Part shown: piece by piece, positions 1-64,000 of the stretch
How the letters are laid out: each line of letters starts with the position of its first letter
Numbering within the stretch: the stretch's first letter is position 1
NCBI GenBank assembly: GCA_002269645.1
Contig: NIVC01000227.1
Coordinates: 248,001 to 312,000 of the forward strand
Source: Macrostomum lignano
Taxonomy: Eukaryota
Reading direction: 5' to 3'
Length of the DNA stretch: 64,000 nucleotides
The notes under the pieces: generated by a model
Databases searched by the model: none
What the model saw: the letters and a program-made list of their open reading frames with translations, nothing else
What the model was told of the DNA's origin: nothing
Program-made: the position numbers and the translations under genes

Positions 1-3000
1 TTGGCGTCCTTCACCCACAGACGGACCTCCAAGTCGGGGTGGCTGCCTGCCTGTAAACCAAAAGTTCACCATCAGCAACATTATAGGATAAGTATGGATC
101 AGGGTGCATGAAAAACAATGCAAACACTGAGAGTTTCCCTGCGACATAAATGATAAATGGAGTGAAAGGAACAAGAACAACAAATTTTAAATGGGAGGAT
201 AGAAGTAAAAGCGAGAATGAGAATGGAAGTAAAATGAGAGCTAGGTATTTTGAAAGTAAAACTGAAGCTGAGTGAGAGAGAGAGAGAGAGAGGGAGCGTT
301 AGTAGAGAGTGAGCTGGTGACAGTGAGGGTAAGAGTGAGAGTGAGAGAGTGAGGTTGAGATACTCTCTGAGAGTAAGAGGGACGTGGGTGAGGTCTCAAG
401 AGTGAAGTGAGGGTGAGAGTGGGAATGAGAGTAGGATTGAGGGTGAGAATGAGAAAGGTTGAGGGGGACATTGACAATGAAAGCAAGCGTGAGAATGAGA
501 GTGAGAATGACGGCGAGATTGGTGAGAACGAACTGGTGGAGAATAGAGAATAAGAGGTAGTTCTATTCCTCAAAATGAATTTGATCGAGAAGCAGATTTC
601 TGAAGCCCAGCAAATCCAGTCAACAAGCAGCAGCGACGTACCCAGACAAATTGTTTGGTGACTCCGTTGCCGCTGAGAGGCACAGTGTGGGACCGCCATT
701 TCAGCAAACTATTCTCCGCAATCAGATTATTCGAGTGCACCGACTTGAAAGTGGCGGCTTCTGTAGAAATGTGGCGATTTAAATTTGTGATGGCTAGCGA
801 TAAATATACTTTTTATTCAGACTCTAAGAGTACCTTTTAACTGAGAAATAAGTTAGACTAATTTATCTAACTAAACTATTACATGTAATTAAATTATTAT
901 CTAGAAACACAGGGAGGGACAAAGCACAAGCTCATTAATCTGGAGCAAACCTTTGTCACTCAGTCGGCCATAAAAGCGTCAAAATAAAATTAAATGTACA
1001 TTGGCCCAGACAAACTCCCAGACCCTCCGCTACGCTCCAAGTCATTCAATAAGCCACGAAAGGGTTTGAAATAAATTTAAATGTACATTGGCCCAGACAA
1101 ACTCCCAGACCCTCCGCTACGCTCCAAGTCATTCAATAAGCCACGAAAGGGTTTGAAATAAATTTAAATGTACATTGGCCCAGACAAACTCCCAGACCCT
1201 CCGCTACGCTCCAAGTCATTCAATAAGCCACGAAAGGGTTTGAAATAAATTTAAATGTACATTGGCCCAGACAAACTCCCAGACCCTCCGCTACGCCCCA
1301 AGTCATTCAATAAGCCACGAAAGGGTTTGAAATAAATTTAAATGTACATTGGCCCAGACAAACTCCCAGACCCTCCGCTACGCTCCAAGTCATTCAATAA
1401 GCCACAAAAAGGTTTGAAATAAATTCAAATGTACATTGGGCAAGACAAACTCCCAGACCCTCCGCTACGTCCCTAATTATTCAATAAGCCACAAAACGAT
1501 TCGAAATAAAATTAAAAGTACATTGACCCAGGCCTGGCTATATCCGGACCATCTTTACAACCTACGTGAACGTGAATACTCAGCCACGATTCAGTCAATC
1601 TAATAAAGTGCATTTGAAAGAAATTAAGCTTTAAGTCAAGTGTTTTTCTCTCGATTTTCAGCTTTCCTCCTGTCAGTCTAACTCTAATCAAAACGCAATA
1701 ACTTAAAAGTAACATATCTGTTTCATTAGCAAAAGCCTAAATGACTACTTATGATCTAAACAATGGTTGAACAACAGCACCCCAGATCAACAACTCTTTC
1801 CCATCACAACAAATATTAGACATTGGAAGTCCTCTATCCCTAGCTCTACATCTGCAAAAAGCGGGCTATTTTGCATTGTTTTAAACAACCAAATATACTT
1901 ACCCGCTTCTGAAACTGGCTTAAAGTCTTCATCTTTCAAACGATTGTCTTCTTTGCTTAGTGGACGAACTGCGTCTGTAAAAGATTAATATGAAAAATTA
2001 AATTTCTTCACACTTTGTTATAACTCGTTACATACAGAGAGTCGTTGAGACGGAAGTATAATTAATTGACTATTGTACTTATTTTTTATTAAACAGCGCG
2101 AGCAATTTGTTAAGCTTTACTGAACCGATTCGAATGTGAGAAGAGCTGTCCATGAGCCCACTTGCAAAATTTTTTTTTTAAAAATCACTTTTTTAATAAT
2201 TTTTTTTTCAAGTCTCAAATCTAAATATCTTTTTAAGCAACAATATTTGCGTGTGGAAGAAGCCTCTCTTCAAATCCTTCATCGCGACGGCAAACCAACA
2301 GTGACAAAAACACGCTGGATCAAGGTCGCAGAGCGGCGCCACAAGGTCATTATTAACGAATACTCACGAACGCACTGCGGCTTCCGTGGCTTCCCAAGAA
2401 GCGGCGCATTCACTCCTTGACTTGCATCGTAGAAGCCAGGCGGGCAGCTCGGTGTTGACTCATCTCGACAATGCAGCATTCGCAGTTGAAGCAGCAATAA
2501 CAGCAACAGCATTAGCCGTTGGAAAGCAGCCGTGCATTGCTGTTCATTTGGCAGCATAGAGGTGGTCAGGCTGAACTGGCACCGCCTCTAGCGTCCCTTT
2601 TTGGAGACAAACTTCAGGGACAGCGAGGGAGCAAGAGGTGGATCTTTGCAGCCTCAGTCCTAAGCAAAAAACGGCAAGGTGCAGATCTTCCGCAAGCCTC
2701 AAGCTGTGAGCCGGCACCGTGTTGATGCTTCCTGCAGGCAATCGCAATTCGTTCCAGCTTTCTGCGCCTTAAAACGCCTCTTTTCTGCACCTTTTTCTCT
2801 TCGGCACTTCGTCTCTCTCTCTCCCTCCTCGCTGCCGCTCTTCTTTTGTTTTGTCTTTCGCTTTGCCCGTCTTGTCACGTCGTCGCCGGGTTCTTATTTC
2901 CAGCTGTGTTTCTGCTTCTGGCAGAGGTCTCTGCTCTTGGGCCTAAGCAGCCAATCGGCGCTGGCTGCATGGGGGGGGGTCGCCCACCCGATCTTGAAGT

Positions 3001-6000
3001 GGCCTTCCAACCGTTTTTTTTTGCTTATGCTTTTTGGCTGTCTTTTTATATTTTCTTTATTTAATTCTCATCTGCGCTATGTTATGAATTTGAGTAGGGG
3101 AGGCGGGCGCACATGCAGGTACTCGTGACGAGCAGCGAATCTTCCAACTGGAAGTGGCAATGCTTGTTTTAGAACACATGCCCAATAAGTCGATTATTTT
3201 AGAGTGACTGACAACTGGAATATTATCCATCAGCTGAATACACCTGCATGTTAGTCTACTTATCAATTTGCTATAAAAGCGCTCGCAATCAAATGGCCAA
3301 TATGCAGCAGCGGTCAGTTACTTGTATTTTCTCACACATTTTCTGTGCATTCCATTGTTCACTTGGATAAAAGCTCGAATTCAAACCGTTGGCTCAAGTG
3401 CCGATGAAGTGGCCGCGGCGGTGTGGGAATTATTATTTCATTCTTTGCTTACTTTTTTACATTGGCAAGAATAAAAGGTGAGCATTCCACAGACGCTTAG
3501 TGGTGAGACGTGGACTGTAGGGGTTCAAAATGCTACTGTACACTTCTTATCCATATTTACTTTCAGCTTTTTGATAGACAACGGAACAGGAGATCCGTTC
3601 GACTTTCAGTGGTAAAGAGTTCAGTAGAGCCATCGAGAGGAGCTCAGAAAGGCCAATTTTCCTGAGTTGTTGAACAAGTCATTAATCCCAATCCTGAGTG
3701 GCCTCGGCAATTCTTAAGTCTGCAGCGGCAATTTTTGTACGGATGCACGCATTTTTTGTTCCCGTCTTCTGATCTCTTTCTTCTTGAGCCTTGGCAACTG
3801 CAGGCTGTCATGAGATTCCTGTTGCTTAAACTTGCCTCTGACCAACTCTTTGCGGGAAACGGAGTTGAGAGGAGAACATTGTGGGGAAATATAGAAGCAT
3901 TTAGCAACCGATATCAGGGGTGGCTTAGAGGCGGACTCGATTGAGGCGTTGCCTCCGCACGAGCCCAGCTCAATGCTGAGGGTGTTAGATTCAGACAGAA
4001 AACACCCACTCGAGTCTTTGTGAACAGTGAATTGCTTTTTCCCCTTAAAAACAAGAAGCTGTCGGCTGCCACTTTAATCCGGAACTGCATTGACTGCAGA
4101 GCTGCAGAGTGCTGGAGATTGGGGCGTGCCCTGAGCTGTCACTCGAGAGCTTAATATATTTATAACCTCTGGGCAGAAATACGGTACGGATTTTTTCAGC
4201 GAATCATTTTAATCGAGGAAACATTGTGAGATCCTTCTGTCAGACATTTCAATAAATAATTAAGCTAAGGCATACGAAAGGTAGGTAAGCCGCCGTCTTT
4301 TATCAGTTCTCGGCTCTCTACCCTTTTCTCCTCTCCTCTCTTATCTTCCCTCTCCACTCTCCCCTCCTCTCTCCCCCTCTCTATCTCTTCTCTACATATT
4401 CATTATAGAGTCATACTCTAGCTTCTAAATCTGGCCTTCAAGTTTAAAAGGTTTGCTGACCCCTGCTATAAAAGGGACGACAGCGAGTCGTTATAAGCAC
4501 TTGGAGCAGAAGACAGCTTAACTTCTAGACCGCGATATGGTTGAGTTATGCAATGGGTTAGCTGCTGTGATGTAAGTACTCAACGACAATCAAGTACTCA
4601 ACGACTCACCCTGGCAAACGATATCCCGATGAGGCGTGCACTCGGCAACCAGAAATTGGCCTGACGGACATTCTCGGCTGCACTCTGAAAGCAGATAACA
4701 ACAATTACTTTCCCAGAACATGTACTCGTTGACAAAAAAGTCCAATTTTATAAAATCGTAATCTTTTAGGGAAGGTCAAAATCAGTGCTGTTTTACAAAT
4801 ACAATTTCAAACAAAACAAAGAAGCTTCAATTTCTCACCTCTGCACACTTTCCCGTTGCCATAGTAACCAGGCCGACAGAGGCACCGGTAGAATCCCACC
4901 GTGTTGGTGCACACGGCCAGCTCTGAGCAGGAATTGCGGCTCGCCGAGCACTCATCTATGTCTGTGGCATGATTTTAGCGCCGGAAGTTTATTTATTTAG
5001 GTTTGGATGGGCTTCATCAGCTTTCTTAGACATCTGCAATAATTATCCTCTCCTGTCCATCCCTTATTTTGCTTCGCGCCTCAACCTGCTCCCCCCTCCC
5101 CACGTCATATCTATCCTCATCCTTCTCTCATCACACCTCTCCTCACCCCCTCTCTCCTCACCCCCTCTCTCCTCACCCCCTCTCTCCTCACCCACTCTCT
5201 TCACTCCCTCTTTCCTCACCCCCTCTCCTCAACCCCTCACTCCTCACCCCCTCTCCTCACCCCCTCTCTCCCCACCCCTTCTCTCCTCACCCTCTCTCCC
5301 CTCACCCCCTCTCTTCACCCCTCTCTCCCCACCCCTTCTCTCCTCACCCTCTCTCCCCTCACCCCCTCTCTTCACCCCCTCTCTCCTCACCCCCTCTCCC
5401 CTCATCCCCTCTATCCTCACTCCCTCTCTCCCCACCCCTTCTCTCCTCACCCTCTCTCCCCTCACCTCCTCTCCCCTCACCCCCTCACTCCTCACCCCTC
5501 ACTCCTCACCCACTCTCTTGACCCCCTCTTTCCATACCCCCTCTCCTCACCCCCTCACTCCTCACCCACTCTCTTCACCCCCTCACTCCTCACCCCCTCT
5601 CCTCACCACTCACTCCTCACCCCCTCTCCTCACTCCCTCTCTCCCCACCCCTTCTCTCCTCACCCTTCTCTCTTCTCCTCTCCTCTCTCCTCACCCTCTC
5701 CCTCACCAACGCAGGAGCCGCTGGGAGCGTAGAACTCAAATCCCCGGATGCACAGGCATCGATCGCTTGATCCGCCCGCTCTGCCCACCTCCTTAGTTGT
5801 CGGTCGACAGCCCAGACGGCCCTGGCCCTTGGCCACCTGGCACTCGGCGGCATCGAGACAGGCGTCGTCAAGCTGGGATGCGGCCACCGCATGGGCGAAG
5901 TCGCTTGGAAGATCTGGGGCATCTGTGCTCAAGCGGATGAGGTGCCAGGGACTGGTTTTGAGTTTATTGCACTCGAAATAATTTTCAGTTAACACACTTC

Positions 6001-6988
6001 CAGATGTCGTACACACTCCTGCTGAGTGTCACTCTCAGATCTCACACTCTCAGATCCCACACTCTCAGATCCCCCATTCCCTAACCCCACACTCTCAAAT
6101 CCCACACTCTCAGATCCCACACTCTCAGATCCCACACTCCCAGATCCCACACTTCCAGATCCCCCATTCCCTAACCCCACACACTCAAATCCCACACTCT
6201 CAAATCCCACACTCTCAGATCCCACACTCCCAGATCCCCTATTCCCTAACCCCACACACTCAAACCCCACACTCTCAGATCCCACACTCCCAGATCCCCC
6301 ATTCCCTAACCCCACACACTCAGATCCCACACTCTCAGATCCCACACTCCCAGATCCCACAGTCCGTGATCCCACACTCTCATATCCCACAGTCCGTGAT
6401 CCCACACTCTCATATCCCACAGTCCGTGATCCCACACTCTCATATCCCACAGTCCGTGATCCCACATTCCCACCTCCCCTATTCTCTCACCAAAAACTCG
6501 AACTGGGGTTGCCCAAGTCCCGTCTGCAGTCCAATCATCCAGATTCACTGAGGACTGCGGATCCTGCACGAACACCTCTAGAGAGTCTGGGAACAATTGT
6601 TGATGGAGAATTTTTTCAACTGTTAATGTTTTGCGTAAATTCTTAAATAATTTGTCAAACGGTAAAAGTAAAATGAACTCTGACCGAGTTTCAAACTTGT
6701 AGGAAGTTTGATCAAAACGGCGGCAGCCTTGGCCAGCGACATGCTGCTGGCCGTTGGTCTGTAGCAGTCTAGAAAGCTGCCCGATACTCCGAGACCGCTG
6801 CTGGCGCCCCCGCCTCCACCTGCCGCTGCCACGGCCACTCCGCCGAAGCAACAACAGCAGCAGCAGACGATGGCGATGGTCAGGGACAGTGGAATCGACG
6901 GAGACCCGATTCCACTGCCACCACCACCGCCGCCTCTGCCGCTAACTGCTCCGCCGGAGTCATAATCATCGTTTTGCGCCGATGTGGC
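1..6988 (-). CDS. Multi-exon Cys-rich extracellular/membrane protein (hydrophobic leader, EB-like module, cbEGF, TNFR-like CRD); 3'-partial
   Basis: Phase-consistent GT-AG exons: 6988-6685 (..SIPLSLTIAIVCCCCCCFGGVAVAA..KLPTSLKL), 6586-6491, 6018-5707 (DACLDAAECQ..CLCIRGFEFYAPSGSCV), 4961-4839 (DIDECSASRNSCSELAVCTNTVGFYRCLCRPGYYGNGKVCR, a canonical cbEGF), 4684-4610 (ECSRECPSGQFLVAECTPHRDIVCQ, TNFR-like), 760-642 and 50-1. Exons between about 4100 and 1500 were not resolved. Confidence 0.7.
241..570. repeat. AG-rich low-complexity tract (GAGAGT-like), intronic
   Basis: Degenerate GAGT/GAGA runs read directly from the sequence. Confidence 0.8.
985..1530. repeat. 87-bp tandem repeat, about 6 copies
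   Basis: ATGTACATTGG recurs at 994, 1081, 1168 and onward (period 87) with no spacers. Confidence 0.95.
4300..4465 (-). mobile_element. Partial copy of a hAT-like MITE family (CAGGGGTC.GCAAAC end, AG-rich core)
   Basis: The reverse complement reads cagggGTCAGCAAACcttttaaacttgaaggccagat, matching the ends at 15041, 34550 and 43782. Confidence 0.5.
5080..5700. repeat. CT-rich minisatellite (CTCCTCACCCC-like), intronic
   Basis: Direct reading; lies between the exons ending at 5707 and starting at 4961. Confidence 0.9.
6030..6480. repeat. About 15-bp minisatellite (CTCAGATCCCACACT), intronic
   Basis: Direct reading; fills the intron 6490-6019. Confidence 0.9.
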
Positions 6989-7134
6989 CTAAAATATTTG
7001 GATATTAAATTCTCAAGGTTAAATATTGTTAACACCATAATTTACAGAACGATCAGTTGAAGTTATTTCAGTAAACACTTTTTCAACTAATCGGAGAGAA
7101 AATTAGTGACGTGAAAAGACGCCCCGTACCTCTT

Positions 7135-7791
7135 AACTAGCCCGAGAAAAAGTACACACTCTCAGACAATAAATACGCGCTCTCAACTAGCCCGAGAGAA
7201 AGTACACACTCTCAGACAATAAACACGCGCTCTCAACTAGCCCGAGAGAAAGTACACACTCTCAGACAATAAACACGCGCTCTCAACTAGCCCGAGAGAA
7301 AGTACACACTCTCAGACAATAAACACGCGCTCTCAACTAGCCCGAGAGAAAGTACACACTCTCAGACAATAAACACGCGCTCTCAACTAGCCCGAGAGAA
7401 AGTACACACTCTCAGACAATAAACACGCGCTCTCAACTAGCCCGAGAGAAAGTACACACTCTCAGACAATAAACACGCGCTCTCAACTAGCCCGAGAGAA
7501 AGTACACACTCTCAGACAATAAACACGCGCTCTCAACTAGCCCGAGAGAAAGTACACACTCTCAGACAATAAACACGCGCTCTCAACTAGCCCGAGAGAA
7601 AGTACACACTCTCAGACAATAAACACGCGCTCTCAACTAGCCCGAGAGAAAGTACACACTCTCAGACAATAAACACGCGCTCTCAACTAGCCGAGAGAAA
7701 GTACACACTCTCAGACAATAAACACGCGCTCTCAACTAGCCCGAGAGAAAGTACACACTCTCAGACAATAAATACGCGCTCTCAACTAGCC
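7135..7791. repeat. 50-bp tandem repeat, about 13 copies
   Basis: Unit AACTAGCCCGAGAGAAAGTACACACTCTCAGACAATAAACACGCGCTCTC, with near-identical copies. Confidence 0.95.
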
Positions 7792-8529
7792 GGTAAAGTA
7801 ACACGGAAGTATCAGCCCAAATGCTTATTTACGTGCCGTAATCTTCTATCAGTTACAGTGCAACTTTAGTGTGTAAAATAAAACAGGTAAAAACAAGTCA
7901 AGGTGGCAAAAACCAGACATACAAAAGCTCGTAGATATACCTAAAAACATAGTTAAGAAATCCGTTACAGTGGCTGCTTGATTGATTTACTTTCAAGTTA
8001 GTGCGACCAGCGCGTTAAGCGATGTCTTCCTTAGTTCCGCTTTTGAGTTCTCTCGATTTGCTGTCAATCCTCTCTGAGTTGGCCTGCAATAAATCAACAA
8101 ACGAGTTACCAGGTGTTAAACAATCGGGCTATCTGCTGCATGGTCACTGACCAGAAAGGATTTGTTATTGTACGTTAATCTTGGTTGTCGAATAATATTA
8201 ATCACACTTTAATCTAAACTAAGTTATTATATTTTAAAAATGGCGCCAATTTTCGCGCCGCAAACACAACAAAAGCAGATCTAAGTGCGAAACAGTGTTC
8301 GAACTCCAGACCTCAATAGGAGACGGATATTCCATTGTCTCTTCGTAAGATGTATTGCTTAATGATGAGTCAGGCGCCATGAAGGCCGACAGAGTCAGTT
8401 CGTTCAGCTCGGTCATTTCGGGCTGTTTTTTGGATTGTTAACGAGTTGAGAGGTTGTGGGTACATTGTAACTGTGAGACTTCACTGAATGTAATCATTGA
8501 CTTCTGCGACAAGTGCCATGTTTTGTGGG

Positions 8530-9260
8530 TGTGGGAGACTGCGGGTGTCTAAGGGAGACTGTATGTGTCTGTCGGAACTGTGGGTGTCTATGAGAGACTG
8601 TAGGTGTCTATGAGAGACTGTAGGTGTCTATTAGAAACTGTAGGTGTCTGTGGGGGGATTGTGGGTGTCTATGAGAGACTGTAGGTGTCTGTGGGGGGAA
8701 TGCTGGTGTCTATGAGAAACTGTAGGTGTCTGTGGGGGGACTGTGGGTGTCTATGAGAGACTGTAGGTGTCTGTGGGGGGACTGTGGGTGTCTATGAGAA
8801 ACTGTAGGTGTCTGTGGGGGGACTGTGGGTGTCTATGATAGACTGTAGGTGTCTGTGGGGGAATGCTGGTGTCTATGAGAGACTGTAGGTGTCTGTGGGG
8901 GAATGCTGGTGTCTATGAGAGACTGTAGGTGTCTGTGGGGGAATGCTGGTGTCTATGATAGACTGTAGGTGTCTATTAGAAACTGTAGGTGTCTGTGGGG
9001 GGCTGTGGGTGTCTATGAGAGACTGTAGGTGTCTGTGGGGGAATGCTGGTGTCTATGATAGACTGTAGGTGTCTATTAGAAACTGTAGGTGTCTGTGGGG
9101 GGGCTGTGGGTGTCTATGAGAGACTGTAGGTATCTGTGGAAGACTGTATATAGGTGTCTGTAGGAACTGTTGGTGTCTGGGGGACTGTAGGTGTCTATGA
9201 GGTGTCTGTCGGGGACTGTGGGTGTCTATGAGAGGCTCTAGGTGTCTGTGGGGGACTGCG
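8530..9260. repeat. About 20-bp degenerate minisatellite (GTGTCTATGAGAGACTGTAG)
   Basis: Direct reading. Confidence 0.9.
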
Positions 9261-9381
9261 GGCCCTTAAGGGACTTTAGATCTCTTTAAAAGGGACAGCA
9301 TGGTGTCTGGGGAAAGCATTGAAGCGGATGGGGCGGGGTTGTCAAAGAGTGAATAAAAAACAGAATTATGGACAGACTCAC

Positions 9382-10616
9382 AGGCAATTCCACCGGAGGC
9401 AGAATGTAATGGCCGCATTGTGACTGTGCTAAAAATCGTATTTTCAAAATCTGTACAGTTGAAATTCCAAATGCTTGACAGTATTAAATGATCTCAATAC
9501 GCACTGTGATAGCAGCTGGCCACGAAGATCACGATGAGGATGGCGGCAGCCACGGCCGCCGCAATCAGGACGGCGACCAATGGGAAAACGGCGGCGTGAG
9601 TCACCGACTTCTCCTGCCAGCCTCTCTGCAACAAGTAATGTTTTGATAGGATCAGCTTTGAATGGTTGAAAAGTTAGAAACTTATGCGACCCTCTCGCCA
9701 AAGTCCCGGGCTTGATTCCATGCGAGTTTACTTTCATTTGTCGTTTGTCCATTGCCACTGTGATTAACTGACAGTCTTAATTAATTATCATTAATAACTA
9801 TTAATGATAATGGTTAACTCAAAGTTTAATATATTAGAAACGATATAATATGAGCTGCTTTTAAATTGGAAAGATTTACATATTTGTTTTAGTTACTATA
9901 AATATAGTTTTATAAAATTAACACAATTTTTGCGACTTACAACAAATATAGTCAAGATTCCAGCAGCCTCTCTGTACTGAACAGTATCATCTATTGCCTG
10001 CTGAGTTCTTTGGCCAGTGGGCGATGTAAGAAGCTCAGCAAATCCTTGGGAGATGTTTCTGGACCTCACAATGCTGAGATGTTGCTGTAAAATAGGAAAA
10101 GCATAGCTTGGTTTGTTTTATTTTAGTTTATTTCAGAATGTTTTCACTAAATTGCATAATGGAATGGAGGAAAGTTTTATTTTTCATTTTACCATTTTTA
10201 AATGAAAAGATATAAATTTTCATAAAGGCAATAAAACTATATAATGTTTCAAAGATGTAACCAGAAAGCAAAGATCAGATGATTAAGAAGTTCTAGAACT
10301 GCTAACACTGAGTGAAATTTGAAATTTCGGCTTATAAATCTGAGTCTGGTGCGTTAGCCATTTGGAATTACATTCTAAAATTAACAGAAACAACGAATCA
10401 ACTACTTACTTTTCCAATCAGGATAATTTTAACCTTTCGGAATTCATTAGGAAAATAAACCCTTGGATATGTTAAATTGTGAATGTTTGTTTCATAGCAC
10501 TGCTTTTTGGGGTACTCAAACTCTAGCGAAGTGTCAGAAAACTCAACTGAATAAGTTGCAGGCTCAGCATTTGATAAAGTTTGCGTTAATATAAGGGCCA
10601 AAAACAGTACTTGCAT
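9382..10616 (-). CDS. Small type I membrane protein of unknown family (signal peptide, about 110-aa ectodomain, one TM); C-terminal exons unresolved
   Basis: Exons 10616-10410 (MQVLFLALILTQTLSNA-EP..), 10084-9941, 9625-9505 (TM: AAVFPLVAVLIAAAVAAAILIVIFVASCYH) and 9423-9382 join in frame (phases 0,0,1) with GTAAGT/GTGCGT/GTGAGT donors. Confidence 0.55.
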
Positions 10617-13247
10617 CAGTTCGTATCTAGTTACTGATGAAAGCAAATAGGTATTATTTTCTCTATGCCTTATCAGCATTACTGGTGTTTTCGGAACTCC
10701 ACATAGCATTAAAATGAGTAAAAAAATTGGGAAGAAGTCTGGTAAAAATCAGCTGGAAAATTGAGCAAACATGTGCGTATCGAAAAAAAATTTACACTAG
10801 CTACTACTACTTTAACTGTTTAAGATATTTTACTGATAGCGTAGATATTTAAATTTGTTTTTATGTAACTCAACTGTAGAAAAAAATAAAAATTATGCAG
10901 TTTTGACGTTGTACGAGAAAATTTGTCAAAGGACTTGTTATAACTTTGTCGTGAATTTGTGTTGATGTTTTTACAAGAAACCTGTGAACTTGTAAAAATT
11001 TTTGACGACAACGCAGACTAGACTAGCAGCTACCCCCCGTAGGCTATATACTGTAAATATACATACTGTGCTATGTAGGGGCCTAGTTTATGTAATAAGT
11101 TTTGAGGTAAAATTAAATTTAGTAGCTAATGCAGTTTACTGTCACTTTAGGCCTACTTTTATATTTTATATTCTTAACCAACTTCCATGTCTAATTTTTT
11201 CGATATTTCTTTGATGGCAAAGCAAGCCAGAATCATCTAATAACCTAGGGCCTAGTCTTCTAGTCCCAATTGATCTGCTAGGCCTATTAGTCTGTCTTTG
11301 TCTAAGTCTACTATTTTATTAAGTAGACAAAAAGGAAAATAGATTAAGATGGCAGTCTGGCAGATGCCATTGTTATGTAAAAGTAAAAGAAGTAGGGACC
11401 TAACTTATTTATTTGAAACTTAAAGCTAATTAGCTACTACTACTAATAAAATGCAAATAGAAAAGTTTCAGTAGCACTAGGCCTAGGCCTAGACCGCCTA
11501 GTAGTAGGCCTAGACCTAGTAGAACTTGGCCCCCTAGCAGATGGGGCATTCTTTTATTTTACAATCCCCATTCCTAGGCACTTTTGTTATACAATCCACA
11601 TGTAAAAGACACAGTGAAAGAATATAGACACCAAAGGACTGGAAATGTATCCATCAAAGAGTCAAAGTCACTATACTAACTAAAGCAGTTTCAAAAGCTG
11701 TCTATTTTGAAGGCAATCAAACAAAGCTGGGACAAGAGTCTTTGCAAGAGTAGTATAACTATAAGAGCCTCCCTATATTCAGTTTTGTTATATGATCATT
11801 TAAATGGAGAAAGTGTATGGAAAAAAGATTGGATAGTGAAACTTAGGCCTTTCATCAATTTTGTAATATGATCCCTCAACTACAAGTTGAAAATTTGTTT
11901 GCAGAGGATCGTATATCAAAAGTGAAATTTATGTATTGTATGCTACTAATTGTATATGAAGTAAAGATAGTTCATACAACTTGTTCAATGCCCGCCTGAT
12001 ATCCTTCCCTCACTTTTGTTTTATGATCCCCTTACAGTATGGAGAGCATTGTTTCATGCTATTGAGGATCGTATAATGAAAGTGAGGGGGGGGGGTAAAA
12101 AATAGATGTATGTCATATCATATCATATGATATGTAAATCGTATAGAAGGACCCAGGCGACTTCTTTTTATCGGCCATTGCTAAAATTTTTACAAGGTGT
12201 TTTTTTGCATGTTAGGTACACAATCCCCTCCAAACAAATTTTGCCTTGAGGGATTGTATTACAAAATTGACAAAAAGCCCAAGTTTTGTTATCCGATCCC
12301 TTTCCATACATTTCTTCCATTTAAATGATCGTATAACAAGCGAGCTACACTACCCGATCGTATAACAAAAGTGAATATAGGGACGTTACTACCATTGCCA
12401 AGAAAATTCATGGCTTACGATTAATTAGGGTTATCGTTGCAGCACCAATTCAAACTTGAAAAACATATTGCAAAACTAACTGGAATATACTCCACTGATA
12501 TGTAAGCAAGACTCCTATCCTTTACATAGGGGATTGTATAACAAAAGTACTATGTTCTATAGGACAAATGCAAAGGGATCGTAAAATGAAAGAATGCTGC
12601 AAATAGTTATAAAATATTATAAGATTAGTTAGAAGATAAAAGATTAGGTCCCCAATGGCTGCTAGGCCACCTAACTTTTGGCTTGGATGGTCCACAGCTC
12701 ATAGCAATGTTGATAGTGCTGGTGCCTGCATGGAAGGCTTATCCTCCCAGTTTTCTCATTTTAATCTGCCATCAGATCTGACTCAGCCTGATCTAAAGCT
12801 GTGCCTAAGCTGATCAGGTTGTCAGCCATGGGCAGTTGCCAAATAAGGTACCAGACCCCTAGCTTAGCCTGTTCTCCCTCTGACTACTATAGACTTCTTA
12901 GCCTATCTGTATAGTAAAGCTGCCTGGGTACCTAGATTATGGGGCACTGGCATTGGCTTGATAATCACTGATTTTAGCCGTAGACTTCTTCTTGTAGGTT
13001 ACCATTGCCTTTGCTAGACCTTAGGCATATACTGCTTCTGCTAGACCTTAGGCATATTCCATCTCTAGTATATTAGTTGATAAACTAAATTGTTCTAGCA
13101 AATTGTCAAAATCTGCAAAAATATATATTTTGTCTATAATGGCTCTAGCTAATTGTAATTTTTTTCTGATTTGGTTTCTAGCTCTGAATTCCACTCTGAC
13201 TTCCTCTTAGCTCAAGTGTTTTATCTATATGTTTTTTCCCTTTTGAG

Positions 13248-13672
13248 TAGTGTTCCGCTGTAAGGAGGGTCCATGTACCGTAGCAATAGCCATAAGCAAA
13301 ACGATGGCTTACTCCAATTCTCCATATTCTGTAGCCATAGGGACCCCGAAATTACCATATTCCTGTAGTTCCCATAGCGGTAGCTGTGGTTTTAACAAAA
13401 AGTCTAAAAACAAAAGTTTCGAGGTTGATAATACAGTTTACTAAAAGTATCTTTGTTTACTCTACCTGTTTCTAATATTTTTTTCAATTTTTAACATTAA
13501 TAACTACGGCTATGGGAATTGACAGAATGTGACAGCAACTACCATATTTCTGTAGTCGTAGCTATAAGAGCAGCTAGCTACCGTAGGAGTATCCGTAGCT
13601 GCCATAGGCACCTATTTTACCATATTTGCCGTAGGATCCCGTAGCCATAGCTATGGCTATGGCGGAACACTA
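13248..13672. mobile_element. hAT-like MITE
   Basis: Perfect TIRs TAGTGTTCCGC/GCGGAACACTA; flanks CCTTTTGAG and CTTTTTGAG resemble an 8-9 bp TSD; internal GTAGC/CCATAG subterminal repeats. Confidence 0.75.
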
Positions 13673-13896
13673 CTTTTTGAGTCTTAGCTGAAAGTTATTT
13701 AAACAAACTGATTTGTTCTTACCTATAGGAATTATTTTATTGGTCATTGCACAATATAACCTATACATTAAGTTAGCTAAACAATATAATAAAATAATAC
13801 ACAAAAATGGTTGAATCCAAATAATCTGAATGCATCTATAGGATAGAACAAAGATAATCCTAAATATTAAATATGCAAGTTATATAATAGAATGTA

Positions 13897-16881
13897 ATCT
13901 ATACCTATAAAAATCAAAACTCTGTCTGTGTGTGTGTGGACATTTTTGATCGCTATGGACTCCCAAACCGCTCAACCAAATTACACCAAACTTTACACCC
14001 ACCCTAAACTTACTACGGAGAATGTCTTAGGCTACCTTTTAATTTCCTAGACTCAAGTCTTCCTACCTAAAAGTACAAAAAACTGCTCAAAATGCGCGAT
14101 TTTTTCCTTAAATCCTCCATAGCGCCGCTCCACTTCTACCGATTCTCTTCAAATTTGACACAGACAATTTTCAACTATTTTGACACAATCGTGTAAAATT
14201 TCAAATTTCAAAGTTAATCCTTAGCGGTGCTGTGCACTTTTAAAGTTAGGCTGTTTTTTTCAGCGAGGCAGCCACCCCAACCTCCGCCCGCCTGCCTCTC
14301 TTTCCCGATCTGGGCAAAGGGTGTGAATAGGTTTTAAAATGCCTAACTTTCGGCTGCCATAGTTTTGCTCCACGTGAAGCGATTGACTTCAAATTTGACA
14401 CAATTCTTTATTGACTCATTCTCTGCCTACATGTAAAGTCTCAACTCTGTATCTCAATCAGGACAGAAACTGTAAGCATGTGAAGTTTGTCTGCTTTTTC
14501 TGTTGTTTGTGCCGCTCACTCACTTATTCCCCCAGCTCAGACGAAGGGTCAGGCGATAGGGCTCAATGTACATAGCGAATGTACAGTGTTTTGGAATAAC
14601 TTTTTAATAGCCTTCTCTGTACCCCCGCGAGTGGAGAGGCGTGGAGAGGAGAGAGTTTAGCGAGAGATTCAATTTTAACCACTTTCCTTTCCTCTGAATA
14701 GACAAGTCTGCAGCAGTTAAACAAGGATGGCAAATCAAGGCGATGTGGGATGGTTTATAAAAATATCGAAAAATTAATGAATAACTTGTTACAATGCAAT
14801 CCTACTAAATTAGTTACACCATAAAAATTTTAACATTAAGATTCTCATAAGGTAATTTAAATGGCCTCCTAAGAAATGCGTATTTCCATGGTTGTTAGAC
14901 TGCTGCAGACTGTGGTGGTGGAGCTGGAGATATACAAATTTCTCTCAGCGCTGCTAATTCACCAGAAAGATGACGTGATTAAAGCATGGGAAATGATAAC
15001 AACCATGATAGTACTACGTCCCACAAACTGGCTTTCGAAGCAGGGATCGGCAGATTTTTATCTCAAAGGCCAGATAAAGAATCCAGCTCGCCAGATGAGA
15101 GTGAAAAGGAAAAGGAATAGACTATTAGAAAGGGAGGAGGGGCGAGAGGGGATAAAAGAAAAGATAGAAGATAACAGGAGAGACGTACGAGGAGGTTGAG
15201 GAGAGAGCAGAGAATATTGGACGAAGAAGCGAGAGGAGGGGAGAGAGAAGGGAGAGGAAATAGTAGAGGTGAGAAGATGGAGAGGGAAGAGGGGAGAGAT
15301 GAGACAGAGGATCGATGAGAGAGGAGAGTAGAGAAGAGTGAGATGAGAGAACAAAGAGGAGATGAGAGTATCGAGAGGGGGGATTAGAAAGGATAGAGGA
15401 GAGGAGATAAGAGGGGGAGAAACGAGTGAGAAGAGAGAAGATAGAGATGAGAGAGAGAGTTGAGAAAGAAGAGAGGACAAAGGAGAGATGATAGAGTAAA
15501 GGGAAGAGGAGGAGAGAGGAAAGAGATGAGATTGTAGAGATGAGTGAGATGAAAGGAAATATGAGAGAGTATAGTAGAGATGAGAGATGAAGGAAGAGAG
15601 AGCAGAGTGCGGAGAGACGAGAAAAGAGAATAGAGGGGAGAGAGTATAAAAGAGGGAAGAGAAGAGAGGAGTAAGGAAAGAGAGGAGTCAGAAGAGGGGA
15701 AACAGAATAGTACACAGTAGAGAGGAGAGTAGAGATGACAGAAGAGAGAGGGGAATGAGAGAGCAAAGATGAGAGTGAACATACGATATAAGAGAGGAGA
15801 GTGAGAGAGAAGAGAGAAGACAAGAGAGGGAGAGAGTATAGAAGAGAGAAGAGAAGAGACGAGAAGAAAGAAGAAAGTATCGAGTCCTCCTGAGTCAAAA
15901 AGGGAAAAGAGAGGAGTACAAGGGGAGAGAGGTGAGAGAACATATGAGAGTAAAGATGACAGATAAGAGAGGGGAGATGAGAGAGCAGAAACGAGAGTGA
16001 ACAGACGAGAGATGGGAGAGTAGAGAGAAAAAAGGAGAGATAAGAAATAAGGGATGAGAGGTGGAGACAAGGGAGAGATGAGAAGTGAGTGAGGAGAGAG
16101 GAGGGGAAGGGAGAGAATCGAGAGAACAGGGGAAATTGGTGAAAAGGACGAGAGAGGAGAGGAAAGAGGGGAGAGAAGAGAGAGAAGAGAGATAGGATAG
16201 GAGAGAGCAGAGAGATGAGAGGAGAGAGTGGACAGAGGAGAGGAAAGAGTTGAGAGAAGAGAGGAAAAAGGAGAGAGTAGAGATAAGGAAAGTGTTGAGA
16301 GAGGGTAGAGTAAAGAGTGAGAAGAGAGGTGAGGGAAGAGAGAGCAGAGAGCAGAGGGAGAGAGAGTAGAGAGCAGAGAGCAGAGGGAGAGAGAGTAGAG
16401 AGCAGAGAGAAATGAGAAAAGATAAAACAGGAGAAAGGAGATATGAGAGACCAGAGACCAGAGCGAAGAGAGGAGAAGAGAGAGAAAAGAATAGAGGGGA
16501 GAGGGAAGAGACGAGAGAGGAGACGAGAGAGGAGAGAAGAAAGAAGAGATAAGAGGGGAGAGAGAGAAGAGATGAGAGAGAAGATAGGAAACAGAAAAGA
16601 AGATGGAAGTTTCAAAGGATGCAAAGGACATAGGGAGAGGCAGAGGTACGTAGAGGCCAGAGTTTGCCTGACATTCTGCGCAGCACCCCAGCCAACAATA
16701 TCAATTTTTGCCTCAAATCCTAATTATATGAATGTACACTATTTTATGTTTAACTCTATCCTAACTATTAACAAGGGAACAAGTTTTTGTTTGAGTTTTA
16801 CCTCAGATTTTAGAATACATGCAAAAATAATTCCGGGGAATGGAGTTCCCCGGGTTCAAAATCCGCGGGTTTCAACAGCTT
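13897..16881 (+). mobile_element. Possible non-autonomous Helitron-like element with nested MITE
   Basis: The 5' end ATCTATACCTATAAAA..TCTGTCTGTGTGTG and the 3' end ..ATCCGCGGGTTTCAACAGCTT followed by (TA)n resemble invertebrate Helitron termini (from recall). Confidence 0.35.
15041..16678 (+). mobile_element. hAT-like MITE copy with a 1.5-kb expanded AG-rich core
   Basis: Starts CAGGGATCGGCAGATTTTTATCTCAAAGGCCAGATA and ends ..GAAGTTTCAAAGG..GTTTGCCTGACATTCTG; related to the copies at 34550 and 43395-43782. Confidence 0.6.
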
Positions 16882-17350
16882 ATATATATATATATATGAT
16901 AAAACTTTCATTGTTTTAAGTAAAAATAGATTAAAAGCAGTTAAAGCTGTCTATTTTACATAGAAGTTTATATATATATATTATTTGTTACTTTTTTAGC
17001 TAAGACATTGCTTAGAAGACTTCTGTGTTAGCTAAACAGATTAAAAACCAGACAATGTATTATTTATAAAGTCTGTTTTGAAAAAAAGTGAAAAACTTCT
17101 ATATTGTCTGTATTAAACAAAGTTATGCTAATGTTTTTGCAATTGATGGAAGTTAAGATTCTCATAATCACTAATGGTGACATAAAACTGTTACAAACCT
17201 GGATATATAAGGAAACAAATATTTAAACAATCTATTATAGCCAAACGTTATGTAGACCTTAGCTCAAATGTGGTTCTTTAATTACTATAAAAATAAAGTC
17301 CCAGTGCATCTCAGATTCTCAGTCAACTCAATTTTTCCCCATGCAGAGCC

Positions 17351-17923
17351 ATGATCAAAGCCATCCTGATATTCAACAACCATGGCAAGCCTCGCCTGAC
17401 TAAATTCTATGTCCACTATGCCGAGGACCTTCAGCAGCAGATCATTCGCGAGACATTCCAGCTCGTCTCCAAGCGTGACGACAACGTGTGCAACTTTCTG
17501 GAGGGTGGCACCCTGATCGGAGGCCAGGACTACCGGCTGATCTACCGCCACTACGCCACTCTGTACTTTGTCTTCTGCGTCGACTCCTCCGAGTCGGAGC
17601 TGGGCATCCTGGATCTCATCCAGGTGTTTGTAGAAACTCTGGACAAATCGTTTGAGAACGTGTGCGAACTGGATTTGATATTCCACGTGGACAAGGTGCA
17701 CAGCATTCTTAACGAGCTGGTCATGGGCGGCATGGTGCTGGAGACCAACATGTCGGAGATTCTTAGCCGGTTTGAAGAGCAGCAGAAGCTGGAGAAATCT
17801 GAGGCCGGCTTCAGCACCGCACCCGCCAGAGCCGTGTCTGCCGTCAAGGACATGAATTTGCCGCAGAAGATCAAGGATATGAAGATGCCTGATATGCCGC
17901 ACTTCTCGTCGCTTTACCAGTAG
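17351..17923 (+). CDS. AP3S1: AP-3 complex subunit sigma (single-exon CDS, 190 aa)
   Basis: MIKAILIFNNHGKPRLTKFY..IYRHYATLYFVFCVDSSESELGILDLIQVFVETLDKSFENVCELDLIFH is the hallmark AP-3 sigma sequence. The invertebrate gene is co-orthologous to AP3S1 and AP3S2. Confidence 0.97.
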   Translation: MIKAILIFNNHGKPRLTKFYVHYAEDLQQQIIRETFQLVSKRDDNVCNFLEGGTLIGGQDYRLIYRHYATLYFVFCVDSSESELGILDLIQVFVETLDKSFENVCELDLIFHVDKVHSILNELVMGGMVLETNMSEILSRFEEQQKLEKSEAGFSTAPARAVSAVKDMNLPQKIKDMKMPDMPHFSSLYQ

Positions 17924-20900
17924 AACTCTAACTATTACTGCTGAAAAGTGTAATATTTATTAATTGGCGTCGATTTCTGCTTCTTGTAGTGCTAAACCAA
18001 GCCTGTTCTAAATATTATATTATTTTGACAATTTAAACTACTCATTATCTACGTAGTAGGCAATACGCGTTTTGCAAGATTTTTTCCCGTCTATAATCAT
18101 TTAGTGACAACAATCGCTAGAGTGATTGTAAACAGCTCACAAGTGACTCTAGCGACTGTTGATTCACGAGCGCGTCACGTGAGTTGCATAATAGTAAAAT
18201 AGTAAAACAGATTCAATATTTTGACAATATAAACTACTCATTTTCTAGTAGATAATACGATGTTTGCCAGATTTTTATGAGATGTTGCAGTTAACTTAAA
18301 CTGTTAATTAATGAGTGGTTTAATCTGACTACGCTATAATATTCATGTCGTCTGCACTTCAATGAGCATTATATTTGTCCTGTACGCCTTACCAATCTAC
18401 TTATAGTAATATGCATTCCGTTTGTTGTAGATTTGGTATAAAGTTTATATTCAAGTGCGAAATTCCCCATTTGTGCATTGTTTCGATTTAATTTATATTT
18501 ATGGAAATATTTATCGAATTATAAAATTTATGCTAATTTGTTGTTTCAGCAGAATATATAAGTGTCTGACAGGTCAATACTTAATTAATCATTTGCTTAC
18601 TAATAACTTTAAGACTTGAATGATTTGTTTGACTATTCCCACAATAGCCTGGACTCTGACTGGGCTGCATTACTCTGGCATTGCTTGATTGCAGAACAAT
18701 ACGGTCTGATAAGTCTGTCCGCACAGTGGGGCGGATTCTGTCAGTCTTGAATTGCTTCTCTGTACAGATCTTTAATGTTTTATTCAACTTTCTGGATTAA
18801 TCCCGAGAGCACCAATATCGCTATCAGTTTTCTAGCCATACTAATCTGCTATTTAACCGCAATAACTGGTATATATAATATATATTTTTATTTTATTGTG
18901 TTTGTTCTTTGTTAATTGAAATTGCAATCTGTCTTTTTTATTCAAGTATTCAGATGAGCGTAAAATCAATGCTGAGAATTGTTTGTTGAATATCTTAATT
19001 TTAAATATTTTTCGTTTCTGATTTCATGTGTTTTCTTTTGCGATTAATATTGCTTTTATTGGTCAAGACTGTTTCACGTTGTGGCTTCCATTGAAAAACT
19101 GTTGTTAATTGTTGTAATTTATCAATTGTGTTTTTTATTTTCTCATTTGGACTTAATAATAGAATAAATAAACTCTAAGAAAATGTATTGCAAAGTTTTG
19201 GGATGTGTCTTGGAATCTATCAACTAAACGCAGCATTGTGTTTTGTGTTTCTTTTTCCAACGGATTACTCACGAAGCTGTCTGAAAATTCTCGAGTTTGA
19301 TTCTGTCTGGATACAGAGGGCCGGGAGCACAGAAGATTTCTTTCTTCGACTCTGCGACTCGAATGTTATCTTTCCCTCACATTTGTGTCCTACGGCCAGA
19401 CTTTTCAAGAAAAAATACTGAAACATCAAAGAATGCCAGGAACGTTAACGATATCATTTTTAATTTACGGTAATATTTTAACAAAATAATGAGTGCAGTA
19501 AGTGCAGCAAAATTTTAAGAATTTAACGAATCTTAAAGGCCATATTAAATCAAAATAAAAATATCATTACAATCGATCACGTTAATTTATTAAAGTCCGG
19601 CAGAAATGGCGTGCATGCAGAGCCAAGTCTTTGTAAAAGTTCAGCGAATTTTGGTTTGAACCGATTAAACAATTTGATTTAAATGGAACGGGAATTAAAC
19701 ATTAGTTATCACTAAATAATTATGGAGGTTTTGAATATCCAATCCGTCGAATATACGAGCCCATTAGCTGTAAAAAAAAGTTATTTAGCGTAGAACCACC
19801 CCGCGTTATCAAGAGCCAGCAAAATTAATCGTGTTTTACAGAGTTCAAATCAAACGGGCAAGTAAATTTGTAGGAAGACAAAGTTATAAGGTGGCTCTAT
19901 TAGCATTTAACTCACCGATGATTTTCTGTGTACAAATGATAAAGAGCGAAAAATAAAACAGATTCAAAACGGTAAAACAAATTGTTCAAGTTAGACATTA
20001 GGTCGCTTACTGCACTTTGCGAGGCTTTTTTCATAAGGAAGTTGTGATGAAAAAGTATAATAACAATTAAAATCAATTAACGATTAAATACGATCAATAC
20101 ACTTTTGCACAATACTTTTACTAGATGGATTCTATTGATTTGGTCCTATAGCTAATATGGATCCAACGTAATTACCTTGGTACCTAAGGTACATGTAAAT
20201 GCTGCCGCTGTTGATGACATTTTATTAAATTGAATATTGATAAGACTCAATTGTAATTACTTATTATTAACTGGTCTTAAGAAAGTTGCTAATCCTCAAC
20301 CACCTAAACAATGACTTTCGAAGAATTCATTTTATTGGTAAGTTAAGATCGCGTCTGCAGCCATAACCGGGCTCTTACGCTATTTACTTCAGTTCCAATT
20401 TTTGACAAAAAAATATAATATTTTCCAATAGATTCCGTGTTCGAGTACTTTCCAAAGATTTATTTTAATTTGATACGAGCGTACATGTAACTACTGTATT
20501 TTGCATGCTTTAATTTTTTCTAAATAACATCTAATAAAATGTTTCTTATATTACACATAAACTACTATAACTAGCTTGCATAGATTTTATTACGTAGAAG
20601 TGATCCCTTTTCAAAGCTGATTTCATTCCTTCAAAAAACTTGATTGGCTAGATTAAGTAGCAATCTATGGCATATGTGGTTTATTTCTTAGCTTATTTAT
20701 GATTTTCAGATTAGCAATACATGCCCCTTATATAATAAATTTGACTAAACGTTTTTAATAATTAAATAGCTCCGCTGGATGATGAGGCACCGGTCGTGAT
20801 CACTCCGGGGGTGAGCGACCTCCGTCGGCGGTCCTTGGGATTTGGCGGCTCGGGCATCAGGCTCACTCGGGGCGTCAGGAAGCTGTCAGAGTCCGGGGTG

Positions 20901-21564
20901 CTCTCTGTGGTGGCGGTTGAAGGGAAGGATCGCGTATTTATTGGGGGATGGTTAGTTCTGACGACGTTCGATATACCAATATCGATTAATGAAAATTAAA
21001 ACAAAATATATCAGCCAATTAAAAGTAAAAAATGCAACTAATAAAATACCTTTTACCTACATGCATCCATGTAAAATCTGGAAATACTAAGATAGCTAGG
21101 AAGCCTTCACATGACATGTAAACTAAACAAGTGCAGTGGCTATATACAATGTATCGACTTTTTATAATGTGCAGTGCAGATTAGAGACTGGTAGCCATAT
21201 AATAGCCATAAATTTTATGTGCGCACTAAAAGTGCCCAATAAAAATGCGCCATGCAGTAGTGTACCAGTGCAGAGAGAATAAACATTAATTTAAACATTA
21301 TTATAGTTTACGCACGGAGAGAATGTAAAAGATCAAGTAAATAAGTGCAAATTCCATATCAGATATACTGCATGTACGCTCATATACATGCACGAGAGCG
21401 TACTTCATCAGATGTTTTTTGCTTTTATGATTCGATGGTGCCAAAGCTATTCGTATTAAAACAATTCGTTGTTAATAATATTTGTTTGTTCAGTCAACTT
21501 TTTGTCGTTAACTTTATGTATAATGATGATGTACGTTTGTATAGAAAAATACGAGCGTAGGAAA

Positions 21565-22027
21565 TGATCGGAAGGTTCCAGCAGGACATTTCGTCAACTG
21601 GTAGTTTGTCAACCAGACATTACGGCAACCGGACATTTGGTTCAATCAAAAAATCATTCGTCCGTCGATCATGTCAGCCGTTAACGTTAACATATTTAAG
21701 GCAAAGACATTTTTAAGACATAGGGTAACAAAGGCAAACAGGGAATTTTTGAGCTCGCCGACGCCCACGAGACATTGTTCAATTGTTCAGCTGCACGATG
21801 CAACCCCAAGGCGCGACACCATTGAGGAGCAAACGTATCTACGAAAATTTACTTTCAAGAAGTGTACACGTTTTTAACAAATGACATCGCATTACCACTT
21901 CCTACATTCTCTGGCTGGTGCAGCTATAAAAACCAGCACTGAAATTTGCTGAGTTACCGTAATGTCTGGTTAACGAAATGCCCGGTTGACGAAATGTCCG
22001 GTTGACGAAATGTCCGGTCACCGATCA
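21565..22027. mobile_element. MITE-like element with inverted termini
   Basis: TGATCGG..GGACATTTCGTCAAC on the left mirrors GTTGACGAAATGTCC..CCGATCA on the right, with repeated subterminal 16-mers. Confidence 0.65.
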
Positions 22028-23379
22028 GAACCGATAAAGTTAAAATTTAAATGATTAATCAATAGATAAATAAATATTCCAATTGTATAATCAAACATTC
22101 CAGCTAGTAGATTAGTAAGAATATAAAAGTTCGTATAAAATTGCACGAAGTCTACTTTGTTTTACTGCGGTGCGAATTTCTAAGAAACTACACGACTACA
22201 TTATGTACACGATTATGTACACGACTACATAAACATCGATCAGTAGATATTTAGGCTGCGCTGAAAAAAATATTTTAACGCCGTACCGAATAGCAGAAAT
22301 GATGTCGAATCCGAGACTGGGGAGGCCGGTCTGCAATAAACCGCTCCCTCAGCTGCTAACACAGCCGCGACGGGAGAGTTAAGTAGAGTTTTGGGAAATA
22401 AAGTCTAACTAGGAACTTGCACGAATAAAAACTTAATGAAATATTTAGTAAACTTGTGACTGAGATAAGAGAATAAGGCTTTGAAGTGACAATCTAAAGG
22501 AAAAAATGGACTTATAAAACTTTTTAGTTACAAGCCTTTAATTTAAATTGAAGGCCTGCACTATTGTTTTTGAAGCAAATATTTTTTCTATTTAAATTTT
22601 TAGCATTATCAAATAACAACGAGCTAATTCTTGTTTGTAACTGTAGACTACGAGCGTATACCTCAAGTGAAAAATGATCTATCAACATAATTTCTTTAAA
22701 ATTTCAAAAATAACAAACTTCTACGTGTATCCTGCAGCAAAATTTTCACCATTTTTATATTTTCGACTTCAAGCCTACTATAAGTAAAATAAATTTCAGC
22801 CCCATAAAATTTGACACAATGAATTTTAAAACGATAGGAAAATCCTAAAAGATTAGAATGCAAGAAAAAGTTTTGACCGTGTCAGAAGAAAACCTCAAAC
22901 ACGCGCATTCGGATAAAAAAGTCTAAAAAGGAATTTCCATCATCGATCTCATAAAGTGCACTTGAGCGAGAGAGCCGCTTTTGACGAGAGAAGTGCCGGG
23001 CAATTTACACTTGGCTTCAACTTCGAGTTGGCTCGGCTGCTCACCCGCAGCCGGAATTGTTGCCGGGCATTCCGCCACAACTGGCACAAAAGTCTTCGAA
23101 TTTAATCACAGCAGCCTCTTATAATTGCTTCACTTTTTTCTCTGAGCACCCCCGAATATATTGGGCCGCTCAGTGGGATGGGATCTCTTTCATTCGAGCA
23201 GCTAAAGCTTTTAAGAGCGAAAAATTGCGAGCGAATTAGGGTTTTAGTATGGTGAGATTCATTGGCCATGACCTGCTCAACGGGGCACTCATATTTGAAA
23301 TTTTCTCTATATAAACCACACGAAGATATTAAAGCGTCCTTTATGACCAACGTACATGTAAGTTTATCCTCAATGAGCT

Positions 23380-23720
23380 TCTGTCTATGATATTTTATGA
23401 CCTTCTGTCAGTCTATGATCTATTTTATGACCTTCTGAAAGTCTTTGATATTTTCAATGACCTGTTGGAAGTCTATGATATCTTCAATGACCTGCTGGAA
23501 GTCTATGATATCTTCAATGACCTGTTGGAAGTCTATGATGTCTACTATATGACCTGTTGGAAGTCTATGATGTCTACTATATGACCTGTTGGAAGTCTAT
23601 GATATCTTCAATGACCTGTTGGAAGTTTATGATATCTTTCATGACCTGCTGGAAGGTCTATGATATCTTTAATGACTTGCTGAAAGTCTAAGGTGTCTAC
23701 TATGATCCGCTCAAAGTCTG
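23380..23720. repeat. About 30-bp minisatellite (ATGACCTGTTGGAAGTCTATGATATCTTCA)
   Basis: Direct reading. Confidence 0.85.
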
Positions 23721-24708
23721 TATCATGTCCCTTTTATGACCTTTTGAAAATCGAACGAAGTTTCTACTTTAGAGGCTAGAATTCCTCTAAATTCTGAATA
23801 TTTCTATCTCTGTTCCTGACGGTCTTCTAGAAATTGCCAAGCTGCCCACAATTATCATCTACGCTCGTATATCTATTCAACATTCTAGACCGCTCGTACA
23901 TGTAGACTGCTTTACCCCAAAGTGAGGTTCGCATGAAACTTAAAATCCTAGCTATTCTTTCTGCAAAATTTCCAAGAAAAGCTGAGGGTTAGGGATATTT
24001 TATCTCCTAGACCTTCGGCGCCGCAAATACATTTTGTAGGCCTTCAGACGACACAGCAGCTGACAAAATTCTCATTCCAGTCTAAGCCACAATGGCTTCA
24101 CTTTCCTCAGCAGGTGCATATAGCTTGTACGCAGGGCAGGAAAGTCCTTTTTAGATTTTTAGAATTGAAAATGCCTGCCCAGTGAAGGAAGAGATGCAAC
24201 ATTCGTGTGAAAAGCCGAATTTTTCTCTGCTTGTGATGGATGGTTCAGTGAAGCCTTCTTCATGGGGCTTTCGCTGCTGTACCTGCACCTCGCGGGTCAT
24301 CCGATCGGTGCTCGCCCACAGCGGGCAAAGTCATCTGCTGCAACAGCGGCGTGGCGGCTTCTGCCACGGTGCCGATCGCTGCCCGTCTGTCCACTTTGCG
24401 AGCTCGGAACGACCTGGACGCTTTCAATGATTGAAATGCGGCAGGAGTGGACAGTTTAGCTGAGACTTCATTGAGCTCTGATGCTGTGACTGGTGACCGC
24501 TGATGTCAGAGTTTAGTGAGGCAGCTTCCTAGCAGCTCCCTAGAGAACAAAAGTGACGTTTAACAGTAGGGTCTCATGCTGCAAGTGAACCTCGAGCTTC
24601 TAAGTCCGCTGCCAATGTTCTCTTGAACAAGGTTTCTCTGTGATTCTGTAGTGATGTGCGCTTCAATGTGACCGTATATGACCGTATGTGACCGCGACAG
24701 GTTCTTAC

Positions 24709-24786
24709 CGGAGGCTGGCCATGAGCGGCCGAGACCCTCCACGATAGAGTATGCATCTCCGTAGCTGTTGGCCCGCTTGAATAGGG
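24709..24786 (-). CDS. Candidate alternative 3' exon of the Shaw/Kv3 gene
   Basis: cattccAG|CC CTA TTC AAG CGG GCC AAC AGC TAC.. TCC G|GTAAGA: a 78-nt phase 1-1 exon, in frame with an internal donor at 26564/26563 (A|GTATGC). Confidence 0.4.
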
Positions 24787-24819
24787 CTGGAATGTTTGTG
24801 TGCTCTGCGGTTGTGGGCT

Positions 24820-25600
<781 letters not shown>

Positions 25601-26101
25601 TTGATATTAGGCGTAATCTGAACTTCAGTTGAAACCAACAAGACCTCCGTTCACGCTCCAAAAAGTGAACTTATACATGTATTGCGAATATTTCCTTACT
25701 CGAAGCCACAAAATACAACTCATTCAGGTCAATCAACCTATTTTTTTCAGCAAAAGGTTACAGCTGTTTCAGAGGGACTTTGAGCGCTCGGGAAACTCAT
25801 TCTAATCTAATCTGCTCCTACCCCGGGCAGCTGATAAGCTGGCCATTCCAGCTGAACCTTCGGCGCAAGAGCGGGGCGGCAAACTTTAATCAAGCCGGCA
25901 TTAGCCTGGGCGCCACTCGAGCCTGATCGTTCTGCAGTGCGCCGGAACTCTGTGTCTCAGCTTGATGCCTGAAGGCCGGCTAAGGTATTGACAGAGGCAG
26001 ATTCGATGTGCTTAAGCCAGTGGTAAAAATATGCAACATTATACGGTGCATTTGGAGCTCAGTGTTTATGTATCTACCGATTAATATATTATATAAATTA
26101 G

Positions 26102-26173
<72 letters not shown>

Positions 26174-26174
26174 C

Positions 26175-26260
<86 letters not shown>

Positions 26261-26262
26261 GC

Positions 26263-26348
<86 letters not shown>

Positions 26349-26350
26349 TC
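26102..26350. repeat. (GATA)n microsatellite
   Basis: Direct reading. Confidence 0.98.
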
Positions 26351-26552
26351 AGATAGGTCATCCATCAGCCCTTCTGCCAGAGCTCACTCCCTGCCAAAGC
26401 ACAGCAAGGCAAGAGCAGAGGCTCCCTTCCTGTCTGATTTCATTAGGCCAGCTCAAGCTTACGTGTTATTGGAGCCAAAATTAGACTCTGCGCGATGCCA
26501 CTTACGCTAAGAGAAAGGACAAAAAGCAGCAGTTTACAATAGCGCGCACTTT

Positions 26553-29500
26553 CTAACGCATACTCGAGTAAAAGAGGCCAGCCAATCCATCTTCATCAGA
26601 GGCTACCGGCGGCTCACCCTGCTTTGATCTCTGCTCGTCGCCAGAGGTTCCCGAAGTCGAAGCTGCTCCGTTGGGCCGAAGGCTCGACCTTCTCTGCAGG
26701 CGGGGATTGCGCTGAACTGAAATGCTGTTCTGACTGCCGCCTGCTGCTGCTGCTGCTGCTGTTGCTGCGCCTCCACCGTTGCTTCCAGGAGAGTCTTGAC
26801 CGTCCGAATTTCCTGAACCGTCTGTTGAAATGAGGGAGCGGGGAGGCTGGTTTAATGAACCCATGGTGTCAGAGAATCGAAAAAATCGATATTTTTATCG
26901 ATATTTCTATCGGCATTTCTATCGACATTTCTATCGACATTTCTATCAGCGATTCCATCGACATTTCTATCGACATTTCTATCGACATTTCTATCGACAT
27001 TTCTATCGACATTTCTATCGACATTTCTATCAGCATTTCCATCGACATTTCTATCGACATTTCTATCGACATTTCTACCGACATTTCTATTGACATTTCT
27101 ATCGGAATTTCTATCGACATTTCTATCGACATTTCTATCGGCATTTCTATCGACAATTCTATCGACATTTCTACCGACATTTCTATCGACATTTCTATCG
27201 ACATTTCAATCGACATTTCTATCGACATTTCTATCGACATTTCTATCGACATTTCTATCGACATTTCTATCGACATTTCTATCGACATTTCCATCGAAAT
27301 TTCTATCGACATTTCTATCGACATTTCTATCGACATTTCTATCGACATTTCTATCGACATTTCTATCAGCATTTCCATTGACATTTCTATCGACATTTCT
27401 ATCGACATTTCTATCGACATTTCTACCGACATTTCTATTGACATTTCTATCGGAATTTCTATCGACATTTCTATCGACATTTCTATCAGCATTTCCATCG
27501 ACATTTCTATCGACATTTCTATCGACATTTCTATCGACATTTCCATCGACATTTCTATCGACATTTCTATCAGCATTTCTATCGACATTTCTATCGACAT
27601 TTCTATCGACATTTCTATCGACATTTCTATCGACATTTCTATCGACATTTCCATCGACATTTCTATCGACGCTTCTATTGACATGAGACGAGAAGGAAAA
27701 TGACCGGAGATATTCTTATCGCTTTGGTTCTATCATTAATTGTGTCGTTAGCAAAGTTGCTTTGGTTTTGAGTATTTGTACTTTTAATTAATTAATTAGA
27801 CTGCAGAAATTTGACCAATTCAATTTTTAGCTCATCCTGCATTAGAGTTGTGAAGTCAAGTCAATAGCTAATTACGTTTTGATGAGGAAATTTTGACAAA
27901 AGAGGTTCTTAAAGGCAATTCTCTAATGGAAAACGTTTTAAGGCATAAGTGGGTGCCTTTAGATTCAAATCGACACTTTCAGGTCGAAAGTAATAACCTT
28001 CAGGTCTAACTCAATGACCTTCAAGTCTAAATCAATAACTTTTAGGTCTAAATGAACAACCCTCAGGTCTCAATCAATGACCTTCAGGTCTGAATCAATG
28101 ACCTTCAGGTCTGAATCAGTAACCTTCAGATCTAAATGAATAACCTTCAGGTCTAAATGAATAACCTTGAGGTCTAAATGAATAACCTTCGGGTCTAAAT
28201 GAACAACCTTCAGGTCTGAATCTATAACCCTCAGGTCTGAATCAATGACCTTCAGGTCTGAATCTATAACCCTCAGGTCTAAATGAATAACCTTCAGGTC
28301 TAAATGAATAACCTTCAGGTCTAAATGAATAACCTTCAGGTCTAAATGAATAACCTTCAGGTCTGAATGAATAGCCTTCAGGTCTAAATGAATAACCTTC
28401 AGGTCTAAATGAACAACCTTCAGGTCTGAATGAATAACCTTCAGGTCTAAATGAACAACCTTCAGGTCTGAATCTATAACCCTCAGGTCTGAATCAATGA
28501 CCTTCAGGTCTGAATCTATAACCCTCAGGTCTGAATCAATGACCTTCAGGTCTGAATCTATAACCCTCAGGTCTGAATCAATGACCTTCAGGTCTGAATC
28601 TATTGTATAACCCTCAGGTCTGAATCAATGACCTTCAGGTCTGAATCTATAACCCTCAGGTCTGAATCAATGACCTTCAGGTCTGAATCAATAACCTTCA
28701 GGTCTCAATCAGTCACCTTCAGGCTCTAAATCAATAATCATCAGGTCTCAATCAGCATCTTCAGAACTGCTATAAAAATTTCGTCCCTCTGAAGTAGACT
28801 TTAAATTCTCATCAAGAATAATGAATATTAATTAGACATTAATTATACCTAAGTCAATTTACCTGGAACAGCCAGCGAACTCCTCAGGGACTTCTTGCTG
28901 CTGGACTGGACATCCATAAACTCTACGGTGATGCCTGGAGGCGTCTCGGGGGCCGAGCCGTTGGTCCCTGGGTGAAAAGCATCGAGTTTTAAAAAGTCAG
29001 TTTTGTCTAAAAATAACTTGAAAACTTTTGTCTCGCTAATGAATTTGAAACGAAACCCGGCATTCATTTGCACGACTTCGCGTCAATGTGTCTAACATCC
29101 TCACCCCAGCCCCACAGCTGTTTCTGTCTTTCAAGTACGCATCGATTGACTAAAATACGTGAACGTGTCCAGTTGGAAGGTCTCAACCCCCTTTTTTGAG
29201 TTACATTTCCGCAATTGTGAAGATTACCATTATTTTAACTTAGCACACACAGCTAACACAGCTATTTTTATAGCTGTGTAGTGACAGTTTCATTTTCATG
29301 TTGTTATCTTTTTACTACATAGTCCCAAGGTTCTATCTATGCACTGACTGCGTATGCATGTGTGTAGGAACTAATGAGCATCGAACTGGAATCCTACCTA
29401 CAACCATGCTTAAGAATACCTTTATAACATGTTTGCATGCTAGATTAATAGAATGGTAATCTTTACTGCCCCCACATCAAATGCAAGTTCATTGATTTCA

Positions 29501-32500
29501 TAATGAAAAATTGGATTTTTTCCATCTCCGCAGTGCATTTTTTCCAGGAAATTGGCCTTCAAAAAATTACACGCTCTTGAGTTTACGTCCGCAGTGCATT
29601 TTTTTCCAGGAAATTGGCCTTAAAAAAATTACGCGATCTTGAGTTTACGTCCGCAGTGCATTTTTTCCAGGAAATTGGCCTCTAAAAAATTACACAATCT
29701 TGAGTTTACGTCCGCAGTGAATTTTTCCAGGAAATTGGCCTCTAAAAAATTACACGACCTTGAGTTTACGTCTGCAGTGCATTTTTCCAGGAAATTGGCC
29801 TTTAAAAAATTACACGATCTTAAGTTTACGTCCGCAGTGCATTTTTTCCAGGAAATTGGCCTTTAAAAAATTACACGACCTTGAGTTTACGTCCGCAGTG
29901 CATTTTTTTTTCCAGGAAATTGGCCTTCAAAAAATTACACGATCTTGAGTTTACGTCCGCAGTGCATTTTTTTCCAGGAAATTGGCCTTTAAAAAATTAC
30001 ACGATCTTAAGTTTACGTCCGCAGTGCATTTTTTCCAGGAAATTGGCCTTTAAAAAATTACACGACCTTGAGTTTACGTCCGCAGTGCATTTTTTTTCCA
30101 GGAAATTGGCCTTCAAAAAATTACACGATCTTGAGTTTACGTCCGCAGTGCATTTTTTTCCAGGAAATTGGCCTCTAAAAAATAACACGACCTTGAGTTT
30201 ACGTCCGCAGTGCATTTTTTTCCAGGAAATTGGCCTTTAAAAAATAACACGACCTTGAGTTTACGTCCGCAGTGAATTTTTCCAGGAAATTGGCCTTTAA
30301 AAAATAACACGATCTTGAGTTTACGTCCGCAGTGCATTTTTTCCAGGAAATTGGCCTCTAAAAAATTACACGATCTTGAGTTTACGTCCTGTAACAGTAC
30401 AGTGGTTGTTGGCTCACACAGGGTGTACACAGCAGCTCTGACTTTCTCATGAAATCTGAAATTTTATGACGGCACTCACTGAGCTTCTCGTCTTGACTTG
30501 CTGCCGCACCCTCCGCCGACGAGTCTTCGGTGTCGTCGCTCTCGCTGTAGTCGCCGCCGCCGAATCCGGGGATGAAGTCGTCGCCAACTTCGGACAGCGA
30601 GCCGACTGTCTGCTTCAGCGCGTCTGGGGCGCCAACCAAAACGCGCTTCTTTCGTTTAGGCAGCTTGAGCCGCGCCTGCGCGTGGGTGTAGTACAGGGCG
30701 AAGTTGTTCACGATGATGGGCACCGGCAGGGCGATGACCAACACGCCGCTGATGGCACAGACGCCTCCGACCAGATATCCTGCGGTGTGTGCGGTCGGCT
30801 TGAAATTTACTCCTGGTAGACAACCCTGTGGCGCAGTGCCTTCGGCGGAGGGGGATCACAAACCCGAAATATCACAAACCCGAAATATCAAAAACCCGAA
30901 ATATCACAAACCCGAAATATCACAAAAACCCGAAATATCACAAAAACCCGAAATATTTGTGATAATTCGGGCTTATGATATTTCGGGTTTGTGACCAAGG
31001 ACTACTTAACAACCTTGTTTGTCCTTGTTTGTGACACTGAGGGTTTGTAATGTTTTGGGTTTATGATATTTCTAGTCTGTGATATTTCGGGTTTATGATA
31101 TTTCGGAGTTGTGATATTTCGGGTTTTTATGATATTTCGGGTTTATGATATTTCGGGTTTATGATATTTCGGTTTTTATGATATTTCGAGTTCTTATGAT
31201 ATTTCCGGTTTTTGATATTTCGGGTTTGTGATATTTCGAGTCTGTGATATTTCGGGTTTTTGATTTTCGGATTTTTGATATTTCGGGTTTATGATATTTC
31301 GGGTTTGTGATATTTCGAGTTTATGATATTTCGAGTTTATGATATTTCGAGTTTATGATATTTCGGGTTTGTGATATTTCGGGTTTGTGATATTTCGGGT
31401 TTATGATATTTCGAGTTTATGATATTTCGGGTTTATGATATTTCGGGTTTATGATATTTCGGGTTTATGATATTTCGGGTTTATGATATTTCGGGTTTAT
31501 GATATTTCGGGTTTTTATGCTATTTCGGGTTTTTATGCTATTTCGGGTTTGTGATGGGGACTCCTTTCGGCGACAAATGCCCAATGCTCAATCCACCAAT
31601 GCCCGAAAATTATTCAAAAGTTAAGTTCCAGCCTCTGCGGCTTAAAATAATCTGTCAGTAAAATACAAATTGAAAAATCTTATTTTTATCTGCTTTCAGA
31701 TTTCTTTGCCTAAAATTGTCTCAGCCGCTGATTCAACTGAAGCAAAGTGCCGTTAGGATTATTTAACACGCCTGTCTGTCTGTCCCGGATAATGCTATAG
31801 ACAGCTGCCTAGCGCATGGACTTTGATTAAGAAAGTACAAATTGTACTTCAAAAACTTTTTAATCCGGCGTCAAGCCTTCCCCCTTTCACAGGATCTGCC
31901 ACCGGGCGGGGTCACGGACACGCAATCGGGAGCATTTTCAATTCAAATCCTGACAGCTCGGCCGAGAAATTCGAGTAATTCTCCCGTCTACCCGGAAACC
32001 GAGTCGCTGATTCAACTGTAATTAAATTGGTGAGCTTCTTCAAGATTGAATCAGTGAATCGCATTTCTAGTGAGTGACCTATCGTGAGGTGAGGATTGCT
32101 CGACGGCTGTTGACTGTTTTAAGACGACAATTTTTAATAAGTAAGCATATATAGTGAGTCTGCGATACCAATACAATGGCAAACATTTTCCAGATAGCTT
32201 CTGTACTTCAAGCTCAACTTTCATGAGATAAAATCGACCTAATGTCGACCGAATAAATGGTATATGCATTGGGGTAGAGGCGTTGGGGTAGAGGCATTGG
32301 GGTAGAGGCATTGGGGTAGAGGCATTGGGGTAGAGGCATTGGGGTAGAAACATTGGGGTAGAGGCATTGGCGTAGAGGCATTGGGGTAGAGGCATTGGGG
32401 TAGAGGCATTGGGGTAGAGTAGGCGTGGGGGTAGAGACGTGGGGGCAGAGGCATTGGGGTAGAGGCGTGGGGGTAGAGGCATTGGGGTAGAGACGTGGGG

Positions 32501-35500
32501 GCAGAGACGTGGGGGTAGAGACGTGGGGGCAGAGGCGTGGGGCAGAGACGTGGGGTAGAGACGTGGGGGCAGAGGCGTGGGGGCAGAGACGTGGGGGCAG
32601 AGACGTGGGGGCAGAGACGTGGGGTACAGACGTGGGGGTACAGACGTGGGGGTAGAGACGTGGGGGTAGAGACGTGGGGGTAGAGACGTGGGGTAGAGAC
32701 GTGGGGGCAGAGGCATGGGGTGGAGGCATGGGGTAGAGGCACGAGTGGTTGAACTCTTAGGGTGGCAGAATCACCTGTAATCATTTGTGGGCTGTTACAA
32801 TGAAACTGTAAAATTCAACCCCCAGCCGAACCTGGCAGTGATTTAGGCACAACGTCTCCGTATCCAAGCGTTGTCATGGTGACCAGAGCCCACCAGAAGC
32901 CGATGGGTATGGTAGTGAACTCGTTGGCGTGCGTCTCAACGAACTGCTCGCAGATGAACACGGCAGTTCCACACAGAATGACAAATATGGCAAAGACTAT
33001 AGCCAAGAGCATCAGCTCTCTGGAGGAGGCCTTCATCGTGTGCACAAGGATTTTCAATCCGGAGAAGTGTCTGGTCAGTTTGAAGATTCGAAATATTCTG
33101 GGCACTTTCAGTATCTGCAGTGCGACCACCGTTGAGTCGGGCGGCATTGCGTAAAATACGACATAGGACACGTAGGCCGTAAACACGGCAACGATGTCGA
33201 TCCAGTTGAGCACCGATTTGAAAAATTCTCCCTTTTGCGGGCAGAACAGTATTCGAGCGAGCAGCTCCAGAGTGAAGTAGAACGTTATGACTATGTCGAA
33301 TACCTGCAGTAAAGGCGTTGGTGGGTATTGTATTAGGCATTGGCCTTAATTATAAATTTTTGGGCCTAGGCACAGGTATTAGAATAGCTAGATGGGCCAT
33401 TCAGCACATTTCCATGCAATCTACTTTCAGTTCAGTAGCAAGTTAAACTGAAGTAGCGTTTTAACGTATTTTTAAAGATAAGGCTAATTTTATTGGCTCA
33501 ACCCCCAGCTTGAACCCTCCAATCGCGCCTTTCCACACTACCCACCCCCCGCCCCGCCCCAATTTTTATTGCTTTTCACGGAATTCCAGCCTAAAGCTGC
33601 CATGTACATTTCAGTTGGACTGGCCAATGTACATTATGGCTGAACCAGTTAGCAAGTTGTTTACGCCTGCAAGCTTGGGCTTCTAAACTTATCAAAGTCA
33701 TTTCAGCTGCCTTTATTTTTATCAAATAGCTTATGTATTCTTTTTTGCTACTGAACTGAAAGTAGAAAGCTGTTTTACTAAATGCATATGCCAGGCAAAT
33801 GCACAGGAGTGTACAGCGGCCCGTACATCGTTAGGCATGTACACTTCACTGCGCCTTGGGGGGTTGGCTCTCAAGGCCGTTAATTGCACGAGCAGAGCCA
33901 AGCCGAGATTCCAATTCAGCCCCAAATTAATGTGACTCCACTTGGAATCTGAACAATATGTGTCCTTGAGCAAGACACTTAAAGGTTATGCGTTGCTTCA
34001 GTTCCCCCAGCTGTAAAATTGGTGCCAGCATTAGCTGGGTACGTAATTGAGGTAACCTTGTTAAGGATCCTAATAAGTTTATGGCATCCTGGTCACCAAT
34101 CGTGCATGACATTGTTTAGCTTCGGAAACAGGATCAGGAGTAGCCTCTGCATAAGTGCAAGCTCGGCGCAATACCAGGGTATTACCAGGCAAAATTGCTG
34201 CGTGCTGGGCAACGGTGTCCCGAATCCTGGACAAATTTATTGTGTCTGCTTCACAAATCTCATAGTTGCTTCATTTTAATGCAGGAGTATGCTCAGACTG
34301 ACTCTCGATCGCAGCACATTACACTTGGTTCTTTTGCAAAGAAATTGGTCTTGGGGATTATTGCGGAACGCACAGATCTCGCCTACACTGCCTGGCAATG
34401 ATACAAAAACAGTACACTGTGTGAGTTGTGAGTCTGAGCACTTATTCGTGTGAGTGCTCAGTGATCAGCGAAATGAGTATACAGCTCAGGTCACGACATC
34501 TGTACCCATTGCATCTTGCACAAAAGTACAAGTGCTTGAAGACTTTAAGCAAGGGGTCGGCAAACTTTTTTATCTCAAGGGCCAGATAGAGAACTTAGAT
34601 AATGACTGCGGGCTGGAGGAGGGGAGAGAGGAGAGGGAATAAATAAGAGAGAAGGGAGATAAGAGGCGAGAGAATAAAGGAGAAGAGAGGAGTGGAGGAG
34701 AGAGGAGGAGAGAGGAGGAGAGAGAAGAGAGAATGGAGATCGATGAGGATAGAGGAGAGGAGCGGAGACGCGAGGAGAAGGGAGAAAAGAAAAGAAGAGG
34801 AGAGGGGAAGAGAGTAGAGAGGAGATTAGACAGAAAAGCGCTGAGAAGAGAGATATACTCGTAGCTCGTAAACATTGAGCGGGCCTGATTGCTATTGTGA
34901 AGTTTCAAAAGACCCCGAGGGCCGGATAGGCTCTTAGAGAGGCTCTTTAGAAAGGGCCGGATAGAGAGGCTCTTTAGAGAGGGCCGGATAGAGAGGCTCT
35001 TTAGACAGGGCCGGATAGAGAGGCTCTTAGAGAGGGCCGGATAGAGAGGCTCTTTAGAGAGGGCCGGATAGAGAGGCTCTTTAGAGAGGCTCTTTAGAGG
35101 GCCGGATAAAGAGGGCCGGATAGAGAGGCTCTTTAGAGAGGGCCGGATAGAGAGGCTCTTTAGAGAGGGCCGGATAGAGAGGCTCTTAGAGAGGGCCGGA
35201 TAGAGAGGCTCTTAGAGAGGGCCGGATAGAGAGGCTCTTAGAGAGGGCCGGATAGAGAGGCTCTTTAGAGAGGGCCGGATAGAGAGGCTCTTAGAGAGGG
35301 CCGGATAGAGAGGCTCTTTAGAGAGGGCCGGATAGAGAGGCTCTTTAGAGAGGCTCTTTAGAGAGGGCCGGATAAAGAGGGCCGGATAGAGAGGCTCTTT
35401 AGAGAGGGCCGGATAGAGAGGCTCTTTAGAGAGGGCCGGATAGAGAGGCTCTTAGAGAGGGCCGGATAGAGAGGCTCTTTAGAGAGGGCCGGATAGAGAG

Positions 35501-38500
35501 GCTCTTTATAGAGGGCCGGACAGAGAGGCTCTTTAGAGAGGGCCGGATAGAGAGGCTCTTTAGAGAGGGCCGGACAGAGAGGCTCTTTAGAGAGGGCCGG
35601 ATAGAGAGGGCCATTCGAAGCAATTTTATCACGTCTGAAATAGCAAAAACACAATGAGCGTACGGTACTGCATACTATTCACAAACATGATTACCTGTAT
35701 AGCCGCGTGAGGGGTAGTCTGCCTGAGACAATCCGACACAGTCAGTCCCGTGCAGTTGCTCACATTCGATTCTGGTCGAACTGTTCGCACACTCGGCAGG
35801 GTTTCCACCATAAAAATGACAATGGACGCCAGGATGAACAGGACGGACACAGTTGCCAGAATCTGGAAGCGAGTTGCGAAAGTTTAACTATGACAATAAT
35901 AACTGCAGGAATGCTGCGGGCGCAATGCCTTCATGCGACATCGTTCCGAAACCAGCGCTGCAATCTAATCGTCGGGCACGTACACTCTGTAAAGCAGCCA
36001 TGATGTTCCGTTGTCTTCAACTCGTACATCAGCCGCGTGGTTTGATGGCTGTGTGAACAGGCCTCAAGGGCATTGTTCTGCCTATACTTAAGGGTTGAAT
36101 GTCTGTCCCCGGCAACAGCAGCACTTCACATCCCATATAGTGATTAAAATCAGACCCGGCTTGCCACAAATGGCTTGCATCAACTGCAGTCAGTATGCCT
36201 CAGTTAGCATTGCAGTGCAGTTCGCCTCATGCACCGTGGATGACAGACACTGCGCATTGACTTCAGACGAATATGTCAACCCCAATCTGACTGGCGATGC
36301 TGCACAAGGGGGGGGGGGGTGGAATGCAACACGAGAGGCTGAATCTGCATAGCAGAGACGCGCAAGGGCCAGGTAGACGATTACTTGCCGTTTGTGTTGC
36401 TTCATTCTCGACAGAATTCACTTCAGCTAACTTTTCCAGCCCAGGCATCCGGCGCTGTAGAAACCGAAAAAAATCGAATTTTTCTGCTTTCTTTCGCTTT
36501 TCTTTAACTTCCTTGATGCCCTTCTGCGCCCCTCTGTCGGCTAGCCGCAATACTCTGTTTCCGTTGCGGAAGCCACAATTCTAACAATTTTTTTGTATTC
36601 TGTTAATTTTTCAATTTTCAACCATTTTTTCTTTAGCTTCAAGCTTCAAGTCGAAGGCCTGTCGTCGGCAGGTAAAGATTAATTAGTCAAGTTTTTACTC
36701 ATAGAAGACTGCTTCAAAGCAAAGCAAATGGCAGACATCGCCGCCACCACTAGTGAAATGTGGCAGCTGAACAAGAAACACCGGCAAATCTTTGGTGTCT
36801 TTTTTCTCAGAAAAAATCCCTCGTTTTCAGCTTATCCATGGGAATTTTGGACATCAGTTGCTACTCAGGACCCAGTCACCCACGGAGTTGGACAGTTCAG
36901 CCTCTAGAATGGATGATGAGGCGGAGGTGTGTGTCAGGTTTCTCTGCCTACTGAGAGGCTTCAGCCCCCACCGCCCCCTGCAACCCAGTTCCTCAATTCA
37001 CTGTCAGCTTCCCGCTTCTCGTCATCAGCAGCTCCTTCTCTTCCCGGATCCGCCCGTATAAAAATATCCCGCTCAGGCCACGCCTTCGCCTCCTCCTGGG
37101 GCCGCCCCTGCCAGCTCCTGCGGCGGATAAAGACGGACCCAGCTAGAGAGTTTTTTTGCTCTAAAACAGACTCAACCACCCGAGGATCTCCTTGGCATGC
37201 ATAATGCAAACGCTTCTTTTATCCCAATTTTCGCGGCGCCTTTTGGGTCGTCCGCGACCTGTTCCACCCCGCTGCAAGCCCGGAGTGGCGGGGGCCGGAC
37301 ACACTCCGGACGCACGCGTCGACCTTTGTTTGACAGTTGTTCCTAGCCCCATTCCACTCCGCGCGGAGATGGCAGATACTGTTGTCGTTGACTCACTACT
37401 GCAATAGCACTGCTGACAAAGTAAACAACATTGACACGCGCAAATCTCAATGAAAGGAATGCCAACGTCCCCCCACCTAGAACGTGAAGATAAATTGCAG
37501 GGATTAACTTCATCAGAGCTAAAATGTTATTTCCCTTCACAACTGCTGTTCGCATGTTCGTGTCAACAACTGCACAAAACTTAGTGCTGCACCGTTGTCT
37601 GAGCCAAAGTGCCATAGTGTTCATGCAATAGATTAGTCAGTCAGTCAGTCAGTCAGTCAGTCAGTCAGTCAGTCAGTCAGTCAGTCAGTCAGTCAGTCAG
37701 TCAGTCAGTCAGTCAGTCAGTCAGTCAGTCAGTCAGTCAGTCAGTCAGTCAGTCAGTCAGTCAGTCAGTCAGTCAGTCAGTCAGTCAGTCAGTCAGTCAG
37801 TCAGTCAGTCAGTCAGTCAGTCAGTCAGTCAGTCAGTCAGTCAGTCAGTCAGTCAGTCAGTCAGTCAGTCAGTCAGTCAGTCAGTCAGTCAGTCAGTCAG
37901 TCAGTCAGTCAGTCACAGTCAGTCAGTCAGTCAGTCAGTCAGTCAGTCAGTCAGTCAGTCAGTCAGTCAGTCAGTCAGTCAGTCAGTCAGTCAGTCAGTC
38001 AGTCAGTCAGTCAGTCAGTCAGTCAGTCAGTCAGTCAGTCAGTCAGTCAGTCAGTCAGTCAGTCAGTCAGTCAGTCAGTCAGTCAGTCAGTCAGTCAGTC
38101 AGTCAGTCAGTCAGTCAGTCAGTCAGTCAGTCAGTCAGTCAGTCAGTCAGTCAGTCAGTCAGTCAGTCAGTCAGTCAGTCAGTCAGTCAGTCAGTCAGTC
38201 AGTCAGTCTCACCTTCCCGGGCACTCCGACTCCCTGCCCCTCCAGCCAGGCCCAGGCCCTGGGCCGGCAGCGCTGCCACCAGGTGAGCTCAGGCGCGGCG
38301 GCCTCTTCGATGCCGAACTTCTTCGCCGTGTCATTCTCACCGTCGTCGTCGTCATCGTCAGACAGTTCGCCGCCGTTCAGCTCAGCGAGGGTCTCCTGCG
38401 CGTCCCGGTGGGTCCGGTAGGTGGTCCAGCAGCAGGACTCCATCTGCTTCTCGTCGATGCCCCAGTAGGCCAGCTCCTCCTCGAACATGGGGCCGCAGAT

Positions 38501-41500
38501 GTCCATGGGGGTGTGCAGCCGGCCGGTGCGGTAGTAGTTGAGGATCATTGCGAACACGCCGCTGTGCCTGTCGAAGAAGTACTCGCCAGTGTCCGGGTCG
38601 AAATCGGCATTGTTAGTTGACGTGGTCTCCGTTAGCCAGGCCAGCCGCGTGTCCGGGATGTTCTTCAGCGTGGATTTGTACGTCTCGAAGCGGACGCCGC
38701 CGACGTTGATGACGATGCGGTTCTCCGGCGGCGGCGGGCGGCCGGGCGCGATGCTGCCCGCCTTGGCCAGCGAGCCAGCGCGAGCCGCCGCCATCGAGGC
38801 CACTGCAGTGCCAGCGGCCATTGCTGCGGCCGCAGAAACAGCCGGCGCTATGGACATGCCAGAGTCTGTGGCTCCAGCCGCTGTAGTTGTTCCCCGGCGT
38901 CGATGACAGCGGCGATGGCGTCTTGGCCGCTGTTCCGCTGCTCCGTCAAGAGGGTTGCTCTGGTTGCCGATCGCCTGCTGGTCGTTTTCAGCGTCTCGGT
39001 CTTCCGAGTCTGCCCGGCGTCGTTCTCGGAAGCTGCTGACTGAATTCGGTTAGAAGAGGTTTCGTCTGAGGATTCTTACAGAACGCTTTTTAGAACGTTT
39101 ATTCCGCGACAGAGTTGGCAAAGCTATTGGAGCTATTTTTGTTTCCTTGCCGACAATCCGCCTAGCGGCCCAATGAACTGGCGCTGATATCAGGGCGAAA
39201 AGTTGTCAGGAATGGAGGAGGAGGAGGCTGGAGGCGAGGTCCAATCCCACTGAGAGACGGGAGAGGCAAGCAGGGAGAGTTGGGAGTTGGGGCCCTGTGC
39301 GGGTTAGACTTAACCCTATAGCTATATGCATGGCATTCTGCAGTCTCCGTGGAGATTTATTGTAGTTGGAATCCGCATGCAGCATTCGTTTGCAGTAGTG
39401 TCTCGAATTAGCGCCCAAAGTGTCAGACTCGATATCTTCTGCCGGCCAAAGGGTCCTTTTAACGCACCGAGAGGGCAGTCCTTCTTCTATTTCAAAAAAA
39501 AGCTTGTAAAGGCTTACTAGGCTAATGGGGCAGCATTTTACCGAGACTACTGCGCTGAAGGAATGATAATTTTTGCTAGCCAAGTCTGTTAAACATGCAG
39601 GACTGGGCTGGGTTCCCGACTGCAGGCGCTGCAAATAGAAGAGTGGGCTGCCTGTTCTGGCGAAGCCCCCTGTCATCGTTTCGGGCCCTCGTGCTGACTA
39701 ACTGACTGACTGACTGACTGACTGACTGACTGACTGACTGACTGACTGACTGACTGACTGACTGACTGACTGACTGACTGACTGACTGACTGACTGACTG
39801 ACTGACTGACTGACTGACTGACTGACTGACTGACTGACTGACTGACTGACTGACTCACTCACTCACTGACTGACTGACTGACTGACTGACTGACTGACTG
39901 ACTGACTCACTGACTGACTGACTGACTGACTGACTGACTCACTCACTCACTCACTGACTGACTGACTGACTGACTGACTGACTGACTGACTGACTCACTG
40001 ACTGACTGACTGACTGACTGACTGACTGACTGACTGACTGACTGACTGACTGACTGACTGACTGACTGACTGACTGACTGACTGACTGACTGACTGACTG
40101 ACTGACTGACTGACTGACTGACTGACTGACTGACTGACTGACTGACTGACTGACTGACTGACTGACTGACTGACTGACTGACTGACTGACTGACTGACTG
40201 ACTGACTGACTGACTGACTGACTGACTGACTGACTGACTGACTGACTGACTGACTGACTGACTGACTGACTGACTGACTGACTGACTGACTGACTGACTG
40301 ACTGACTGACTGACTGACTGACTGACTGACTGACTGACTGACTGACTGACTGACTGACTGACTGACTGACTGACTGACTGACTGACTGACTGACTGACTG
40401 ACTGACTGACTGACTGACTGACTGACTGACTGACTGACTGACTGACTGACTGACTGACTGACTGACTGACTGACTGACTGACTGACTGACTGACTGACTG
40501 ACTGACTGACTGACTGACTGACTGACTGACTGACTGACTGACTGACTGACTGACTGACTGACTGACTGACTGACTGACTGACTGACTGACTGACTGACTG
40601 ACTGACTGACTGACTGACTGACTGACTGACTGACTGACTGACTGACTGACTGACTGACTGACTGACTGACTGACTGACTGACTGACTGACTGACTGACTG
40701 ACTGACTGACTGACTGACTGACTGACTGACTGACTGACTGACTGACTGACTGACTGACTGACTGACTGACTGACTGACTGACTGACTGACTGACTGACTG
40801 ACTGACTGACTGACTGACTGACTCACTGACTCACTGACTCACTGACTCACTGACTCACTGACTCACTGACTGACTGACTGACTGACTGACTCACTGACTG
40901 ACTGACTGACTGACTGACTGACTGACTGACTGACTGACTGACTGACTGACTGACTGACTGACTGACTGACTGACTGACTGACTGACTGACTGACTGACTG
41001 ACTGACTGACTGACTGACTGACTGACTGACTGACTGACTGACTGACTGACTGACTGACTGACTGACTGACTGACTGACTGACTGACTGACTCACTGACTC
41101 ACTGACTGACTGACTCACTGACTGACTAAGAGTTAGCAAAAAGGCAGGACTAACTTGAGCACTGGGCACAATTGCTTCCAGTCTCGCTGTCGCAGAAGCA
41201 GATGTTGGAGCAGTTTGTGCAGGCACCGATGCAACCGTGGCAGACTTGGTGCAAGTTGCATTCACAAAAACAGCAGCAGCAGCGGCAGCAGCTGTTGAAA
41301 TGCAAGTGGGAGCAACAACAGTCAAGCATAGGACTCGTCGATCTGCTTCGCAAAGCTGCTCGCTGGTGTTCGCTCCTCAGTGTTTGCTCCTTTTGGCTCG
41401 GCCGTTGATTTTGTTGCGGTTGCTGCTGCTGCTGCTGCTGCTGCTGCATTACGCTGGCATTCCTGCGGCTGTTTCTGAGCTGCGGCCTGAACATGCTGTT

Positions 41501-44380
41501 TGGCGGCCTGACTTCTAAACCTGCGACACTGACAATTGTACAGCGCTCGGCAGGAAGGCTGCGCAGGACATTGGGTGGCTATTTATCATTCTCAGGCCTC
41601 AGGTCTCAGCCATTTTCCAATATCTTTCTACCCCCTTCATCTCGATTTCAAATCCAGCCTCGCTAATGGCAAATATCGAACGCAGGTGCGGGCGGAGCTC
41701 TTGAAAATGGAAAACTCAAGATAGGAGAAGAACGGAGCGAATTAAGTGCCATGCAGGTAATTCCCCAAGCACGCTGTGGACCCCGTTCAGCTTCTTTGTC
41801 GTTACTTTTAAGTCGCTGGAGACGATCGAATGTCTCTGTTTCTTAGAAGGGTCGAACTTTAGTCCTCAGCTATTGTAATAAGAAAATTGGTTAAATGACC
41901 TTCGCGGCTTTGGGATGTGGCGGACAGCAACTGGGATTTGATATTCTTTCTTTCAAAGAACGAGCTGTACTATAAAATTTACTTGGAAGTTTTGTTTTAA
42001 ACTTTCTGCTAAGAATATTGTGCACGTTTCTTAACCCTACAAACTTTACTAGCAGTAGAAATGCCGTTTATACACTTTTGAAGTTGTACGATTTTATGCA
42101 GTACGAGAATACTATAATGCACAAAACATCGACTCAAAAGCCATTCTACAAAGATTAACTGAACAAGATAAAACTTTGCTGGAGATATGATTGAGATTTG
42201 GCAATCAATAAGTTCTGAGTGAGCTTCAGTCATGCTGCCTTCAGTTGGGTGGGGGGGTGGGCGTGTGCCCATCAATCAGCGATTAAATGGCACTTTTGGG
42301 GCAGCCACTGAACGAATGGTCGGTGTCTGGAGGTCAGTCACTGCATTGATTGATTACGATAATGTAGGGCCAATTAAAGGGTTCGGGCTGTTCTGTGAGG
42401 AAATCCATTGACTCTGGCTGGCAGAAACAGTTCTGAGTTTGACGGCTTAAAACGAGGGAAAAGGCGGAGGCAAAAATTCTGGGAAAACCACAAATACAAG
42501 CTTCGATCACTTCGAGTTGAAAAGAGGAAAAGTTATGGCTAAGAGAAGATTCAAAATTGAGGTCAAGAAGGGGAGGATTGAGCAGCACAGATGATGGGGA
42601 TCAAAGATTGGGATTGAAGATGGGGAGTGAAGATGGGGATCAAAGATGGGGATCAAAGATGGGGATTGAAGATGAGGATTGAAGATGGGGAGTGAAGATG
42701 GGGATCAAAGATGGGGATTGAAGATGGGGAGTGAAAAAGGGCAATGAAGGTGGAGATTGAAGATGGGATTGAAGATGGGGAGTGAAGATGGTTAGTGAAG
42801 ATGGGGAGTGAAGATGGGGAGTGAAGATGGGGAGTGAAGATGGGGAGTGAAGATGGGGAGTGAAGATGGGGAGTGAAGATGGGGAGTGAAGATGAAGATT
42901 GAAGATGGGGATTGAAAAAGGGCAATGAAGGTGGAGATTGAAGATGGGATTGAAGATGGGGAGTGAAGATGGTTAGTGAAGATGGGGAGTGAAGATGGGG
43001 AGTGAAGATGGTTAGTGAAGATGGGGAGTGAAGATGGGGAGTGAAGATGAAGATTGAAGATGGGGATTGAAAAAGGGCAATGAAGATGGGGATTGAAGAT
43101 GGGATTAAAGATGGGGAGTGAAGTTGAAGACTGAGCGGTCAGACAGAATCGTTAATCAGTGAAAAGACCCAATTTTAAGTCTGGTTTCCTGGCTTGGAAT
43201 GTTTCAAGGCAAGCACAGGGCATTTTGAATGTAAGTTTTCGTTTCGCATCATTTAGCGTCGTGATTTGGAACTTTTTTATGGGACTAAACGACGCAAAAG
43301 TTTTGTTAAAATGGTGTGAAATTTTGGAGTCAATCTGAGCGCTGGTTGTTATATTTTATCCAATAAAACCTGAGCTCAAATTATGCCATAAAATCAGGGG
43401 TCGACAGAGCCTCTCTATCCGGCCCTCGCGATCGGGTCATTTGAAATTTTACAGTAGCAATCCTGTCCGCTCAAGGTGTCTCCTTTCAGATATCTAGTCG
43501 AATCTCTCCTATCTTCTCTCTTGATCTCTCATCTCCTCTCCTTTGTCCTCGATTTCCCCTCTCCTCTTTTTTCGATCTTTTTTCCTTATCTAATCTCCTC
43601 TCTCCTCATCTCTCATCTCTCTTTTCCTCTTCTTTCGTCTCCTCTCTTTTCCTTCATTCCCTCGTCTCGATCCCTTCTCGTATCTTTTCTCTCTCTTCTC
43701 TATTCCCTCTCCTCTCTCTCCTCATTAGCTAGGTTCTACATGTACACCTGGCCCTTGAGGTAAAAAAGTTTTTCAAACCCTGTAGTAGAGGCTTTGCAAG
43801 TTTACCGACTGTCATCTAGAAAGTAAAGTCATTTAGAATGACAAGCAACCCAATGTCTAATAGCAGAATTTGCCTAAATTGCCTAAATTTGCAAACCAAC
43901 CTCCACATTATAAAAGCTTTTTCTTGACCCAAAATTGTGTAAATATTGAGCTCATGGGTTCCTAGTCAGACTAAAAGGGTCACTATGGGTGTATAATGAG
44001 AGAATTAAACAAACTCAGAAAAAATTGGGCCTCCAGTCCGCGACTTATTTTCAGCTGTCCATGAAAAGGTCGTTGTCACCAAAACTTGGCAAACAGTGAG
44101 AAACTCGATCGTGAGTTAAAGTCAGAGTTCGGCTGAACGGGTGTCATGATCTAACTAATTGAACTTTTGACCTTTCTGCAAGTCACTGACTGAGAACTCT
44201 TCCCAACTCACAGGGCATGCTTCGCCTTGACTCGCCCGACGCCAGCCCGGAGGTTGTTGACATCGCCGCTCCCCCGATAATGCCGCAGCGCCTGCCGACT
44301 CTGCGCTGACTGACGGTTTGCGGAGCTGCTCCAGGCTGCTGCTGCTCTTCCCCGACGGTAGCTATCGAAGGCGAAGCCAT
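26553..44380 (-). CDS. Shaw: Voltage-gated K+ channel, Shaw/Kv3 (KCNC) family; 8-exon model of about 891 aa (652 aa if initiated at Met 38857)
   Basis: Exons 44380-44212, 41520-41155, 39039-38213 (T1: [33 protein letters not shown]), 35862-35695 (S1), 33303-32832 (S2-S5 and pore TMTTLGYGD), 30779-30480 (S6, [10 protein letters not shown]), 28967-28863 and 26821-26553. The total of 2676 nt is in frame. The core exons are high confidence; the two 5' exons are moderate. Confidence 0.9.
26885..27680. repeat. 12-bp minisatellite (ATCGACATTTCT)n, Kv3 intron
   Basis: Direct reading. Confidence 0.97.
28010..28760. repeat. About 20-bp minisatellite (AACCTTCAGGTCTGAAT..), Kv3 intron
   Basis: Direct reading. 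Confidence 0.92.
29530..30390. repeat. About 60-bp tandem repeat, Kv3 intron
   Basis: Unit GAGTTTACGTCCGCAGTGCATTTTTTCCAGGAAATTGGCCTTTAAAAAATTACACGATCTT, about 14 copies. Confidence 0.95.
30847..31564. mobile_element. Foldback/MITE-like element built of inverted 16-17-bp repeats
   Basis: ATCACAAACCCGAAAT arrays at 30855-30960 face ATTTCGGGTTT(A/G)TGAT arrays at 30970-31555. Confidence 0.6.
32270..32740. repeat. G-rich 15-16-bp minisatellite (GGGGTAGAGGCATT/GGGGGCAGAGACGT)
   Basis: Direct reading. Confidence 0.92.
33956..34170 (+). mobile_element. SINE fragment with a CORE/MIR-like central domain
   Basis: TGTGTCCTTGAGCAAGACACTTAA..CTTCAGTTCCCCCAGCTGTAAAATTGG resembles the CORE-SINE consensus (from recall). 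No clear tRNA head was identified. Confidence 0.5.
34550..34930 (+). mobile_element. hAT-like MITE copy whose 3' subterminal sequence runs into a 26-bp satellite
   Basis: AGGGGTCGGCAAACTTTTTTATCTCAAGGGCCAGATA..AG core..TTGAGCGGGCCTGATTGCTATTGTGAAGTTTCAAAAGACCCCGAGGGCCGGATAG aligns by eye with the reverse complement of 43395-43782. Confidence 0.65.
34915..35612. repeat. About 26-bp minisatellite (GAGGGCCGGATAGAGAGGCTCTTTAGA)
   Basis: Direct reading. Confidence 0.95.
37635..38208. repeat. (AGTC)n microsatellite abutting the Kv3 donor site at 38212
   Basis: Direct reading. Confidence 0.98.
39694..41126. repeat. (ACTG)n microsatellite of about 1.4 kb, the reverse complement of the 37635-38208 array
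   Basis: Direct reading; occasional ACTC variants. Confidence 0.98.
42590..43135. repeat. About 13-bp minisatellite (GAAGATGGGGAGT)
   Basis: Direct reading. Confidence 0.9.
43395..43782 (-). mobile_element. hAT-like MITE, apparently full-length, with a CT-rich core
   Basis: Termini CAGGGGTCGACAG and GTTTTTCAAACCCTG; internal blocks shared with the copies at 15041 and 34550. No TSD is recognisable. Confidence 0.65.
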
Positions 44381-45229
44381 TTTGAACCAGAATCTTCCAC
44401 AAGTGCCGAGTCGATTGCAACTAGTTGCCAACAATTGACTCAACAACTAACGCTTGTTTATATTTACTTGTCTCTCCGGTTTCGACATTTTTAGGTGCGA
44501 AATTAATTTTGATTCGAACAAGTGAAACTAGGTTATTATTTAGGCCGCTTATTTAATGCGCAGAGCAAGAATTCAAGTTAGAGTTGGCTGCGTTCGCCGA
44601 AGCCAAAGATATGAGAACTCGAGAATGACCAGATTATGCTGAGCACGGCTCGGTGGGTGGTTTAGCCGCTCTCTGTGGCAGAAGAGAAACACAGAGAAGA
44701 CAGACCGAGAGATAGAAGTGGCCATAATTAACTGACGAAAGAGAATACTCTCGCCAAATAGCTGCATGGTCCAAGTACTTCACAAAACGAATGGCCCACA
44801 ATTGCAATTTCTGTTGCCTGTATTCTCATTTTCAGTTTTTTGTTTTTCTCTACGCAACCCCCACCCCATCCTACGGAGACGAGTGGAAAAAATACCCGAG
44901 GTGGAGGAGCTATAGGGTTGAGAAACAGTTTAAAACAGTGGGGCTCACACCTTCACGCCGTTATGGCAAGAATCAGGACTGCAGCTCTGCACCGAAGCGA
45001 AATTAAATATAATATATTCGGAGCGAGGAGTGGCCATTGGTCCAACTGTTTATTTCTCCTCTCTACGACGACCGAATTGCTCATTCGGTTCATTGTTGTT
45101 TTAGCATCGTGTAGGTGACGGTTAAATCCTCTTCGGACCGCCCTGCAGCTAAGACGGTTAAATCCGCAGACAATAGGGTAAAATAATTATTTTTCAAGTT
45201 ATTTGCACAAAAAAACTTGAATATACGAC

Positions 45230-45750
45230 TCGTAATCAATGATCGCTGATTGGCTGACGAGAAAGCTTCGCAATCAAATGCACACATTGAAATGGTCTTC
45301 ACCCCAACTGTTATTTCCCTTATCAGCAAGTCATCGCTGATTGGCTGACGAGAAAGCTTCGCAATCAATGCACACATTAAAATGGTCTTTACCCCAACTG
45401 TTATTTCCCTTATCAGCAAGTCATCGCTGATTGGCTGAAGAGAAAGCTTCGCAATCAATGCACACATTAAAATGGTCTTTACCCCAACTGTAATTTCCCT
45501 TATCAGCAAGTCATCGCTGATTGGCTGAAGAGAAAGCTTCGCAATCAATGCACACATTAAAATGGTCTTTACCCCAACTGTTATTTCCCTTATCAGCAAG
45601 TCATCGCTGATTGGCTGAAGAGAAAGCTTCGCAATCAATGCGCACATTAAAATGGCCTTCACCCCAACTGTTATTTCCCTTATCAGCAAGTCATCGCTGA
45701 TTGGCTGAAGAGAAAGCTTCGCAATCAATGCACACATTAAAATGGCCTAC
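45230..45750. repeat. 90-bp tandem repeat, about 5.5 copies, each with CTGATTGGCTG
   Basis: GCAATCAATG recurs at 45361, 45451 and onward (period 90). Confidence 0.95.
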
Positions 45751-47559
45751 GTAGACTCATATTGGCCAATCGTAAAAAACAAAACAGAATGAACGCAACT
45801 GTTTCTTTGGAAAATTTTAACGCCCATAGTAAGCGAATTCAACGATGACAGACAAAATGAAATTAGTGTTTAGTTAGTGCATATAAAACCAATGAGATTT
45901 GTATGCAGGCTTTTTTACTGTGTGAGTTTTTAAGAAATTTATAATATATATTTTTAACACACATAGAGGATCCGTTGCGCAAAACGACAAAAAAACATTT
46001 AAGGACTTGATTGGACTTAATAAACGCTTACGCTCTTTTACTTTTTAAATCTGCTTTGCGCTAAAACTGGACTACTAGAACATGATTTTAGTTATTTCTT
46101 TGCGTCAAAAAATGGGGAAACGACAATGTCTTTACCGACAGTTATATATAAAACTTCGGCTACAATGATTAAACGGCGAGTCGGTGAGTGAATTCGAACG
46201 CAGATCTGAACACAAATCGAGAAAACATGATGAATTCTGAGGGCAGGCGATGAAATCCCAGTGCGCTGATTTCATAGACGATAATTAGTTAAAGAAGATC
46301 AAAACAGACAAAGAGTGGGCATAAATAATAACTGAAGAAGCAAAAAACAGCTATATATGAATTCATATATATATATATGTAATAAAAGTTATGTACACAC
46401 GTGACTACTTAGAAATATATCAATAAAAAGTCGCGCCGCTACGACGGTTGGCGGTCACAGCAACCCGGTGCGATACAGACAGTCCATAATAATAATAATG
46501 TTAATAATAACAATAGTAAATCATTTTGCTAGTTGCAGGTGCACACGGGCCAAAAAAAGCGATCACCATCACCAGACGGCAGTTGGTAAGACGCAAAAAA
46601 AGCAAATTACTAAAATTGATAAGCAGAAAAAGGAAACCAAAATAGAAACCAACAAGAAGGAAAGCGGAGAGCTTTTTGTGCGACAGAAGCAGCTGATAAA
46701 AACGCATCGATAAGCTTTAACTGAATTTTTTGTTATAAAAAGCGCGGTGTGAAAATCTTTGAAACAGATGACGAGTTTTTACCTGTAAATTCATCCTGAC
46801 CACAGGTTTAAACAGACTTTTTTAAGCGCTTTATAATCTGTATTTTAAAACGCACAAACATAAGCTGCCATGTTATCAAACAACAACTACTAATTAAAAG
46901 TGCAATCAGTTATTAAGGACAACAGATCAATTTTTGTTTTAACAAAGTCTCACGATAACTGCGGGATTTCTATTCTGAAGAATCCGACCTTGGTTTTCAT
47001 TCTTCATCATTGGATAGAAATAAAAATAGAAGCAAATGTTACAAATAAAAGTTTGACAAAGACAGACAGACAGACAGATAAATGACATATATATAAATTA
47101 TTGAAAACGATCAAGTGATATGCGAAGCAGACAGAGCGTAGTGATATTGTCAGGGCGACTTAGGCTAAGAATTAAAACAAAAATTTACAAATTTGAAAAC
47201 TATTTAATAGCTGCAGGGTTGGTGTTAAATTATTTAGAAAAAATTGTCTGTGTTGGTGATAGTACTTAAAGCAATACAGTAGGTATATCAAAGTAGGTGC
47301 TTGGGTAAAGAATCTAAAATTATTACAAAGATTACTGGTCGCCTACTATCTCCAATTCAGTAGTAAGTAAAGTAAATTAGCAAAGCAGTTTTTCTGCAAG
47401 AATTATTTACCAAATTAGCGAAGTAAACCCCTAATTCTAAAAAACTAAATGACGCACTATCAGTTTTTAAGATCACGTGACAGAGGATGGTTATACGAAG
47501 TATTTGTACATATCAGTGTTCCGCTCCGGCAGGGCTTGTTGCTATTGGACAAATCATAA

Positions 47560-47925
47560 GTCACGTGACTTTTTCTGACCCAATAAAAACATAGTCACGT
47601 GACTTCCATCAGCTAATTGAAACATAGTCACGACGTGACTTCTCTGAGCCAATTAAAACATCGTCACGTAACTTCTCTGAGCCAATTTAAACACCGTCAC
47701 GTGACTTCTCTGAGCCAATTAAAGCATCGTCACGTGACTTCTCTGAGCCAATTAAAACACCGTCACGTGACTTCTCTGAGCCAATTAAAACATCGTCACG
47801 TGACTTCTCTGAGCTAATTAAAACACAGTCACGTGACTCCTCTGAGCCAATTAAAACACCGTCACGTGACTTCTCTGAGCTAATTAAAACACAGTCACGT
47901 GACTCTCCTGAGCCAATAAAGGCAC
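47560..47925. repeat. 33-bp tandem repeat carrying GTCACGTGAC and AGCCAAT motifs
   Basis: Unit GTCACGTGACTTCTCTGAGCCAATTAAAACATC, about 10 copies. Confidence 0.92.
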
Positions 47926-48144
47926 AGTTGCGTTTTTATTGGCGACTCCTAGTGGACCAGCTAATTAGCTAAAAATACGATACTACTGAACATAAAAAAG
48001 TAGTTAGATCTCATATGCGTACTATTATTATTATTATTTGTTATAACAGAATCTTCAAAGTGCGTACGCATAATCTCGGGACGGGTCTCTAAGCGAACAA
48101 TAAGAAGCACAAATCAATGAATTCCGCCTCAGTCCAGCCGGCCA

Positions 48145-51100
48145 TCACAGTGTGGTGTAAGTCAGCTGATGCTGCTGCTGTCCCATTGTCCGACTGTCCT
48201 GCACCGTGGAGGCGATGCCGGCGGACACGGAGGGCACCAGGGCGACGCTGCTGGCCACGGTGGCGCCCACAGCTCCGGCGGCAGCGGCGGCCGCCTGCAG
48301 CTGGCTGGGATCGAGCAGCAGCAGGTTGGCGAAACCCAGCTGCTGCGCCGTCAAGGCCGTTGCGGCAGCGTTGGCGCCGACGCTATTCGACGTTGACGAA
48401 ACAACCAGAGATGACGCTGCCGATGATGACGAAGAATTGTTCACCAGAGCGGCTGCCCCGGAACTGTCGACGGTGACACCGGCGGCTGCCATTGCTGCAG
48501 CGGCGTCGGCCGGTTGAAGGATCTGCAGTTGAGGCCGCAGGTAGGCAGCGGCGGCGGCGGCAGTGGAGGTGCCGGCAGCAGCGCCGCCAGCCTGATCTGC
48601 AGGGTTGGCAGCGGGCAGCTGGTAGTACAGAGTGGGCTGGTAGATCTGCCACTCGAACTGGCCGGGCTGCTGCGTCAGCAGGGCGTACTGCTGCGGCATG
48701 GCTGCGCCAGCTTGAGCAGCAGCCGGCTGACCGATGATGGCGGCTGTGGAGCCTTCGACTTTGATGCCGCCAGCCGCTGCTCGCAGTTGCTGCTGCTGCT
48801 GCTGCTGCATTGCTGCAATCTTGGCCTGGACAGCTTCTTTAGAGTCGATGGTGGAGGCTGCGGCAGCGGCGGCTGCTTCAGCTCGAGCTTTCTGCTCGGC
48901 AGCCGCGGCGGCAGCCTGGTTGAGCTGGGCCAGCTCCGCCTTGCGTTTCCTGCGCCGTTCGGCTTTGCGCACGCTCTTGGGGTCCGGCTGCGTCACGCGC
49001 ATCTCCGTGTAGTCGGTGAACACCACATCGGAGTCGTTCAGATGCGAGCTGATGCCGACAACATAGTCACGTAGTTTCTTCAGGGCGACGTAGAATGGCA
49101 GCTTGTCGGCGGCGCGGGGCAGCTGGGCGCAGCGGGCGCTGCTGGAGGGCATGACGAACACGACAATGTCTGTGCCCACCAGCGGCTCCGGCTGCTTGCC
49201 CATGTAGAAGTTCTTGTTGCCAACGAATGCCTCGTAAATGCCTGGGAAAGTTTGCGGGAATTCAATTGCGGTTGCGGCTGGGTAGCCTTGAAGCCTAGCA
49301 AGCGCGCTATGGCTGACTATGGGGGGGGGGGCGGAAAGTGCCCTATGGCTGACTATGGGGGGGCGGAGCGGAAAGTGCCCTATGGCTGACTAAGGGGGGG
49401 CGGAAAGTGCCCTATGGCTGACTAAGGGGGGGGGGCGGAAAGTGCCCTATGGCTGACTATGGGGGGGGCGGAAAGTGCCCTATGGCTGAATATGGGGGGG
49501 GCGGAAAGTCCCTATGGCTGACTAAGGGGGGGGGGCGGAAAGTGCCCTATGGCTGACTATGGGGGGGGGCGGAAAGTGCCCTATGGCTGAATATGGGGGG
49601 GGGGCGGAAAGTGCCCTATGGCTGACTATGGGGGGGGGGCGGAAAGTGCCCTATGGCTGACTAAGGGGGGGGGCGGAAAGTGCCCTATGGCTGACTAAAG
49701 GGGGCGGAAAGTGCCTTATGGCTGACTATGGGGAGGGTGGAAAGTGCCCTATGGCTGACTAAGGGGGGGGCGGAAAGTGCCCTATGGCTGACTATAGGGG
49801 GGGGGGCGGAAAGTGCCCTATGGCTGACTAAGGGGGGCGGAAAGTGCCCTATGGCTGACTAAAGGGGGGGCGGAAAGTGCCTTATGGCTGACTATGGGGG
49901 GGGGTGGAAAGTGCCCTATGGCTGACTATAGGGGGGGGGGCGGAAAGTGCCCTATGGCTGACTATGGGGGGGCGGAAAGTGCCCTATGGCTGACTATGGG
50001 GGGGGCGGAAAGTGCCCTATGGCTGACTATGGGGGGGCGGAAAGTGCCCTATGGCTGACTATGGAGGGGGGGCGGAAAGTGCCCTATGGCTGACTAAGGG
50101 GGGGCGGAAAAGGGCCCGATGGATGACTATGGGGGGGCGGAAAGTGCCCTATGGCTGACTATGGGGGGGGAAGTGCCCTCAGGTTGGTTAAACCGCGCGG
50201 AACGGGGCAGATAGAATGCTCAACAAAGGCCAGGAAAGTACATATAAAACGAGACCTACCTTTCCCATTGAACACGGCAATTTTCGGCTTGTATTTCTTT
50301 AATTTTGCCAGCAAGATTTCGGCACCTTCTTTCATCTCCTTTCTGGTCAGATCGGCGGCGCCTTTGGTGGGCCTGGTGCACACATTGGTGAAGCCTATGC
50401 CAAAATCGCAGATCCGGTGATCCTCATGGCAGGTGAGCGGCTCCGCGATGAGGCCGCTCTCGCTCAGGCAGGACCAGAAATGATTGCCAGGTCCGGCATA
50501 GTGATGACCCACGTAGGCTGAGGTCATGCTGGGATTGATGCCGATCTGTTTGATAGTGGATCGGATTTTTGGGAGTGCGCGCGTTTGTACTACTGAATAG
50601 CCAGGATACTGAGTAGTAGAGACAAAAAGGCGAGGTAAGAAATATACGGATGTGGGAGGCTGGCCCAGCAACTGAGGGTCTGGGAGGCTGGCCCCGCAAC
50701 TGAGGATTTAAGAGGCTGGCCCAGCAACTGACGGTCTGGGAGGCTGGCCTAGCAACTGAGGATCTGGGAGGCTGGCCCAGCAACTGAGGATCTGGGAGGC
50801 TGGCCCAGCAACTGAGGATCTGGGAGGCTGGCCCAGCAACTAAGGATCTGGGAGGCTGGCCCAGCAACTAAGGATCTGGGAGGCTGGCCCAGCAACTAAG
50901 GATCTGGGAGGCTGGCCCAGCAACTAAGGATCTGGGAGGCTGGCCCAGCAACTAAGGATCTGGGAGGCTGGCCCAGCAACTAAGGATCTGGGAGGCTGGC
51001 CCAGCAACTGAGGATCTGGGAGCAGGTGAGCCAAACTTACCACAACCATGTCGAGGCCGTCTGCCAAATAGTCCGGCAGGATGTTGATGCCGGGCTGCGG

Positions 51101-51296
51101 CTCGTTATTTTCATCAAAGACGATCTGTTCGCGAAATTTTTCGCAACGCGGGCAGCTGCCAGTGAGCTCGAGGTCGTGTCGCTGACGGCGGGTCAGCGCG
51201 CTGGAGAGGTTGGGGCGTGACAGGAGGTGTGGTTATAAACAAGATGCTTTATTCAAAATCAGTAGTAATGAACTACAGACAGACAGATAGACAGGC

Positions 51297-51327
<31 letters not shown>

Positions 51328-51340
51328 CAGAAAGACAGAC

Positions 51341-51399
<59 letters not shown>

Positions 51400-51412
51400 C
51401 AGAAAGACAGAC

Positions 51413-51483
<71 letters not shown>

Positions 51484-51508
51484 CAGAAAGATAGATAGAT
51501 AGATAGAC

Positions 51509-51551
<43 letters not shown>

Positions 51552-51552
51552 C

Positions 51553-51615
<63 letters not shown>

Positions 51616-51616
51616 C

Positions 51617-51655
<39 letters not shown>

Positions 51656-51656
51656 C

Positions 51657-51691
<35 letters not shown>

Positions 51692-52998
51692 CAGCTAGAT
51701 AGATACTCGTAGATGGATAGATAGGCAGATAGATAGATAGATAAAACGGCAGCTGCAGACGCAACTTACCTCTCCAAGGCCTTGCTCAGGCCGGGAATGG
51801 GCACCTGTGATGAGGTGGAGGACGAGCAGGGCTGCGAGGAGGGGCTTCCAGGGGCGCCGCCGTTGACGCCCGCCACCTGCGGCTTCCGCTCGACAGCGGA
51901 GGCCGCAGCTGAGCCGGTTTCCGTGGGTTCAATCTTTGCTTCTAGTAGAGCCACGGGTTCAGTCTTGGCGGCAGCGACGGCAGAGGCGGAGGAGTCAGCA
52001 GCCTCGCTGGCGTCTTCAATCCAGCTGGCGGCCTGTCTGGCAGCTTCGCTCTCTTCGCCGTCGGCGCCATCAAAGCCGACGGAAACTGCGGACACGTCGG
52101 CAGATTGGACTTCAGTTTTAACCTCGGCCATGACGAAATCCTGATCTGGTGTAGCGGCGGCGGCTGCGGCGTTTTGATCTGCCGATGCTTCACGCTGATC
52201 GGCTAATGATTCAGTGGCTTCTTCGCTCTGATTGGCTGGCGCAACTTCAGATGTAATAAAACTACTAGCGGATTCAATCTGATTGGCTGGCGCTTGGTCG
52301 AAAGTTTCACTCTGATTGGCCAAGACATCGTCCACAGCTTCGTCTAGATTCGGCAGTGAACTAGCGACAGCTTTGCTCTGATTGGCTGCTGCGATTTCAG
52401 TAGCTATGCTCTGATTGGCTGCTGCGATGTCAGTAGCTTCGCTCTGATTGGCTGCTGCAATGTCAGTAGCTTCGCTCTGATTGGCTGTTGCGATGTCAGT
52501 AGCTTCGCTCCGATTGGTTGCTGCAATGTCAGTTGCTTCACTCTGATTGGCTGCTGCGATGTCAGTGCTTCGAATATCTGCAAGAAAATCCAAAACCTTG
52601 ACCTGATTGGCTGCAGGACTTTCTGTAGCCTTGCTGTGATTGGCTGCTGAGATGTCGGCAGATTCGCTCTGACTGGCTTTAAGAAACTCCGCATCCTCGC
52701 TCTGATTGGCTGCAGGAATCTCGCAAGCTCCAGTTTGATTGGCTGTGTGATTATCCGTAGCCGATTCACCCTGATCTGCCGCAGCAATATCATTAGCTCC
52801 TCTCTGATTGGCTGTAGCACCAAAACCGGTATCGCCTTGATAATGCAAAACCTCATCGAAAAACTCGATGCCCTCCATGGCCTCCTCTATGTTTGGGTCA
52901 ATGTGATTGGATGGCTCCTTGCTATCCGCGGTGGCAGCGTCTGCGCTGCAGTGGTCCTGGTTGAGCCCCAGAGAGGCCTCATCCTGCCCTGAGCTCAT
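48145..52998 (-). CDS. TDG: G/T mismatch-specific thymine-DNA glycosylase with long N- and C-terminal extensions (about 923 aa, 4 coding exons)
   Basis: Exons 52998-51770, 51200-51041 (ILPDYLADGLDMVV), 50545-50260 (IGINPSMTSAYVGHHYAGPGNHFWSCL..KPKIAVFNGK) and 49241-48145 (GIYEAF..VMPSSSARCAQLPRAADK). The total of 2772 nt is in frame and the TDG/MUG motifs are intact. Confidence 0.95.
49308..50180. repeat. About 33-bp G-run minisatellite in TDG intron 3
   Basis: Unit CTATGGCTGACTATGGGGGGGGCGGAAAGTGCC with variable G-run length. Confidence 0.95.
50655..51020. repeat. 28-bp minisatellite in TDG intron 2
   Basis: Unit GGATCTGGGAGGCTGGCCCAGCAACTAA. Confidence 0.95.
51275..51745. repeat. (GATA)n/(GACA)n microsatellite in TDG intron 1
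   Basis: Direct reading. Confidence 0.97.
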
Positions 52999-53305
52999 GC
53001 TGATGAAGGGCGCACAATTAGATGCTGAAAATTGCATTGCAATTGGTCACATTTTCGGGATTGGTTTTTTATCAAGGATTAAACTTACAAAACTACATAT
53101 CGTACCTATATTAATCAATTAAAGGCAAAATTAAGACTAAATTAATTAAAATACGAGCTTTTAAAAACTGTACATCTCCACGTTGCACTTGTATTTTAAT
53201 TAAATTTTGGAACAAATTTGCATTAACAATGCATCAAACCTACTTTTAGTAGGCGAAATGCATTTTTATCGACAGATACAACTAAACAGCAAAAACGATT
53301 TTTTA

Positions 53306-54933
53306 TTATCGCTTTGGCGTTCCCGCCCCTAACAGAGACAGAAACGAAGCCATGCCACCGCCAGGCGAACTTCTGCTGCCGGAAGAAGAAACGGCGGAAG
53401 CAGACGGCGACAAATTTGCGCCAGTAGCGTACTGCCGCTGCTGCAGCAGCTTCACCCGGCAAAGGGTTTTGTTATGCTTGTTCGCTTTGCCCTGGCTTGA
53501 ACTGCCAGGCTGGCGAGAGTGGCACATTGTCGATTGTATCGGCGTCTTTGGAGTAGCCGACGCCCGCGAAGAGGGTGCAGTCGAGCCGGGCGTGCTGGAT
53601 GAACCAGCCGGTTGCCGGGTGGTGCTGCGGCGACCGCAGGTTGGGCAGACAAGACGGACCTGCGATTAAAGTTTGTGCTTCAGTATGGTAAGGAGGTTTA
53701 GACTGACTTAATAGTAGGTTGTTGCTGCACCAAAGCGAAGGATAATGTGTTACAGGGCACTTATCTAAGAGTGAGGTGTTACAGAACAATCATAATGTGT
53801 TACAGGGCACTTATCTAAGAGTGAGGTGTTACAGAACGATCATAATGTGTTACAGGGCACTTATCTAAGAGTGAGGTGTTACAGAACAATCATAATGTGT
53901 TACAGGGCACTTATCTAAGAGTGAGGTGTTACAGAACAATCATAATGTGTTACAGGGCACTTATCTAAGAGTGAGGTGTTACAGAACAATCATAATGTGT
54001 TACAGGGCACTTATCTAAGAGTGAGGTGTTACAGAACGATCATAATGTGTTACAGGGCACTTATCTAAGAGTGAGGTGTTACAGAACAATCATAATGTGT
54101 TACAGGGCCCTTATCTAAGAGTGAGGTGTTACAGAACGATCATAATGTGTTACAGGGCACTTATCTAAGAGTGAGGTGTTACAGAACAATCATAATGTGT
54201 TACAGGGCACTTATCTAAGAGTGAGGTGTTACAGAACAATCATAATGTGTTACAGGGCACTTATCTAAGAGTGAGGTGTTACAGAACAATCATAATGTGT
54301 TACAGGGCACTTATCTAAGAGTGAGGTGTTACAGAACAATCATAATGTGTTACAGGGCACTTATCTAAAAGTGAGGTGTTACAGAACGATCATAATGTGT
54401 TACAGGGCACTTATCTAAGAGTGGGATGTTACAGAAAATCAGAATGTGTTGCAGAACAATCTTACAATGGGGTATTGCAGGACGAGTAAAAGGTCTTATT
54501 ATGTTACAGGGTAATCATTTTAAAGTAAGATGTTATAGCTTTTCAAACTGGTTACAAACAGTACAGATATAACAATAGAAATATGTTTAAAATAGAAACT
54601 GACCACTTTTCTGCTAGCGAGTGCAGCCTCTGCACTCGCCGAGCTGCCTAATCGTTTGGTTAAACGCTTTCGAGTTCTACGAAGACCCCGCCTGCTAACT
54701 GTGTAGTGTTGTTGGCAGGCCTGTGGCTGCTGCCCCAAACAGCCGGGACAGACTGAATGACACAACAGCTTCTGGTTAGAGCAGAGCACACCAGATTTCT
54801 CTAGCTTCAGCTCCAGCCATTGAGCAGTCAAGTATTTAAACATTGCAGAGTTTTTGGTAAAAGCATCTGTTTGCCATAGCTTATGCAGGTATTTTAATGA
54901 CTTCTTTATGATTGAGGCTGAACTGGGATCCAT
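53306..54933 (-). CDS. C18orf21: Rpr2/Rpp21/Snm1-fold Zn-binding protein, most similar to C18orf21 (UPF0711, RNase MRP subunit RMP24); 227 aa, 2 exons
   Basis: Exon 54933-54604 (MDPSS..LKYLHKLW..VCPGCLG..LASRKV, donor GTCAGT) joins in frame to exon 53659-53306 (VRLVCPTCGRR..S/T/P-rich tail..MASFLSLL..KR*). Two CxxC motifs 49 aa apart, a basic linker and a C-terminal FLSxL motif match C18orf21 as recalled. Confidence 0.6.
53742..54450. repeat. 50-bp tandem repeat, about 14 copies, filling the C18orf21-like intron
   Basis: Unit ATAATGTGTTACAGGGCACTTATCTAAGAGTGAGGTGTTACAGAACAATC. Confidence 0.97.
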
Positions 54934-57900
54934 TTTGCTATGAAAATGTGAATAATGCATGTAAATGTTTAATGCTTGGTTGTTGTACAGTGCTAAATAT
55001 TATTGTGATTCATATTAAACTGTCATTGTGGCATCAATATCACGCTATATATATATAAGTAACTATATAGTTGTTTGAAACTATATAGTGACACATAAGT
55101 AACCAAATAAGTTTAACTTAAAAACCTATTGCCTGCATAGAGGAATATTAATGAAACTCAACAATCTTAAAAAAACACAATAAAGAATTTTTGCAGTATA
55201 AAAGTTTTCTAAATGGTAATAAATAACCTGATGGGCTAAATTGAGTTCTTAATGTAAGCACCATTTCAATCATAGTAGAGCTCCAGGTCACACATGTGCA
55301 ACCCCCCTGATTTACACCGGCCATGTGACTTACTTTTTGACCAAAAATATGACTTACCTAAGAAAGAAACCTTTAAGCAAAATTAATGCAATTCTATGTA
55401 AATGGCAACAATAACTATGACTGTCTTATTAAGGCTAAATTCATCATTATCTAATTAGTACTAATTGTTTTTGGTTGGAATTTTTTGTGGCTTACCCCTC
55501 CCTGTTTACCACAATTTATGGTAGCCAGATCTGCTAGGTTGGCCAACAGTTGCCTATTTGGTTGCTTCAGGTGCTTGATGAAATGGCTTATAATGGCAAC
55601 ATAAATGACTTTATATATGTGCTAATTGTTATTACAATGCCAATGTCATTACATAAGTTAATATAGGTGTATATACAATTAGGGCATTCTTTAGTTAAAA
55701 TCCCTAAGCAGGTCAAGTTTTATTTTATAATCCCCATTAAAAAGAGTCAAAAAAGTTCCAGTATATCAAAAAACTGAATCTAACAATTATTGTAAATTGT
55801 ACTCAATTTTCAAATCACTTCAAATCATCACTGAAATTATCTTTGAAATGTAGCATAGAAAGTTATAGAAGCATAGCTTATAGTCACTTTCATCATACAA
55901 CTATTTAAATGGTGAAATTATATATAGGTGATTGTAAGAAAAACCAAAAGAGCTTGTTGGTTTTGCACCTGATCACACTGATAGTAAAATTGTATTAGAG
56001 GGATTGTATTACAAAATCGAATGGATTAGTATGGTCCCAAATTTGCAGTTTAATTGTGTTCATTCTATGGACACAGAGTCCCAGTCCACATAAAAAAGTA
56101 ATATATCTCATCAATGATCTGCATGTTTGAGAATAAAATTATTTGTTATGGTAATTGCTTCTGCACTCTCCTCACTTTTGTACGTGTTTGTAAGACAAAA
56201 CCAAAAGAGCTATATACTTAAGTGAGATTATAATTATCTTAAATTGGCGTCAGCTACTAGATAAGACATTTGTGGGACAAACAAACATGGCCAAAAATTC
56301 ACTAGAAATCTACAATTAAAAAAGGGTACATTAAACAAATTTAAAACCATGTTTTAAGTTTAAAAAATATCCATGGCACCATTTAATACTCTTGTTTATT
56401 AATAGTTTTCTTTTTTATTGAAGCACTTCTCATTGGGACATGCAAAAATTTCATATTTTTTTATTTTTATTGAATATAACTTTTTTTCTGAGTGACTATA
56501 CTGATTCAATGGTTTTCCTAAGAATAGTAATTGTTGAAATCTTTTGTTTAAGACTAGACTCACCTATCATGTTTATTCCTTTGCAATATTATAAATTTTT
56601 ATATAATATATAAATAATTTTGGGTTAACCCAATACAATTTTATTATTAGTATGATTGTAATTCGAAACCAAAAAAGCTCCTTTGGTTTTGTCTTATAAT
56701 CACCTACAAATAATTTTACCATTTAAATGGTCATGTGGAAAAGTAAATATAAGCTACATTTTTTAACAAAACCCAAGACTTTATAATACAATACTGCGCT
56801 TTTAAGTTTTCCTATTTAAAAGTTTGGTTTTAAAAGTTTTTTTAACTTATAATTTTGCCATCTTATAAGGGGGATTGTATATTGAAAGTCCTGACTTTTA
56901 TATGGATAGTGCAACGTAGTTTTAAAACAAAAAATGCCACAAAAAGGTGAATCCATATTATTTAGTTATAAAAAAGTTTAAACTTATTATGAAGCTTTAT
57001 AGAATTTGTTACATCTGGTCCAAATGATTTACATTTTAATTTTATAAAAGAACTATAAACCATTTATAAAAATTACAAATAAATATAAGACTAGGGTACT
57101 AGTGTAATTTTATTTGCAAAATTATTTTTCTTTTGAATTTGTGCCAGTTCTGACTAATAATGCTATCATTTCAAAGTCATATACAGTCACATTAGTTGGC
57201 AATATTTTATGAAATTATTTTTCATTTGAATTCACACCAATGCCAAGGATTTAAATTAATGATTTGTATGATAAAGACATGGCAAAGAAGTCTACCTTAC
57301 AAGTTATCTATGGCCTAAACCCAAAGGCCATAGTCAGGATCATGCTATGTGTGTGCTAGAAGCCACTCCAAAAAATTTTTGGTGAGCACCAGGTATGCCA
57401 GTCAAAATGCACAAGTGTGCCAGGTGCGCTAGTCCTAAATCCTAATCCTATGTAAAAAATGTGTAATTGCAAGTAAAGATTATAAATTGAAGATGTTAAG
57501 ATTTGTTTTTAATTTCAAAAATAAAGAATAAAAAGAAGAAATAAAACACAATTTTAAGAATTTTATAAATGAAGCAAATGTTGTCAATTTTCATTACAAT
57601 ATATTTGCAAAATCATTGTTAAACTTTGTGCAAAATTTCATGCTTCATGTACTTTGATTTTGTCTTTTACAGTAGCCATGGTGCAGCCTCCTTCAAGACT
57701 AGGCCTTGAATAAGCATTGAAAAAATAAAGTTTTGGCTTTGGTGTCATATAGAAAATAAGGAATGGTGGTGCTAAAAACTTAAACATAGGTAATGGCAAC
57801 TACCTATGTTTATCTATGGAAACAGCTTATCACAATTTGATATTTAATAAAATAAAATATTATAATAGGCCTATATAGGTCTATAAATGGTCCAAATAGA

Positions 57901-58399
57901 GCAAAAGAATAGAGCATATATCAATATATGCTCCTAGCATATGTTGGTAGGTTTTAGTGAAGTATTTTATTAGGATATAAAAATTAGGTAGTATTTATCA
58001 ATATTGATTTGCTTAGAATTAGGTCTAATTCATTTATTTGTTGTTTTAGATATCAATATTTTTTTAAATTAAGGCCCCTATTTGGCATTTTTGCAGTGTA
58101 TACTTTACTCTTAGCAACATTAGATTTAGGGCCTAAGCAAAGTAGATAGTTTATTCTTAAAATTCCTAGAATCCTAAATCCCTATAATTCTTGCAATGTT
58201 CAATAAATACTTATTTCTTTAGTAAATTAATTTGGTAGGCCTAAATTAGCTTACAAATATGTATGAATACACCAAACCACATTGACATTGTATTTAGGAA
58301 TTTTCTATACATTTTTACTAATTATAAATAACACTATTATTACTGAAGTAGGCTAGACCTATGGCCTATTTCCAAAAACTGAACATGCGAAGCATGCAT

Positions 58400-59300
58400 G
58401 TTAGGATTGTTAGGCATGGTTATTTATAGAATAGAAATCAATTATGACATGTGAGGTGACGCATGATTTTTTAACAATAATAAAAAACTCTAGCCACTTA
58501 AAAAAGCGATTTACTAAGTGATATATTACTCATATGCTGCTAAATTAACTACGACTACTAAAAAAGGTGACATGTCTAACACCAGAACACATATGTTGCT
58601 AACTAACTTGCGCCTTGGACCGACCGACGAATTCTATTTCCGGGAACAAAGAATGCTTTTTAAAAAAGAGAACTCACCATCTCAACAAATAAAAAAACAT
58701 TTTTAAAAGTTATTTTTTCTTATTGAAAACAAATACTTTAGCCTGAACAAAAAAGTATATGAAATTTAAAAGTGCGCCAAGTTTTTACTACATTGGGTAT
58801 AAAAATATTTCATCTAAAAATTTGAAATGTCCAATTTCCAGGATATCCCGGCGAGGATCTATAAGTTTCAGATTGCGTTTTGATTAGTCACTTGTGTAGA
58901 TATACCAGTTTCTCTCTGGAAATAACAGGTTACGGGCGAAAAAATATATGCAATATTCGTTTAAAAAAACTTTAATTTTAGTTAGGAAGCAAAAAGTGTA
59001 TACATTGGCTGCTATTGTTATTGAGGGCATGATTTCATAATCCTTTTTTCTAACCAGGATTGGTTCCTTTCCTCGGTTCTTACTTCTTCCTTAATGCAAA
59101 GAACTGCTTTCGCGTTATTACAACTTATTTTTAGTCCACTCTAGATCCTATGGTTCTTCCTAATTCATTTTTTTAAGTTTAGTATCTTTAAATGCCTTGT
59201 TGCTTCACTGTTTTATTTAAGTATCTTTATTGACATAATGACATTGTTCGCAAGTACGTTATAGGCCTATTAATATTGCTACATTTTCTGCAAATCAGCA
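58400..59300. promoter_or_regulatory. Putative bidirectional promoter (CpG-retaining patch between divergent genes)
   Basis: CpG dinucleotides are frequent here but scarce in the AT-rich DNA on both sides; it lies between the C18orf21-like (-) and PARP4-like (+) genes. Inference only. Confidence 0.3.
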
Positions 59301-60108
59301 CCCATAGACGATTTTTTTCAATATTCAAGTTTTTAAATTGTTTTTACCTAGAGTAATATAATCACAACTATATAGTTTTTTGGGACAAACTTTGTTTAAG
59401 GGATCTTATTATATTCTTATACACTTGCAACTTTCTTATTGAGTCATTGCCATAGGCTATTAAATCATTATTTTTAACTTAAAAAAATGTCTCCCAATTT
59501 TATGAATTATTATTTACCCATATTATTAAACTATTTTTAAATATAATCAAACAATAATAGAAGAATGATCAATCATTCAAATATATTATATGTTGTCAAT
59601 AGTAAAAAATTGCTGTAAAGAATTCTTAATCATTTATTAATGGGTGCTTTATCCAAGAGAAATAAAAATAATTAGGAATTAAATAACTACCTCACTTTTA
59701 AATAATGCCTTGCATTTTAGACAATATGACTTAAGTGAAAAGTTAGGTAAAATCAAAAAAACATAAATAATATATTTTTTTGGCTGGATTATCTATATAA
59801 CTTATAATAACTGTGTATGTTGAATAATTTTTACAATGACTTTCAATGTTGTTGATAATAAATGTTGAGTATATTTGAAATAATCTGAATATAATACCAA
59901 TATAGAAGAACAAGTAGAGGACTAATTTGGAATTCCTTGCTAGCTATGTAACAATTTTGCTTTAAGCCAAGTATGCCAAGCTGCAACCCCCATGCAACTA
60001 AGTAACTTAATAGCATTAATAATTAACAAATATAATTAGTTGGCCTATAATATTATAAGCTCATAGCAAGTGTCCAAAATATTTGCATGCAAATGTTATT
60101 CCACAACC

Positions 60109-63100
60109 ATGCCTGAATTGCATCCAGTTTTCCAATTTCTGGCTCCTACAACAACCCAAAGCCATGACACTTTTAAGTCTAATCAGGCCACAGAGCTGCA
60201 GGTGTCTTCAATTAGAAAGGATGCTTCAAAACCAAAGCCAGTGATTGGCGCTGACAACAACTCAACAAAGCTAGTTATGTCTGCCTTGTCAAAATGCCAG
60301 CCACAAATGCAGTCAAGTAAGATATTATTAATATTACTTACAATTTTGCAACCACGCAACACTAAAGCATTGGCTGTTTTGTAGGATTGGCTAAAAATAT
60401 CCCAAACTGTTGGGCCCTAAATCTCTCTTTAGAATAGTCTGGTTTATTATGAAATTTAAAATTTCCTAGTATATATGCATTGCCATCTCTGCTTCCATCA
60501 ACAGCAAAGTTGCACTCGCTGACCAAGCCAAGCATTAGTTCTGCTGCAAAGCCTCTTCCTCTATCGCTGGTGAGAGAATTATTTTCAGTTACCTTTATTT
60601 GGATATCTATCCAATGAGAATGCTCAAATTAACTATTAGCCTCTTAATCTTGTTCCCAACACTCAAGAATATTGGCGTGCCCAGCTCAGTCTCAGGTGAG
60701 GCTACTGCTTCAACTGCTCAGGCTCCACCTTTGCAAGCGTCTGGTCCACTGAATAGCCTTCAATTCGCGCTATTGTTGGACAGCGGCGTTCGGCCCAAAG
60801 ACAAGCAGAATTATCGACGATTAATCATGACCAATGGCGGCATTGTGTCCTGCATTGTCACTAGGAAGGTAATTCGCTGTGGTATTATAATATGGAATGT
60901 TTCAGACAGTGTAAACTAGGCAGTGCGCTGATTGGCTGGCTGAGATCAGATAAGGCTCAGCCAGTGTACACCAAGCAGTGCACTCATTGGCTGGCTGAGA
61001 TTAGATAAGGCTCAGCCAGTGTACACCAGGCAGTGCACTCATTGGCTGGCTGAGATTAGATAAGGCTCAGCCAGTGTACACCAGGCAGTGCACTCATTGG
61101 CTGGCTGAGATTAGATAAGTCTCAGCCAGTGTACACCAAGCCGTGCGCTGATTGGCTGGCTGATATTAGATAAGGCTCAGCCAGTGTACACCAAGCAGTG
61201 CACTGATTGGCTGGCTGATATTAGATAAGGTTCAGACAGTGTACACCAAGCAGTGCGCTGATTGGCTGGCTAATATTAGATAAGGCTCAGCCAGTGTACA
61301 CAAGACAGTGCGCTGATTGGCTGGCAGGGTTGGGAATCAAAGTGCTGAACAGATTTTCCCTGCCTTCTACTCACCAGATTGACTACCTACTGGTATCCGA
61401 CGGTGTCGACCTGCAGTGCTCAAAAGTTCGACAGGCGCTCAGCCTTGGCAAGCCCGTGGTTCGAATCGGATTTCTCGACGCCTGCTTAGCCGCTGGTCGT
61501 CCGATTGGAACTGACGAATTCCTGGCGGCTGGAAAATCGGCCAGCGAACTGTTTGAGAAAGGAGCCGTTAGGGGTGAGTCACCAGAAGCAATTTTGTCTA
61601 GGGAGAACTCGTCTTTTGGTTATAGACTATTTTTGATTTGAGATTTCAAATGTAATACTGAATGATTCATATCATTTAGGCTTCAGAGGTTCCTTATCGG
61701 AGTTGATTTTTTAAATTAAAAACTTCCCCTTGGCGACAATATTATAAACGTTCCTTTTGGGGACACTTCTATAAAACGGCCCCTTTGGTGACACTTTCAT
61801 AGAACGGCCCTCTTGGACACACGTTTATAAAAACGGCACTTAGGGATCAATTTTTGGATACAGTTAAAATAAAGGAAACTTGCCGTGTCTTTTTCTAAAC
61901 ACTTTTTTCAAATTTCGCAATGGAAGCCTATTTTAATATTCTATCAGTGCCCGAGAAATCGGACACGCCGTCATTTCGAGTTCAAAACGTTAGCAACTTT
62001 CCGGAGGCGAGTAAGATATCACCGCCAACAGATCGATTCGAGCTGCTGCGGTACGCCATTTTTGTCAAGGTCAGCAGAGATTTGTTAGAAGCTCTACCTT
62101 GCTCTGTGAACTACTATAATATTTATGAATTGAATTTCATTATTTCAGAATGCGACTTACAGCCTGTTGGAGCTGTACACGGGCGAAATAGATGGACAGA
62201 ATCAGTACATTGTCTATGCTAGCAAGGGAAGCGAGGTAGGTATCGATTGGTTCTTTTAGTTATTAATTTTTCTAAAAGTACACATGTACTTTCTATGTGC
62301 GTTTGTACTTTTAAGCTAAAATGTACTTAGAATAATTTAGGGCGCACGTGTATTTTAGTTCGAACATTAAGCTTGAAGTACATTTGTACTTTTGCTGTAC
62401 TGGATCCTAATTAATTACTATTATAGTTACTATTTTGATTATTATCATATCTCGCAGGTCTTTGTTCCCGTGTCCATGCGGGTGATACCGGACGCTCCCA
62501 ACGCGCTGAATGTGCTGGCTCATCTGTCCGATTCGTACGGTAGCGGCGGCAGTCTGGGGCCGACGACTTCAGCTCCTGCTTCGACTAAATGGTGTCCTCT
62601 GAGTCGCGTCCGAGACTTGCCAGTTTCGCTGTTCCGATCCTGCTCGAACCAGCTTAGAGAGGTTAGTTAGCGTATGGGAAGAAGCTTGGGCGTGGGAAGC
62701 CACGATGTGGTGCGGTGGGACTTCTGTATGAAGATTATGTAGCGTGTGGGGAGATCTCAGTGTGTGTGGGAGACCTCAGCGTGTGGGAAGACTGCAACGG
62801 GTGGGGAGACTGCAGCGTGTGGGAAGACTGCAGCGTGTGGGAAGACTGCAACGGGTGGGGAGACTGCAGCGTGTGGGGAGACCTCAGCGTGTGGGGAGAC
62901 TGCAGCGGGTGGGAAGACTCCAACGGGTGGGGAGACTGCAACGGGTGGGGAGACTGCAACATGTGGGAAGACTGCAGCATGTAGTGTGTGAAATGCGGAC
63001 AGATGCCAGTGTGTGGAGAGAGCAGCGTGTGGGAAGACTGCAACGAGTGGGGAGACTGCAGCGTGTGGGAAGACTGCAACGGGTGGGGAGACTGCAGCGT

Positions 63101-63606
63101 GTGGGAAGACTGCAGCGTGTGGGAAGACTGCAACGGGTGGGGAGACTGCAGCGTGTGGGAAGACTGCAGCATGTAGTGTGTGAAATGCGGACAGATGCCA
63201 GTGTGTGGAGAGAGCAGCGTGTGGGAAGACTGAAACGAGTGGGGAGACTGCAGCGTGTGGGAAGACTGCAACGGGTGGGAAGACTGCAACATGTGGGAAG
63301 ACTGCAACATGTTGAAGACTGCAACATGTAGTGTGTGAAATGCGGACAGATGCCAGTGCGTGGAGAGAGCAGTGAGACATCAGTGAGGCAAAAACTCCTC
63401 ACAATACCCGATCCCATACCGGCCAACACTCGCAGGCGCTGACTCAAGTTGCTCCCAGCCTGTTGAACTCCGGCGAAGACCAGTTCGTTGAGGCCTGCTG
63501 GCAGGAGGCTCTGGAATTCCTGGGCCAAGCCTCTCAAAGCATTGGCGCGGGTGGCAACGGTTGGCTGGGCCACCTGATGCAGAGCCGGAGCTGCACCATT
63601 GACGAT
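60109..63606 (+). CDS. PARP4: PARP4/vault-PARP-like protein, 5' part (low-complexity N-terminus, BRCT, WGR-like region, start of regulatory domain); 3'-partial
   Basis: In-frame exons 60109-60316, 60505-60569, 60668-60868 (LQFALLLDSGVRPKDKQNYRRLIMTNGGIVSCIVTRK), 61378-61573 (IDYLLV..ALSLGKPVVRIGFLDACL, BRCT), 61948-62069, 62149-62235, 62458-62661 and 63436-63606 (FVEACWQEALEFL). The BRCT style resembles invertebrate PARP4; the catalytic domain is not in the window. Confidence 0.65.
60915..61325. repeat. 55-bp tandem repeat with ATTGGCTGGCTGA, intronic
   Basis: CCAGTGTACA recurs at 60961, 61016 and onward. Confidence 0.93.
62745..63350. repeat. 18-bp minisatellite (GTGTGGGAAGACTGCAGC) with higher-order blocks of about 180-200 bp
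   Basis: Direct reading; a GTAGTGTGTGAAATGCGGACAGATGCCAG spacer recurs three times. Confidence 0.92.
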
Positions 63607-63689
63607 GTAAGCAAAGTTTTTTGTGTACTTTTTAAATAAATCTGTATATTATTTGTGTGGGCTTAGTACGCTTGCGTGCATTAGACCAA

Positions 63690-64000
63690 GTACTGCAGAG
63701 GGTTGCACGCTTTAATTAAGTGTTGGAGAGGGTTGCACGCTTTAATTAAGTGTTGGAGAGGGTTGCACGCTTTAGTAGTTAAATACTGGAGAGGGCTGCA
63801 CGCTTTAGTTAAATACTTGGAGAGGATTGCACGCTTTAGTTTAATACTTGGAGAGGGTTGTACGCTTTAGTTTAATACTTGGAGAGGATTGCACGCTTTA
63901 GTTTAATACTTGGAGAGGGTTTCACGCTTTAGTTAAATACTTGGAGAGGGTTGCACGCTTTAGTTTAATACTTGGAGAGGGTTGCACGCTTTAGTTAAAT
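63690..64000. repeat. About 30-bp minisatellite (GGAGAGGGTTGCACGCTTTAGTTAAATACTT)
   Basis: Direct reading; runs off the window. Confidence 0.92.

What the first reader, a model, noticed from the sequence alone, without database searches (positions are those of the whole stretch)
53024..54940. Candidate trans-spliced operon: C18orf21/RMP24-like gene then TDG
Seen: the two genes are on the same strand with only about 280 bp of AT-rich DNA between the upstream stop (53306, overlapping AATAAA) and a clean acceptor (ttttcAG, 53025) lying 26 nt before the TDG ATG. No upstream TDG exon or promoter-like sequence fits in the gap, and the upstream gene also has an acceptor 4 nt before its ATG. Established: flatworms resolve polycistronic pre-mRNAs by SL trans-splicing. 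Inference: an rRNA-processing factor and a base-excision/demethylation enzyme are co-transcribed, as might suit proliferating cells.
Basis: partly seen in the sequence, partly recalled or inferred. Interest (0 to 1): 0.7.

Follow-up and report, generated by a model that had tools for sequence, protein, structure and literature searches.

The report
Already-annotated two-gene flatworm operon
Two neighbouring genes of the flatworm Macrostomum lignano, a small zinc-ribbon protein and the DNA-repair enzyme TDG, are most likely made from one transcript that spliced-leader trans-splicing cuts apart; this is common in the species and the public annotation of this contig already implies it.

Summary
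The sequence observation is correct at every coordinate. The window is 100% identical to Macrostomum lignano contig NIVC01000227.1 (assembly Mlig_3_7). On the minus strand a 227-aa gene ends at TAA 53308-53306, overlapping AATAAA. A 281-nt gap (28% GC) follows. TTTCAG (AG 53026-53025) then lies 26 nt before the ATG (52998) of a 923-aa TDG.

The operon reading is supported indirectly. GenBank names the genes BOX15_Mlig014568g4 and g5. By the authors' naming scheme, I infer that a shared prefix means one transcriptional unit cut at trans-splice and poly(A) sites. The annotated 5'-partial coding regions start within 0-2 nt of the predicted acceptors in five of six cases. In paralogous copies the acceptor is overwritten by the spliced leader's 3' end (…TTGCATG). 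I read this as a scar of polishing with RNA-seq reads, which puts leader-bearing reads at those junctions. The pair meets the published operon criteria; about 15% of genes in this species are in operons.

TDG identity is solid. The 'C18orf21/RMP24-like' label is unproven: the motif architecture fits, but no search reaches significance. The suggested link to proliferating cells was not tested. The finding is ordinary and already annotated.

The parts
54938..54946 (-). Trans-splice acceptor of the upstream gene (TTTTCATAG; AG at 54939-54938). The mRNA body starts at 54937.
   Evidence: Sequence. The annotated 5'-partial CDS of PAA87513.1 starts at 54936, 1 nt inside. Copy L001 reads TTTTGCATG here, which equals the last 7 nt of the SL.
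53306..54937 (-). Upstream gene (BOX15_Mlig014568g4, 227 aa from ATG 54933). Exon 1 is 54937-54604, the intron is 54603-53660, exon 2 is 53659-53306 and the stop TAA is 53308-53306. It is a split zinc-ribbon protein and a possible RMP24/Snm1-type factor.
   Evidence: Gene model. Identical to P0127/PAA87513.1. Motifs CPGC 62-65, CPTC 115-118 and FLSLL 216-220.
53302..53307 (-). AATAAA poly(A) signal overlapping the stop codon of the upstream gene.
   Evidence: The cleavage site itself was not observed.
53025..53305 (-). Intercistronic region and outron of TDG: 281 nt, 28% GC. It holds one GTAAGT at 53088-53083 and in-frame ATGs at 53052 and 53037 that trans-splicing removes.
   Evidence: No Rfam family matches.
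53025..53030 (-). Trans-splice acceptor of TDG (TTTCAG). It matches the published M. lignano trans-acceptor motif [T/C]TNCAG.
   Evidence: motif from PMC8629364. In paralog copies the AG is replaced by TG (L001) or CATG (L002), the SL 3' end.
48145..53024 (-). TDG gene (BOX15_Mlig014568g5, 923 aa from ATG 52998). Coding exons are 52998-51770, 51200-51041, 50545-50260 and 49241-48145 (stop TGA 48147-48145).
   Evidence: Gene model. The same exon structure reproduces the 930-aa GenBank protein of copy L001 exactly. Pfam UDG 5e-17. Human TDG 1wyw 4.5e-58, with the GINP motif kept.
47935..47940 (-). AATAAA about 205 nt after the TDG stop; the likely 3' end of the operon.
   Evidence: No further annotated gene down to window position 43306.
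54938..60089 (.). AT-rich (28% GC) 5.15-kb region with no annotated gene, between the upstream gene and a divergent PARP/VIT/VWA-like gene on the + strand. This is where the operon's promoter must lie.
   Evidence: The promoter position was not determined.

Best explanation
This is a two-gene operon of Macrostomum lignano that is resolved by spliced-leader trans-splicing. Transcription starts somewhere in the 5-kb AT-rich region upstream of 54938 and runs through both genes. The upstream mRNA receives the 35-nt SL at 54937 and is cleaved and polyadenylated shortly after AATAAA (53307-53302). The downstream TDG mRNA is released and capped when the SL is added at the TTTCAG acceptor, so its body starts at 53024.

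Shown: the anatomy, the identity with the annotated contig, and the annotated 5' ends.
For: 1. The window is 100% identical to NIVC01000227.1. Its genes are BOX15_Mlig014568g4 and g5; the copy on NIVC01001381.1 carries g1 and g2. According to Wudarski 2017 (PMC5730564), the prefix names a cluster of transcriptional units, and TBONE cuts those units into genes only at experimentally mapped SL and poly(A) sites. Two unrelated proteins sharing a prefix therefore come from one assembled pre-mRNA.
2. The annotated coding regions are 5'-partial, meaning open to the transcript end. They start 1 nt (upstream gene, all three copies) or 2 nt (TDG in L001 and L002) inside the predicted junctions. A transcript that began upstream, or that used the GTAAGT donor, would contain an in-frame ATG (53037) or an in-frame TAG, and would not be called 5'-partial.
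3. Mlig_3_7 was Pilon-polished with RNA-seq reads. Exactly at the junctions, paralog copies read TTGCATG, CATG or TG, the SL 3' end, in place of the AG acceptor. The same holds at the neighbouring PARP-like gene.
4. The pair meets the published operon criteria: same strand, adjacent, the downstream gene trans-spliced (inferred here from points 2 and 3), and spacing below 1 kb. The acceptor matches [T/C]TNCAG (PMC8629364).
Against: I could not view any SL-containing read, poly(A) read, RAMPAGE signal or RNA-seq coverage across the gap. All support is second-hand, from the annotation and the scars.

In this very contig the annotated TDG CDS starts at 53010, which is 14 nt inside the exon and not after an AG. 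I cannot explain this.

The spacing is longer than the roughly 100-nt mode for M. lignano operons. The AT-rich gap could hold an internal promoter. The acceptor motif alone is at chance frequency. My reading of the locus-tag prefix follows the methods text and is not an explicit statement by the authors.
Confidence: 0.78

Rival explanations
1. The genes are two separate transcription units. TDG has its own promoter inside the 281-nt gap and makes a short outron that is removed by SL trans-splicing. The genes are merely close together, or the locus is a 'hybrid' operon with an internal promoter.
For: The gap is AT-rich (28% GC) with TATA-like stretches. In M. lignano about 60% of trans-spliced genes are not in operons (PMC8629364). 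The spacing is above the 100-nt mode.
Against: The shared transcriptional-unit prefix in two copies implies that assembled RNA spans the gap. Distances below 1 kb belong to the operon mode of the published bimodal distribution. No TSS evidence is available either way.
Confidence: 0.15
2. TDG has a short non-coding first exon in the gap that is cis-spliced from the GTAAGT donor (53088) to the CAG acceptor (53025). There is no trans-splicing at this site.
For: A perfect GTAAGT lies 64 nt upstream of the acceptor and is kept in all copies.
Against: Such an mRNA would carry an in-frame TAG (53095-53093) upstream of the ATG, and its ORF would be called complete. All three GenBank TDG coding regions are instead 5'-partial and start at or after the acceptor. 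The SL-like scars sit exactly at this junction.
Confidence: 0.04
3. The two reading frames belong to one gene: a read-through, cis-spliced fusion, as in the older UniProt model P0130.
For: A 727-aa database protein joins the end of the upstream ORF to the TDG start.
Against: That model uses a wrong frame for part of exon 2 and drops parts of the TDG catalytic domain, so it looks like an ab initio artefact. A stop codon with an overlapping AATAAA ends the upstream ORF. The evidence-based annotation keeps two genes.
Confidence: 0.02

Closest known systems
SL trans-spliced operons of Macrostomum lignano (Wudarski et al. 2017; Ustyantsev & Berezikov 2021)
   Same: Same species and same contig. The genes are adjacent on one strand. 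The downstream acceptor TTTCAG fits [T/C]TNCAG. The spacing is below 1 kb. It is a two-gene operon, as 75% of them are. Both genes appear trans-spliced.
   Different: Nothing of substance differs. The spacing (281 nt from stop to acceptor) is longer than the roughly 100-nt mode, and the upstream gene's acceptor is a TAG rather than a CAG.
Caenorhabditis elegans operons
   Same: A polycistronic pre-mRNA is resolved by 3'-end formation of the upstream gene coupled to SL addition at the downstream gene. Operons are small and hold functionally unrelated genes.
   Different: C. elegans uses a dedicated SL2 for downstream genes and has intercistronic regions of about 100 nt. M. lignano uses one 35-nt SL that ends in AUG for all positions (PMC8629364).
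Human C18orf21/RMP24 (PDB 9uh7 chain K) and yeast Snm1, the RNase MRP-specific subunits
   Same: The upstream protein has N-terminal helices, CPxC and CxTC knuckles separated by a long basic insertion, a disordered Ser/Thr/Pro-rich tail and a C-terminal FLSxL. The order matches vertebrate RMP24.
   Different: There is no significant sequence similarity, no usable structure model and no functional data. No homologue was found outside M. lignano.
Animal thymine DNA glycosylase (TDG, UDG family 2)
   Same: The catalytic domain is 68-74% identical to those of other flatworm TDGs. It matches human TDG at E 4.5e-58, with the GINP, HHY-PGNHFW and MPSSSARCAQ motifs kept.
   Different: At 923 aa it is about twice the usual length. 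It has a roughly 400-aa acidic N-terminal extension containing an 11-aa repeat (AANQSEATDIA) and an Ala/Gln-rich C-terminal tail.

Membership tests
M. lignano SL operon (operational definition of PMC8629364) | Immediately adjacent genes with the same orientation and no opposite-strand gene between them | tested here: met
   Both genes are on the minus strand. No gene is called between them in any of the three GenBank copies.
M. lignano SL operon (operational definition of PMC8629364) | The downstream gene is SL trans-spliced | tested here: met
   Met indirectly. The 5'-partial GenBank CDS starts 2 nt inside the acceptor in L001 and L002. SL 3'-end scars (TG, CATG) replace the AG at the junction. 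SL reads themselves were not seen, and in this contig the annotated start is 14 nt further in.
M. lignano SL operon (operational definition of PMC8629364) | Repeat-adjusted intergenic distance below 1 kb | tested here: met
   281 nt from stop to acceptor, with no tandem repeat in the gap.
M. lignano SL operon (operational definition of PMC8629364) | Trans-acceptor motif [T/C]TNCAG at the junction | tested here: met
   TTTCAG at 53030-53025. The upstream gene's acceptor (CATAG) does not fit the motif. The paper found the motif at only 44% of sites.
M. lignano SL operon (operational definition of PMC8629364) | One pre-mRNA spans both genes and there is no internal TSS | tested here: inconclusive
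   The shared transcriptional-unit prefix Mlig014568 (g1+g2, g4+g5) implies an assembled spanning transcript. TSS data are not available with these tools.
TDG/MUG (UDG superfamily, family 2) | UDG-fold catalytic domain with TDG-level similarity | tested here: met
   Pfam PF03167 at 5.3e-17, above the cut-off. Human TDG structures match at E 4.5e-58. Flatworm TDGs are 68-74% identical.
TDG/MUG (UDG superfamily, family 2) | Catalytic Asn in the G-I-N-P motif | tested here: met
   VIGINPS aligns with human IIGINPG.
RMP24 / C18orf21 (UPF0711, PF15719) | Match to the family profile | tested here: not met
   No Pfam hit at E<=1. A profile of 13 vertebrate members scores 3.3 bits; 1.6% of full shuffles and 14% of block shuffles score as high or higher.
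RMP24 / C18orf21 (UPF0711, PF15719) | Pairwise or profile-profile similarity to human RMP24 | tested here: inconclusive
   BLASTP E 0.014 across the two zinc knuckles. hhalign E 0.002 with probability 14%, over the same region.
RMP24 / C18orf21 (UPF0711, PF15719) | Split zinc finger (two CxxC knuckles) with a large basic insertion between them, which RPP21 lacks | tested here: met
   CPGC 62-65 and CPTC 115-118, separated by 49 residues rich in Arg and Lys. The feature is as described in PMC13184271. This is motif level only.
RMP24 / C18orf21 (UPF0711, PF15719) | Conserved C-terminal FLSSL motif (invariant F, L, S, L in the vertebrate alignment) | tested here: met
   FLSLL at 216-220 of 227 residues. 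The motif appears in the last 25 residues of 0.05% of shuffles. This was a post hoc test.
RMP24 / C18orf21 (UPF0711, PF15719) | Snm1/RPP21-like three-dimensional fold | tested here: inconclusive
   The single-sequence AlphaFold2 model has mean pLDDT 46.5, too poor for a fold search. No alignment depth is available.
RMP24 / C18orf21 (UPF0711, PF15719) | Association with RNase MRP RNA and a role in ITS1 cleavage | not testable with these tools
   Needs biochemistry.

The most novel reading that the evidence does not exclude
The upstream 227-aa protein may be the highly diverged flatworm orthologue of the RNase MRP subunit RMP24/Snm1, which would be the first recognised in Platyhelminthes. In addition, SL addition may set TDG translation. 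The SL's terminal AUG opens a 10-codon uORF (MHLIVRPSSA) whose UGA overlaps the TDG AUG as AUGA. TDG output would then depend on leaky scanning or on termination-reinitiation. Neither idea is excluded by my evidence.
Probability: 0.2. Interest if true: 0.3.

Novelty: already known. Interest (0 to 1): 0.12.

Why it matters
It matters little beyond bookkeeping. About 10,000 M. lignano genes lie in such operons, and this pair is already split out of one transcriptional unit in GenBank.

Two by-products may be useful. First, the upstream gene is a candidate flatworm RMP24/Snm1 that sequence searches cannot see. Second, the Mlig_3_7 reference carries SL-derived 'scars' that overwrite real acceptor AGs. 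These scars can mislead splice-motif analyses, but they also mark trans-splice sites.

Tried and rejected
The clusters of both proteins hold only GenBank and UniProt entries and no RNA-seq assemblies.
- Text and supplements: full-text and supplement searches for Mlig014568 and Mlig004890 found nothing.
- Identity of the upstream gene:
  - Pfam gave no hit and PDB by sequence gave none.
  - The 5.8-billion-protein search found only M. lignano.
  - The 1.84-billion-representative phmmer search found only the protein itself, a fused gene model and two repetitive, spurious proteins.
  - The single-sequence AF2 model was unusable, so no fold search was run.
  - I did not fold it with vertebrate RMP24 sequences as the alignment, because that would be circular.
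- Synteny: Clonorchis sinensis and Schistosoma bovis TDG loci have no annotated gene within 10 kb upstream. tblastn with the M. lignano protein or with human RMP24 found nothing.
- Non-coding RNA: no Rfam family matches in 44000-64000, and there is no SL RNA gene in the window. The gap folds only slightly better than shuffles (z = -2.0).
- Paralogue comparison as a conservation test: rejected, because the copies are 95-100% identical everywhere.
- The bacterial promoter and terminator scanner was not used, because it is irrelevant to a eukaryote.
Full report
**Source and anatomy**

The upstream protein's only database relative is a Macrostomum lignano hypothetical protein. The window from 64000 down to 44000 is 100% identical over 20,001 nt to GenBank contig NIVC01000227.1 of assembly GCA_002269645.1 (Mlig_3_7). 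Two further copies of the locus exist, on NIVC01001381.1 (L001) and NIVC01004524.1 (L002). They are 95-99% identical throughout, introns and spacers included. For that reason they say nothing about selective constraint.

Both genes lie on the minus strand.

- Upstream gene. Exon 1 is 54937-54604 with ATG at 54933. A 944-nt intron follows, filled by a 50-bp tandem repeat of about 14 copies. Exon 2 is 53659-53306 and ends in TAA 53308-53306, which overlaps AATAAA at 53307-53302. The product is 227 aa.
- Gap. It is 281 nt long (53305-53025) with 28% GC.
- TDG. TTTCAG lies at 53030-53025, the exon starts at 53024 and the ATG is at 52998. Four coding exons (52998-51770, 51200-51041, 50545-50260, 49241-48145) give 923 aa. 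The same exon structure applied to L001 reproduces the 930-aa GenBank protein PAA68615.1 residue for residue, which validates the model.

**Is the signal more than chance?**

From sequence alone it is not. The published trans-acceptor motif [T/C]TNCAG occurs once in the gap, and one occurrence is expected from its frequency in the window. The gap also contains a perfect GTAAGT at 53088-53083 and AT-rich TATA-like stretches. The statement that nothing else fits in the gap is therefore too strong. The case has to rest on outside evidence.

**Outside evidence for SL trans-splicing and one transcript**

1. Shared transcriptional-unit name.
   - GenBank names the two genes of this contig BOX15_Mlig014568g4 (PAA87513.1) and BOX15_Mlig014568g5 (PAA87512.1). 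In L001 they are g1 and g2.
   - The authors describe assembling 'transcriptional units' and giving clusters of units that are at least 95% identical a common prefix. Their TBONE pipeline then cut each unit into genes only where SL-containing reads and poly(A) reads had been mapped (PMC5730564).
   - Two unrelated proteins can share a prefix only if they were cut from the same unit. This is my inference from the methods text.
2. Annotated 5' ends.
   - All the GenBank coding regions are 5'-partial, meaning the reading frame is open to the first base of the transcript.
   - They begin 1 nt inside the predicted junction for the upstream gene in all three copies (K+MDPSS…). They begin 2 nt inside for TDG in L001 and L002 (SNCAP…+M).
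   - A TDG transcript starting further upstream would contain the in-frame ATG at 53037, after a TGA at 53049-53047. One using the GTAAGT donor would contain an in-frame TAG. In either case the ORF would have been called complete.
   - One exception remains unexplained. In this contig the TDG CDS starts at 53010 (PFIS+M), which is 14 nt inside the exon and not after an AG.
3. SL-like scars in the assembly.
   - The assembly was polished with Pilon using RNA-seq reads as well as DNA reads.
   - The SL is CGGTCTCTTACTGCGAAGACTCAATTTATTGCATG (PMC8629364).
   - At the upstream-gene junction, the window, L002 and L003 read TTTTCATAG|CAAAATG. L001 reads TTTTGCATG|CAAAATG, in which TTGCATG is the last 7 nt of the SL.
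   - At the TDG junction, the window and L003 read TTTTCAG|CATCT. L001 reads TTTTCTG| and L002 reads TTTCATG|.
   - At the divergent PARP/VIT/VWA-like gene, the annotated start at 60091 is preceded in all four copies by TTGCATG|C, with no AG.
   - A 7-nt match at a pre-specified position has probability of about 6e-5. I read these as places where SL-bearing RNA reads overwrote the acceptor during polishing. That in turn means such reads end exactly at these junctions.
4. Published operon criteria. [quoted passage not shown] Of those operons, 75% have two genes. The modal spacing is about 100 bp and the cut-off is 1 kb (PMC8629364). This pair meets every criterion, the trans-splicing of TDG being inferred from points 2 and 3.

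**Mechanism**

The most likely mechanism is as follows. A promoter lies in the 5.15-kb region of 28% GC between 54938 and the divergent gene at 60090. No gene is annotated in that region. One pre-mRNA is made from it. The SL is added at 54937. The upstream mRNA is cleaved and polyadenylated after AATAAA. The SL is then added at 53024, which frees and caps the TDG mRNA. No further gene is annotated downstream to window position 43306, so this is a two-gene operon. I put this at about 0.78.

The main rival is an internal promoter in the gap (0.15). A cis-spliced leader exon (0.04) and a fusion gene (0.02) both conflict with the annotation.

**Gene identities**

TDG is secure. Pfam UDG matches at 5e-17. 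Other flatworm TDGs are 68-74% identical. Human TDG structures match at E 4.5e-58, with the catalytic GINP asparagine aligned. M. lignano is reported to retain DNMT1 and DNMT3 (PMC9246332), so a demethylation role is not excluded. It was not tested here.

The upstream protein is a different matter.

- It has no Pfam hit.
- It has no homologue outside M. lignano among 5.8 billion proteins or among 1.84 billion cluster representatives.
- I confirmed the human C18orf21 sequence against PDB 9uh7 chain K. BLASTP between the two proteins gives E 0.014 across the two zinc knuckles.
- hhalign against 13 vertebrate members gives E 0.002 but only 14% probability.
- A profile-HMM score of 3.3 bits is reached by 1.6% of full shuffles and 14% of block shuffles.
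- The single-sequence AlphaFold2 model is unusable, with pLDDT 46.5.

On the other hand, the architecture is collinear with the family. It has N-terminal helices, then CPGC at 62-65, a 49-residue basic insertion and CPTC at 115-118. A disordered S/T/P-rich tail and FLSLL at 216-220 follow, which compares with the invariant FLSSL. The literature says this family is conserved in structure rather than in sequence, and that the long insertion distinguishes it from RPP21 (PMC13184271). The verdict is plausible but unproven.

**Synteny**

No gene is annotated within 10 kb upstream of TDG in Clonorchis sinensis or Schistosoma bovis. tblastn found nothing there. The pairing therefore does not look ancient, or else it cannot be detected.

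**Verdict**

The operon reading is supported, though only at second hand. It is ordinary for this species, and the naming in the public annotation of this same contig already implies it. The functional story is speculation.

Noticed in passing
window 60083-60090 (+); L001 9994-10000 and 11461-11462; L002 about 11961-11964: 'SL scars'. Exactly at annotated trans-splice junctions, the Mlig_3_7 assembly reads like the 3' end of the spliced leader (TTGCATG, CATG or TG) instead of an AG acceptor. At the PARP-like gene this is so in all four copies. The assembly was polished with RNA-seq reads, so these are probably polishing artefacts. They could also help explain why the published acceptor motif was found at only 44% of sites.
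   Followed up: partly
window 37622-37634 (-): AATcTATTGCATG matches the SL 3' end at 12 of 13 positions. It follows a (GACT)n repeat and is followed 7 nt later by an ATG opening an ORF of about 90 codons. This may be another scarred trans-splice site. About 0.08 such matches are expected in the window. A weaker 8-nt case lies at 33413 (-).
   Followed up: partly
window 53024-52995 (-): After SL addition, the SL's terminal AUG opens a 10-codon uORF (MHLIVRPSSA). Its UGA overlaps the TDG start codon as AUGA. The only variable site in this leader among the copies (53007: T, A or G) is the third base of the uORF's proline codon. For the upstream gene, the SL AUG opens a 19-codon out-of-frame uORF that starts 4 nt before the main AUG.
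   Followed up: partly
window 53010 (-): In this contig the GenBank TDG CDS (PAA87512.1, 927 aa, 'PFISM…') starts 14 nt inside the exon, after GTGCG and not after an AG. The two other copies start 2 nt after the acceptor. This is unexplained.
   Followed up: no
window 53742-54454, 51277-51743, 50648-51022, 49300-50170: Every intron of the two genes is largely filled by a tandem array: 50 bp x14, (AGAT) x117, 28 bp x13, and a 33-bp G-run unit x26. Copy numbers differ between the paralogous loci; for example, the upstream gene spans 1182, 1631 and 1681 bp in the three copies.
   Followed up: no
window 52998-51770 and 48900-48145 (-): This TDG is about twice the usual size. It has a roughly 400-aa acidic N-terminal extension that includes a 33-bp coding repeat (52369-52572, AANQSEATDIA) and an Ala/Gln/Ser-rich C-terminal tail. 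A second, shorter M. lignano TDG (P0002, 386 aa, 79% identical in the catalytic domain) exists elsewhere in the genome.
   Followed up: no
window about 53333 to 53000 (-); protein P0130: A 727-aa database protein fuses the end of the upstream ORF to TDG through an invented intron across the gap. It also uses a wrong frame in exon 2. This shows how ab initio gene prediction can merge operon genes.
   Followed up: partly
window 60090-64000 (+): A large divergent gene (more than 2,400 aa; BRCT, PARP, VIT, VWA, ubiquitin and HSP70 Pfam hits in the GenBank product) starts 5.15 kb from the operon and also appears to be SL trans-spliced. The two share an AT-rich upstream region with no annotated gene.
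   Followed up: no
window 47560-47917 and 45242-45748 (-): Downstream of TDG lie a 33-bp tandem repeat carrying CACGTG (E-box-like) cores and a roughly 90-bp repeat carrying CCAAT-like 'CAGCCAATCAGCG' units. Their function is unknown.
   Followed up: no
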